Assembly (NCBI RefSeq): GCF_022539665.2
Contig: NC_081333.1
Span: 13,020,001 to 13,084,000 of the forward strand
Length of the DNA: 64,000 bases
Direction of reading: 5' to 3'
Origin: Daphnia carinata
Taxonomy: Eukaryota
Each line of letters opens with the position of its first letter. The first letter of the stretch is position 1. Both the position numbers and the translations under genes were made by a program. A model generated the notes under the pieces. That model was not told where the DNA came from. It made no database searches and saw nothing but the letters and a program-made list of their open reading frames with translations. This document shows positions 1 to 64,000 of this stretch, piece by piece.

Positions 1-2597
1 AACTCCCGCCATCCCCCACCCCAAAAAGGAAAATGAAATTAAATTAAATATCAAGTTGTAATTGCTTGCATTTCGAATTTCCTTCTGCACATGCTGCCTC
101 GGTGTCCCGGTGATGATCTGATATCAGTTGAGTCCTAGCATTCGGACAGATAAGAACAGGATGTCCGTGTAAAGTAGGTCAATCACGGACATCGTAGCTT
201 GGTTCGAGAGGTGACATTTTTGCTTGTAGTTGGTGTTCTTTTTCATTCACGTTCAGTTCAGTGCCAACTCCTCTGGACACCAGACATCGAAGGCGCTTAC
301 AATTCACTGTGTTTACTTACCTAAGTATAAAGTGTCAAGCGAACTTTTAGTTTCATCGCCCATTTTCAACTGACAAAAAGGTTCATTTTTCTTGTAAGAC
401 ATTTGATGTTGGTCGGTGTACAATTTTTCCATTAAATATCACCAAACTATACATGTTCATGTTACACAATGCAGAAAGTACAGCATAACCAAGCCTCTAA
501 AATGAGTGAAGAAATCAAGACCCTGAGTGATAAACAACTTTTTTGGAAAACCCTTTTTGAAACCAAAAAATTGGCTGCCCAGCTGAGCTCCATGGTGACG
601 AGTCACGTTAATGGCGTCACCTACGATGACATACCCCAGTACGGAAAAGTGCACGTCGTGGCTCAATCTGGCTCAAATTTAGGTGACAATTTCCAGAGCG
701 ACACGTTCATTGTGACTGCACGGCTGTTGCAAGGCCAACACTTGAGTACTTTCATCAAGGTATTGATTTACCTATTCACTTGCCATTTCAAAAGTTCACG
801 TTTTGTTTTCAACAGGTACTGCCATCGAATTCCTTTCTGCGCCAAGCTGTGGACGAGTCTCGTGTCCATCAACGCGAGATCAACATGTACCAACATTTTT
901 TCGCTCTCCTGCGAGAGATGCATGCCGACCAACCGATTCCCTTGGACATCCCAGATTGTTACTACACCCATCTGGAGGAAGTTGTCAAGGGCGAGACGGA
1001 CGGATCGAATACTTGCATCGTACTTGAAGACTTGAAAACAGAGAATTATCGCATGGTGGATATAACAGGAGGACTCGATTATCGTCATTGCCACATGGCT
1101 CTGACATCGCTAGCTCATTATCACGCTCAAACGCTAAATGCATTGAGAACTTGGAAAGACTTGTCCACAGGAGAGTTATCCAAGGTGCCACCTGCAGCAA
1201 AATTTATTTTTGATGAAATGTCCATGTTTGACATGGGTATCACCCATGCCCTTCAGAATTTTGCCACCACTGTCGTCGATTTTGCTAAACCAGTTAACCG
1301 ACCTGATGTAAGTATAGCTATTTGTTTAGATATTTTTAGTATTTGACTGTTCTTAGCCATTGAATTTTACAGCTCTATTGTTGTTTAATCATTAACAGTT
1401 AGTCGAGTGGTTGACGGATCTTCAGCAACGGCTACCGGAGATCATGTTAGTCGACAATTTGGAGAGCAGCGGTCCATTGGCTTGCATTCTTCATGGGGAT
1501 TTCTGGAACAACAACATGCTGTTCAAATACGCAGAGCAGTCGGATCGCCCTGAAGATGGAAATAAAGAGAATGCACCAGCAGACATTCCTGTTTCGTTGA
1601 AAATGCTCGACTTTCAGCAATCGAGGATAGGCCATCCTCTCAGCGATGTGCTTTACTTCATGTACACGAGCACAATGCCCGAGTTGAGGGAATGTCACAT
1701 GCTCGATTTGCTTCGCCATTATTTCGATACGTTGACGACTGATTTGCTAGTTCTCGGCATTTCACTCGACAACTACACCTGGGAAAATTTTATGGAAGAC
1801 TACAAGAAAAGATCCTTGATGTGGATGTTTGCTGGCGTCTTGATGATTACCATGACCCAAAACAAGCAAGCCGCTTCCACTTTACAAGACATGGATGAGG
1901 CAGAACAAAAGAAAGGTCCTACATCAGGTACAGCAAATCGTTCCTTAAATATGATTACTGTTGTAATTATGATAAAATTTCGTATTGGTGGCTGTTTGAT
2001 TATTTTAATTTCTATACATTTCATATTTCGGCAAACGTGTAGATACGGCGGTGGAACCAGTGAAGGGCGAAAGTGGATTGAGCCTCGAAATGGAGGAAAA
2101 GATGAAGAACATGATGGCGACTCAGGCATTGCGTGCTAGTTCGGCTTTGTCGGACCGAATCCTTAAACTGATCATGGAAGTGAAGGCCTTAAATGATTCA
2201 TAAAATGCAGCAGCAGTAATCAATGCATCCTGTTTTAAACAGGAGGTTGATTACATTCATTTAATTTATTGCCCAGTTGCTAGAACGCTTCCATACTTGT
2301 TTATGTGGAACTGCACCGGCCAACGAGTTCAAAGTGTAACACCAGATCGTCAAGGACAAGATGATATCGATTCCCTCTCGCCACACAAACACACCTACAT
2401 GCAAAACACATAAATCACCTTGTGGTGCAATAGACAGGGAGCAATCTTACCAATAGAATAACAACTGGCTGATATGCCCAAGCTTATTTTGAAACAAAAC
2501 ACACAAATGTGTGGGAAACAAGTCGAAACCAAAAAGCTTTTCTATTATCTGGCTGCACTTGAGTTGAGGTAAACAGCTTATCAATAAAAACTGCTGA
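1..2597. repeat. Segmental tandem duplication, near-identical to 8872-11472
   Basis: Position 1 'aactcccgccatccccc' recurs at 8872. Similarity continues through the EcKL gene to 'aaaaactgctga' (2597 and 11472). Confidence 0.95.
502..2203 (+). CDS. Ecdysteroid kinase-like (EcKL/DUF227, choline-kinase-like fold) protein, copy 1; 4 exons
   Basis: Exons 502-759, 816-1307, 1399-1927 and 2043-2203 join in frame through GT-AG introns (alternative upstream ATG at 469). Motifs: GDNFQSD, LEDLK, LAHYHA, HGDFWNNNMLF, LDFQ. Confidence 0.88.
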
Positions 2598-3757
2598 ACG
2601 TGCACTAAAATTGACGAAACAATGAGTCGTAACTCGAAGCAAACGTCAAGTTTGTTTGCTTCAGCTAAAAACACCAACTCTCCCCGTGAGATGGAGAAAG
2701 TGAGATAAATCGCTTTCTGATATTTAAGATTTAGTAATATTGGTCATTATGGCCAATAAGCCAGAAAAATGCGAGAATTGAGTAAGCATTAAAGATCGAT
2801 GATTTTGAATGAGCTAACACTGCTATACCTGAATGTCATCACTAATAAATAGTATTCAATTCGACTGCGGCCGAAAAGAATAACTGAATGACGTTTGCAA
2901 GAGAAGTTTTTTTTATTAGCGACTTCACCGCGGTGCCCCGCCTTGAATGACATCTTTAATAAACTTGCCGCGCTAGTTATTCTCGATCTTCAACAGCTGT
3001 GTCTAAGGTAATCAGTTTTATTTGGACCGCATAGAAAGAGCGGGCAGACTGATGTTCATTTGTGCCAAGCCGATGGTACAATTTGTACGCGGCTTTTAGT
3101 ACGCATATTTTTAACGGGTTCAGCAAACATTCGTAATTTTAAATTGTTTGGTTGTTTTACCTTCTAACTAACCCCGCTAACAGCGCCAATAAATATAATT
3201 TAATAAATATAATTGTCGTCATAGAAATAACGTAGCCTACTATATATTCATAATATATTTAGATAAAAAGAAAAGAAGGGGGAAAGGCTTCAGAAAAGAT
3301 AATGAGAAATAATGCGATAAGGTATACGTATCGAAAGCGAACAGTGCATCAGGGCGCGATTAGTAAAGCTCTATGATAAAACATTTTATACGCAGCAACC
3401 ATTGAAAGAAACGATTGGAAAGGCACTATGAGCAAATTATTAATTCGATGCAACTCATTTGACAAGCTCTCGTCAACGAGAAAAAAAGTCTCGTTAAAAT
3501 AATGTGATGTGTAATTTTAAGGAGCAAATGAAAAAAACGTTATTGACATTTCACACGGATCAACAGGTATAGACAACGCGATAACAAATTATTATCTGCA
3601 TTGTACTCGTAAGCTATATTTTGTGCTTTACAGGTAAACTGATAAATTCAAAACGATTTCGGATTGCAAGTGAAGGTTCTTCAGTGCAAACGCTATTTCC
3701 CAATAGAAGCTCGTACAAGTTCTTGTCTCGCTAGCCTCGAGTGCCTAAAAGCCTGAA

Positions 3758-6411
3758 ATGTCATCGACTACTGCCGTAAATGTAGATGGCATCCAATTCA
3801 ATCGCGACGACCTTTTGGGAAGTGGTGGCTTCGGTTCAGTGTATCGAGGTAAATATAAAAATCAAAGTATAGCAGTAAAAAGAATTCTGAAGATAAATGG
3901 CAAAGATCAAGTAGCTGACAACGAGCTAAATAATCTGAAGCAGTTAGACCATCCCAATATAGTTAAACTACTTCACTCGGCAAGTGATGTCGACTTCAAG
4001 TAAGATTATTTACGTGTTTAACTTTGAATTAAGCTGAGAATTTCCATACGATTTCTGCGATTCAGTTATTTGGCTTTGGAATTGTGCGACGCATCATTGG
4101 ATCAGGTGTTCCTAAATGAGGACGATTCTCGGAGATATAAAGGACCTGCATTACCAAATAATTTCGAGGTTTTCTCCCAATTAGCCTCCGGTCTCGATTA
4201 CATTCATTCAAAGAATGTAATCCATCGGGACATTAAACCGGGCAATATTCTCATTTCTGTGAAACATACTGACCAAGGAGAAGAGATAACGATCAAGTGG
4301 GCTGATTTTGGATTGTCACGAGAAGTGAGTGAACGCGGAACATTCACAATGAGTGGAGTCAAAGGGACTCAAATTTGGTTCTCTCCCGAAGAGATGGAAA
4401 TTATAGGCGGAAACCTACGCATCGAAGAAACGAGAGGCTCCATCCAAAGCGACGTATACGCAGAAGGCCTCGTCTTCGGTTATATTCTTTTGAAAGGAAA
4501 ACATATCTATGGCGAAAATGATATAGAAAGTGGAAAAAACATCATGAAAAACAAACCAGTCAATATGAATAGTAAGTTAGCTCTTGAGGCAGATCATATA
4601 ACATAAGCATATTAATTAAATGTTTAAAATTTAAAATATAATAGAAATTCATCACAGGCATTTAGCCCGTAACTTAATAGAACAAATGCTGATCAAGACA
4701 CCTTACGAAAGAATTACATCCAAACAAGTTGTTGATCAACTTCAATCCATAAAAATCAAAGTAAAGAAATTACACAAGTTTAACAACATCTTCGTCAATG
4801 AAATTCGGGTTCTAACAAAAGTTTTCCATTTAGCTTACGGAAGGAGAAAAAAATCTGCATCGGTTGTGTGCAGATCAACGTCCAACGCCAAATTTAAGCA
4901 TATTAGAACAATGGCTATTCGAATATGCAAGAGATTTAAGGAATGATATCAAATCTTTAATGCAACTCGGTATCGACGTAAACGCAAAGAACGAAGATGG
5001 ATGGAATGCGCTTCATCTTTTGTGTCGATTCAATTCAAGCCAAAACTTAATCGATGCGATTAAACTCTTAGTCGAACTCGGCATCGACCAAAACGCAAAA
5101 ACCAACCAGGGATCCAGCGCCCTTCATTTTTTGTGTCGATACAGTTCAAGCCCACACTTAATCGATGCGATTGAACTCTTGATCCAACTCGGCATCGACA
5201 TAAACGCAAAGGACAACAATGGATTGAATGCGCTTCATCTGTTATGTCGATTCAGTTCAAGCCCACACTTAATCGATGCGATTAAACTCTTGATCGAACT
5301 CGGCATCGACAAAAACGCAAAAACCAAAGATGGATCCAATGCACTTCATCGTCTGTGTTCTAACAATTCAAGCCCACATTTAATCGATGCGATTGAACTC
5401 TTGATCCAACTCGGCATCGACCTAAACGCAAAGGACAACGAAGGGTCGAATGCGCTTCATCTTTTGTGTTTTATCAGTTCAAGCCCACACTTAATCGATG
5501 CGATTAAACTCTTGATCGAACTCGGCATCGACAAAAACGCAAAAACCAAAAATGGATCCAATGCACTTCATCTTCTGTGTCCTTACAATTCAAGCCCACA
5601 TTTAATCGATGCGATTGAACTCTTGATCCAACTCGGCATCGACCTAAACGCAAAGGACAACAATGGATTGAATGCGCTTCATCTTTTGTGTTTTATCAAT
5701 TCAAGCCCACACTTAATCGATGCGATTAAAGTCTTGATCGAACTCGGCATCGACCAAAACGCAAAAACCAATGCTGGAATGAATGCGCTTCATTTTTTGT
5801 GTCTTAAAAATTCAAGCCCCCACTTAATCGATGCCATTGAACTCTTGATCCAACTCGGCATCGACCTAAACGCAAAGGACAACAATGGATTGAATGCGCT
5901 TCATGCTTTGTGTTCTCACAATTCAAGCCCACACTTAATCGATGCGATTAAACTCTTGATCCAACTCGGCATCGACCTAAACGCAAAGGACAACAATGGA
6001 TTGAATGCGCTTCATGCTTTGTGTTCTCACAATTCAAGCCCACACTTAATCGATGCGATTAAACTCTTGATCCAACTCGGCATCGACCTAAACGCAAAGG
6101 ACAACAAAGGGTCGAATGCGCTTCATCTTTTCTGTTATTTCAGTTCAAGCCCACACTTAATCGATGCGATTAAACTCTTGGTCGAACTCGGCATCGACAA
6201 GGAGACAAAAACCAATGCTGGATTGAATGCGCTTCATGTTTTGTGTCGATTCAATTCAAGCCCACACTTAATCGATGCGATTAAACTCTTGATTGAACTC
6301 GGCATCGACAAAAACGCAAAGACTTACTTTAGATGGAATGCACTCGACTTGTGTCGGCGTAATAAAAATCTTGCAAATTGCAACGTGGACGAAATCTTTG
6401 AAACCGTATGA
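3758..6411 (+). CDS. IRE1-like Ser/Thr kinase fused to 12 ankyrin repeats of 37 aa plus a C-terminal cap (kinase-ANK copy 1)
   Basis: Exons 3758-3999, 4066-4571, 4645-4760 and 4834-6411 join in frame. Kinase motifs are intact: GSGGFGSV, AVK, HRDIKPGN, DFG, SPE. The segments ALELCDASL and GYILLKGKHIYG resemble IRE1-family kinases. Confidence 0.88.
5005..6336 (+). repeat. Coding tandem repeat, 12 x 111 bp ankyrin units
   Basis: First NALH codon at 5005 and cap NALD at 6337; the 1332-bp difference equals 12 x 111. Confidence 0.95.
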
Positions 6412-9372
6412 ATTTTAAAAAATGTTAAGGCTGTTCAGAAGAAGAACATACTAAAATAAATTCAAACAAAATTCCCCAGCATGTTGCAAGAAATGGGATT
6501 CGCGGAAAAATACATCCAACTACATAAATTGTTCAATCGCAAAGAGTATTTATTTCTAATTGAAATGCGACGCATTTATGTTAAATAAATTAAAATTCGA
6601 AAAAAATAAGGTAGGCCTACTGGTCAATGGGCTACCTCAGTACGTACCACGCATCACATTAGCTAGAACCTGGTTAAAACGTGCTTTCTAACACAAATGA
6701 AATGGAAGTGTGCGCGAAAACGTAACGAAAACAAATTGATCCCTTTCTTTTAGTAATCACGTCCTTGATAAGGAATCAACTAGTTCTTCCGGTCCAAGAA
6801 AACATATTAGGCGCGCAAAATTACCGAGGAGGGCAGACTTTACAGGGAGGATAAGCGTCAAACTTCAACATCAAACATAATTCTAATTCAAATTTGTCAA
6901 AGTAAAATTAGGTGTTTCAAAGGAAACCGACTCAACTTTGTTTTAAATCTAATTACATGATACAGAGTACAACGAAAGGGGAAAGCGCTCCACATTCAGT
7001 GTCAAACCGATCGAGCGGAAGCTTGAGCTTTGTGATCGCCATGTTCATAGTGAATAAGTGTGAAATGAACTTAAAAAAGCTCATATCATATTTTTAACAA
7101 ATTGAGCAAGACTAAAATTAATGACTGTTGCGCGTTGGCATCAACTTAAGGTGAAAGTGTAAATACATAAAATCTGAATTCCATAACGAATCGTTTCACT
7201 CGCCCACCTCATTGAAAACCACGGAATATGCACGTTACCATTTGAGTATCCTAATTTCATTTCTCTTGAAATATAATTCAAAGCAAAGTGCTGCAAACGT
7301 CAAGTGAGTATTAACTGCTAGATGCAGTTGGTTATAGAGTGGTGAAAAGGACACTATGGATGATAGCTCTTGGCTTCGTCACGATTGAATAAACCTTCAC
7401 TTAAAATATTTGTTTGCAAAATTCCGAGGAAAACGCACACCAATGAAAAAAGGTAATTCAATCCTCCATACAATCTAATGGGCGCGTCCAGCTCTAAAGC
7501 TTTATAAAAAATAAAACCCGAAAATGAAAACTAACCTGGAAATGCAACACGTAGTCTTCATCGAAAGACAGCAATCTGCTGGACATGACACACACTTTTA
7601 GACTCTCCGCTTTAGGATTGACCATTGGCCGGTTTCAAAACCACGTTTGCCAGTTTCATCACCACGACGCGCTTCATTCGCAACAAACTGAGCAAAAAAG
7701 AAACAAATAAAAAAATCATCATTTACGAAAAAAGTACGGCAATGTAAACATTTAGCTCAATACTATAGACTAAGAAATGATTGCAGGTGATTCATTATTT
7801 CTAAGACATTCTCCATTGCACCAAACACATGTTGCAAGCAATATTGATCCAAAATGTCCAAGTTTCTTATGACGGCCATGAATCGAAAAGTATTGAAATT
7901 GACCATCGTGCAAGCATAGTCAAATAATCCAAACTCTGCCTTAGATACAACTGTATTTACGACAGAAATGTAAAGTTTTGACTACGTTTCAGTAGACTAG
8001 TATTGTCTAAACAAATTTACGTCACTGATTGCATGACAAATATTCTAACCTGCTTTTATGTCCTGCAAAGAAAAGGTGGCAACGCTCTCACATACTAACG
8101 AAGAAGCAAAAGGAAAAGGTGCACGTTCATGGGACTTAACTTACCACTGCACATTGTGGCACTCCACCAGACCAGAGACTAAAGCAGAAGGCACTGATCC
8201 CTACTACGGGCTCGGTAGACATGCTCAGTCTTGCCGGTGGTGGCGCGCGGAACTTATACCCGCCGTTTGTTGCGGGGGAGGGTGGGAGAGAAACATTACA
8301 AGGACACTGTAAGGTCTCATTAGCAAAAATTTGGAAAATTCAAAAAGACAAAGATGATAAATAATAGACGAAAGGAAAACATGGGTTACAGAGAACTCTG
8401 CTCGATTTGAAAAGGAAACAGGCAATTTATTGTTAAAGATAACAAAACTTACCAGGTTCATTGAACCATCGTTGAGCTATTGTTCCATAGGCGGGAGAAC
8501 TCGTGTCTCATTGCCTTTTGTCCCTGAGCAAGCCAGCGTGGTTTTACTTCCCGTACTTCTAGCGCCAATGGTGAGAAGGCGGGTGTGTTATAAACATGTG
8601 CAGTGAAACGCAAATACTATGTCATTCCATTTTCTTTATCCGATATCATAAATTTTTCTTGTCTAGTAGTACACTTATTTTAAACAAAACATTTCTAAAA
8701 TAAAATTTTTTTAACATTTTGAATAATGCATTCCAAAACGAAAATAGTCTTCCAATGATTGTATCGATTCTTACACGATCAATCAGCGAAATCGGTACAC
8801 GTGCTCGACGAAAAGTAGGAGGGATGGCTTTCTCTCAGTGTGTGCAACAAGATGTCTGTGACAATACGTTAAACTCCCGCCATCCCCCACCCCAAAAAGG
8901 AAAATGAAATTAAATTAAATATCAAGTTGTAATTGCTTGCATTTCGAATTTCCTTCTGCACATGCTGCCTCGGTGTCCCAGTGATGATCTGAATTCAGTT
9001 GAGTCCTAGTATTCGGACAGATAAGAACAGGATGTCCGTGTAAAGTAGGTCAATCACGGACATCGTAGCTTGGTTCGAGAGGTGACATTTTTGCTTGTAG
9101 TTGGTGTTCTTTTTCATTCACGTTCAGTTCAGTGCCAACTCCTCTGGACACCAGACATCGAAGACGCTTACAATTCACTGTGTTTACTTACCTAAGTATA
9201 AAGTGTCAAGCGAACTTTTAGTTTCATCGCCCATTTTCAACTGACAAAAAGGTTCATTTTTCTTGTAAGACATTTGATGTTGGTCGGTGTACAATTTTTC
9301 CATTAAATATCACCAAACTATACATGTTCATGTTACACAATGCAGAAAGTACAGCATAACCAAGCCTCTAAA

Positions 9373-11077
9373 ATGAGTGGAGAAATCAAGACCCTGGGTG
9401 ATAAACAACTTTTTTGGAAAACCCTTTTTGAAACCAAAAAATTGGCTGCCCAGCTGGCCTCCATCGTGACGAATCACGTTAATGGCGTCACCTATGATGA
9501 CTTGCCCCAGTATGGAAACGTACACGTCGTGGCTCAATCTGGCTCAAATTTAGGTGACAATTTCCAACGCGACACGTTCATTGTGTCTGCACGGCTGTTG
9601 CAAGGCCAACACTTGAGTACTTTCATCAAGGTATTGATTTACCTATGCACTTAACATTTCGAAATTTTACGCTGTTTTGTTTTCAACAGGTACTGCCGTC
9701 GAATTCCTTTCTGCGCCAAGCTGTGGACGGGTCTCGTGTCCATCAACGCGAGATCAACATGTACCAACATTTTTTCGCTCTCCTGCGAGAGATGCATGCC
9801 GACCAACCGATTCCCTTGGACATCCCAGATTGTTACTACACCCATCTGGAGGAAGTTGTCAAGGGCGAGACGGACGGATCGAATACTTGCATCGTACTTG
9901 AAGACTTGAAAACAGAGAATTATCGCATGGTGGATATAACAGGAGGACTTGATTATCGTCATTGCCACATGGCTCTGACATCGCTAGCTCATTATCACGC
10001 TCAAACGCTAAATGCATTGAGAACTTGGAAAGACTCGTCCACAGGAGAGTTATCCAAGGTGCCACTTGCTGCAAAATTTATTTTTGATGAAATGTCCATG
10101 TTTGACATGGGTATCACCCATGCCCTTCAGAATTTTGCCACCACTGTCGTCGATTTTGCCAAACCAGTTAACCGACCTGATGTAAGTATAGCTATTTGTT
10201 TAGATATTTTTTGTATTTGACTGTGCTTAGCCATTGAATTTTACAGCTCCATTGTTGTTCAATCATTAACAGTTAGTCGAGTGGTTGACGGATCTTCAGC
10301 AACGGCTACCGGAGATCATGTTAGTCGACAATGTAGAGACCAGTGGTCCACTGGCTTGCATCCTTCACGGAGATTTTTGGAACAACAACATGCTGTTCAA
10401 ATACGCAGAGCAGACGGATCGCCCCGAAGATAGGACAACGAACGAAACTGCATCCGTAAACATTCCTGTTTCGTTAAAAATGCTCGATTTTCAGCAATCG
10501 AGGATAGGCCATCCACTCAGCGATGTGCTTTACTTCATGTACACGAGTACAATGCCAGAGTTGAGGGAGCAACACATGCTCGTCTTGCTTCGTCATTATT
10601 TCGATACGTTGACGACTGATTTGCTATTTCTCGGCGTTTCACTCGACAACTACACGTGGGAAAATTTTATGGAAGACTACAAGAAAAGATCCTTGATGTG
10701 GATGTTTGCTGGTGTCTTGATGATTACCATGACCCAAAACAAGCAAGCCGCTTCCACTTTACAAGACATGGATGAGGCAGAACAAAAGAAAGGTCCTACA
10801 TCAGGTACAGCAAATTGTTCCTTAAAATATGATTACTATTGTAATTATGATAAAAATTAGTATTGGTGGCAGTTTGATTATTTAATTTCTATACCTTTCA
10901 TATTTTGGCAAACGTGTAGATACGGACGTGGAACCAATGAAGGATGAAAGTGGATTGAACCTCGAAATGGAGGAAAAGATGAAGAACATGATGGCGACTC
11001 AGGCATTGCGTGCTAGTTCGGTTTTGTCGGACCGAATCCTTAAACTGATGGAAGTGAAGGCTTTAAATGATTCATAA
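9373..11077 (+). CDS. EcKL protein, copy 2; 4 exons
   Basis: Exons 9373-9630, 9690-10181, 10273-10804 and 10920-11077 join in frame. Same motifs as copy 1, and near-identical to it over most of its length. Confidence 0.87.
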
Positions 11078-11471
11078 AATGCAGCAGCAGTAATCAATGC
11101 ATCCTGTTTTAAATAGGAGGTTGATTAAATTCGTGAGATTTATTGCCCAGTTGCTAGAACGCTTCCATACTTGTTTATGTGGAACTGCACCGGTCAACGA
11201 GTTCAAAGTGTAACACCAGATCATCAAGAACATGAGGATATCGATTCCCTCTCGCCCACACAAACACATCTACACGCAAAACACATTAATCACCTTGTGG
11301 TGCAATAGACAGCGAGCAATCTTACCAAGAGCATAACAACTGGCTGATATGCCCAAGCTTATTTTGAAACAAAACACACAAATGTGTGGGAAACAAGTCG
11401 AAACCAAAAAGCTTTTCTATTATCTGGCTGCACTTGACTTGAGGTAAACAGCTTATCAATAAAAACTGCTG

Positions 11472-12547
11472 ATCTTTTGTGTTATAACAATTCCAACCCC
11501 CACTTAATGGATGCGATTAAACTCTTGATCGAACTGGACATCGACAAGGATGCAAAAACCAACGGTGGATCCAATGCACTTCATCTTTTGTGTTATAACA
11601 ATTCAAGCCAACACTTAATTGATGCGATTAAACTCTTGATCGAACTGGGCATCGACAAGGATGCAAAAACCAATACTGGATTGAATGCGCTTCATCTTTT
11701 GTGTCGAAACAATTCAAGCCTACACTTAATCGATGCGATTAAACTCTTGATCGAACTCGGCATCGACAAGGACGCTAAGGACAATGATGGATGGAATGCG
11801 CTTCATATTTTGTGTTATTACAATTCCAACCCACACTTAAACGATGCGATTAAACTCTTGATCGAACTGGGCATCGACAAGGATGCAAAAACCAACGCTG
11901 GATCCAATGCACTTCATCTTTTGTGTTATAACAATTCCAACCCACACTTAATAGATGAGATTAAACTCTTGATCGAACTGGGCATCGACAAGGATGCAAA
12001 AACCAACGATGGATCCAATGCAATTCATCTTTTGTGTCGATACAATTCAAGCCAACACTTAAACGATGCGATTAAATTCTTGATCGAACTGGGCATCGAC
12101 AAGTATGCAAAAACCAACGATGGATCCAATGCAATTCATCTTTTGTGTCGATACAATTCAAGCCAACACTTAAACGATACGATTAAACTCTTGATCGAAC
12201 TGGGCATCGACAAGGATGCAAAAACCAACGATGGATCCAATGCACTTCATCTTTTGTGTTATAACAATTCAAGCCAACACTTAAACGATGCGATTAAACT
12301 CTTGATCGAACTCGGCATCGACAAGGACGCAAAAACCAACGCTGGATCCAATGCGCTTCATATTTTGTGTTCTAACAATTCAAGCCCACACTTAATTGAT
12401 GCAATTAAACTCTTGATCGAACTCGGCATCGACAAGGAGGCAAAGAATAAGAATGGATCAAATGCACTCGATTTGAGCCGGCTCAATACAAATTTCACAA
12501 ACTGCAACCTAGACGAAATCTTTAAATCGTATGAGGTGCACTTATAA
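11472..12547 (+). pseudogene. 5'-truncated kinase-ANK paralog: ankyrin exon remnant only (1 partial + 8 full repeats + cap)
   Basis: Intergenic sequence equivalent to 2597 is fused directly into the middle of a repeat ('aaaaactgctga|tcttttgtgt'). The upstream region, kinase exons and normal splice acceptor are missing. Confidence 0.8.
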
Positions 12548-12899
12548 CGATATTAAAGCTTTTCGCAAGATGGACAGGCAAACAGAACGCTACGTTGCAA
12601 CAAACGAGACTCTCGGCAAAGTACGGCTTATTATAGTTATTATAGACAGTGCAACGCACCACATCAGCTGGAGTATGAAGAAAACGAACCGTGTAACACA
12701 AGTGAATAAAAGAGTTTGAGGAAACGTAACGAAAAGTTCCGTAACTTGTCTGCGGAAAAACTATCTCTGTTTGCTGGGCCAACTGCAAAAAGAACGACCA
12801 CACGTCCATTAATACAACTCTGCTATCGTTGGAAAACTCTACTTTAGGAGAAACATGAGGCATCAGGTGAGTAATTGTATGCTATCTATATGGTCACAA

Positions 12900-15050
12900 T
12901 GTTAATCTGTATAGATGCGGAATGAACTTTCAAAAAAGCTCAAAGCCTATTTTTGACAAGCTTTAAAAAGACTAAAATTAATAATTGTTGCGCGCTTTGT
13001 CATGAATTTAAGAAGAAAGTGTAAATAGATAAAATTTGAATGCCATTATGAATCGTTTCACTCGCTCACCTCATTGAAAACCATGCAATCTGCAAATTAC
13101 CATTTGAATATCCTAGTTTCATTTCTCTTGAAATGTCAACCAAAGCAAATTGTTCGAGCATCAAAGTGAGTATTAACTGGTAGAAGCGTTCATTATGAAG
13201 AGTGGTGAAAAGGACGCTACGGATGATAGATCTATGCTTTGTCACGACTGAATAAGCCTTCACTTAAAATATTTGTTTGTAAAATTCCGAGGAAAACCCA
13301 TACCAATCAAAAAAGTTAATTCGATCCTCCACACAATCTAACAGGCGCGCACAGCTCTTTAGTTTTGTAAAATGTAAAACCTGAATACAAAAACTAACCT
13401 GGAAATGCACGACGTGTGATCTTCATCGAAGTAGGTAATCAGCTGGACACTACACACACATTTGATATTTCGACTCTCTCCGATTTACACCCGGAGTTTT
13501 GATGATTGCAGCGGGGTCACCAATGAGCTGACTTGTGGTCCATCGTAAATTGACGTGTAAACATTCCACCACTGATGGACAATCAGCTTGTGGTATGACG
13601 ATGTTTCCAGGGTTTAAACCGTTGGACGGTTTCAAAACCAAGTTTGCCAGTTACATCACCAGGACTTGCTTCATTCAGCAACAAACTAAGCAAAAAGAGA
13701 AACAAATAAAAAAAATCATCATTTAGTGAAAGAGAACGGCACTGTAACATTTAGCTCATTATTAGAGGATAACAAATACTTTGCGGGTGACTCTTTATTT
13801 CTAAAACATTCCCCATTGCAACAGCCCCATGTTGCAAGCAATATTGATCCAAAATGTCCAAGTTTCTTACGACGGCCATGAATCGTAAAATATTGAAATC
13901 GACCAGCGTGCAAGCCTAGTCGCATGATCCAGGCCTTAGATGCGACTGTATTTACCACATAAATGTAACATTTTGCTTTCGTGTCAATAGACTAGTGTTT
14001 TCTAAACAAGTTTACGTCATTGATTGTATGACAAATGTTCTTACCTGCTTTTATTTCCTGCAAAGAAAAGGTGGCAACGCTCTCACAAACTGGCGAAGAA
14101 GCAAAAGGAAAAGGTGCACGTTCATGGGACACAAATTCACTACTGCACATTGTGACACTCCACCAGACCAGAGACTAAAGCGAAAAGCACCAATGCCTAC
14201 TTTAGGCCCGGTAGACATGCTCCGTCTTTCCGGTGGTGGCGCGCGGAACGTATACCCGCCGTTTGTGGCGGGGGAGGGTGGGAGAGAAACTTTACAAGGA
14301 CACTGTAAGATCTCATTAGTGAGAATTTGGAAAATTCAAAAAGACAAAGATGATAAATAATAGACGAAAGGAATACATGGACTACAAAGAACTTCCCCCC
14401 GAGTTGAAAAGAAAACAGGCAATTTAATGTTAAAGATAATAAAACTTACCAGGTTCATTGAACTATTAGTGAGTTATTGTTCCATTGGCGGGAGAACCAC
14501 TCTCCTGTTCTATTACCTTTTGTTCCCGATCAAGCCAACATGCTCTTATTCTCCTTACCTCTAGCGCCAATGGTGAGAAGGCGGGTGTGTTATAAACATG
14601 GCGGAGTGAAACGCAAATATGTCTTTCCATTTTATTTATGCGACATTATAAATTTTCCTATTTAGTAGTACACATACTTAAACGAATTATTTCTAAAAAA
14701 CAACGACTTTTTTTTAAACATTTAGTTATAATGCATTCCAAAACGAAAATGCTCTTCCAACGGTTGTATCGATTCTTAAACGATCAATCAGCGAAATTAG
14801 TACACGTGCCCGACGAAAAGTAGGAGGAATGGTTTTCTCTGAGTGTGGGCAACGAGATTTCTGGGACAATTCGTTAAACTCTCTTCATCCCCCTTCCAAA
14901 AAAAAATTTAATTAAATTAAATATCACGTTGTGATTGTTTACATTTCGAATGTCCTTCTGCACCTGCTGCATCGGTGTGCCAGTCATAATCTGCTATCAG
15001 TTGAGTCCTACCATTTGAACAGATGAGAACTGATGGTTTATGTGATGTAG
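12900..15050. repeat. Diverged copy of the spacer downstream of the kinase-ANK genes (compare ~7050-9050 and ~25900-27750)
   Basis: Colinear shared blocks such as 'cacttaaaatatttgtttg', 'gcaagcaatattgatccaaaatgtccaagtttctta' and 'caccagaccagagactaaag'. Boundaries are approximate. Confidence 0.85.
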
Positions 15051-15071
15051 ATCAAAAAGAGTAATTAACGG

Positions 15072-15185
15072 AGTAGTGGACCACTAGCGGGCATCTTGCA
15101 CGGCGATTACTGGATTAATAATATGCTGTTCAAATACGAAGACGATGGCAAACCCAATTCTGAATCAATTGCCTTTAAAATGATT
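15072..15185 (+). pseudogene. Isolated EcKL exon-3 fragment
   Basis: Translates SSGPLAGILHGDYWINNMLFKYEDDGKPNSESIAFKMI, homologous to the catalytic segment of neighbouring EcKL genes, with no flanking exons. Confidence 0.7.
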
Positions 15186-15588
15186 TACCACGTACCATTC
15201 GAAAAAATAAAAAAAAAAATTGGTTTGTATGTTGAACTTGCATGGAATGCATTGATTTGCAAGTCATTCTGTTCTACTTTCGATCGTGCTCGAGCATTCG
15301 GAGAGATAAGAAACCAACGAACAAGTTGGGATACACCAACAACGTTGTTCGATAGATAATGTCCGTGTATGTGGTCAGCATTTCTGTTTCACTGACGTAC
15401 TAGGATCATTCCGGACAACACATCGAGCAGCGCAGAATCAATAACATCTTTAACTTCCCAATTGATAATAGTTCCAGCTTTACATTTTCTTGTAAGCCAT
15501 TTCATGTTCAGTACAGTTTTTCTCTAATATGATTCGCTCAATTAAGAGCAGTTACATTAGGTGACAATTATTTCTAATTAGGTTAAAA

Positions 15589-17280
15589 ATGAATGGAAAA
15601 AGCAAGTGTCTGAGTGATCGACAGCATTTTTGGAAAGTACTTTTTGAAACCAAAAAATTGGCTGCCCAGCTAGCCTCCTTGGCGACGGATCACATTGATG
15701 GCGTCACCTACGATGACATACCCCAGTACGGAAAAGTGCACGTCGTGGCTCAATCTGGTTCAAATTTAGGTGACAATTTCCAGAGCGATACGTTCATTGT
15801 AACTGCCCGGCTATTGCAAGGCCAACACGAAGAGCCAATCGACGTCTTGAGTACTTTCATTAAGGTATTTATTTCCCTATTCACTTCTAACGAGTTTGAA
15901 ACTGTTCAACGTTCAACAGGTGCTGCCATCTAATTTCTTGCTTCGTAAATCGGCTTACGAGTCTCGCGTTCATCACCGTGAGATCAACATGTACCACCAC
16001 ATCTTCGCTCTTCTACGAGAACTGCATGCCGATCAGCCGATTCCATTAGATGTTCCAGACTGTTACTACACCCATCTGGAACAGGTTGTCAAGGGCGAGA
16101 CGGACGGATCGGGTACTTGCATTTTACTGGAGGATCTCAAATCAGAGAATTATCGTATGGCGGATAAAATACGAGGTGCCGATTATCGCCACTGTCACAT
16201 GGCATTGACGTCATTGGCTCATTATCACGCCTTGACTCTGAACGCTGTGAGAAAATGGAAAGATCCGTCAACAGGAGGATTGTCCAATATGCCACCTGTG
16301 GCGAAATTCATTTTGGAAGAGAAATCCATGTATGACGTAGGAATCATTAAAATCCTTCAAGACTTTTCCATCTCGATCGTCAATTTCGCCAAAGAAATAG
16401 ACAGACCTGGTGTGAGTATGCTGTGAAGTATTCTTGCAATACCTAATGGGCACGAACGCTTTCAATAGCTTTAGGCTTTCCGTTCAAATTCATTGATTAA
16501 CAATCATTACCAGGTAGTTGAATGGTTGTCAGACATACAGCAGCGAATGCCAGAAATCGTTTTAGTCGACAATCTGGAGAGCAGCGGTCCATTGGCTTGC
16601 ATTCTTCATGGGGATTTCTGGAACAACAATATGCTGTTCAAATACGCAGAGCAGTCGGATCGCCCTGAAGATGGAAATAGCGAGAATGCACCAGCAGACA
16701 TTCCTGTTTCACTGAGAATGCTCGATTTTCAACTATCGAGGATCGGCCACCCACTCAGCGACGTCCTTTACTTCATGTACACGAGTACAATGCCGGAGTT
16801 GAGAGAACGTTACATGCTCGTATTACTTCGTTATTATTTTGATACGTTGACGACCGATCTGAGGTTGCTCGGCATTTCGTTGGACAACTACAGCTGGCAA
16901 CACTTTTTGGAGGATTACAAGAAAAGGTCGTTAATGTGGATGTTGATAGGCGTCATGATCGTTTCCATGACCCAAAATAAGAAGGTTGTGACCAGTTTAC
17001 AAGATATGGATGCAGACGAGCAACTAAAAGAGCCCAAACCAGGTGAAAGTTGATTTCCGTTTGGGTATCAGTGCTTTTTAATCGTCTTCATTGTGTTGTT
17101 GGCCTTTTAGTGAACGAAGAGATGGATGTGGAGCCAGTTAAGGGCGAAAGTGGAATGAGCCTCGAAATGGAGGAAACTTACAAGAACATGATGGCGACGT
17201 ATGTACTGAGTGATAGTCCGGCTCTGTCCGATCGAATTCTTAAACTGATCCTGGAGGCTATGGCCTTAAATTGCTCTTAA
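15589..17280 (+). CDS. EcKL protein, copy 3; 4 exons
   Basis: Exons 15589-15864, 15920-16411, 16514-17042 and 17111-17280 join in frame. Contains HGDFWNNNMLF and LDFQ. Confidence 0.88.
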
Positions 17281-17938
17281 ACTGTAGTACCTTAAATTGT
17301 TCATCTTTTCCCGTATCTTCAAGGTTTTCCACCATTTTGCATATTAAAGGTTTGAATAAGATGTGCTAATTGTAGACACACTTCGCAACATAGTAAAAGA
17401 CAAAACGAATACAAGATGGCGTTCTATGTATTTTGTTGCTGCATCAAATAGGTTGACGTAATCACGTATGTTTGATTAGATTCAATAAATGTGATTTACT
17501 GCCTGTTGGTTGGCTGATAACTGTACTTGTTGCACTACTGGCACTGCAGCACAATCAGCGAGTTTGCGTAACACCAGGTCGTTAAGGCGAGATGATAACG
17601 ATTCTCTTACACGCATACCAGATACTACAAAGCAAGGAGTAATACAGAGCGATCGGGTAATCAGACTTTTGCCAATGCGGTGTTGCCATGTGGCATTTAT
17701 TAGAATAAAAATGATTGGAAAATGGCGAAATTTCATGCAAAATATCATTATTTCACAAGGCAATTTATCGATTCGAAATCGATTTTTTAAAATTATTATT
17801 ATACATCTTCTTTCTCTTCAGTGTTCTCTTTAGAGCCAAGGAAGGTATCATTTCCTTCAGAATTTTTTGTTCATCTTTTCTTGGCTCACTGATTTGAAGA
17901 AATAACCCAAATTACATTTATTTGAAATACAATTTTGA

Positions 17939-19303
17939 ATCACCTTGTTGTGCAATCGGCAGGGAGTAACCTTACCAAGCGCATAAAAACTAGCTGATAT
18001 GCCCAAGCTTATTTTGAAACAAAACAAACAAATGTGCGGAAAGCAAGTCAAAACCAAAAAGATATTCTATTATCTGGCTGCATTTGAGTTGAGGTAAACA
18101 GCTTATCAATAAAAACTGCTGAACGTGCACTAAAATTGACGAAACAATGCGTCGTAACTCAAAGCAGCGTCAAATTTGTTTGCTTCAGCTAAAAACAACT
18201 CTCCCTGTGAGATGAAGAAAGTGAGATAAATCGCTTTCTGATATTTAAAATTTAGTAATATTGGTCATTATGGCCAATAAGCTGGAAAATGCGAGAATAG
18301 AGTAAGCATTAAAGGTCGATGATTTTGAATGAGCTAACACTGCTATACCTGAATGTCATCACTAATAAATTGTATTCAATTCGAATGCGGCCGAAAAGAA
18401 GAATTGAATGACGTTTGCAAGAGAATTTTTTTTTATTAGCGACTTCACCGGTGCCCCGCCTTGAATGACATCTTTAATAAACTTGCCGCGCTAGTTGTTC
18501 TCGATCTTCAACAGCTGTGTCTAAGGTAATCAGTTTTATTTGTACCGCATAGAAAGAGAGGGCAGACTGATGTTCACTTGTGCCAAGCCGATGGTACAAT
18601 TTGTACGCGGCTTTTAGTACGCATATTTTTAACGGGTTCAGCTAAACATTCGTAATTTTAAATTGTTTGGTTGTTTTACCTTCTAACTGACCCCGCTAAC
18701 AGCGCCAATAAATATAATTTAATAAATATAATTGTCGTCATAGAAATGACGTACTATATATTCATAATATATTTAGATGAAAAGAAAAGAAGGGGGCAAG
18801 GCTTCAGAAAGATAATGAGAAATAATGCGATAAGGCATACGTGTCGAAAGCGAACAGTGCAGGGCGCGATTAGTAAATCTCTATGATAAAACATTTTATA
18901 CGCAGCAACCATTGAAAGAAACTATTGGAAAGGCACTATGAGCAAATTATTAATTCGATGCAACTCATTTGACAAGCTCTCGTCAACGAGAAAAAAAGTC
19001 TCGTTAAAATAATGTGATGTGTAATTTTAAGGAGCAAATGAAAAAAACGTTATTGACATTTCACACGGATCAACAGGTATAGACAACGCGATAACAAATT
19101 ATTATCTGCATTGTACTCGTAAGCTATATTTTGTGCTTTACAGGTAAACTGATAAATTCAAAACGATTTCGGATTGCAAGTGAAGGTTCTTCAGTGCAAA
19201 CGGTATTTCCCAATAGAAGCTCGTACAAGTTCTTGTCTCGCTAGCCTCGAGTGCCTAAAAGCCTGAAATGTCATCGACTACTGCCGTAAATGTAGATGGC
19301 ATC
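17939..19303. repeat. Near-identical duplicate of the kinase-ANK upstream region and first 12 codons (~2414-3793)
   Basis: Colinear, with few differences, from 'atcaccttgt' to 'gtagatggcatc'. Confidence 0.9.
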
Positions 19304-22300
19304 GAATTTGATCGCAATGATCTTTTGGGTATTGGTGGCTTCGGTTCAGTGCATCGAGGTAAACATAAAGGTCAAAGTGTAGCAATCAAAAGAATTCTGA
19401 AGCTAAATAACAAAGATCAAGTAGTTAACGACGAGTTAAAAATTCTGCAGCAGTTAGATCATCCCAATATTGTTAAATTTGTGCACTTCGCAAGGGATGA
19501 TAACTTCAAGTAAGATTGTTACGTGATAACTATGAATTAAAAAGAGATGCTCTATATGATTTCTGTTATTCAGTTACATTGCTTTGGAATTGTGCGACGC
19601 ATCATTAGATCGGGTATTCCTAAAAGAGGACGATCGTCGGAAATACAAAGGACCTGCATTACCAAATAATTTCGAAATTTTCTACCAGTTAGCCACTGGT
19701 CTCAAATACATTCATTCACAGAACCTAATCCATCGGGACATTAAACCGGAAAACATTCTCATTTCTGTGAAACATACTGATCAAGGTGAAGAGATAAAGA
19801 TCAAGTGGGCTGATTTTGGATTGTCAAGAGCAGTGAATGACAGAGGAACTTTCACAATGAGTGGAATCAGAGGGACTTTTCTTTGGTTTTCTCCCGAAAT
19901 TATGGAAATTATGGGAAACGGCCTGCGCATTGAAGAAACTAGAGGCTCTATCAAAAGCGACGTATTCGCAGAAGGCCTCGTCTTTGGTTACATTCTCTTA
20001 AAAGGAAAACATATCTACGGCGAAAATGCTTTAGAAATTGCGAACAACATCCTGAAAAACGAATCAGTCAATATGAGTGGTAAGTAACCTCTTGAGACAA
20101 GTTCGTATAACTTAAGCATAATATAAAATGTTTAAAACTTTTTAAATATAGAAATTCACAAAAACCATTTAGCACGTAACTTAATAGAACAAATGCTGAT
20201 CAACACATCTGATACAAGAATTACATCTGAACAAGTTGTTAACCAGCTTGCTGACATAAAAATCAAAGTAATAAAACCTCACAAGTTTAACACCTTCATT
20301 GTTATTGAAATTTGGGTTCTCTAACAATGGTTTCTCATTTAGCTCATCGAAAAAGAAAAACACCTGCAACTGCTGTGTAAACATCACACAACAGTTTTTG
20401 GGAATAAAATCAAAAATTTAATCCAACTCGGTGTCGACTTAAACTCAAAGAATGGCGATGAATGGAATGCGCTTCATTTTTTGTGTCGATACAATTCAAG
20501 CCCACACTTAATGGATGCGATTAAAATCTTGATCGATCTCGGCATTGACAAAAACGCAAAAACCAACCATGGATCGAATGCGCTTCATTATTTGTGTGAA
20601 AACAGTTCAAGCTCACACTTAATCGATGCAATTAAACTCTTGATCAAACTCGGCATCGATAAAAACGCAAAAACCAACGATGGATCGAATGCGCTTCTTC
20701 TTTTGTGTCGAAACAGTTCAAGCCCACACTTCATCGATGCAATTAAACTCTTGATCGAACTCGGCATTGACAAAAACGCAAAAACCAACCATGGATCGAA
20801 TGCGCTTCATTATTTGTGTTGTAACAATTCAAGCCCACACTTAATCGATACAATTAAACTCTTGATCGAACTCGGCATCGACAAAAAAGCAAAGGACAAC
20901 GTTGGATGGAATGCGCTTCATCTGTTATGTCGATTCAATTCAAGCCAACACTTAATCCATGCAATTAAACTCTTGATCGAACTCGGCATCGACAAGGACG
21001 CAAAGTCAAACAAGGGACAGAATGCGCTTCATCTTTTGTGTCGATACAGTTCAAGCCCACACTTCATCGATGCAATTAAACTCTTGATCGAACTCGGCAT
21101 CGACAAAAACGCAAAGGACAACGATGGATGTAATGCGCTTCATCTTTTGTGTCGATACAATTCAAGCCAACACTTAAGCGATGCAATTAAACTCTTGATC
21201 GATCTCGGCATCGACAAAAACGCAAAAACCAACGATGGATCGAATGCGCTTCATTATTTGTGTGAAAACAGTTCAAGCTCACACTTAATCGATGCAATTA
21301 AACTCTTGATCAAACTCGGCATCGACAAAAACGCAAAGGACAACTATGGATCTAATGCGCTTCATTATTTGTGTCGAAACAATTCAAGCCCACACTTAAT
21401 CGATGCAATTAAACTCTTGATTAAACTCGGCAGCGACAAAAACGCAAAAACCAACGATGGATCCAATGCGCTTCATTATTTGTGTTGTAACAATTCAAGC
21501 CCACACTTAATCGATACGATTAAACTCTTGATCGAACTCGGCTTCGACAAAAACGCAAAAAACAACCATGGATCGAATGCGCTTCATCTTTTGTGTCGAA
21601 ACTGTTCAAGCCCACACTTAATCGATGTGATTAAATTTTTGATTGAACTCGGCATTGACAAAAACGCAAAGGACAACCATGGATACAATGCGCTTCATGA
21701 CTTGTGTCGACACAATTCAAGCCCACACTTAATCTATGCGATTAAATTTTTGATTGAACTCGGCATCGACAAAAACGCAAAATCCAACGATGGAATGAAT
21801 GCGCTTCATTATTTGTGTTGGAACAATTCAAGCCCACACTTAATCGATGCGATTAAATTTTTGATTGAACTCGGCATCGACAGAAACGCAAAATCCAACG
21901 ATGGATGTAATGCGCTTCATCTTTTGTGTTGGAACAATTCAAGCTCACACTTAATCGATGCGATTAAAATCTTGATCGAACACGACATAGACAAAAACGC
22001 AAAATCCAACGATGGATGGAATGCGCTTCATCTTTTGTGTCGATACAATTCCAGCCCACACTTAATCGATGCAATTAAACTCTTGATCAAAATCGGCATC
22101 GACAAAAACGCAAAGGACAACGATGGAAGGAATGCGCTTCATCGTTTGTGTTGCAACAAGTCAATCCCACACTTAATCGATGCGATTAAATTTTTGATTG
22201 AACTCGGCATCGACAAAAACGCAAAAGCCAACAATGGATGGAATGCGCTTCATTATTTGTGTTGGAACAATTCAAGCCCACACTTAATCGATGCGATTAA

Positions 22301-24317
22301 ATTTTTGATTGAACTCGGCATCGACAAGGATGCAAAGGACAACGATGGATCGAATGCGCTTCATCTTTTGTGTTGGAACAATTCAAGCTCACACTTAATC
22401 GATGCAATTAAACTCTTGATCAAAATCGGCATCGACAAAAACGCAAAGGACAACGATGGAAGGAATGCGCTTCATTATTTGTGTTGGAACAATTCAAGCC
22501 CACACTTAATCGATGCGATTAAATTTTTGATTGAACTCGGCATCGACAAGGATGCAAAGGACAACGATGGATCGAATGCGCTTCATCTTTTGTGTTGGAA
22601 CAATTCAAGCTCACACTTAATCGATGCAATTAAACTCTTGATCAAAATCGGCATCGACAAAAACGCAAAGGACAACGATGGAAGGAATGCGCTTCATCGT
22701 TTGTGTTGCAACAAGTCAATCCCACACTTAATCGATGCGATTAAATTTTTGATTGAACTCGGCATCGACAAAAACGCAAAAGCCAACAATGGATGGAATG
22801 CGCTTCATTATTTGTGTTGGAACAATTCAAGCCCACACTTAATCGATGCGATTAAATTTTTGATTGAACTCGGCATCGACAAGGATGCAAAGGACAACGA
22901 TGGATCGAATGCGCTTCATCTTTTGTGTTGGAACAATTCAAGCTCACACTTAATCGATGCAATTAAACTCTTGATCAAAATCGGCATCGACAAAAACGCA
23001 AAGGACAACGATGGAAGGAATGCGCTTCATTATTTGTGTTGGAACAATTCAAGCCCACACTTAATCGATGCGATTAAATTTTTGATTGAACTCGGCATCG
23101 ACAAGGATGCAAAGGACAACGATGGATCGAATGCGCTTCCTCTTTTGTGTTGGAACAATTCAAGCTCACACTTAATCGATGCAATTAAACTCTTGATCAA
23201 AATCGGCATCGACAAAAACGCAAAGGACAACGATGGAAGGAATGCGCTTCATCGTTTGTGTTGCAACAAGTCAATCCCACACTTAATCGATGCGATTAAA
23301 TTTTTGATTGAACTCGGCATCGACAAAAACGCAAAAGCCAACAATGGATGGAATGCGCTTCATTATTTGTGTTGGAACAATTCAAGCCCACACTTAATCG
23401 ATGCGATTAAATTTTTGATTGAACTCGGCATCGACAAAAACGCAAAAGCCAACAATGGAAGGAATGCGCTTCATTATTTGTGTTGGAACAATTCAAGCCC
23501 ACACTTAATCGATGCGATTAAATTTTTGATTGAACTCGGCATCGACAAGGATGCAAAGGACAACGATGGATCGAATGCGCTTCATCTTTTGTGTTGGAAC
23601 AATTCAAGCTCACACTTAATCGATGCAATTAAACTCTTGATCAAAATCGGCATCGACAAAAACGCAAAGGACAACGATGGAAGGAATGCGCTTCATCGTT
23701 TGTGATGCAAAAAGAAAATCACACACTTAATCGATGCGATTAAATTTTTGATTGAACTCGGCATCGACAAAAACGCAAAAGCCAACAATGGATGGAATGC
23801 GCTTCATTATTTGTGTTGGAACAATTCAAGCCCACACTTAATCGATGCGATTAAATTTTTGATTGAACTCGGCATCGACAAAAACGCAAAAGCCAACAAT
23901 GGAAGGAATGCGCTTCATTATTTGTGTTGGAACAATTCAAGCCCACACTTAATCGATGCGATTAAATTTTTGATTGAACTCGGCATCGACAAGGATGCAA
24001 AGGACAACGATGGATCGAATGCGCTTCATCTTTTGTGTTGGAACAATTCAAGGCCACACTTAATCGAGGCGATTAAACTCTTGATCGAACTCGGCATCGA
24101 CAGGGACGCAAAGGATTACTTTGGATGGAATGCGCTTCATTATTTGTGTGAATACAATTCAAGCCCACACTTAATCGACGCGATTAAAGTTTTGATTGAA
24201 CTCGGCATCGACAAAAACGCAAAGACCTACTTTACTAGATGGAATGCACTCGGCTTGTGTCGGCGTAATATAAATCTTGCAAATTGCAACGTGAACGAAA
24301 TCTTTAAAACCGTATGA
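19268..24317 (+). CDS. IRE1-like kinase fused to 34 ankyrin repeats of 37 aa plus cap (kinase-ANK copy 3); one in-frame TGA at 23703-23705
   Basis: Exons 19268-19509, 19574-20079, 20152-20267 and 20343-24317. Motifs GIGGFGSV, AIK, HRDIKPEN, DFG and SPE. The ORFs before and after the TGA are in the same frame. Confidence 0.82.
20466..24242 (+). repeat. Coding tandem repeat, 34 x 111 bp ankyrin units with higher-order 555-bp and 444-bp blocks
   Basis: First NALH at 20466 and cap NALG at 24243; the 3777-bp difference equals 34 x 111 + 3. Confidence 0.95.
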
Positions 24318-24653
24318 ATTTTAAAAAATGTTAAGGCTGTTCAGAAGAAGAACATACTAAAATAAATTCAAACAAAATTCCCCAGTATGTTGCAAGAAAT
24401 GGGATTCTCGGAAAAATACATCCAAGGAAAACAAATTGATCTTTCTTTTAGTAATCACGTCCTTGCTAAGGAAACAACTAGTTCTTCCGGTCCAAGAAAA
24501 CATATTAGGCGCGCAAAATTACCGAGGAAGGCAGACTTTACAGGGAGGATAAGCGTCAAACTTCAACATCAAACATAATTCTAATTCAAATTTGTCAAAG
24601 TAAAATTAGGTGTTTCAAAGGAAACCGACTCTACTTTGTTTTTAATTTAATTA

Positions 24654-25800
24654 GGGGAGGTAGGGCGTGGTTGGAACACAAAACTTATTTTTGTTCCGTA
24701 CGTTTACAAAAATCGTCCAAGTAAACTAAAAAATATATAGATTTGTAGCCAATTATCTCAGCTACATAACCGTATTTTTTTTGGGTGGGTTCGGCAAAGA
24801 TTAATATCTGCTATGCGTAAAAAACTGGAGGTACCCCAAGTTGTTTCAATTGCCAATTCTACTCGGCAATTGAAACAGGGCGTCTGGGCAATTGAAACGT
24901 GGGTTTTCCCATAAGAGAGCTCCCGGTTTTATGAAGAAACTAAAATGACGATATCTTAGAATCTGGGATACGTATTTTGATGATTTTTTTACAACAATAT
25001 AGAGAATTTTAATCTTTACTTTTTAAGATATTTTATAACTTTCTATACTAACTAAATATTATTTAATGAATTTTAGTAGTTTTCTGAATTAAGTTCGGAA
25101 AACCGTTAGTAATCAAAAGAACGGTTAATAGTATGGAGATAAAATTTTTATAATCGAATATTGCATGTCCAGCCTTACATCATAATTGTTGTTAATGTCC
25201 TTAATTTAATTTTTTAAATTTAATTTCTTTCGTCAACGTTGTAAATAAAAGCACAAACATTGTGGCAGACGATAAATGCCAGCCACCCAGCAGACGAAAT
25301 AAAACACAAAAATAAACAATAATTGAAAAAAGAGCTCTGCTAATACGCTGCGTAGGGAACACTGTTGCCAGACTATAGTATAGGAGACGCGCATACGGAA
25401 GGGTCGCAATTGGAACAAGGTGTTCCAACTGCTCCGACCATGGGTCTTCAAGGAGTTTTAATGTTTATGGGGGATAAAATTTAGCTAGGAAAAAGTTAAT
25501 GTGATCAATTTATAGCTTAAAGAATGACGAATGATTGGAGACCTTTTTTAATGATTTTCTCCATCGTTTTCGGTATGAAAACGAAAAAATTGTCTGCAAA
25601 AAAACGACAAATGGGCAGTCAAAAAACAATTTTCTGGGATAATTCGAAAACTTTTGGATTCTAAAGCCTCCAATTTTTTCTAAAAATGTAGAACCCTAAT
25701 TTCCGTTAGTTCAAATTTTTTAAACAAAATCTCTTACATACTTTAAGTAGTAGAATTTTTGTTTCAATTGCCGCGTGTTCCAATTGCGCCCTACCTCCTC
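24654..25800. mobile_element. Non-autonomous TIR DNA transposon (MITE-like), 1147 bp, TA target-site duplication
   Basis: 26-bp imperfect TIRs (22/26 match): ggggaggtagggcgtggttggaacac and gtgttccaattgcgccctacctcctc. TA lies on both sides (24652-3 and 25801-2). The paralogous site at ~6950 is empty with a single TA. No transposase ORF. Confidence 0.9.
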
Positions 25801-26097
25801 TACATGATACAGAGTACAACGAAAGGAGAAAGCGCTCCACGGTTAGTGTCAAACCGATCGAGCGGAAGCTTGATCTTTGTGATCGCCATGTTCATAGTGA
25901 ATGGATGTGAAATGAACTTAAAAAAGCTCACATCATATTTTTAACAAATTGAGCAAGACTAAAATTAATTACTGTTGCGCGTTGGCATCAACTTAAGGTG
26001 AAAGTGTAAATACATAAAATCTGAATTCCATAACGAATCGTTTCACTCGCCAACCTCATTGAAAACCACGGAATATGCACGTCACCATTTGAGTATC

Positions 26098-26163
26098 CTA
26101 ATTTCATTTCTCTTGAAATATCATCCAAAGCTAATTTCATTTCTCTTGAAATATCATCCAAAG
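26098..26163. repeat. 33-bp direct tandem duplication
   Basis: ctaatttcatttctcttgaaatatcatccaaag occurs twice here and once at the paralogous site near 7251. Confidence 0.85.
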
Positions 26164-27763
26164 CAAAGTGCTGCGAACGTCAAGTGAGGATTAACTGCTA
26201 GATGCAGTTGGTTATAGAGTGGTGAAAAGGACACTATGGATGATAGCTCTTGGCTTCGTCACGATTGAATAAACCTTCACTTAAAATATTTGTTTGCAAA
26301 ATTCCGAGGAAAACGCACACCAATGAAAAAAGGGAATTCAATCCTCCATACAATCTAACGGGCGCGTCCAGCTCTAAAGCTTTATAAAAAATAAAACCCG
26401 AATACGAAAACTAACCTGGAAATGCACCACATAGTCTTCATCGAAAGACAGCAATCTGCTGGACATCACACACACTTTTAGACTCTCCGCTTTAGGTTTT
26501 GACCGTTGGCCGGTTTCAAAACCACATTTGCCAGTTTCATCACCACGACGCGCTTCATTCGCAACAAACTGAGCAAAAAAGAAACAAATAAAAAATCATC
26601 ATTTAGGAAAAAAGTACGGCAATGTAAACATTTAGCTCAATACTATAGACTAACAAATGATCGCAGGTGATTTATTATTTCTAAGACATTCCCCATTGCA
26701 CCAAACACATGTTGTAAGCAATATTGATCCAAAATGTCCAAGTTTCTTATGACGGCCGTGAATCGAAAAGTATTGAAATTGACCATCGTGCAAGCCTAGT
26801 CAAATAATCCAAACTCTGCCTTAGATACAACTGTATTTACGACAGAAATGTAACATTTTGACTACGTGTCAGTAGACTAGTATTGTCTAAACAAATTTAC
26901 GTCATTGATTGCATTACAAATATTTTAACCTGCTTTTATGTCCTGCAAAGAAAAGGTGGCAACGCTCTCACATACTAACGAAGAAGCAAAAGGAAAAGGT
27001 GCACGTTCATGGGACTAAACTTACCACTGCACATTGCGACACTCCACCAGACCAGAGACTAAAGCAGAATGCACTGATCCCTACTACGGGCTCGGTAGAC
27101 ATGCTCAGTCTTGCCGGTGGTGGCGCGCGGAAATTATACCCGCCGTTTGTTGCGGGGGAGGGTGGGAGAGATACTTTACAAGGACACTGTAAGGTCTCAT
27201 TAGTAGGAATTTGAAAAATTCAAAAAGACGAAGATGATAAATAATAGACGAAACGAAAACATGGGTTTCAGAGAACTCCGCTCGATTAGAAAAGGAAACA
27301 GGCAATTTATTGTTAGAGATAACAAAACTTACCAGGTTCATTGAACCATTGTTGAGCTATTGTTCCATAGGCGGGAGAACTCGTGTCTTATTGCCTTTTG
27401 TCCCTGAGCTAGCCAGCATGGTTTTCCTTCCCGTACCTCTAGCGCTAATTGTGAGAAGGCGGGTGTGTTATAAACATGTGCAGTGAAACGCAAATATGTC
27501 CTTCCATTTTCTTTATCCGATATTATAAATTTTTCCTGTCTAGTAGCACACATATTTTAAACGAAACATTTCTAAAATTAAATTTTTTTAACATTTGGAA
27601 TAATGCATTCCAAAACGAAAATAGTCTTCCAATGATTGTATCGATTCTTACACGATCAATCAGCGAAATCGGTACGGTACACGTGCCCGAAGAAAAGTAG
27701 GAGGAATGGTTTTCTCTCAGTGTGTGCAACGAGATGACTGTGACAATTCGTTCAATATTTAGT

Positions 27764-27982
27764 AAGGTCCTACATCAGGTACAGAAATTCGCTCCCTAAA
27801 AATTTATTATTATTGCAATTATTATCAATACTGGTATTGATGGGTGTTTGATTATTTAATTTCTATGCATTTCACATTTTGGCAAACGTGTAGATACGGA
27901 CGTGGAACAAATGAAGGGCGAAAGTAGAATGAGCCTCGAAATGGAGGAAAAGATGAAGAACATGATGGCGACTCAAGCATTG
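27764..27982 (+). pseudogene. EcKL remnant: end of exon 3, intron 3 and first part of exon 4
   Basis: 'aaggtcctacatcag|gtacag...tgtag|atacggacgtggaac...atgatggcgactcaagcattg' matches 10791-11008. Exons 1-2 and nearly all of exon 3 are absent. Confidence 0.8.
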
Positions 27983-28858
27983 AAAACTTGTCCATTACGT
28001 ATCCAAAAAACTATGTCCGGCTTACTCTCAGAATGATAAGGTATGCAACGAATCATAGTATGACTGAGCTAAATTCAACAGTGCATGTTTGACCTACAAG
28101 TTTTTGATTGCATTTGTTTGGCAGGTCTACGTGCCGAATACAAAACATTAACTCGTTAGCCAGGATGCCTGACTTAACTAGACCAAGTGCGATAACGTAT
28201 AGTACATCTATTGTACAAAAATTGCTATTCTAAACCGTGCGTTTTGGTAAAAAGCCTTTTTGTGATAAGCCAGTCGGCCTTGCATCTATTCTTCACACCA
28301 AACAGGTAGACGTAAACATGGAGGTTGATTATATTCAACAAGTGAGATTTATTGCCCAGTTGCTAGGCCATTTACTGCACCAGTCAACGAGTTTGAAGTA
28401 AAACACTAGATCGTACAAGGACGAGATGATATCGATTCCCTCTCTTCCATACAAACACACGAACATGACTCGGCATTTCAACATGCAAAATAGAAAATCC
28501 CAAAAGGCCAGCAGCACGTATAGGAAGTACAGAAGGTCTCTATCATTCTACACGGAGAGATATCGAAAAGCAGATCGTCGTCTATTGGACGTCTTGTGAT
28601 TTTGATTTGCTCACTTGTTTTTATTTTTAGTCGCAGCGTATGTTTTTCGGTGATAACGAGATGGTATTAGAAGAGAAAAATTAGACCTTTGGGATACGCT
28701 TTTATTGGATAGCATTCAGAGTTGTGCTTTTGACATACTACTTCCAATACTTTGATTGCAGTCTTCCAATTTCTTGTAATTCAAACCCCGAGGTAAAACC
28801 TAAATTTAAATATTTTAAATTGAAATAAGAAGACGTATGCAAATCAGAATATCGAAAG

Positions 28859-30466
28859 ATGACTAGACAAGTAAAGAGCTTGGCAGATCGGCAGCATTTC
28901 TGGAAGACCCTCTTTGAGGCGAAGAGCTTGGCTGCCCAACTGGCCTCTCTGGCAACAGATCATATCGATGGCGTCACTTACGATGACCTGCCCCACTACG
29001 GACAAGTGCATGTTGTGGCCGAATCCGCGTCCAGCCTAGGGGACAATTTTATGAGCGATACTTTCATTGTAACAGCTCAACTTACAGCATCGGAAAACAA
29101 GACTCAGACGTTGAGTACATTTATCAAAGTAAATTATTCATTTTCTACGTGGTTCTGCCTGACTTCATCACATTGAAATTTTGGATCTTTTAAAACAGGT
29201 CCTTCCAACGAATGCGCTGTTGCGTCAGGCAGCGTACGAGGCACACACTCATCACCGTGAGATTAACATGTACCATCATTTCTTTGGCCTGCTGAGGGAA
29301 ATGCATGCCGATCAACCGATCCCGCTAGACGTGCCCGATGTCTACTACACTCACATCGAGGAGATGGTCAAGGATGGAACAGATGGTTCGGGTATTTGCA
29401 CGTTGCTCGAGGATCTCAAGGCACAGGGTTATCGCATGGCTGAAAAGGCACTAGGTGCTGATTATCGACACTGTCACATGGCACTGACGTCGTTGGCACA
29501 TTATCACGCCTTAACTCTGAACGTCCTAAGAAAATGGACAGATCCTTCGACTGGAGAATTGTCCAACATGCCATCGACAACTGACTTTTTCTTGAAAGAA
29601 AAGACAATGTACGATATGGGCCTGCTCGAAATGATCCAAGATAATTTCAAGAATATTGTCGAATTCGCTGCAGAGGTCGAAAGACCCGACGTAAGTACCA
29701 AGTGTTACATTTTATTGAATTTTTTTCAAACGTTCTGCTTTGTTAGCTCGTCGAATGGTTAAAGGAACTGGAGGAACGTTTGCCCGACGTTATCATGTAC
29801 GACACAAAGGAAAATTGCGGTCCATTGGCTTGCATCCTTCATGGCGATTTCTGGAACAACAACATGCTGTTCAAATACGATGGTCAGCAAGGAACCAATG
29901 CCAACATTCCAATCGCACTCAAAATGATTGATTTTCAAATTTCAAGAATCGGACATCCAATCAGTGACATCCTTTACTTCATGTACTCGAGCGCTGCCCC
30001 TGAAACGAGAGAGAAACATATGGTGGTTTTGCTCCGTTATTATTTCGATACTCTAACCACTGATTTGAGGTTACTTGGCATTTCGCTCGATGATTATACT
30101 TGGGAAGATTTCTTCAAAGACTACAAGAGGAGGTCGTTAACGGGGATGTTTATGGGCATCGTCGTTTTATCTTTTGTTTTGAACAAGAAAGTGCTGACCA
30201 AGTTGGACGATTTGGATGCAGAGGAGAGGCTCAAAGAACCAAAACCAGGTATTTTAATCAACCTTTAGTTTTTCTAAAACAAGTGTCTTATCATACGTGA
30301 TTCAGAGTCGGACGTGGAACCAGAAAAAGGTGCCAGTGGAATGACGCTCGAATTGGAAGAAACCATGAAAAACATGATGAAATCACAGAAATTGAGCGAC
30401 AATCCAACCCTTACCGATCGACTTTTGAAACTGATCGTAGAAGTTAAAGCCCTCAACAATTCTTAA
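28859..30466 (+). CDS. EcKL protein, copy 4 (most divergent); 4 exons
   Basis: Exons 28859-29128, 29199-29690, 29747-30248 and 30306-30466 join in frame. Motifs GDNFMSD, HGDFWNNNMLF and IDFQ; intron positions match copies 1-3. Confidence 0.88.
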
Positions 30467-30669
30467 TACCTATATTTGCTGGTCGTGTTCCAGCGATTCT
30501 GCGCAGCTCAATTTCCAGCCATTTATTGTTTACGGCATTTTTCGGACGTCCAATAATCGACGTATATATGATTCATGCATTTTTATTCTATATTCTAATG
30601 TTTTTGAAACTAAAACTGGATAGCAAATTTCAAAGACAAATAGAAGGCCAAGGTTCCGTTCAGCGAGGG

Positions 30670-31511
30670 TTAAATGATGGCGATATCGGCGCAATTGACG
30701 AACGTCTCCTGCGAGCCACATCCCATTCCGGACGTTCCGTTTTTACACACGCCCCAATTGTTGCCTGAAATTTTAAAGGAACAATATTTAAATAATTTAA
30801 TAAGGACTCTTTTGATTGACCAAAACATACCTGCTGTGTAGCGCCATTGGAGGACGCAATAATCGCACGAAACGTCCGCAGGAAGTTGAACAACAGGGAA
30901 ATAGAGCCCGTTAGCAGATGAAACGTAGAACTGAGTCGAACCATCGATGAGTGTCAATAGATGGTCATCGAAACATTGTTGAGTGGTCAACTCTTCAACC
31001 GATTGTTTAGGGCACAAACGGAATTCAAAGTAACCCAAATGGTTCGATGTCAATTCGACAGTCAATCGTACCCACTAAAACACAAAAAATCAATCGAAAT
31101 GCATTTTAATTCTATTAAATTGATGTACCGATGATTGGGCGTAAGTTTGTCCAATGATCCCAGTTCCATAGACCCCACCTTCGTCATTGTCTCTTGGCCG
31201 GGGTAGACTCCATTCATCACCACATTCACCGCAACGGCCCTGATTGACGCTGTTGAATTGAACCTAAGCATTTCAATCATTCATTAAAGAACAGTTACAT
31301 AGAAATATTGAAAAGGACGTACACCATAACCGCCACAATTGAGCCCATTTTCGTTGTAATTGGGCGGAACGTTGAAACCGTACCGCCACATGGATGAACG
31401 ACTTGGTGGATCCAGCATCATGCCATGCCCATCGGCTGATTGGAACAACCGACCAGAAGCAATTAGGGCGATGACCAGGCCGCAATTCATCAACAATGTC
31501 GTTGGTTTCAT
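30670..31511 (-). CDS. Secreted lytic polysaccharide monooxygenase, AA15-type (chitin-active family), copy A
   Basis: Signal peptide followed by HGMMLDPPSRSSMWRYGF..LNCGG, CGECGD, TSNHLGYFEFRLCP, CVLQWRY and QETFVNCADI. Exons 31511-31323, 31263-31129, 31074-30831, 30764-30670. Confidence 0.88.
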
Positions 31512-32321
31512 TCTCGAGGATTAAACGTTAAAGAAAAATAGCTTAAAAATCAAAGTTTACCTACTTGGTTCAAGCGAATAGTCCTCACATTATGCGCATG
31601 TCCTTTATATATACCGTACAAGTTATGTGTTGTACTTGATGGCAATAGGCGCGTGCTGATAGCTTTGCTTCTTATCGTTTTTTAGAGCAAAATGGACAAC
31701 TGTCATCGCTAAAACGGAAAGGTTATGATTCGTTTAGACGTTGACGTCCTCTATGACAATCGGAAGCGGGCTTTTGCCATGACATCACGAGACGAATTCA
31801 CAAGGATGACGTACGTTGTCAACAATCTGTACGTGCCGGTTGAACACGATCGAAATAAAATGCGGATAATGGCACGTAATGGTCCTAGCTTGACCATCAA
31901 CAAGATAATTGAAGAATCACTCGTTTCAAATGTTTCTTGTCAATCAGTGTGGATAAAGACGTGATATCACTGATGCCCATGTCTTTACAGGCCAAAAACA
32001 TACGAGACACTTGTTTGTCTGAAATCTTAATGGATATTTACCGTGCCCTGTTTTCCTTATGCTGCTCACAACATTGCGACATTGTAAATGGATGGGAGTG
32101 GTACGAAAATGATTTGGGATAAACGCCCCTCTTTTTCTGGACGTAATTAGACAACACCTTAGGAGATCTCACTTGGTACTCTGCGACATATCAAGTGGAA
32201 TTCGACGTTTAAATAAAATGTATTGATTCAAATTCCGTTTCATAACGAAGTAAAAATTAAATCAAGATGAATAGATAATATTTTATTTGACATGCAAGTA
32301 TAGATTCTGATTATATGACAA

Positions 32322-33238
32322 TCACAAACGGGCTGGAAGAATGGATACATCCGCACAATTAACGAACGATTCCTGATAACAGTAGCCACTGCCTCCATTA
32401 GGACATAATCCTTCGCTATTGGCTGCATTAAAAAAAATGGAATAAAATAAAAAAACAGGATCTTTGATGAATTTCTTTTGATGGTGTGATATTTACCTAC
32501 TGTCCAGTACCACTGGAGAACGCAATGTTGACACGTGACGCCCGCTGGTAGCCGGACAGTCGGAAAATAGAGGCCAGTTGAGCTGCCAATTTGAAATTTA
32601 GTGCCACCGTCGACTACGATCGCGTCCCCTTGTCCAGGCAATTCAACAAGTTCAAGTGGATATCTGTCCAGGCATTCCTGCGTTACTAGTTCATCAGCTG
32701 ATTGTTTCGGACACAATCGGAACACGAAATCTCCCCAATGGTTGGCCGTAACGTTCACCGTAATGCGTACAACCTGTGCAACGGATCCTTAGTTAAGGCT
32801 GTACTATGTGAATCATTGAATGTACATTACCGATCCTTCGGTGTAGGTTTGGCCAATGATGCCCGTGTGGTAGATGCCCCCCTCATCGTTTGATCTCGGC
32901 CGTTCCAGCCTCCATTCGTCTCCGCATTCCCCACATCGTCCCTGATTGATGCTGTTGTGCTGAGCCTGAACAACAAGTCAATGAGTTTCATTCGATACGT
33001 GTTAAATGCTGGGTCTACTAACCTCTCTACCACCACAGTTGAGCTCCATGTCATTGTAATTTTTAGAATCTTCAGGGACGCTGAAACCGACCCTCCACAT
33101 GGACGAACGACCAGGAGGATCGTACATGTAGCCGTGACTATCTACGTTCACGATGTTGCTGCTGAAGATGACCACAAACAGGAGAACAGATGAGAAGGCA
33201 ACAACCAGTTTGTTCGATGACGTAATACAAACAACCAT
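32322..33238 (-). CDS. AA15-type LPMO, copy B; 4 exons
   Basis: Signal peptide followed by HGYMYDPPGRSSMWRVGF, TANHWGDFVFRLCP, CVLQWYW and QESFVNCADV. Confidence 0.85.
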
Positions 33239-34228
33239 GTTGATAGATTTTTTCTTTCAAATGAAAAATCGAAATGAATTACGGCCTATTGCGTATGGTG
33301 AGTTTGGAAGCGAATCGTTTGTACAACAATTGGTTCGAGTTTGACCAAGCTCTTTATAAGGCCACTGCGAAGATAGTCAAAAGTCGCAGAGTAAAAAGAT
33401 CATAAAAAACGTGATGGGATAGTGTGTATCACACTGGACCGATTGCGTCCCTCTGTTTGTTTTCATTATCTGACGGTCATTTCAATAAACGCATAACACG
33501 TCCATTTGTTCCATTGCACGTTACGTACAACAATTCTTTAGTTATTTACGTTTTTGAATTCAATGAACAACAACCATTTCGATAAATTACCAACATATTC
33601 ATGGAACAAGAAGAAATTACAAGCTGAACATTATTCATTTGAGTCTAATGCTTTTTAATGTATAAATGAAGTGAAGGTGACGAAGTGATATCGCCATATC
33701 AAAACGTCATTGAAAAGCAGCGTAACTGCGTTACGAAACCAAAAGGGAAATGAAATCAACAACAGAGATAAGAAAACAATTCCATTGGCACGGAAGGAAA
33801 GTCGGAATGCTGGTATTCCCTTTTTTTCATTGTCAAAGGCCATGATGAAAGAATTCAACGATCGGCTTCGCGTGCCCAATCTGTCGTTTGAAGCAATCCC
33901 TTTGTGTCCCGCACTGCTTTTGGTCGGATAAGGCATAGAAGAACAAACATTATAGTTAATCAGGAAATAAACCGGGGAAAAGGGGAATTTCCTCTTATTA
34001 TTTAAATAGCCACCACTAAATCAATGGTTGGTATGTTATATTGTATAATACTTTAAGCCATCAAACAGCGGAGAGGAAAACAACAAAGTACTTCGTTTTG
34101 CATGTAAAACGTGTATTGCTCGACAATCAATGAATAAATCAAACATTTGATCGAATTCCTCTATCACCAAAATCAAAACCCTATATAATTATATCTTGGT
34201 CAATGTAGCCTCTCGACATTTCATTAAA

Positions 34229-35098
34229 CTAAGCCCGTGGTACAATAGCCACATCGGCGCAATTGACAAAGGTTTCCTGGTAACAATATCCATTGCCACC
34301 CCCTGGACACAGTCCGGGGCTATTACCTGCATTGGAACAAACATTCAGTTTTGTTGAAACGAAATTAAAAGAATGGCATTGAATTGCAAATGGCACCTGT
34401 GCTGTAGTACCACTGCAGGACGCAGTTTTGGCAAGTGACGCCTTCTGGTAGCCGGACACTCGGGAAATAGAGGCCAGTTGAACTGCCGATTTGAAATTTG
34501 GTGCCTTCGACTATGATCCCATCACCTTGTCCAGGCAATTCGACAAGTTCAAGTGGATATCTGTCCAGGCATTCCTGCGTCACCAGTTCATCAGCTGATT
34601 GTTTCGGGCACAATCGGAACACGAAATAGCCCAAATGATTGGCTGTTATTTGAACTGTTAGTCGAACAATCTGAAAATAAAAACAATTGAACCAAGATCG
34701 AAAGCCAAAACTTTTATAAAATATTACCGATGCTTCGACATAAGTCTGTCCGATAATGCCCGTACCATAAAGGCCTCCCTCGTCATGGGGTCTAGGCCGG
34801 CTTAGTTTATATTCATCACCGCATTCACCACAACGTCCCTGATTAACTTCGTCAAAGTGCTGAGCCTACGATCGTTAATCAAATACCTTCATTACAAAAA
34901 ATTACACTCATTGTCCAGGTAAAAATGCACCTCTCTACCACCGCAATTAAGGCCCGTGTCGTTCTCGTTCATGGGCACGTTAAAACCGAACCGCCACATG
35001 GAGGATCGTCCGGGTGGATCGTAGAGAATGCCATGTCCATTCGCTATGAAGATGCAGCTGCAAATGATTAACAAGACGCCAACAAAGTCACTAAACAT
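34229..35098 (-). CDS. AA15-type LPMO, copy C; 4 exons
   Basis: Signal peptide followed by HGILYDPPGRSSMWRFGF, TANHLGYFVFRLCP and QETFVNCADV. Confidence 0.85.
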
Positions 35099-35521
35099 TT
35101 CGAAATAATTGTGTACAATTGAGGCAGAGAATTTCAGAATGTACTAGTTGCAGTTTAATTTATAACACTGACTACTGTTGATGGCTTAAACGATAACAAG
35201 TGGCAAACAATCGATATAGCCAAGTCCAACATTTTGTTGTTCAATTTCAAGATAATTTTCTGTAGGTCATCACTGTTGTTCACACTCACCGTTACTGGTC
35301 TAACCGACTGTTATCTTTTAAATGCCAATTTGGTTTACGGTTTCGTCAATCAAGCCATTTCGTGACACGATGAAATTTAATGCAAGATGGGATAAGGGAC
35401 AGTCACGATTTCTCAACAGGTACTTTTTATCTCGTTGTATGATTAGGTGTTGCAATCATTTGACACCATCAATTACGCACCGAAATGATTTATTGAAGCG
35501 AGTAATGAAATTGAATTACAG

Positions 35522-36383
35522 TTATGCGATAATGGCCACATCAGCGCAATTAACAAATGACTCTTGATAGCAATCCACCGAATTTGTTCCATCTCCACAA
35601 AGGCCCGGACTATTACCTGTTTATATATTAGCAATTTCCGGATGAAAACAACGAGAATTAAAATTTGAATCATCTTAATTTATATTAGAATATCCTTTAC
35701 CTGTCGTGTAATACCATTGCATGACGCAATGATCGCACGTTAACCCGTCAGGTAACTTAACGATCATATCGTGCCAAGTGGCCGTGTAATCCGGCACCTG
35801 ATAACGAGTTGATCCATCGGATAAACGAAGTAAATAATTGTCGAGACATTCTTGCGTCACTAATTCCCCAGCTGACCGTTTTGGGCAAAGTCGAAATTCG
35901 AAATAACCCAAATGACTGGACGTTAATTCCACCGACACCCGGACGTACTGTAACACGTTTCATTATTTTTAAATGATTTGCTTTTTAAAAGGGCAATAAT
36001 TTACCGAGCCTGTTTTGTAAGTTTGGCCGATCGTGCCAGTTCCATAAAGGCCACCTTCGTCGTTTGATCTCGGCCGGGGCAGACTCCATTCGTCCCCACA
36101 TTCACCGCACCGGCCCTTATTGATGCTGTTGTGCTGGACCTATAAACGAGAATGCAATGAGGATGGTAGGGCCCAATCGAAAGTGATTCCTTACCGATCT
36201 TCCACCGCAATTGAGGCCGTTATCGTCGTAATTCCTGGGCGTTTGGAAACCTAATCGCCACATGGAGGACCTGGATGGAGGATCCAACATTCTTCCGTGA
36301 CCTGCAACATTGTGGAGACCCCCCGCAAGGATCGCAAGCACCACCCAAACCGATAAAATCCGTACTCTTGTATAACCCTTCAT
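35522..36383 (-). CDS. AA15-type LPMO, copy D; 4 exons
   Basis: Signal peptide followed by HGRMLDPPSRSSMWRLGF, TSSHLGYFEFRLCP, CVMQWYY and QESFVNCADVAIIA*. Confidence 0.85.
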
Positions 36384-36983
36384 CTTTCTTCCCAAATTCT
36401 TTTCTTTCTTTAGTTAAATCCAGCCGAGGTGGATGTTAATGTAGAATTGATTGGGTACAGAAAAAGTGAAACGCAGTTGCTGCTGGTGAAGCTAATTACT
36501 CTGTGACAACAGTGTCATCACAAAATTCAACTCTCTTTATACAAGAGGATGAATTACGTAACGCAGACTCTATGTATCTACAGCGTACACAATCAGCGGA
36601 TTGTCCCAATTTTTATTTATCACCAACCTATCAAGCAAAAATATTAAAATGTCCGCTATAAATCTTCGATAGCGGTAGCTCATTACATTGGACTTTCCCT
36701 GTCAACATCGAGCTTACCTCGTCCCACCACAGGAATGACATCGAGAAGCTTTCGCGGCTCAACCTGCTAATCTCTGGAATTTTGCTTTTGCAAACGAAAA
36801 CTGTTGACCTAACTCCTGTTGATTTAACATTGTAAAACTACAAAGCATTCACTTTGTTATCATGTATTTAAGTACATGTGAAACATCACCTTAAAAATGG
36901 CGGGGGAAATTTTGTCTGACACTTTGGAATATGACGGTACACTTGAAGAGGACGAGAATGTGTCAAAAACGATAAGGCCATCC

Positions 36984-38474
36984 TCACACATTAGACGCAT
37001 GATCGGAAGTCTTTAGAGGAATTGAAAACGGCTCCTGTTGCTCCGTTAAAACTCTTGGCTCGTGCACAAAATGAGCTATTTCTATCCCCTAAGCACAAAA
37101 ATAAAACGTTTAGGTCGGGAAAACAATTGGAAATACAGTGAACTACCTGGCTTGCTGCTGATCGGACGAAACCCGTGTTGGCCGTGACGATGACGATACC
37201 CAACTGATCGGCAGTACTGAAAATCAATCGGCTTCTCGGTTTGACGTTGCTCGTCAACTGCAACTGACCAACTCTTCCACAAGGCGTATCTTCGACAATA
37301 TCCAAACGGGCAATCAATTCTCTCATGCGCTGCTTCTCTCCAGTACCACCCATTCGTTCTACCAGGGTTTGGAAATCGGTAAGGGCTTCGCGGCAAGTGA
37401 CTAGATGTTTATCTTCAAACAGAGCATCTAGCTTGGGCTTGGCGGGAGATGAACGCTCCCACTCGGCTTGCTGATTATAGATGGCTCTAGGGAAAATATA
37501 ATTGGCTCCACCGTTGGTCATTGAAGAAACGTATGCCACCATGCATGTGATGTCGAGGAAAAGCTTGTCACTTTGCTTGGCATTATCCAGGTTGGTATCA
37601 GGTGAAGTGGATAATCCCCTATACATTTCGTTGTATTCCTCGTACCCCTCACTGTCATCATCACTATCACTGCTGCTAGTGTCGCTTTCAGAAAATGAAT
37701 TTTCCATTATGGGTCTGATTTCTCCTTCAACCTCCACTCCACGTTTCTTCAATTTCGCAACAATTGATGAGCTGATGCTGTTGAAGAAATGGAAGACAAC
37801 CTGTTTGATTGAACTATTTTGAGAGTTACCATATTGGACATATTTTGGACAGTTTACCTGAGGAGGATTAAACAGGTGAGGATGTAGTCTTGCACATTTG
37901 ATGTATGCTGATGCTTGATCAATCACTGATTTCTGGCCACATGAGCTTCTTCCTTTAGATATATCTTCCAGTGCTTCTGCCTTTCTGGCTATTGCTTTGT
38001 GCCAAACTGTCCCTCCTTCGGACACAACATCCACCTCAATGCGGTTACTGGAGCCATTCTTTAAACTGAAAGGCTATAGGTCAATAGTAATTGTTACAAA
38101 ATCAATAAAAAAAATTTAAATTTTTATAATACTTTAAAGATAGCTGTTGGACTTTCACATTTATGAAGAATGTCCACGACAGCAGCCAATGAACCTAAAT
38201 TGCTAGATAACATGTGCTCCTTCTTTACTTCCATTTTGACATCCAGTAGCTGCAGGAAAAATGACATATTAATCATTGAAAAATGCATAACAACTATGAC
38301 TTCCTGAGCCTAATTTACTCTTTGTAAGAACTTTATTTCAGAACGAATGCGTCTTTCAAGTTTTTTACTGCCTTCCACGTTGGCAAAATGACAGTGCATT
38401 TGTTGCAAGAGGTTTTCACCTTCTTGAACTTTACACAATACGAGGTTCTTCAAGTCTTCAATATCAGATTCCAT
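36984..38474 (-). CDS. UPF0415 / C7orf25-like protein (DUF1308, PIN-like C-terminal domain)
   Basis: Spliced ORF from MESDIEDLK. Contains VDVVSEGGTVWHKAIARK, LDITCMVAYVSSMTNGG, IVTANTGFVRSAASQG and HEPRVLTE, which I recall as typical of this family. Confidence 0.75.
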
Positions 38475-38987
38475 TTTAAATGTATCGAGTGTTGATAGTT
38501 AACTCAAATTTAATTAGAAATTTTTTTTTTAATTAGAATTTTTTGCAAATCGCCTTCGTCAGCATTGAATTCGCGGTCATAGTTCGTCTGCTAATCAAAA
38601 CATTCACTTTCGCCATCTATCGGTAAGTTTTTACCAATGTTATTGGAAAAATCCACCACCTAGCGGTTTAAATAAACACTATTTCGAACAATTCATTTTC
38701 CCGCCCTGACATTGATCAGGCAGCTTTCACATTACTCTCACTACAGATATTACTGATTTCATTAAACTCTTTGCGAATCTTGTAAATTCCGACATACTTC
38801 CTTATATTCAAAATATTTAAAAAGTACGTGCCTTTTTTCACCTCCACTTAACCTGAATATCTTTTTACGTGGTTGTCTTGATCACTTTTGTACCCACTCA
38901 CCAAAGCCCTTTGTTTAACTTGTTCATGATGTTCCTCTATCCTAGGATTGTGTAACCGACGAGCATTTCGTTCATCGTTCTTGACAA

Positions 38988-40389
38988 ATGGCTTGCCCTG
39001 ACAATAAAGAGCCAAATACTAGTTGTGAGACTGGTAAACTTGTAGATGATGAAGAAGATAATGGTGTCACACTTGAAGAAATTCTAGAAGAGGAAGCCCA
39101 ATTGGAGGAAGATGCTAATGCTGTTTTAGGTGGCTCAGATGATGCAAATTGCACTTATCGTCTAGTAATTTTTCCAAAGTCACAATGGAGTATTATCATT
39201 GCTAACAGGAAAATTTGTAGGGATATGTCAACCGTCAAGCTCTCTATGCTTGTGTAACTTGCAGGCAGCGTTCAGGAAATCTGACTCAACTGGCTGGTGT
39301 TTGCTTAGCTTGCAGTTACCACTGTCATGATGGGCATGAACTTATTGAATTGTATACAAAAAGGTATGGATATATCTCTGCTATATCAAATGAAAAGGAA
39401 ATCTATTACAATTTCTTTGTTTCAGGAACTTTTGTTGTGACTGTGGAAATTCAAAATTTCCCACCAATAAATGCACTTTGGCAACAGTAAAACAATTTTA
39501 AAGTTTTTTTTCGTACTTGCAATGTGATATTTTAAATTTTATTATAGGAGAAGTCAGAATTGAATGAAAACAACAGCTATAATCAAAATTTTTTGGGAAA
39601 ATACTGCACTTGCCAAAAACCATATCCTGATCCTGATGACACAAATCCTGATGAAATGGTTCAATGCATCATGTGTGAAGATTGGCACCACAACAAGGTT
39701 TGTCTTTCCCCAATACCAAAAAATTTATAATCGATGTTATTAATAAAAATTTTTCACAGCATTTGGGTAGTAGTCCGCCTCCGGATCAAGATTATTCCGA
39801 GATGATATGTGGCCAATGCATGGAGAAATACCCTTTCCTCAATGCCTATCTACAACCAATAGAAACCGAGCAAACGTCGGTTTGCAGGCTAAGCAAACTA
39901 GAAGCTATCGAGAAAGACCAGCTGAATGTGAAGAAAGCAACGTTTTGGCCGGAAGGATGGCGGAATAAGCTTTGCAGATGCGAAAAGTGTTTGGTAAGTC
40001 ATAAAATGTTACATTTTTTTCTGGTATTGATGGTTTTTTTATTTGTAATTCAGGCATTATACGCAGATAAAAAGATCCAATATCTTACGGATGATCAGGA
40101 CACAGTAGAGCATTACGAACAAAAAGGCAAGATGGCGTGTGTCAACCGACCGTCTAATAACGAGCGACTTATGGAAGCTCTTTCCTCATTGGATCGCATC
40201 CAACAAGTCGAAGCTATCACAGAGTACCAAAGTTTCGCGGCTGAATTGAAAGATTACCTGAAAACGTTTGCTGATAACAAAAGAGTCGTTCGAGAGGAAG
40301 ACATTACGGAATTTTTTGGTCGTTTGAAGGAGCGTAAACGACGTCGTCTTGATGGCGAATCAGCTGGAATGCCACATTTCTGTCGCTAG
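38988..40389 (+). CDS. UBR7: E3 ubiquitin ligase UBR7 (UBR box + PHD-like finger)
   Basis: Contains AVLGGSDDANCTY, YVNRQALYAC, CHDGHELIELYTKRNFCCDCGN, YCTCQKPYPD, MVQCIMCEDWHH, and C-terminal VVREEDITEFF. Multi-exon. Confidence 0.9.
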
Positions 40390-41079
40390 TAATCACCCTT
40401 TCAACCGATGCCCCAGATCCTCCATCTATATCATTTATCTGGATTGACTGTGATTCAACCTTTGTAGTATTTTTTTCTTTAATTTGGACGCCGATATAAA
40501 AACAAGTTGATTAATCCATAAAGTTAGGGGGGGGGGGGGGACGACGATTGCGAACATGTAAGTTTTTTTTTCATATTCTGATAAACGAGAAGGACTACAT
40601 TGAAAAGACATTTAGATTTTTGTGTTTATTCACACGAGAATTTCATCAATTCTTTTATTCCCGTCAGCTCAGTGTCGTGCATTTTCTGAATTAAAGGAGA
40701 AATTCTCCTGATACAAAAAGAAAGAGTACATGAAAAACGCTTAAATTGGTCGTGAACGGTGTAATAAATCTAATAATGGCTGTTGCTGCGACGCATGTTA
40801 AAAATGAGAACAGCAAACATTACGGTACCTAGCTCTAGCGGAATAAGATTGAACTAATTTCGTCACACACAGCTGGTTGGCCCGTCGTTTCTGTGTGGAT
40901 TGCACTACGGCACCATCCAGTTATCAGAGAACCAGGAGACATCGAAGTTATTGTGTCAGAATAAAAAAAAACCTTTGGACGTGAAGTTTTAGTGTACGTG
41001 AAGTAAAGGTGAAGTTAAATAGTTGAAATGGAGTGTATCAATTGACCTTAAAGATTTTTCTCTCGTCTCTTAGTCGTCT

Positions 41080-41109
41080 CGTGTGTGTGTGTGTGTGTAT
41101 GTGTGTGTG
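41080..41109. repeat. (GT)n microsatellite
   Basis: A gtgtgt run of about 30 bp with one interruption, upstream of the HECTD1 CDS. Confidence 0.8.
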
Positions 41110-42198
41110 GGATTACCAAGGCCATTGCTGTGTGTGTGTTGCAGCGTATAGGAAAAAAAGGAACAGATATTTCTGAACTCGATCCAATTGTATGAAAGAC
41201 CTCGTGTGGTTTTGTTTCTCTTTGTGGGGGGGTTGGCCCACTTTTTTCCCCTTCATTTGGACAACCACTTGTCTTACTATCTCAAAGGAACCTGAAAAAC
41301 ATCTTGATCACAGGGTAAGAATGGCTACTTTGTTCATCTTCTTCCTTTGTTTCATCATACTTTCTCATTTTTTAATCATCAGCCAATTCAGGTTATCACA
41401 ACAACATTCTCATTTTCCCCGAAGATCAGGTCACTATTCGTTGAGGAAAGAAGCAGCCCATGTTTTGCTAGGAAAACAGAAAGTGATTTATTATTCACAT
41501 TACGTGGCCAAATAATGGGGCTAGATGGATGGCAAAATGAATTGCTTTTCAAAGTTCGAAGGCATGATCTGACAAATGTAGGGATGATCAATAAAGAATG
41601 GGGTATGCAAACATGCCGTGTGTCGCGTGTCGTTGCTACGTCGATACTTGCAACAAACACAGAGAGAGAAGCTAGTACTGGCAGTGAGTCAAACAGAAAA
41701 AAATGGTCAAAAGTAAAGGGTTAAAAATGGGGCCTAGATGAAGTTGAGGTTTGGGTCGAGAAGATCGCGGATTTATTAATAGCACATCAAAATGGCGTTG
41801 GTTGGAGTCTTGCCCGGCCGCATTCCAATACGTTGTCAAAATGTAGAAAGGAACTAAGACGACGTCGTTGAAGCTTGTCAATTGTTTGTAGGTCTTTGGG
41901 ATTGCGTAACGTCGATTCGTCAACAGCTATCGATGCAGTAAAGACTTGTTTCGTATTTAAAACAAACATTTGAATAGCAGTGAAGGGGGTAGTAGGCGCC
42001 AATGAGGCCGGAACAGCCCGTGTGTTTATTATTATTGCTATTAATTTTGTAGATTCCATTGCTTGTGCGCCATAAGGCGAATTGGAACAGAGAAAAGACA
42101 GTTAAATGACCTCAATTGTACTCATGTTCTTCTTCTTTTGGAACAGGTTTTCGGGGCCCGAAGAACCAAAAAAAGGAGGAGACATTTGAGTAAACGAA

Positions 42199-45100
42199 AT
42201 GGCGGACGTCGATCCCGAGACGCTGCTCGAATGGCTGACGATGGGGCTCGGGCAGGAAGAGCTGGCCGAACGGGACATGCAGCTCGTGGCCCTGGAACAG
42301 CTTTGCATGCTCCTCCTCATGTCCGACAATGTCGACCGATGTTTCGAGAGGTACAACAGATGGACATTTTTTATTGTTACTGATTTAAACGATCCATCAA
42401 TCATAGCTGTCCACCCCGGACGTTTCTGCCGGCCTTGTGCCGTATCCTATTGGATAAAACGGCACCCGATTCGGTGCTGGAAGTGACGGCCCGTGCCATC
42501 ACTTATTACCTGGATGTCTCGGCCGAGTGCACTCGACGCGTCGTCGCCGTTGATGGAGCTGTCAAGGCCCTATGCGGCCGGCTGGGCACCGCCGACCTCC
42601 AGCAACGCACCTCCCGCGATCTGGCTGAGCAATGCGTCAAGGTGAATATTTAAATCGATGGTTCCAATAAGTCCTTTTTTAAATGTCTTGTTCCATCCCG
42701 ATACTTGAAGGTCATGGAATTGATTTGCACTCGTGAAGCTGGGGCCGTTTTTGAAGCCGGAGGATTGCAATGTGTTTTGTCTTTCATCCGAGACGCTGGA
42801 ACTCTTGTTCATAAAGATACTCTCCACTCTGCCATGGTCGTCGTCTCGAGACTGTGTTCCAAAGTGGAACCCCACGATCAAGGATTGGCCGCTTGCGTCG
42901 ATGCGTTGTCCACTTTACTTCAACACGAAGACGGACACGTGGCAGATGGCGCTCTGAGATGTTTTGCCTCTTTGGCCGACCGTTTCACTCGACGTGGCAT
43001 CGATCCGGGCCCGTTGGCCGAGCACGGACTCGTTTCGGCTCTCCTTTTCCGCCTCTCAAACGCAGCTGGAACTCCATCCTCGCAACAAACAACAACATCC
43101 CCTGCAGCGGGAGGATCGGCCACTGCGTCCGCCACAACTTCGAATACAGTCGAAACGGCTGGAACGAATAAATCGGCCACGTGCAGCTCATCCATATCGA
43201 CAGTCATCAGTTTATTATCGACGTTGTGCCGCGGTTCGCCCGGCATCACGCACGATCTGCTCCGTTCGGAACTGCCGGACGCTATTGAACGGGCAGTGAA
43301 CGGCGAAGAGCGTTGCATCCTGGACACGATGAGGCTCGTCGATTTGCTTCTCGTTCTCCTCTTTGAAGGACGCAAAGCTCTGCCACGTAGTGGAGGAGGT
43401 GGACTGGCCAACCCTACCAACAGCTCCACAGCGCCCACTACACCCGGATCCACCATCCGAGGCGGAAGCAGCGGTACGACGGGCTCCATGTTGCGTCGAT
43501 TGGACAGCGCTGGAGAACGGACACATCGGCAGCTGATCGACTGCATCCGCAGCAAAGATACGGATGCACTGATCGATGCCATCGATTCGGGCGGAATCGA
43601 AGTCAACTTTATGGATGACGTCGGCCAAACTCTGCTCAACTGGGCGTCTGCTTTCGGCACGCAAGAGATGGTCGAATTTTTGTGCGAACGCGGCGCCGAC
43701 GTCAACAAGGGCCAGCGCTCCTCTTCCCTTCATTACGTAATTTTGAATTTTGCATACATTTAAAAACCATTTAATGACATTTAATTTAATTTTAAAGGCT
43801 GCTTGCTTTGGCCGGCCGGCCATCGCCAAAGTTCTTTTGCGTTACGGAGCCAATCCGGATTTACGCGATGAGGATGGCAAGACGCCATTGGACAAGGCTC
43901 GTGAACGCAACGACGAAGGCCACCGTGAAGTGGCCGCCATTTTGCAATCTCCCGGCGAATGGATGATTACGCCTACATCTTCAACTCCACCCAATCCGTC
44001 ATCCATGGCCGATGCGTCCGGCCAATTCTCCGGACAACAGCGACGAGGAGACGCTTTGACCCCCGGATCCACTTGCGTCTCGGAAGATTCGTCCATTTTA
44101 TCAGACGGAGCGACGACGGAGCCAAAGGGCGATCCGGATATGGCGCCCGTCTATCTTCGACGCCTCTTGCCCGTCTTTTGCCACACTTTCCAGAGCAGCA
44201 TGATCGCTTCGGTGCGCAAGGCCAGCTTGACCATCATCAAAAAGATGGTGCACTACACTCAGCCGGTCCTCCTCAACTCGCTCTGCTCCCACGAGTCGAA
44301 CGTTTTCATCTCGACGCTCGTCGAAGTCGTCGCCGCCGTTCTGGACAACGAAGAGGACGAAGATGGACATTTAGTCTGCATGCACATCATCCACGATCTG
44401 ATGAACAAATCCCCAGAGACGTTCCTCGATCACTTTGCCCGTCTGGGAATCTTTAGCAAAGTCCAGATGTTGGCCAGCAGTGGCGGTGTGGACGACGGCC
44501 AGGAAACGAACAGCGACAACGCCGCCGGACAAGAGCCGGAAGCGGAACGGCCTGAAGTAGAAGAAGGAGTAACTATAACGACCGGTGCGGAAGGCAAAGC
44601 TCAGGCCGAACTGGCTGACCCTGCGGTCCAGAAACCGCAAGTGGAAACGACCGCTCAAGTGGCGGTGGACGTGGTTAAGGAGTTGATGGCCGGCCGGCCT
44701 TACCACTGGAGGGACTGGTGCATCGCTCGCGGTCGCGATTGCCTCTACATCTGGAGCGACGCTGCGGCTTTGGAACTGTCCAACGGCTCTAACGGCTGGT
44801 TCCGCTTCATCTTGGACGGCAAATTGGCCACCATGTACTCGTCCGGAAGCCCCGAAGGCGGGTCGGACAGTTCGGAGAATCGCGGCGAGTTCCTGGACAA
44901 ACTGCAACGCGTTCGCACTCAAATCAAACCTGGAACGATCAGTCAGGCCATTTTCCCGGCCGGTGGGAAGTGCTCGGACGGCCTACGTCTCACCGTGGGC
45001 AATTGGTCGTTATCCTCCAGCAAAGACGGAGAGCTGGTCATTCAGAATTCAGACGGCCAACAACAGGCGACCATATTACGCGAAGATTTGCCCGGCTTCT

Positions 45101-48100
45101 TGTTTGAATCCAACCGCGGCACTAAGCACACTTTTACGGCCGAAACGGCCCTCGGTCCCGAATTAGCCGCCGGATGGGCGCCCGTTCATTACCTGGGCAC
45201 GGGCGGCAGACGCAGCGCCTCCGGTTCAGGTGCCGGACGAACGGGGCTGGTCAGCGGCGGGCGGTTCCGTTCGTCGCAAGTGGAGGCCACCAAGCAGAAA
45301 GTGCGGGCACAAGCTCACGAGATTTATCAGCGCTACTTCCAAGCGGCACAGGCCCAGCCGAGAGGAGTCGTGGCCCGTCTGGCCGCCATCGTCGTGCACA
45401 TTGAACGCGGATGCGCGGCCCAGGAGAACAACCGCGAACAGCAGCACGGATCGCAAGGGAGCGGAGCCGGAGCTTGGCGTGATCTACTCCGTTCGGCCCT
45501 CAACGATTTCCGTTCGCTTTTGGAAGGAGAGGACACGAGCCTCTCGGCCTTTGAATTGCAGTCCAGCGGCCTCGTTCAGGCTCTTCATCGGCTCCTTTCG
45601 CCCGCTGGACTGGATGATTATCTGCAGGGCACTCGACGTGGAAATCGATTGCTGCGCCAACGAGTGGCCATTTTCCGCGAATGTTTCCAGTCAGCTGATT
45701 ATTTGTATCAAAATGGACCGAAAGGGCCGGCTACTTGTCTCGTTCGCAAGTTAGTGTCTGTTATGGAATCGATCGAGAAATTGCCCGTCTATTTGTACGA
45801 CGCAGCTGGAGGATCGACCAACGGCCTTCAGACGCTGACCAGACGTCTGCGTTTCCGCCTGGAACGAAGCCCCGGCGAAACCGGGTTGACGGACCGGACG
45901 GGACGGGCTTTAAAGACGGAGCCTCTCACTACCGTCTGTCAATTAGAGAAATACCTGCTCAAGATGGTGGCCAAGCAGTGGTACGATTACGAACGTTCTT
46001 CGTTGGCGTTTGTGCGCAAAATTCAAGCGGCCACATCGACAACATCAGCCGGACCGGCCGCCTCTCCGTTGATTTTTCGGCACACGCGCGATTTCGACGA
46101 AGGCGGCATCATCTATTGGCTGGGCACCAACGGCAAAACCGTCCCTGATTGGGTCAATCCAGCTCAGGTAATTTAACGACATCTGTTGGGAGTTTTGAGC
46201 ATTAATTTCATTTGATTTTTTGGATAAAGGTGGGACTGGTGGTCGTGACCTGCTCCGAGGGACGTAATTTGCCTTATGGCCACTTGGAAGACATTTTGTC
46301 TCGCGACAGCGCCGCCCTGAACTGTCACACAAACGACGACAAACGATCGTGGTTCGCCGTCGATCTTGGCCTCTGGCTTCTACCAACCGCCTACACTTTG
46401 CGCCACGCCCGCGGCTACGGCAAATCCGCGCTACGTCATTGGCTCCTCCAAGTCTCCAAGGACGGACTCACCTGGACGACGCTCTTTACTCACGTCGACG
46501 ATTGTTCGCTCAATGAACCAGGATCGACGGCCACTTGGCCGTTGGAGCCGCCTAGCGGAGAGACGCAGGGATGGAGGCACATCCGCATTCAGCAGATGGG
46601 CAAAAACGCGTCGGGACAGACGCACTATCTCAGCCTTAGCGGATTGGAGCTCTACGGAACGGTGACGGGCGTCTGCCAAGATTTGGGGCGGGCAGCTAGA
46701 GAAGCCGAAGCCAATTTGAGGCGACAGAGACGGATGGTCCGACACCAGATGCTCCGCCATCTCGTTCCAGGTGCCCGTGTCGTCCGCGGACTCGATTGGA
46801 AGTGGCGCGACCAGGACGGATCGACCACGACGGCAGCCACGGCCGCAGGTTTGGCCCAGCAAGCGGAAGGAACAGTGACGGGCGAGTTGCACAACGGCTG
46901 GATTGACGTCACGTGGGATCACGGCGGATCCAATTCGTATCGCATGGGCGCCGAAGGCAAATACGATTTGAGATTGGCTCCTTCCTACGATCCGGAAGCG
47001 GCCCAACAACAGACACCGGCCACGTCCAGCAAAACTCCTTCATCTTCTTCCTCCACCCTCAAGACGATGAATTTAGACAAACCGTCGTCGGCTTCTGTCA
47101 AGTCTTCGACGCCTATTTCCACCGGAGCCGGAAGCGTTTTGGCCGGCAGTCGCAAGTCCAGCTCGACGCCTAGTTTGCCCGAAGCGACGGGAGCCGTCAA
47201 ATCCTCTGTAGCGTCCACCGAACAGGCCACGTCGGTCGATAATCTGTTGACTTCCGCAGCGGCCGCATCCGCAGTGGCCGATAGCGTCTTGAGTTTGGCC
47301 AGCGCCGAGGCCGGATTGGTCTCTTTCGAACGCGTGCGAGGCGACAGCACTGGAACGCAAAGCACCGACGACGATGAAGCCACTTCGACGGCCGTCGCTG
47401 CGCTCGTAGGGGCCCTCAGTCTGATGGACCCTGCTGGATCATCGACGGAAGTCGGGACGGGCGAGTCTCAAGTGTCGGACAGTCACCGGAACGCTAAGAA
47501 TACCTATTTGGCCGGCCAATCGACTGGAACACAATTAGCTGATCATCATTTATTGGCTTCGGCCAATTCGGCTAGTGGCGTCGCTTCACCGGCCGCAGCG
47601 GCCGCCGCCGCGGCTGCCGCTGCCCTCGATGGGATCGTCGTCGACGATTCGCTAATGGCCGACGTGACGGAAGAGATGCTGGAGATCAACGCTTTTGACC
47701 TCCTTCGCAGTCTCGAACGTCAGGCGAGTCAAATCCAAGATGAAGCTGAAACGATGGCGGCCGCTACCTCCGCCCTATCTCGCGTCGAAGTAGCCGGACA
47801 GCAACAGCAACAGCAACAGCAAGGCGAAGATGAACAAGACGATGTCTCATCACCTCCTTCTCCTCCTCAATCGGTCAAAGTGACTTCCGGTCCAGCATCA
47901 GGCGTTCGCACTTCAGGTTCGATGAGCGTCAGCGTCCCCAATTTAACGACATCATCAGAACCTGAACGTGAAGTGGGTGGAGGACCCACTCCGGCCGCTT
48001 TCCTCGAAAGCTTTGCCAATGTAGCCCGAAGGTAAAAACAGCTTTTAAACATTCAAAAAAGAATTTGTTTTAATTTAATTAATAACCATTTTTGATTGAC

Positions 48101-51100
48101 AGACGCCACCAAGCGGGAAATGCAAACAGTGGAAGTGGAGCTACAGGAGGAAGCGCGTCGGGTTCGCCCGTCGAATCGTCAAACGCCAATCGATCCGGCG
48201 GATCGCACGGCAGCGGAGCTGGACCCATGGCCGCTGGTGCGAATGGAACCAATGCCGTTAACGTCTCGTCTTCTTCTTCTTCCCCTTCGTCCAACGCGGC
48301 ATCGTCGCTGCTCTTCCCGCGTGGACCCAATTCCGTTTCCAGCCTCGTCCGGCTGGCCCTTTCGTCCAATTTCCCGGGCGGACTGCTCAGCACGGCCCAG
48401 AGTTACCCGAGTTTGAGCAACACGTTGAGCAGCCTGTCTTCGGTGGCATCTCACGCTGTTTCCATGGCCGGCGCTTCGTCCACCAATTTACACCACGGAC
48501 ACGCTGGAGCCGGCCAGGGGCATCAACAGACGGGCGGAAGTCACGGACTGAGCCAAGCTCTGTCGATGAGCCTGACCGGATCGAGCGATTCCGAACAAGT
48601 GAGTCTGGAAGATTTCCTGGAGAGCTGCAGGGCGGGCACGTTGCTGGCCGAACTGGAAGACGACGACGAATTGCCGGAACCCGACGAGGACGACAACGAA
48701 GACGATGACGAGAACGAGGACGATGAAGACTTTGAAGAAGTGACGGAAGAAGACAGTGGTGGAGGTGGAGTGGGTAGTCTCGTCGGAGGCTCGGGAGATG
48801 GCGCCACACGACACGTGACGGGCAACACCAAACGGCGCAGTTGGGATGACGAGTTCGTCCTGAAACGGCAATTTTCCGCTTTGATTCCGGCCTTCGATCC
48901 GCGACCGGGCCGCACCAATGTCCACCAAACGTCTGATTTAGAAATTCCTCCGCCAGGTGCCGCCACTGAAGGAGCTCAAGGAGCTGAGGCCATTTTTTCT
49001 TCTTCCTCCTCTTCTTCCTCCTCGATCATGGCCCCTGGTCAGCAGCAACAACAGCCGCTTCAATCCGATGTGGAAGCCGATGCTGACTTGGTGCCTCAAC
49101 CCAAGTTACATCTCATCTTGCGCGGGCCGGGCTTGCCCAACATCCCAGATGTTGAAATCGAGTTGACGGACGGCGATTGGACCGTCTTCAAAGCAGTGCA
49201 AAAATTGATCCAGTCATCAGCGCTGGGCACCCGACAAGAGAAGTTGAGGCGCATCTGGGAGCCGACCTACACTGTCGTCTACAAAGAACTGAAGGACGAA
49301 GCCGGAGCGGTCGTTATTGGCCCATCGGCCGGACTGAGCGACGCCAACAGCATGGGCCAACAGCGTCGGCTGATGGACGACGAGCTCTTCTTGCCCGACT
49401 TCGACGTCAACACGCAAACGAGCAACACGGTGGGATCGTGCAGCGTCGGAGACGTCCTCCTCCTCCTCCGGCAGCTGTACATCCTGAGCAGCCGGCCTCC
49501 GGGTCCAGGCGAGCAGCTGGAAGTGGAACAACAGCAACATCAGTCTCATCACAGCGCTACGATTTTCATCCCGCTCGAAGAGTTCAGCAGCAAGAAAGTG
49601 ACGAACAAGTTGACACAACAACTCTCTGATCCTCTTGTCGTCTCTTCCGGCGCTCTGCCGGCCTGGTGCGAGCAGCTTTTGACTGTTTGCCCGATGTTGG
49701 TGCCTTTTGAGACCCGCCAAATGTACTTCCAGGCCACGGCTTTTGGAACATCTCGGTAATTTCATTTTTAATTAATTTAGATTTTCAATTAAAATTATCT
49801 TCGTGTCCAGCTCGATCGTTTGGCTGCAGAGTCAAAGGGATTCTGCCGTCGAGAGGCAGCGAAACACGGGCGCCGTTCCGCGACGTGACGATCCACACGA
49901 ATTCCGCGTCGGTCGACTCAAACACGAACGCGTCCGGGTTCCTCGTGGCGAGCGACTGCTCGACTGGGCGCAGCAGGTCATGAAGGTCCACGCCGATCGC
50001 AAGGCCATCCTCGAAGTGGAATTCCAAGACGAGGAAGGCACCGGACTCGGTCCGTCTCTGGAGTTTTACGCCCTGGTGGCGGCCGAGAGCCAACGGCGCG
50101 ACCTGGCTCTGTGGATCTGTGACGATGAAGACGACGACGTGACGTCGGCCGAAACGGCCGCATCCGTGGCCGATTCGGGTGTCAAACCGCCCGGTTATTA
50201 CGTGGTTAGGCCGTCTGGCCTGTTTCCGGCTCCCCTGCCGCAAGACTCGCCCATCTGTGATCGCGCCGAGCAGCTCTATTGGTTTTTAGGCGTCTTCCTG
50301 GCCAAGGCACTTCAGGACGGCCGCCTTGTCGATTTACCTCTTTCGACTCCCTTCCTCAAATTGCTGTGCCAGGGCGACGTGTCTTGCCCGGCCCAGCAGC
50401 CCGTCTTTGTCAACAGCGACAGCAAGCGCGCTAAAACTTACCGGGCTGGATCTCACCCTCCGCCGCAACAGCCTCCACCTCCACCCACACCAGTCCCATC
50501 GTCTCAGCAGCAACAACAGCAGCAGGAGGTGGAAGACCCGATGACGTCGTCCGTCTTCTCTCAGGATGGAGACGTTTTGGGCGGCAATGGCAAGACGCTG
50601 ACCGGAAGTAACAGCCCACGTGATCCGTCCCTCCCCTGGTTCTCCGGTTTCCTCTCGCACGAAGACCTGGCCATCGTCGATCCGACTCGAGGCCGGTTCC
50701 TTCTCCAGTTGCGAGCCTTGGCCACGCGACGTCGTCAGATTTTAACGGACCCGACGCTCAGCCACGAGGATCGATGCCGTCAGGCGGACAATTTGGCTCT
50801 AGCCCAGCCCAATCTGTTGAACAGCAATTCGACGACGACCGTGTCGAGCGTGTCCGGCCAAACTCACAGCAACATGTCGCAGAAACCGGCCACCATTGTC
50901 CCACCGCAATCGCAAAAGATTCAAAGCGCGGCCCAAGGGCAAGGCGGGGGAGTCCGTCTCGAAGATTTGGGATTGACTTTCCAATTCGCCCCGTCGTCCA
51001 AAGTCTTTGGCTTTACCGATGTCGAACTGCGTTCCGGCGGTGCTGATTTCGAGGTACCTAATCGTTTTTTTTTTTTTTTTTGATTTATTAATTGATTTAT

Positions 51101-51676
51101 TTTAATGATGTTTTAATGGAATGGCAACAGGTGACGCTGGACAACGTGGAAGACTACGTCGAACTGATGGCGGAATTTTGCCTGGAACGTGGCATCCGTC
51201 GCCAAATGGAAGCCTTGCGCCAAGGCTTTGACCGTGTCTTCCCCATGTCGCGTCTGGCCGGTTTCAGCCCGGCTGAGCTACGGCTTTTGCTGTGCGGCGA
51301 CCAGAGTCCTAGCTGGACTCGCGAAGACATCCTGAACTACACAGAGCCGAAACTGGGCTACAGCCGCGACAGCCCCGGCTTTCAGCGTTTCGTCAACGTG
51401 CTGACGGGCATGAACGCGGAAGAGCGCAAGGCGTTCCTCCAGTTCACGACGGGCTGCTCGTCGCTGCCACCCGGCGGATTGGCCAACCTCTACCCTCGTC
51501 TGACGGTCGTGCGAAAAGTGGACGGCGTGACGGATCGAAGCGGATGCGTCAACGGCAGCTATCCGTCCGTCAACACGTGCGTCCATTATCTCAAGCTACC
51601 CGAATACGACTCTGAGGAGATCCTTCGCGAACGGCTCCTGGCCGCTACCCGTGAAAAGGGTTTCCACCTCAATTGA
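42199..51676 (+). CDS. HECTD1: E3 ubiquitin ligase HECTD1 (Ufd4-like): ARM, ankyrin, SUN-like, MIB/HERC2 and HECT domains
   Basis: Starts [13 protein letters not shown]. Contains [46 protein letters not shown], and ends [15 protein letters not shown]...[10 protein letters not shown]. About 8 coding exons with short introns. Confidence 0.96.
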
Positions 51677-53052
51677 AAAAATATGTTATTTTTGTTTACG
51701 GTGGGATTTGTTTTTGGTTTACCGTTGGAGTTTGACGTTTGTCATTAATTTCACCGTTTTTTCTATCCCCCCCACAATCTGATGTGAAAAAAAAAAAAAA
51801 AAAAACACCAAAGTTTCGAGCGAGAGAAAAAGAGGATGGGAAATTCATCACAAGCTGAATGAGAAAGAAAAAAAAAACCATTTGTATAAAAAAACAAAAA
51901 AATAAATAGGATCGAGGTAGTCGCGTGTTTTCTGCTATCCACATCGTGTCACGCGAATTCTTTTGGCTTGTTTTTTTTCCTAACGGCGGTCAACGACGAC
52001 TCCACCTCCTTGTTGTCTATTGCCTCCTTTTTTTTTCCCCCAATGTAATCCAATGATACATTTAAGTCCCCCCAATGACTAAAATTCTGCTTTTTTTTTA
52101 TTTTTTTTTTTGACCTATCGCCTAGATCTTACTTCTCGGTAACGAAGAGTAGAAGATTTTTCATTTAGTGTTTTGAATTTTGTTCGATGGTCCACACGTT
52201 TTTTGTGGACAATGGAAGCGAAAACAAAAAGAAGAAGAAGAAGAAAAGTAGTAATTCATTTGTAGGGACATGCAACACACGAGGCCGCTTTATTTTTCGG
52301 CATAACCAATGTGCGTCAATGTCTTGATTTTGTGTGGAGCTCGGTGGGTTTTGGTGAAACAATTTTTTTTTTTTTGGCATTCATTTTTTTTTTTTTCTTT
52401 ATACATATATATATTTTTTTTATTGATCCACCAGCTGCTGCTCCACACCCAACCACCCCTACTTCTACTGTTGCACTTTCATTTAGCCATCGTTTTCTTT
52501 TGTGAAATGAAACACGCATCTTTATAATACAATTGATTGTGCCCCCCCTCCTCCTCATCGCCCCCTTAATCTCTCGCATTGATTATGGTTCAGTTTTTGT
52601 TTATTTTTTCCCTCCTTAATCTCTCTATCTCTCCAAAGAACTATCGGGATTTTTGTCTGATTTTTTTTTTTGTTTGATTTTCTTTTGTTTTTCAATATAT
52701 TCTCCTCCTCTTATTCATGTTTGTCATGCAGATTTACTCTTGCACATGGTGTAGTAAGCTACTACTTTAATCAAGTATACGTTTCAACGATATCCGAATT
52801 CCGCAATTTTATTAGTTGCTTTCATCCTTACTTGGGGAAAATTCAGTTAAATCTGTTTTTAAATTCTTCTTTTTATGGACGTTAAAGTTGAATAGACCAC
52901 ACCCTCAAAGGAGGAGGAGTTTGTTACACATTGAAATCGATTGTTAGGCCGATTTCAATCGCTACAGTCAATGTCGTCTGCTAGCCACATGCTTCTCCGA
53001 GTGTTGACTTTTTGATTTTCCAAAGTTTTTCTCGTTGAAAATTTGCAAAAAA

Positions 53053-54207
53053 ATGTTGTATTTAGTAGGTTTAGGCTTAGGAGATGCTAAAGATATCACA
53101 GTCAGGGGTTTGGAGATAGTTAAGGCAGCCGATCAAGTTTATTTAGAAGCTTACACGTCTATATTGACTGTTGGAAAGGAGGCATTGGTAAGTGATGGTG
53201 TGCTTCATGAGAAAAATTGTACAAATTTAACAATTTTGATTTTAATTGTACAGGAAAGTTTCTATGGTAGAGAAATTATTGTGGCTGATAGGGAATTTGT
53301 GGAACAAAAGGCTGAATCCTTTATTGAATTCGGCCAGAAATACTGATATTGCTTTCCTAGGTAACAAAACTACACAACTAAAATTTGAATTTGAGTTATT
53401 ACAGGCTTGAAAATTTTCTCAAAACAATAGTTGTAGGTGATCCATTTGGTGCAACAACTCACACTGATCTTGTATTAAGAGCCAAGGAAGTTGGTGTACC
53501 TTTCCAAGTTGTTCACAATACTTCAATTTTGAATGCTGTGGGTTGTTGTGGTCTTCAGGTAATAAAACAATATAATTTAAGCATTACTATTAATTACACT
53601 GTTAAATCCAATCCTTCAATTATAGTTGTACAGCTTTGGAGAAACTGTTTCAATTCCATTTTGGACAGATACGTGGAAACCAGACAGCTTTTTTGAAAAA
53701 ATTGAAGGAAATTTAGAAAGAGGACTACACACACTGTGTTTACTGGGTAAAACTTTTTTTCATTACTAGTTATCTCTTAGAAGCAATGTAAGTAAATCCT
53801 GCTTTCTAGATATTAAAGTGAAAGAGCAAACGGTAGAGAATATGATGAAGAATAGGCCAATATTCGAACCGCCACGATTCATGAGTAACCAACAAGCAGC
53901 CAACCAATTGATGGAGATTGTCAAATCTAAGAACCAAACAAGTATGCTAAATGCTTATTTTTTCCAAAAGTCTATACATCTAATTAAATTCGTTTGCACA
54001 GAATTAACCGGTGAAACTTTGTGTGTTGGCGTGGCGCGTGTTGGCTGGCCTGATCAAAAGTTAAGTGCCTGTACACTAGAGGAAATGTTGACCTGCGAGT
54101 TAGGTCAACCACTTCACTCTTTAGTGATTGTGGGCAAAATTCATCCACTCGAGCTGGACTTCTTACGGATGTTTAGCCCTGAAATTACCTCACACAGTGG
54201 CCAATAA
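53053..54207 (+). CDS. DPH5: Diphthine methyl ester synthase; apparent +1 frameshift near 53328 in this sequence
   Basis: Contains [59 protein letters not shown] and PPRFMS. Multi-exon. Confidence 0.9.
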
Positions 54208-54973
54208 CGGTAATAAATTGCTGTACATTATCCTTTGGTTCTAGATCGAATCATTTTCAGCATTAAGTGTATTCATCTCCAAATATCGGTTTTGATTACC
54301 GGCGAAAAGGGCGTTGTTGAGATTTTGTTCTGAAAAATTTCTATGTCCGTGAATATAGGGATGAAATATTAATTTCATTTAAGTTTAGACGTCGTCTGCT
54401 GCGTCGTAATGCCGCCCAGTTTCCTCCGATGCGGGAATCAGCTGTTCAGGATATTTTTCCAAGTAGGCCGTTGCGTTGAAAAACGCATCACTACCCATGT
54501 CCTAGGTAAAGCATTTTAAAGTTGTTATTGGCTGATGCAAAGTTGATCGGAATAGATCATGCACAGGCAATGGAACATCACGTGGGAAGTAACGGACAAG
54601 GCAAATCACTCAGGTTAGTCAACGCTGGCATTCAGTGTATTATTATTATTTGTCGTTAGCATGAAAAATAATAAAGAAATGCATAACATTTTTTAGATAA
54701 ATTTCAGGATAAACAGATGTGATGAATTAGGTAGCTGAGTTAATGTGTCTGAAAAAGACGGGAATAAACTGTTTTGGTATAGTTTTGAGACTCGAATCGA
54801 AGACTATGAAAAGGGGAAATAATATTAATACGGTAGTGGCTTCCACCAAAAAAACGAAAAAACCTGGCGACATTTGTGAAAATTTTGCAAGGCCACACGT
54901 AGGAACTTCCTAAATTAAAATTTTGTGCACTCTCTAATAGTCCATATAACATGCCGGGCGCTCAGCGCCCATT

Positions 54974-56901
54974 TCAAACCTTTCGGGCAATATCGGGGGC
55001 GTTTTGAAAAACCAATTCAAAATTAGCTGGCGGCTGACGGCAAAGAGGCGATTTTGACCAGAGTAACAATTTTTCACGATCATATTTCAAGATTTTCTTA
55101 ACCGATGGCGCACATTCTCTAGGACTATCCTGTGACGGAAAGAACACTCCATCATCCATGCTATATTGAAAATAGAGGGTACGAATCAACGTATAATGAA
55201 AATTAAAAAGTAGAACAAGGCATTATAACTTACCTGCTACAGGCGCTAAAATTGCGTTGGCGCTTATTTGCAAGACCAGCAAAATATTCGTCTAAAACCA
55301 ATTTAGCTGTCTAAAACGCGAAGTTAAAATTAGTTTGAGAAAATGCTATTGTGTCTTATTTTTCAATACCTGCACCAAATCTAGGCTTTGACCTGTGATT
55401 TTTATGCAGTGTTCTCCCACAACGACAGAATGCTGATAATCTTCGAGCGCAGTGTCCATTAATGATTGTTTAAGACTATCGCGGATAGTCGCACAGTCTT
55501 GATTATTTGAATTCGATTGCGGAGAAGCAATGGGATCCTGAGGGACAGGACTAGCATTCCGTTGAATCGTCTGCTCAATCAATTGTCTTGCTTTCCTACA
55601 TCAGGTAAACAATAAAATAAGTAAAAATGAGTTGCTGGGAAGATAGAATGGTAGGATCTTTACTCGATATTGTCCGGAGCAGCTCCCGTGATCTGCACAA
55701 GACGTTCCGAAGCGCCGGGATTCACTACATTTCAAATTCGTACAATTAAATTCAACCTTGGAGACTCAAACTAAAATGCATTCCGGAAAGGACAAATAAC
55801 AGACAAGAATTCGTGCAGTTATTGAGCTTTCGTTAACGAGTTATTGCTAAATCTGTTTGGTTTTTAATTTGGGTTTCCAAGCGCGCAGGCAAAATGGAGA
55901 ATACCTCGCTGAAATGAAATGACCGTGTCGCTTATCTCCTCGATCAAGTGCACCCGCCTTCCCTTGATACCCATCACTGGCGAAGCAAAGTAGCCGTATT
56001 GGGAGACCATTATGTCAAAGAACATTTCAAAAAATCAATCAAGTCTACCCGTTTTGTACCTTTTCCCGAATCAGCGTTCCTTATGACTACTTCATCTTTG
56101 ATTGCGTGTTTAGCCGGCGAAACGCTGCCAACGTTGTTGACCGTATATTTCCCAGAAGATTTTACCACTTCACCAGGCAAAAGAAGAGGCAAAGGGCTAA
56201 CTGGAGGTGATAATTCGTTTTGTCCTGTAGTTTGGCCGGCATTCGATGAAATCTCGGTAATGCCGGTGGCCTGCTAAAGAAAAAGAAAAGTAGGTATGTA
56301 CATAATAAAATGTATCTACAGTTGAACGTAATGCATTCACTGTCTTAATAAAACCTACCAATTCATTAAGTTTTGATTGGTAATAGTTGCTGACTTGTTC
56401 TTGGGCAGCCCAACGACTAGCTCTCAGTTCAACCACTTCCAGCAGATACAGACGAGAGATTTTGTCTAGGCTGTCATCTCTGCCAGCGTTACGCAAATGG
56501 ATGAAGACACGGTCAAGTTGATCTGAGAATATCAAAGCACATTTTCAGAAAAAGCCATTGCCTAAATCCCTATGCACAACTTTACCTTTGTAGTTCATTT
56601 CCAATTGTGCCCCAAAATGTTTGAGATTGACACACAGTGTTAGGACAGCAGAGCGCAGGTCTTTTTCAGTAGAGTTTGATTGCACTAGTTCATTGAAGTT
56701 TTCCATGAATAAAACAACATCTGCAACTATTGAAAAGCATTATTTGCTGTAATATTCAAGGTTGTTAAATTTAAACCAACTGTTTTGAAAAATTCCACTG
56801 GATCCTTGAATGTTGTCTTTGTTTTTGAGCATAACTTGTGGGTTTTTGGTTCGCACATTTCTTGGAGCCCTAGCATAAGGTGTTCCTATCACAGATGTCA
56901 T
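54974..56901 (-). CDS. mxt: Mextli homolog (eIF4E-binding protein: MIF4G-like domain, KH domain, C-terminal 4E-binding motif)
   Basis: Contains RLYLLEVVELRASRW, the KH domain KDEVVIRNADSGK|VMGIKGRRVHLIEEISDTVISFQR, and a C-terminal YDREKLL matching YXXXXL-phi. The start at 56901 is inferred. Confidence 0.82.
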
Positions 56902-57334
56902 TTTGACTAAGGCAGGTTACTCCTGTTGACAAGACAAAACATGACCAATTAGAACCAGTGCCACCAATGTGTCAGTTTTCCATCATGTTTCAATACAAAT
57001 CTGGGACCATCAATCTTTTGGAATCAACTAATGGGAAAAACACCAAACTGCGCAACTTTGAACATTATTTACCGTGACGTTTTGAGTAACTTGAAGGCAG
57101 ATTTGAGCTCGTTACAAAATACGTCGACGCCCTTCGTGAACAGCACGTCTTTCTTGCTCATCTGCTGCCCTCCTTGTGTATATGAGGTGAATTCTGTGTG
57201 TAATAATGTAGTTCGCCCGCTGGCAGGAACACAGAACTACTCAGAAAAAAATAAATATTAGGTATAACAACGCACGGGAAATACACATGACTTTTTGTTG
57301 ATAGATGTCGTGGTTCGTAATAATTTTTAAAAGT

Positions 57335-59140
57335 AAAAATTGGGCTCATTTTGTCGGGCCTAAATTTTCTATCGGATCTACTTTTATATTTCAAATAATT
57401 CAAAAACCATGAATTTTTCATAAAAACAAATTTCATATTCGTGATTCTTGTTTAATTTTGAATCAGAATCATATATAATTATCTAGATTTAGTGATATTG
57501 TTTTTTATTAGGAAAAAATTTTAAGCCCGACAAAATAAGCCCAACAAAATAAGCCCGACTTTTTGTTTTCTTTGTTGAATTCAAAAACTATAAAGCCAAT
57601 TGAATAACAAACTTCATTTTCATAATTATCATTAAATTTTGCATCGAGATCGTATATTAAAAACGAAATTTGAAAATTGGCCAAAAATGAAAAAGTGAGA
57701 AGGCTATACCCTTCTCACTTTTGTCAAAATCGGCCAAAAACGAAATCCCTTGGAATTCGATAAAAATCACATGGCATAGCCAAAATTGAACGCTGAGTTC
57801 GATTATGTAAGTGTTTTTCTTCTTAAACCAGCCGTTATTATTTTTTAATAGGAAAATCTATAGAAATATTAAGCCCGACTTTTTAAGCCCGAGGAAAATA
57901 GCCCGATGTTTTTGTTTTTTAAGTTTAATTTAAAAACTATAAAACCAGTTGGAAAACAAAATTCATTTTCATAATTAGCATTCAATTTTGCATTGAAATC
58001 ATATATGAAAAGCGAAATTTGAAATTTGGCCAAAAATGAAAAAGTAAGAAGGCTATACCCTTCTCACTTTTTCAATTTTCGTCAAATTCTAGATTTGGTT
58101 AAAAATACAATATTTTGATTCAAAATCGATCGCTGATCACGAAACTCTGGTATATTTTTATATTGGGCTAATAGATTTTGAATTAACCGTAAAAACATAA
58201 AAGTCGGGCTTATTTTGTCGGGCTTCTTTTGTCGGGCTTAAAATTTTTTCCTGTTAAAAAATAATACCATTTAATTTAGATAACTATATGTGATTTTAAT
58301 TCTAAATTAACCAAAGAAAACGAAAATGGAACTTGTTTTTACGTAGAGTTTATATATTTTGAGTAATCTAAAATATAAAATAGGTGCGAATCGAAAAGAT
58401 TACTAACGCGCCAGTACGCTACAGCGCTAGCGAAACACATCAAACTTCTTAGATTATTTAAAAACTATAAGCTCTACATAAAAACAAATTTCATATTCGT
58501 TATTCTTGTTAAATTTTGAATCTAATTCATCTATAATAATCTATTTTTATTGATATGAATTTTTTAAGTAGGCTTCTGGAATCGGGCCTTAAATTTCTAG
58601 CGTACCTACTTTTATGTTTCAAATAACTCAAAAACCATGAAGTCTACATAAAAACAAATTTTCATATTGGTGATTCTTATTAAATTTTGAATCTAATTCA
58701 TCTACAATTTTCAATATTTATTGATATTAATTTTTTAAGTAGACGTCTGGAATCGGGCCTTAAATTTCTAGTGTACCTACAGTTATATTTCAAATAACTC
58801 AAAAGCCATGAAGTCTACATAAAAACAAATTTCATATTCTTGATTCTTATTAAAATTAGAATCTAATTCATCTATAATTATCAATAGGTATTTATTGATA
58901 TTAATTTTTTTAAGTAGACGTCTGGAATCGGGCCTTGAATTTCTAGCATACCTATTTTTATATTTCAAATAACTCAAAAACCATAAACTCTACATAAAAA
59001 CAAAATTCATTTTTGTGATTCTTGTTAAATTTAGAATCTAAATCATGTATATTTATTAAAATTTATTGATTATTTAAGAAAAACAAAAAAATTGCAAATT
59101 TTGGAAGGGAATCTCCCCGTTATCATGTACTGGCGCGCTT
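57335..59140. repeat. AT-rich composite repeat: long inverted arms plus ~170-bp tandem units; probable non-autonomous transposon derivative
   Basis: Roughly 57380-57560 is the imperfect reverse complement of roughly 58200-58380. Units starting 'cataaaaacaaa' occur at 57419, 58477, 58647, 58818 and 58993. Confidence 0.7.
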
Positions 59141-59629
59141 GACCGTGATGCAGCCTGTATTTTTATTTTTCAAAAACTTAAGTAGGCTATAGTATGAAAA
59201 TACGTGGCTTAGATTCAAACTTCAACTAGAATCACGAAAATATCTTTCGATTTCTTGGGCAAGTGGAAAAGTTTGTTCGTAGTTATATCTATGCCCTATC
59301 TGAAAATTCCTAGTTATTCGAGCAGAGATGGCCTATTTTAAACGTTTCCCGAGATATCAGATAATTAAAAAATAATAATAATTTAATGACTACGAATCAA
59401 ACATTGAAAAATTTAAGCAAAAACGTTGTTTAATAAAGGATTTCTTACATCTCTTACAAAACAATAGAATAACCAAAAGCAAGAGAAAGAACCATTAGAA
59501 ATTCTACTTTCAACTGCTGCAAGCAAGTACTGTTGTAGATGATAAGGGAAATGAGTATACTTTTTTAACTTATTAAAAGTTGGGTTCTGAATACTGTGTG
59601 GCAACAATCTGACAACGCAGACAATGTTC

Positions 59630-61873
<2,244 letters not shown>

Positions 61874-62526
61874 TTTCTTACACAATTTTGAATTATGTGT
61901 ATCATCAACCCATTTTTAACACCACATGCAACATCTTAGTCTGTGTTCTAGAGCCATTGTAAACAGTTTGTCTGCATGGACCAGAAAAACAATGGCTAGT
62001 TTTTAAGGGTTCAATGATATCCAAATTAGTGAGTGTTGGAAGACACGGAATTGAGCTGAGATTACGTGGAGTTCAAAATGTTCTTATAAGAGTTCACGAA
62101 ATTCGACACATATAAGAGACATCGCACACAATTTCACAATGTTTATTGTTCGACTACGAAAATTGAATGCACACATGCACGCTTCTGAGAACAAGAGAAA
62201 CCTATACATTAAGTTTTCCGATGGAAATTCAGACGCGTTGAACTCTAACGAAAAACAGTTATTCGGCCTAATTGATGACGAGTTTTGCGTTGGACGAAGC
62301 AAAAAAAAAATAATAAAATGAAATCGGACATGACAGATCGTGACGTTGCCACATTGTTCACAAATTATCGACAGTGCGACGCCTTTTTTCTTCTGCGTGA
62401 TTATCGTGAATGGCAGTGAAGGACTGAACTCACTGGAGGATATTCGAGAAAATAATATAATGTGTTCTTAAATATATAAAATAACAATACACGTTATTTA
62501 CAACCTTGTGCTATTCTAGCTGAAAG

Positions 62527-64000
62527 ATGCTATCTTCTTTGCTCAGGATTCTCTTTTTCCATGGTAAATATCTACCAATTATTTATTTTTTTCAAAAAAC
62601 AAAACCTGGTTTGGAAAATCTCAGCATTCATCTGTAGACCTCACAATATAGATATCTTTTAATCTGTACCATATAATGTATTGCTGAAAAGAAACTGTAT
62701 GTTCCATATTTATCAGTATTGTCTGTTAACAGCTAACTGTTCTGTCAGTCAAAAGTTACACTTGTTCTCACTCTCTTCTGTAATTACAGCCTTTCCCGTC
62801 TTGCTAAGCAGTTCCTTAGTTAGCTGCACTGCGCCCAAAACTCAGCACTCTTGCGACAAAATTAATCTTATTGAGAGCTCAGCTGGACACATTTTTAGTC
62901 CCTCTAGAGATTACGGCAATGGGAATGTTTCCTATCCATCTAGAGTGAACTGTGCATGGTACATCAAGATTCAGCCTGGTTCTGTCATCACTTTAAGGTG
63001 AAAAAGCTAAATATTTATATTATTTTCAATAACAATTGAATATCTTGTTTTTCAATAGTTTCTCTACATTTGACTTGGAGGAAGGGAGGCACCTCTGCAG
63101 TACCAAACCTTGTTGTGGTGATACGTGGCTCTCAATACTGAGCATTCCTTCTCACTCAGCACAGCCTTTGTTTAACTTTCCTGTTCAAGATACAGTCAAC
63201 TTTTTGTATTGTGGCTCTTTGTCACTCCCTCCATTGATCTTTTCTGGTTCTGGACTGATTTTGACGTTTAAAACGGGCGATATAATTACAGGAGGGAAAG
63301 GCTTCGTCCTCGACTTTACTATTGGTATATTACTTCATAAATATTTCGTATTTCAATTCACTGAGTGAAAAATTTCCATTCAGATAAACCCATGAGAAAT
63401 TATTGTGAGGACGATCACTTCCACTGCAGCAATGGCAAATGTATTCTTAAAACTTGGTTGTGCAATGGCTGGGACGAATGTGGAGATTCTTCCGACGAGC
63501 AAAATTGTACAGTGGCATGCAAAACAGGTTATTCTCATTGCAGTTCAAACAGTTCCCTTTGCTACGACTTTATCCACGGTCGATGTAATGGAATACTCGA
63601 TTGCCCTGGTGGAGAGGACGAACAAGCTTGTGGTCAGTTCTAGTCTTAAGTATTTCTATTTCCACTGACTGTTGATCGTTTTCTTTTGACACAATAGCCT
63701 TAACTTGTGGGAATCAACTTCCCTGTCGGACTCGAGGAGGCTGCTATAGATCGGCTCAGCGCTGTGACGGGATGAACGATTGCCCAGACGGATCAGACGA
63801 AGAAGCATGCGACGCGGCGCTTTGTGGACCACATCGCGACGGCTTTCTCTGCCGTAATCGACATTGTGTTTCAGCCTCAGCTCGTTGCGATGGAGTCCAA
63901 GATTGTGGCGATTTCAGCGATGAAGAGACTTGCATGAAGGTAGAAGTACTACATAAATTTTGCGAAGAAAAACAATTTAATGTTACGTTTCAGATGTCTG
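62527..64000 (+). CDS. LDL receptor-related protein of the LRP12/LRP3/LRP10 type (signal peptide, CUB domain, LDLa repeats); truncated by the window end
   Basis: CUB domain (YPSRVNCAWYI, FDLE, GKGFVLDF) followed by several LDLa repeats (CSNGKCI..WLCNGWDECGDSSDEQNC, CDGMNDCPDGSDEEAC). The start is inferred. Confidence 0.72.

What the first reader, a model, noticed from the sequence alone, without database searches (positions are those of the whole stretch)
3758..24317. Kinase fused to hypervariable, DARPin-like ankyrin arrays: candidate diversifying receptor system
Seen: three paralogous arrays of exact 111-bp repeats (12, 9 or more, and 34 units), each inside one intronless exon. The framework is almost invariant even at the DNA level (aatgcgcttcat, cacttaatcgatgc, ctcggcatcgac). 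Change concentrates in the residue after NALH, the two residues after LC, and the xxGx turn. After LC, copy 1 reads RF,RY,RF,SN,FI,PY,FI,LK,SH,SH,YF,RF, while copy 3 uses RY,EN,RN,CN,RH,WN,EY and others. Known: the beta-turn and first helix form the ankyrin binding face and are the positions randomised in DARPins. Fungal NLRs use similar high-internal-conservation repeats for non-self recognition. Inference: this is an intracellular sensor family in which repeat shuffling changes ligand specificity and an N-terminal kinase transmits the signal, possibly in immunity or allorecognition. I cannot confirm that it is undescribed.
Basis: partly seen in the sequence, partly recalled or inferred. Interest (0 to 1): 0.9.

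Follow-up and report, generated by a model that had tools for sequence, protein, structure and literature searches.

The report
Water-flea kinases with shuffled binding repeats
A water flea carries duplicated genes in which an IRE1-type kinase is joined to a long row of near-identical ankyrin repeats whose predicted binding face changes faster than neutral drift explains, so they likely act as variable intracellular sensors, possibly of parasites.

Summary
The arrays are real: 12, 9 and 34 units of 111 bp. The host is a Daphnia close to D. carinata. Only copy 1 is an intact kinase-ankyrin gene, and spliced contigs match it. Copy 2 has lost its promoter and kinase by deletion. Copy 3 has an in-frame TGA in unit 30, probably a sequence error. 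Five of 37 codons (unit positions 5, 8, 33, 35, 37) show omega about 6. The signal mostly survives simulations with recombination and uneven mutation rate; the six classical DARPin positions as a fixed set are not significant. All five lie on the ankyrin inner helix or hairpin. Units recombine, and kinases and arrays are swapped between paralogs. The family is large in six Daphnia species, lacks IRE1's RNase and membrane anchor, and includes pseudokinase-kinase forms. I found no description of it in 10 paper searches. It evolves like the conserved-repeat receptors of fungal NLRs but is no NLR. A role as immune sensor is inferred only: no ligand, no population data, no infection response shown.

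The parts
3758..6411 (+). Copy 1, intact gene, 813 aa: exons 3758-3999, 4066-4571, 4645-4760 (kinase, residues 1-288) and 4834-6411 (N-cap, 12 ankyrin units, C-cap). Motifs GSGGFG, VAVK, HRDIKPGN, ADFG, SPE present.
   Evidence: GT-AG introns and open frame; Pfam Pkinase and Ank; contig joints at 3999/4066 and 4760/4834
3567..3633 (+). 5' UTR intron of copy 1 (same sequence ahead of copy 3)
   Evidence: GT..AG joint in run X1
4963..6320 (+). Array 1: 12 units of 111 bp (37 aa), all different at the six variable sites
11472..12547 (+). Copy 2: kinase-less remnant; a deletion joins the EcKinase 3' flank to the middle of an ankyrin unit; 8 whole units and a C-cap; probable pseudogene
   Evidence: tail 83% identical to D. 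carinata P0013, which keeps its kinase
19268..24317 (+). Copy 3: exons 19268-19509, 19574-20079, 20152-20267, 20343-24317; intact kinase motifs, 34 ankyrin units
23703..23721 (+). In-frame TGA (23703-23705) in unit 30 of copy 3, one of five differences from its sister units within 17 bp, all to A; probable local sequence error
   Evidence: the other 16 units of the block differ by 0-1 base from a sister unit
22131..24017 (+). Recent higher-order expansion in copy 3 (unit order PQRQR PQRQS PTQR U TQ)
2600..3757 (+). Upstream region of copy 1, 97.5% identical to 18125-19267 ahead of copy 3, although the kinase exons and introns differ by 15-22%
499..2210 (+). Ecdysteroid-kinase-like gene, duplicated together with the kinase-ankyrin gene (further copies near 9370-11084, 15586-17287, 28856-30250); approximate limits

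Best explanation
These are members of a large Daphnia gene family in which an IRE1-type kinase is fused to a recombining array of 37-residue ankyrin repeats with a positively selected predicted binding face, and they likely work as variable cytosolic sensors in an arms race with parasites. Shown: architecture, spliced contigs, exchange among units and paralogs, omega above 1 at five codons. Predicted: those codons line the concave groove. Inferred: each unit is a binding module; unequal crossing-over and gene conversion change number, order and content of units while keeping the framework stackable; a bound foreign protein clusters the kinases or lifts inhibition by the array, and the kinase then autophosphorylates and signals. 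Clustering as the trigger is borrowed from IRE1 and RNase L (recalled). Copy 2 is a dead by-product of the same recombination.
For: Selection: a site model robust to recombination gives LRT 18-21, with sites 5, 8, 33, 35, 37 at posterior 0.96 or more and omega about 6. Null simulations reach this in 0 of 142 (free recombination) and 0 of 146 (one tree). A test that lets the top five sites have their own mutation rate is reached in 15 of 856 and 6 of 670 null runs with strong rate variation. Model-free: diversity at codon positions 1/2/3 is 0.53/0.47/0.29 at six variable codons and 0.10/0.06/0.15 elsewhere; at sites 8, 9, 35 only 2/126, 0/256, 1/161 same-residue pairs differ silently, against 2467/20320 elsewhere. 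Position: aligned to a DARPin the sites are ankyrin positions 1, 3, 5, 10, 13; in the AlphaFold model of homolog P0020 (pLDDT 85.5) they fall in helix 1 and the hairpin loop. The same positions vary most in arrays of D. carinata, D. magna and the D. pulex group. Shuffling: 247 of 697 site pairs fail the four-gamete test, nearer pairs less often (p 0.012); no unit of four D. carinata paralogs on the syntenic contig recurs in the window (0 of 31); copy 1 joins a P0013-like kinase to a P0020-like cap and tail. Family: 54 of 54 hits are Daphnia, 46 with ankyrin; Atlas cluster of 219; species-level expansions in the tree. No signal peptide or clear membrane helix. Precedent: fungal NLR ankyrins with five selected sites on the same face (PMC4986451).
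Against: The six classical DARPin positions as a fixed set give omega 1.7, p 0.50, and a nine-site concave set 2.35, p 0.11, once they get their own mutation rate. The first LRT is reached by 20 of 141 null runs with rate variation. Site 37 has many silent changes too (107/193). The model is my own implementation and treats repeats as a population. Fast divergence among repeats by relaxed plus positive selection is reported as general (abstract of PMC5120217). Only one of three copies is cleanly intact. No infection link: no kinase-ankyrin transcript among the rows seen for Caullerya-responsive genes of D. galeata; IRE1-annotated genes not enriched in two GO tables of the D. dentifera fungal study (0 and 3 of 38); none of the Daphnia-Pasteuria papers listed contains 'ankyrin'. 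IRE1-annotated gene sets rose under caloric restriction in D. magna. Array polymorphism within the species was not testable.
Confidence: 0.5

Rival explanations
1. Targeted effector rather than sensor: the variable array brings the kinase to a foreign substrate (parasite or viral protein), which it phosphorylates or sequesters directly, with no downstream signal.
For: Explains the same selection pattern; no signalling domain besides the kinase; 39 of 107 family kinase domains have altered catalytic motifs by a crude pattern test, so binding alone may suffice.
Against: No substrate known; pseudokinase-then-kinase order in 16 of 24 multi-kinase proteins resembles regulated receptors.
Confidence: 0.18
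2. Neutral concerted evolution: gene conversion homogenises the array, the framework is under purifying selection, exposed groove residues drift, and the family is a set of redundant stress kinases.
For: Groove positions vary between repeats of any ankyrin protein (general knowledge); fixed-set tests not significant; 20 of 141 null runs with rate variation mimic the first test; broken copies; caloric-restriction response of IRE1-annotated sets.
Against: Outer-helix and linker positions, presumed exposed, have omega 0.7; silent sites inside codons 8, 9, 35 are nearly frozen while the residues change; the rate-robust test gives p about 0.01-0.02.
Confidence: 0.17
3. A non-parasite arms race: the arrays track fast-evolving self proteins (selfish elements, germ-line conflict, mate or clone recognition).
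For: Positive selection names no opponent; no infection link found.
Against: No sign of germ-line bias was tested; no cell-fusion allorecognition is known to me in Daphnia (recalled); cytosolic location argues against surface recognition.
Confidence: 0.1
4. The long array of copy 3 is partly an assembly artefact (over-expanded repeat with consensus errors); this would lower the unit count but leave the family and the selection signal, which use distinct units only.
For: Exact runs of up to 528 bp and the five-base A cluster; no homolog retrieved has more than 13 units by my pattern.
Against: No frameshift across 3.8 kb; the first 15 units are all different; the homolog searches had length limits.
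Confidence: 0.2

Closest known systems
Fungal NLRs with high-internal-conservation ANK/TPR/WD repeats (Podospora; PMC4986451)
   Same: Near-identical tandem repeats, concerted evolution, five selected positions on inner helix and hairpin
   Different: No NACHT/NB-ARC domain; a kinase is fused directly to the array; animal host; function untested
IRE1 / RNase L
   Same: Kinase is closest to IRE1 among solved structures (E 1.6e-18); RNase L also pairs an IRE1-type kinase fold with ankyrins (recalled; ankyrin-kinase-KEN proteins seen)
   Different: No KEN RNase, luminal domain or membrane helix; ankyrins lie C-terminal; the Daphnia kinases form their own clade apart from the KEN-bearing ones (support 0.96)
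RIPK4 / ANKK1 / DAPK1
   Same: N-terminal kinase followed by ankyrin repeats (look-alikes)
   Different: Different kinase class by best structure hits; single-copy conserved genes with divergent 33-aa repeats (recalled), not an expanding family with 37-aa homogenised units
Plant tandem kinase / kinase-fusion immune receptors (search listing and abstract starts only)
   Same: Intracellular kinases fused to recognition domains; pseudokinase-kinase forms occur among Daphnia homologs
   Different: Unrelated kinase class (recalled); window copies have one kinase; recognition part is a shuffled repeat array
DARPins
   Same: Constant framework, variable groove positions; best structural matches of the array
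   Different: Natural, 37-aa unit with a four-residue insertion after helix 1; position 1 varies and position 33 does not

Membership tests
Fungal HIC-repeat NLR | Central NACHT or NB-ARC domain | tested here: not met
   Pfam scan of exons finds only Pkinase and ankyrin as credible hits; no room for one in the gene model
Fungal HIC-repeat NLR | Repeats about 85% internally identical | tested here: met
   83, 88, 85% amino-acid identity to consensus; borderline, and a different metric from the paper's
Fungal HIC-repeat NLR | Positive selection at concave-face positions | tested here: met
   fixed-set test not significant
Fungal HIC-repeat NLR | Repeat-number polymorphism among individuals | not testable with these tools
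Fungal HIC-repeat NLR | Non-self recognition triggers a response | not testable with these tools
   needs experiments
IRE1 | IRE1-type kinase domain | tested here: met
   top 16 PDB sequence hits are IRE1; fold hits
IRE1 | C-terminal KEN RNase, luminal domain and membrane helix | tested here: not met
   no Ribonuc_2-5A hit; N-terminus hydrophilic, best 19-mer 1.55 lies inside a repeat
RNase L | N-terminal ankyrins, pseudokinase, KEN domain | tested here: not met
   order reversed, catalytic motifs intact, no KEN
RIPK4/ANKK1 | Kinase then ankyrin repeats | tested here: met
RIPK4/ANKK1 | RIP-type (TKL) kinase | tested here: not met
   IRE1 outranks TKL kinases by five orders of magnitude in E-value; no tree with RIP kinases was built
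Plant tandem kinase proteins | Two kinase domains in one chain | tested here: not met
   one kinase in copies 1 and 3; 24 of 104 homologs have two or more, some perhaps fused gene models

The most novel reading that the evidence does not exclude
Daphnia has an undescribed germ-line-diversified intracellular receptor repertoire: dozens of IRE1-derived kinases carrying natural DARPin libraries, reshuffled within and between genes, that recognise parasite proteins and underlie genotype-specific resistance to intracellular parasites; an animal counterpart of fungal HIC-NLRs and plant kinase-fusion receptors.
Probability: 0.35. Interest if true: 0.92.

Novelty: new variant of a known kind. Interest (0 to 1): 0.72.

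Why it matters
Daphnia is a main model of host-parasite coevolution, yet receptors for parasites inside the cell are poorly known (my recollection). A large, expressed, fast-diversifying kinase family with a defined variable surface gives direct candidates and simple tests (unit swaps, pull-downs, association of array alleles with resistance). It would show a third independent route to repeat-shuffled receptors. It also warns that Daphnia transcriptome results read as 'IRE1/unfolded protein response' may reflect this family, since databases name its members IRE1-like (inference).

Tried and rejected
No whole genome is held, so no genome-wide count. The run search listed no holder on record as RNA; X1 is recorded as 'DNA?' and I read it as spliced only from its GT..AG joints; X2 laid nothing. 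No contig of X1 covers 23707-23718 beside the TGA: not proof either way. A spanning-tree count of changes per codon gave synonymous changes raised at DARPin sites too (3.1 against 2.2 nonsynonymous per site); it saturates, so I did not rely on it. Single-sequence fold of copy 1's last exon was poor (pLDDT 60) and was not used. No prediction of a kinase dimer was obtained, so dimerisation is untested. An EcKinase-ankyrin fusion at copy 2 was rejected: the EcKinase frame ends about 400 bp earlier and no acceptor precedes the array. Three look-ups in earlier scan findings returned nothing. Ten paper searches found no description of the family; subscription journals are largely missing from the library. 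Passage searches in PMC3710099, PMC13389597, PMC4244043, PMC12811391, PMC8963301, PMC10375369 and 10.1101/847194 found no mention of it; supplements of PMC11193740 (one scanned file unread) and PMC8963301 had none of the terms; bioRxiv supplements were not seen.

Full report
Host and layout. The single-copy neighbour C7orf25 is 94% identical to the D. carinata protein and 83-84% to D. sinensis and D. lumholtzi; the D. carinata gene lies on the same 13.27-Mb contig as the closest kinase-ankyrin homologs P0013, P0016, P0018, P0020. The window is thus from a close relative of that reference, and the comparison is between taxa, not alleles. The first 30 kb is a tandem duplication of an ecdysteroid-kinase-like gene plus a kinase-ankyrin gene.

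The three copies. Copy 1 has four coding exons with GT-AG introns and gives 813 aa with all catalytic motifs. Contigs of run X1 skip exactly introns 1 and 3 and a 5' UTR intron, and one matches exon 1 over 152 bases without a difference. The run is recorded as 'DNA?', so expression is inferred from these joints; 218 contigs of graded identity were laid, which points to many paralogs. Copy 2 has no kinase: 8872-11472 repeats 1-2597 at 96% and then jumps into an ankyrin unit. Copy 3 has an intact kinase and 34 units but a TGA in unit 30. That unit differs from its sisters at five bases within 17 bp, all to A, while the other 16 units of the block differ by 0-1 base; I judge a sequence error likelier (about 70%) than a real stop. 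If real, 29 whole units remain.

Variation. For the selection tests I dropped four units (copy 2 junction unit, copy 3 stop unit, the last unit of copies 1 and 3) and collapsed identical ones, 51 to 40; one search used 53 units, 42 distinct. A Dirichlet-multinomial codon model, written by me from recall of genomegaMap and robust to recombination, puts about 15% of sites at omega 6, with positions 5, 8, 33, 35, 37 at posterior 0.96-1.00 (LRT 18.5 and 20.8 under two codon frequencies). Null simulations reached 18 in 0 of 142 and 0 of 146 runs, but in 20 of 141 when mutation rate varied among codons. A stricter test, picking the five most variable sites (35, 8, 37, 5, 9) and giving them their own rate, was matched by 15 of 856 and 6 of 670 rate-variable nulls. 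Against this, fixed sets chosen beforehand were not significant (six DARPin positions omega 1.7, p 0.50; nine concave positions 2.35, p 0.11), though the DARPin set holds 33 of 90 nonsynonymous changes (permutation p 0.002); the remaining 28 positions have omega 0.48. Diversifying selection at a few codons is therefore likely (about 80%), not certain.

Structure. Alignment to DARPin 6mol places unit positions 33, 35, 37, 5, 8, 9 at ankyrin positions 1, 3, 5, 10, 13, 14; the list of classical randomised positions (2, 3, 5, 13, 14, 33) is recalled. The AlphaFold model of homolog P0020 shows a kinase, a linking helix and regular helix-helix units, with helix 1 at unit positions 2-9 and the hairpin loop at 25-37; I had no coordinates, so exposure was not measured. 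Fold matches are DARPins, ankyrins and IRE1. The same positions lead in entropy in 9 D. carinata, 7 D. magna and 3 D. pulex-group arrays; 3 D. sinensis arrays are noisier.

Shuffling. Four-gamete failures are common (34 of 125 near pairs, 213 of 572 far pairs; p 0.012). Copy 3 shows a higher-order expansion. Between genes, copies 1 and 3 differ by 2-4.5% in upstream region, C-cap and 3' flank but by 15-22% in kinase exons and introns. Copy 1's first exons match P0013 (85-93%) while exon 3, cap and tail match P0020 (82-95%), and copy 2's tail matches P0013; the tree pairs the copy 1 kinase with P0013 at 0.996. The simplest reading is recombination between adjacent paralogs. None of 31 units of the four D. 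carinata paralogs recurs unchanged in the window.

Family. All 54 hits to the kinase exon are Daphnia proteins from six species, 46 with ankyrins, under assorted automatic names. The kinases form one clade with species-level expansions, apart from KEN-bearing proteins (FastTree, 106 domains, isoforms partly left out). By a crude pattern 39 of 107 domains have altered catalytic motifs; 24 of 104 proteins have several kinase domains, 16 of them an altered one first and an intact one last (isoforms included, fused gene models possible). Related kinases are fused to an AIG1-type GTPase (P0048) or WD40 repeats (P0129). Three unnamed, distant kinase-ankyrin proteins (P0064, P0083, P0088) suggest a wider range that I could not assign.

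Mechanism. Shown: architecture, splicing, exchange, selection. Predicted: groove location, cytosolic protein. Inferred: binding of a foreign protein along the groove clusters or de-represses the kinase, which signals. A constant framework lets any unit stack on any other, so recombination yields new binding surfaces without unfolding. [quoted passage not shown] Direct support for immunity is missing, and a caloric-restriction study found IRE1/IRE2-annotated gene sets up-regulated (10.1101/2020.05.24.113381, passages), which may be this family.

Literature seen. PMC4986451: passages and one section. PMC5120217: abstract. PMC8683736, PMC3710099, PMC13389597, PMC4244043, 10.1101/2020.05.24.113381: passages. 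PMC12811391, 10.1101/847194: term search, no hits. PMC8963301, PMC10375369: term search in text and supplements. PMC11193740, PMC6295042: term search in supplements only. Plant tandem kinase papers: listing and abstract starts. No description of the family was found in ten searches.

Verdict. A real, apparently undescribed Daphnia family that evolves like a variable receptor. It works like a fungal HIC-repeat receptor but belongs to none of the named families. New variant of a known kind; interest 0.72.

Noticed in passing
window 24652-25802: 1.15-kb insertion with 28-nt terminal inverted repeats in the 3' flank of copy 3, absent from the matching flank of copy 1: a MITE-like element
   Followed up: partly
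window 57340-59241: AT-rich element with long inverted arms and a 171-bp tandem repeat (58460-59070), probably a non-autonomous transposon
   Followed up: no
window 499-30250: Four ecdysteroid-kinase-like genes and a fragment (27761-27982) interleaved with the kinase-ankyrin genes, 65-95% identical
   Followed up: partly
window 32240-34865 (-): Two tandem LPMO_10-like genes (only the second was scanned)
   Followed up: no
window 36991-54207: Conserved genes: C7orf25 homolog; by recalled resemblance a UBR7-like gene, HECTD1 and diphthine synthase
   Followed up: partly
proteins P0048, P0129, P0019/P0024/P0080: The same kinase family is fused to an AIG1/septin-like GTPase in D. galeata and to WD40 repeats in D. 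magna; some members carry a conserved C-terminal domain without a Pfam match
   Followed up: partly
proteins P0102, P0108, P0148, P0166: Long ankyrin-kinase-KEN (RNase L-like) proteins of 1260-1630 aa; the one looked up has no name or taxon
   Followed up: no

What the first reader, a model, noticed from the sequence alone, without database searches (positions are those of the whole stretch)
19304..24222. Cassette-like divergence: coding block differs while both flanks are near-identical
Seen: copies 1 and 3 are nearly identical over ~1.3 kb upstream and the first 12 codons. They then diverge abruptly: 23 of the remaining 69 exon-1 residues differ by my count, and the introns differ too. They become near-identical again from the ankyrin cap (~6320 and ~24222) through the 3' spacer. 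Non-coding DNA more conserved than the CDS is the reverse of the usual pattern. Inference: gene conversion or recombination swaps a kinase+ANK cassette between homogenised flanks, or ancient divergent variants are being maintained.
Basis: partly seen in the sequence, partly recalled or inferred. Interest (0 to 1): 0.72.

Follow-up and report, generated by a model that had tools for sequence, protein, structure and literature searches.

The report
Shuffled water-flea kinase-ankyrin gene array
Two neighbouring kinase-ankyrin genes of a water flea differ by about 16% across their coding block but only 0-5% in the DNA on either side, likely because gene conversion has overwritten the flanks of two old gene variants, a pattern already known from colour-vision and plant resistance genes.

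Summary
The pattern is real. Two IRE1-like kinase-ankyrin genes in a Daphnia (D. carinata or very close) tandem array with EcKL genes differ at 3.4% in the 5' flank and 4.0% in the 3' flank. From codon 13 through the kinase they differ at 16.5% (dS 0.31, introns 18%), and the ankyrin arrays differ as much; the 5' step is sharp. The UTR intron is identical (0/67), so constraint on the flanks does not explain it. The outermost homologous edges are old again (13%; neighbouring EcKL intron 18%). The core therefore looks like the relic of old variants whose flanks were overwritten by conversion, rather than a cassette put into a young duplicate; import of the core and capture of balanced alleles stay open. 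Module swapping recurs: copy 1 switches at residue ~210 between two other D. carinata family members, and copies 2 and 3 carry other cap/core combinations. Ankyrin variation sits on the binding face, but positive selection was not shown. This is known evolutionary behaviour (opsin divergence peaks, Type I R genes, fungal NLR repeats) in a family I found no study of; an immune role is inference.

The parts
502..2200 (+). EcKL gene a (ecdysteroid-kinase-like), part of the tandem unit
   Evidence: Pfam EcKL; matches D. carinata protein P0080 nearly letter for letter
2413..3757 (+). 5' flank of kinase-ankyrin copy 1; outer 127 bp 13% from copy 3, inner part 0.3-4.7%
3758..6411 (+). Kinase-ankyrin copy 1, intact, 813 aa; exons 3758-3999, 4066-4571, 4645-4760, 4834-6411; 13 ankyrin motifs; P0025-like to residue ~207, P0033-like from ~214 and in linker and cap
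6412..8871 (+). 3' spacer of copy 1 (leads into EcKL b)
9373..11074 (+). EcKL gene b; 1-2597 v 8872-11471 differ at 4.1%
11288..12547 (+). Copy 2 remnant: 185 bp of 5' flank joined at 11471/11472 to ankyrin repeats (kinase deleted); P0025-type cap
12548..15030 (+). 3' spacer of copy 2, 12-16% diverged from both other spacers (old lineage)
15589..17277 (+). EcKL gene c
17938..19303 (+). 5' flank, 5' UTR (intron 19077-19143) and first 12 codons of copy 3, homogenised with copy 1 except the outer 127 bp
19304..24154 (+). Divergent core of copy 3: kinase exons (CDS 19268-19509, 19574-20079, 20152-20267), short linker, 34 ankyrin motifs; short linker and last full repeat resemble P0021/P0028
23703..23705 (+). 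Premature TGA (codon 1409) in repeat 30, one of five clustered changes, all to A, against an otherwise identical sister repeat
24155..27755 (+). Copy-1-type cap, stop (24317) and 3' spacer of copy 3, 4.0% from copy 1
24652..25802 (.). 1.15-kb insertion with 28-nt terminal inverted repeats and TA at both ends; likely non-autonomous DNA transposon, absent from copy 1
27761..28467 (+). 3' relic of an a-type EcKL gene (a0) and its downstream DNA; 12-13% from a and b, last intron 18%
28859..30463 (+). EcKL gene d, end of the array

Best explanation
Copies 1 and 3 are two old variants of a Daphnia kinase-ankyrin gene whose flanks have likely been overwritten by gene conversion, while the coding block between codon 13 and the last ankyrin repeat kept its old divergence. 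Shown: a divergence profile of old edge, young flank, old core, young flank, old edge; and mosaic combinations of kinase half, linker, repeats and cap among family members. Inferred: copy 3 sits at the ancestral place between EcKL c and a, and was the recipient of copy-1-type flanks and cap, in more than one tract on the 5' side. Tracts likely stop at the two conserved ends of the reading frame because 15-20% mismatch and unequal repeat arrays block exchange, and probably because selection keeps distinct kinase and binding-face variants. The proteins likely act as variable recognition kinases (repeats bind, kinase signals); this is untested.
For: Sharp 5' step at codon 13 and 3' step in the last repeat. 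The 5' UTR intron has 0/67 differences against 38/206 in coding-region introns, p=2e-5 (a spliced join in run X1 supports that intron). Outer edges are old: distal 5' 17/127, EcKL a0 relic 28/221, its downstream DNA 17/147. The a/a0 intron at 20/110 equals the kinase introns at 38/206, Fisher p=1.0. The 5' flank gets younger in steps towards the ATG: main split p=0.005, sub-splits p=0.04 each. D. sinensis has consecutive EcKL locus tags in the order d, a, c with no kinase-ankyrin tag between, which places copy 3 at the native c-a-d site. Copy 1 follows P0025 at 45 of 51 informative sites up to residue 207 and P0033 at 12 of 16 after residue 214, p=0.0005. The copy 1/3 cap matches the P0033 cap and the copy 2 cap matches the P0025 cap. 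Copy 3 has the short linker and CEY last repeat of P0021/P0028. No donor above 84% among 79 hits. The six most variable repeat positions all fall among the 8 concave binding-face positions of PMC8415598, chance 1.2e-5. Kinase dN/dS is 0.48 with catalytic motifs intact.
Against: Both flanks have about the same depth (27/787 v 79/1914, p=0.45), which a single event explains more simply than two tracts. All close family kinases are about 68-78% alike, so an imported core would also look old. The protein search did not return the window's own kinase genes, so the missing donor is weak evidence. The tree puts copy 1 with P0025 (100/98) but leaves copy 3 unresolved, and the AU test does not reject copy 1+copy 3 as a clade (p=0.075). 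There is no converted island inside the core: longest identical run 29 bp, p=0.60. Unlike opsins, the introns are not homogenised, so a mismatch barrier alone may suffice. With the binding-face positions fixed beforehand and minimum change counts, N/S is 0.76 v 0.49, Fisher p=0.45: positive selection is not shown. Copy 3 has a premature stop. The copy 1 triplet was chosen after seeing sliding windows (p about 0.012 after correction for 23 triplets); none of 21 copy 3 triplets survives that correction.
Confidence: 0.5

Rival explanations
1. Cassette import: a young copy-1-like unit overwrote site 3, and its coding block was then replaced by ectopic conversion from a dispersed family member. The breakpoints fall at the ends of the reading frame because homology to the donor ends there.
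For: Equal depth of both flanks (p=0.45). Breakpoints lie in the two blocks shared across the family, the N-terminal codons and the last repeat. Copy-3-like relatives P0021 and P0028 have distant accession numbers, and P0028 is on another scaffold. Kinase halves are exchanged elsewhere in the family.
Against: No donor above 78% for copy 3 among 79 hits. Old edges on both sides show site 3 pre-existed, so two events are needed anyway. Core intron depth equals the local a/a0 intron depth.
Confidence: 0.2
2. Captured balanced alleles: the two cores are ancient alleles of one locus kept by balancing selection. Ordinary allelic recombination eroded the flanks to haplotype-level difference, and one long exchange pasted the second allele over an old paralogous site.
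For: About 4% recurs across the region: unit A v B 4.1%, both flanks 3.4-4.1%. A second D. carinata cluster on the same scaffold has EcKL a', c', d' at 94.6, 95.1 and 97.5% protein identity. P0033, which by accession number lies near it, has copy 1's linker and cap but a 72% identical kinase. Stepwise depth in flanks is expected between alleles. One tract would explain both old edges and equal flank depth.
Against: It is unknown whether the second cluster is a haplotype or a paralog; its link to P0033/P0025 rests on accession numbers only. The neighbouring single-copy gene CCDC102A has one D. carinata entry among 15 of 18 listed members. Divergence is lowest next to the core, not highest. No population data.
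Confidence: 0.2
3. No recombination: one young duplication, with strong constraint on the flanks and fast adaptive change in the coding block.
For: Kinase dN/dS of 0.48 is high. The proximal flank holds promoter and UTR.
Against: Synonymous sites (dS 0.31) and introns (18%) diverge as much as the protein. The step falls within one codon. The UTR intron is identical. Copy 1 is closer to another gene (P0025, 84%) than to copy 3.
Confidence: 0.03
4. Assembly artefact: flanks collapsed or polished to a consensus.
For: Window position 1 coincides with the unit boundary (8872) where copy 3's spacer homology also ends, which may mark an assembly break. Many copy 3 repeats are identical. 380 bp of flank differ at one site.
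Against: The flanks differ at 47/1329 and 96/2408 sites plus indels and a transposon. Each spacer has private sites (37 and 33) against copy 2. Short-read contigs of run X1 hold copy 3's left junction (17565-18022, 0 differences), a copy-1-type flank, and overlapping pieces across codon 13 (19274-19331 and 19302-19394, 0 differences). X1 may be the same sample, and the 58-bp piece is too short to count as a formal bridge.
Confidence: 0.04

Closest known systems
Divergence peaks in duplicates under interlocus gene conversion (human red/green opsins; Fawcett and Innan review PMC3924837, passages read)
   Same: Tandem paralogs whose non-coding DNA is more alike than coding DNA; abrupt peak of divergence.
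   Different: In opsins the introns are homogenised and the peak is one exon around known selected sites. Here the whole gene body including introns stays old, and no selected site is known.
Type I plant resistance-gene clusters (I2 homologues PMC4161772, passages; RPP8 family 10.1101/694240, passages)
   Same: Clustered, evenly related paralogs with chimeric structure and blurred allelism; effector-like N-terminal domain plus variable repeats.
   Different: Animal kinase-ankyrin genes without a nucleotide-binding domain; no resistance phenotype known.
Fungal NLR/het genes with highly conserved internal repeats (Podospora hnwd PMC2873952, abstract and passages; PMC4986451, passages)
   Same: Near-identical repeats with copy-number change (13, 9, 34 motifs), clustering by gene of origin, variable residues on the concave ankyrin face, combinatorial domain assortment.
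   Different: No NACHT/NB-ARC domain; positive selection not demonstrated here.
IRE1 / RNase L kinases
   Same: Nearest solved structures of the kinase are IRE1 (E 6.6e-33 for P0033); RNase L also pairs ankyrins with this kinase type (PMC3710099 table row; domain order recalled).
   Different: No KEN RNase hit, no luminal or membrane segment before the kinase; ankyrins are C-terminal.
Daphnia Pasteuria resistance complex (PMC11500718, passages)
   Same: Hyper-variable Daphnia region with gene gain and loss.
   Different: That complex is a glycosyltransferase island with non-homologous haplotypes; its main text has no mention of ankyrin, kinase or gene conversion.

Membership tests
Interlocus-conversion divergence peak (opsin type) | Flanking non-coding DNA far more similar than the coding block, with abrupt edges | tested here: met
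Interlocus-conversion divergence peak (opsin type) | Duplication older than the homogenised DNA implies | tested here: met
   Old outer edges (13%) and a/a0 intron 18%
Interlocus-conversion divergence peak (opsin type) | Introns within the gene homogenised, peak confined to selected sites | tested here: not met
   Coding-region introns 38/206; longest identical run 29 bp
Interlocus-conversion divergence peak (opsin type) | Paralogs cluster by species in flanks, by ortholog in core | not testable with these tools
   No DNA of orthologous loci was available; no genome held
Type I R-gene-like cluster evolution | Chimeric members from exchange among evenly related paralogs | tested here: met
   Copy 1 mosaic p=0.0005, post hoc triplet; cap/linker reassortment; unresolved star-like tree
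Type I R-gene-like cluster evolution | Different genotypes carry different chimeras | tested here: inconclusive
   Second D. carinata cluster may be a haplotype or a paralog
Type I R-gene-like cluster evolution | Role in pathogen recognition | not testable with these tools
   No functional data; none found in searches
Fungal-type NLR with conserved repeats | Central NACHT/NB-ARC domain | tested here: not met
   Pfam gives only kinase and ankyrin as credible domains
Fungal-type NLR with conserved repeats | High internal repeat conservation with variable binding-face positions | tested here: met
   Within-gene unit distance 12-15%; 6 of 6 most variable positions on the concave face
Fungal-type NLR with conserved repeats | Positive selection on those positions | tested here: inconclusive
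   Pairwise pN 0.48 > pS 0.28 on post hoc sites, but a-priori minimum counts give 0.76 v 0.49, p=0.45
IRE1 / RNase L | IRE1-type kinase domain | tested here: met
   Best PDB sequence hits are IRE1
IRE1 / RNase L | KEN ribonuclease domain after the kinase | tested here: not met
   No such Pfam hit in window exons or in 4 of 4 full-length relatives scanned

The most novel reading that the evidence does not exclude
Daphnia kinase-ankyrin arrays are an unrecognised polymorphic recognition system. Ancient kinase-plus-binding-face variants are kept by balancing selection at shared positions and re-assorted as modules (kinase half, linker, repeat array, cap) between near-identical regulatory flanks: an animal counterpart of Type I R genes and fungal het loci that lacks an NLR core.
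Probability: 0.2. Interest if true: 0.72.

Novelty: new member of a known kind. Interest (0 to 1): 0.4.

Why it matters
As a sequence pattern it is a clean animal example of a known outcome of gene conversion, with both exchange points inside one reading frame. The larger point is the family: dozens of IRE1-like kinase-ankyrin genes across Daphnia (79 hits), for which my literature searches found no study, show module swapping, repeat-number change and binding-face variability like recognition genes of plants and fungi. If these variants prove to be balanced and tied to parasite resistance, they would give Daphnia host-parasite work a new intracellular candidate beyond the glycosyltransferase loci. 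In practice, short-read mapping and ortholog calls at such loci will mislead.

Tried and rejected
Fast adaptive change without recombination was rejected (dS and introns). Trans-species polymorphism, my first reading of the tree, was dropped once the EcKL neighbours showed the window to be D. carinata or very close. Internal mosaic structure of copy 3's kinase: 21 triplets, lowest p 0.006, none significant after correction. Converted islands inside the core: none. A gradient in the 3' flank: not significant, p=0.096. Positive selection on ankyrin binding positions: not shown with a-priori positions. Repeat-level nearest-neighbour distances did not assign arrays to lineages beyond an SNPH motif shared by copy 2 and P0025. 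The careful 102-row tree did not finish; a quick tree was shown and a careful tree of 17 rows I chose was run. Sequencing runs: no RNA holder listed; X2 laid 0 contigs; 19480-19710 had no cover at 97% likeness, which proves nothing. The test of whether the second D. carinata cluster is a haplotig was inconclusive. Three look-ups of earlier scan findings returned nothing. No structure or complex was predicted. Supplements of the papers were not opened and may list these genes.
Full report
Setting. Self-alignment and six-frame translation show a tandem array in the first 30 kb of the window. Pfam finds EcKL genes and kinase-ankyrin genes. All but two of 79 homologs of the copy 3 kinase exon carry Daphnia names; one is Moina and one is unnamed as to species. 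The four whole EcKL genes match D. carinata proteins P0080, P0104, P0081 and P0090 nearly letter for letter, so the organism is D. carinata or very close. Order: EcKL a, copy 1, spacer, EcKL b, copy 2 remnant, spacer, EcKL fragment, EcKL c, copy 3, spacer, EcKL a0 relic, EcKL d. Copy 1 is intact (813 aa). Copy 2 has lost its kinase by a deletion at 11471/11472. Copy 3 has a TGA at codon 1409. Run X1 shows joins at the predicted intron 19509/19574 at 80% likeness, probably from family members, and at a 5' UTR intron at 97% likeness; the run is not on record as RNA.

The observation. It holds. The best change-point lies after 3793/19303, with 47/1365 differences to the left and 176/1068 to the right (p=0.005, floor of 200 permutations). 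23 of 69 remaining exon-1 residues differ. Over codons 12-288 dS is 0.31 (CI 0.21-0.42), dN 0.148, ratio 0.48; the three introns differ at 38/206. The return to similarity is at about 6251/24154 (26/137 v 10/266), and the 3' flank differs at 96/2408 without a significant internal step (p=0.096). The 5' UTR intron is identical over 67 bp (p=2e-5 against the other introns), so like-for-like sequence differs tenfold in depth across the step. Constraint cannot explain that; the two parts have different ages.

Which part moved? The outermost homologous DNA is old on both sides: the first 127 bp of the 5' flank differ at 17/127 from copy 1 and 16/127 from copy 2, whereas copies 1 and 2 differ at 3/127. 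The EcKL a0 relic after copy 3's spacer differs at 28/221 and its downstream DNA at 17/147. The a/a0 intron differs at 20/110, the same as the kinase introns (p=1.0). Copy 2's spacer is 12-16% from both others. In D. sinensis four EcKL genes carry consecutive locus tags, d, a and c in that order moving away from CCDC102A, with no kinase-ankyrin tag between. Copy 3 lies between c and the a0 relic, so I infer it occupies the native site. The 5' flank becomes younger towards the ATG (13.4, 4.7, 2.4, 0.3%), as nested tracts ending at one barrier would make it. Together this favours flanks overwritten around an old core. Against it, both flanks have similar depth (p=0.45), and any family member would look equally old.

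Module swapping. D. carinata proteins P0033 and P0025 have adjacent accession numbers close to a second EcKL set, a', c', d', at 94.6, 95.1 and 97.5% identity on the same scaffold; proximity is inferred from the numbers only. Copy 1's kinase is sister to P0025 (100/98, 17 rows chosen by me). It follows P0025 at 45 of 51 informative residues to position 207, then P0033 at 12 of 16, and shares P0033's long linker and cap (p=0.0005, triplet chosen after inspection, 1 of 23 tested). Copy 2 has P0025's cap and an SNPH repeat motif found in these two only, among 8 arrays compared. Copy 3 has the short linker and CEY last repeat of P0021/P0028 but the copy 1/P0033 cap, which makes it the likely recipient at the 3' end. 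The AU test does not reject copy 1+copy 3 as a clade (p=0.075). No protein is closer than 78% to copy 3 or 84% to copy 1, but the search also failed to return the window's own kinase genes, so a donor is not excluded.

Why the core persists. The core is one uniform block: longest identical run 29 bp, p=0.60. A mismatch barrier (established knowledge, recalled) and arrays of 13 v 34 repeats would stop tracts once variants are 15-20% apart. Selection is plausible but not shown. Both kinases keep the Gly loop, Lys, HRD and DFG motifs. Among 53 full 37-residue repeat units, the six most variable positions correspond to ankyrin consensus positions 1, 3, 8, 11, 12 and 32 (register and the TPLH numbering), all within the eight concave-face positions in Table 1 of PMC8415598 (passages read); chance 1.2e-5. 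Pairwise pN exceeds pS there (0.48 v 0.28; 38 of 53 units, post hoc sites). With the eight positions fixed beforehand and minimum change counts (51 of 53 units), the ratio is 0.76 against 0.49 elsewhere, p=0.45. Variation is concentrated on the binding face, as in ankyrins generally; positive selection is not established.

Artefact check. The flanks carry many private differences, indels and a transposon-like insertion. X1 contigs hold copy 3's left junction exactly, a copy-1-type flank piece (19 differences, 5 gaps), a third flank variant (5 differences in 180 bp) and exact overlapping pieces across codon 13. X1 may be the source sample, and none of the listed pieces is a formal bridge from private flank sites into the core. 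The repeat count and the stop in copy 3 could not be checked.

Comparison with what is known. Lower divergence in non-coding than coding DNA of converted duplicates is described for opsins and other genes (PMC3924837, passages). Chimeric, evenly related cluster members define Type I R genes (PMC4161772, passages), and RPP8 combines conversion with balancing selection (10.1101/694240, passages). Conserved, shuffled repeats with variable binding faces are described for fungal NLRs (PMC2873952 abstract and passages; PMC4986451 passages). The proteins are not IRE1 or RNase L proper: the kinase is IRE1-like but no RNase domain is found. Searches listed no paper on this Daphnia family. PMC12102780 and PMC11500718 do not use the words ankyrin or kinase in their main text. 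The library lacks most subscription papers, and supplements were not read.

Verdict. A real, sharply bounded mosaic produced by exchange among old kinase-ankyrin variants. Most likely flank homogenisation around an old core (0.5), with cassette import (0.2) and captured balanced alleles (0.2) open. A known kind of evolution in an apparently unstudied family; interest 0.4, rising to about 0.7 if the variants prove to be balanced recognition alleles.

Noticed in passing
window 23703-23721: The premature stop in copy 3 is one of five substitutions within 17 bp, all to A, against a sister repeat that is otherwise identical. Either a clustered mutation or a consensus error; if an error, copy 3 may be an open gene.
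   Followed up: partly
window 22131-24017: Copy 3 repeats 16-32 are mostly exact copies of four unit types in a period-5 and period-2 arrangement: a very recent expansion, or assembly inflation.
   Followed up: partly
window 24652-25802: 1.15-kb element with 28-nt terminal inverted repeats, TA at both ends and internal short inverted motifs; likely a non-autonomous DNA transposon.
   Followed up: partly
window 1 and 8872: The window starts at exactly the unit position where copy 3's spacer homology ends (8872/27755); may reflect a contig or gap boundary at a repeat branch point.
   Followed up: no
P0104-P0108, P0033, P0025: D. carinata RefSeq holds a second EcKL cluster on the same scaffold, 94-98% identical in protein: an uncollapsed haplotype or a segmental duplicate.
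   Followed up: partly
window 1-2597 v 8872-11471: EcKL a v b divergence is patchy (1 to 22 differences per 200 bp), suggesting conversion tracts there too; pN/pS about 0.31.
   Followed up: partly
kinase residues 46-48, 78, 125, 234, 238 (copy 1 numbering): Hypervariable positions among 11 close family kinases (6 states each), with a strongly variable stretch at about residues 230-250; not mapped on a structure.
   Followed up: no
window 15072-15185: Short fragment of a further EcKL type, closest to P0109/P0091.
   Followed up: no
window 30500-36200 (-): Cluster of related LPMO/chitin-binding genes next to the array.
   Followed up: no
window 57350-59100: AT-rich region with ~170-bp tandem units and inverted copies; not examined.
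   Followed up: no
P0001, P0003, P0006 and others: Many family members have two or three kinase domains in one chain, suggesting fusion of tandem copies or merged gene models.
   Followed up: no
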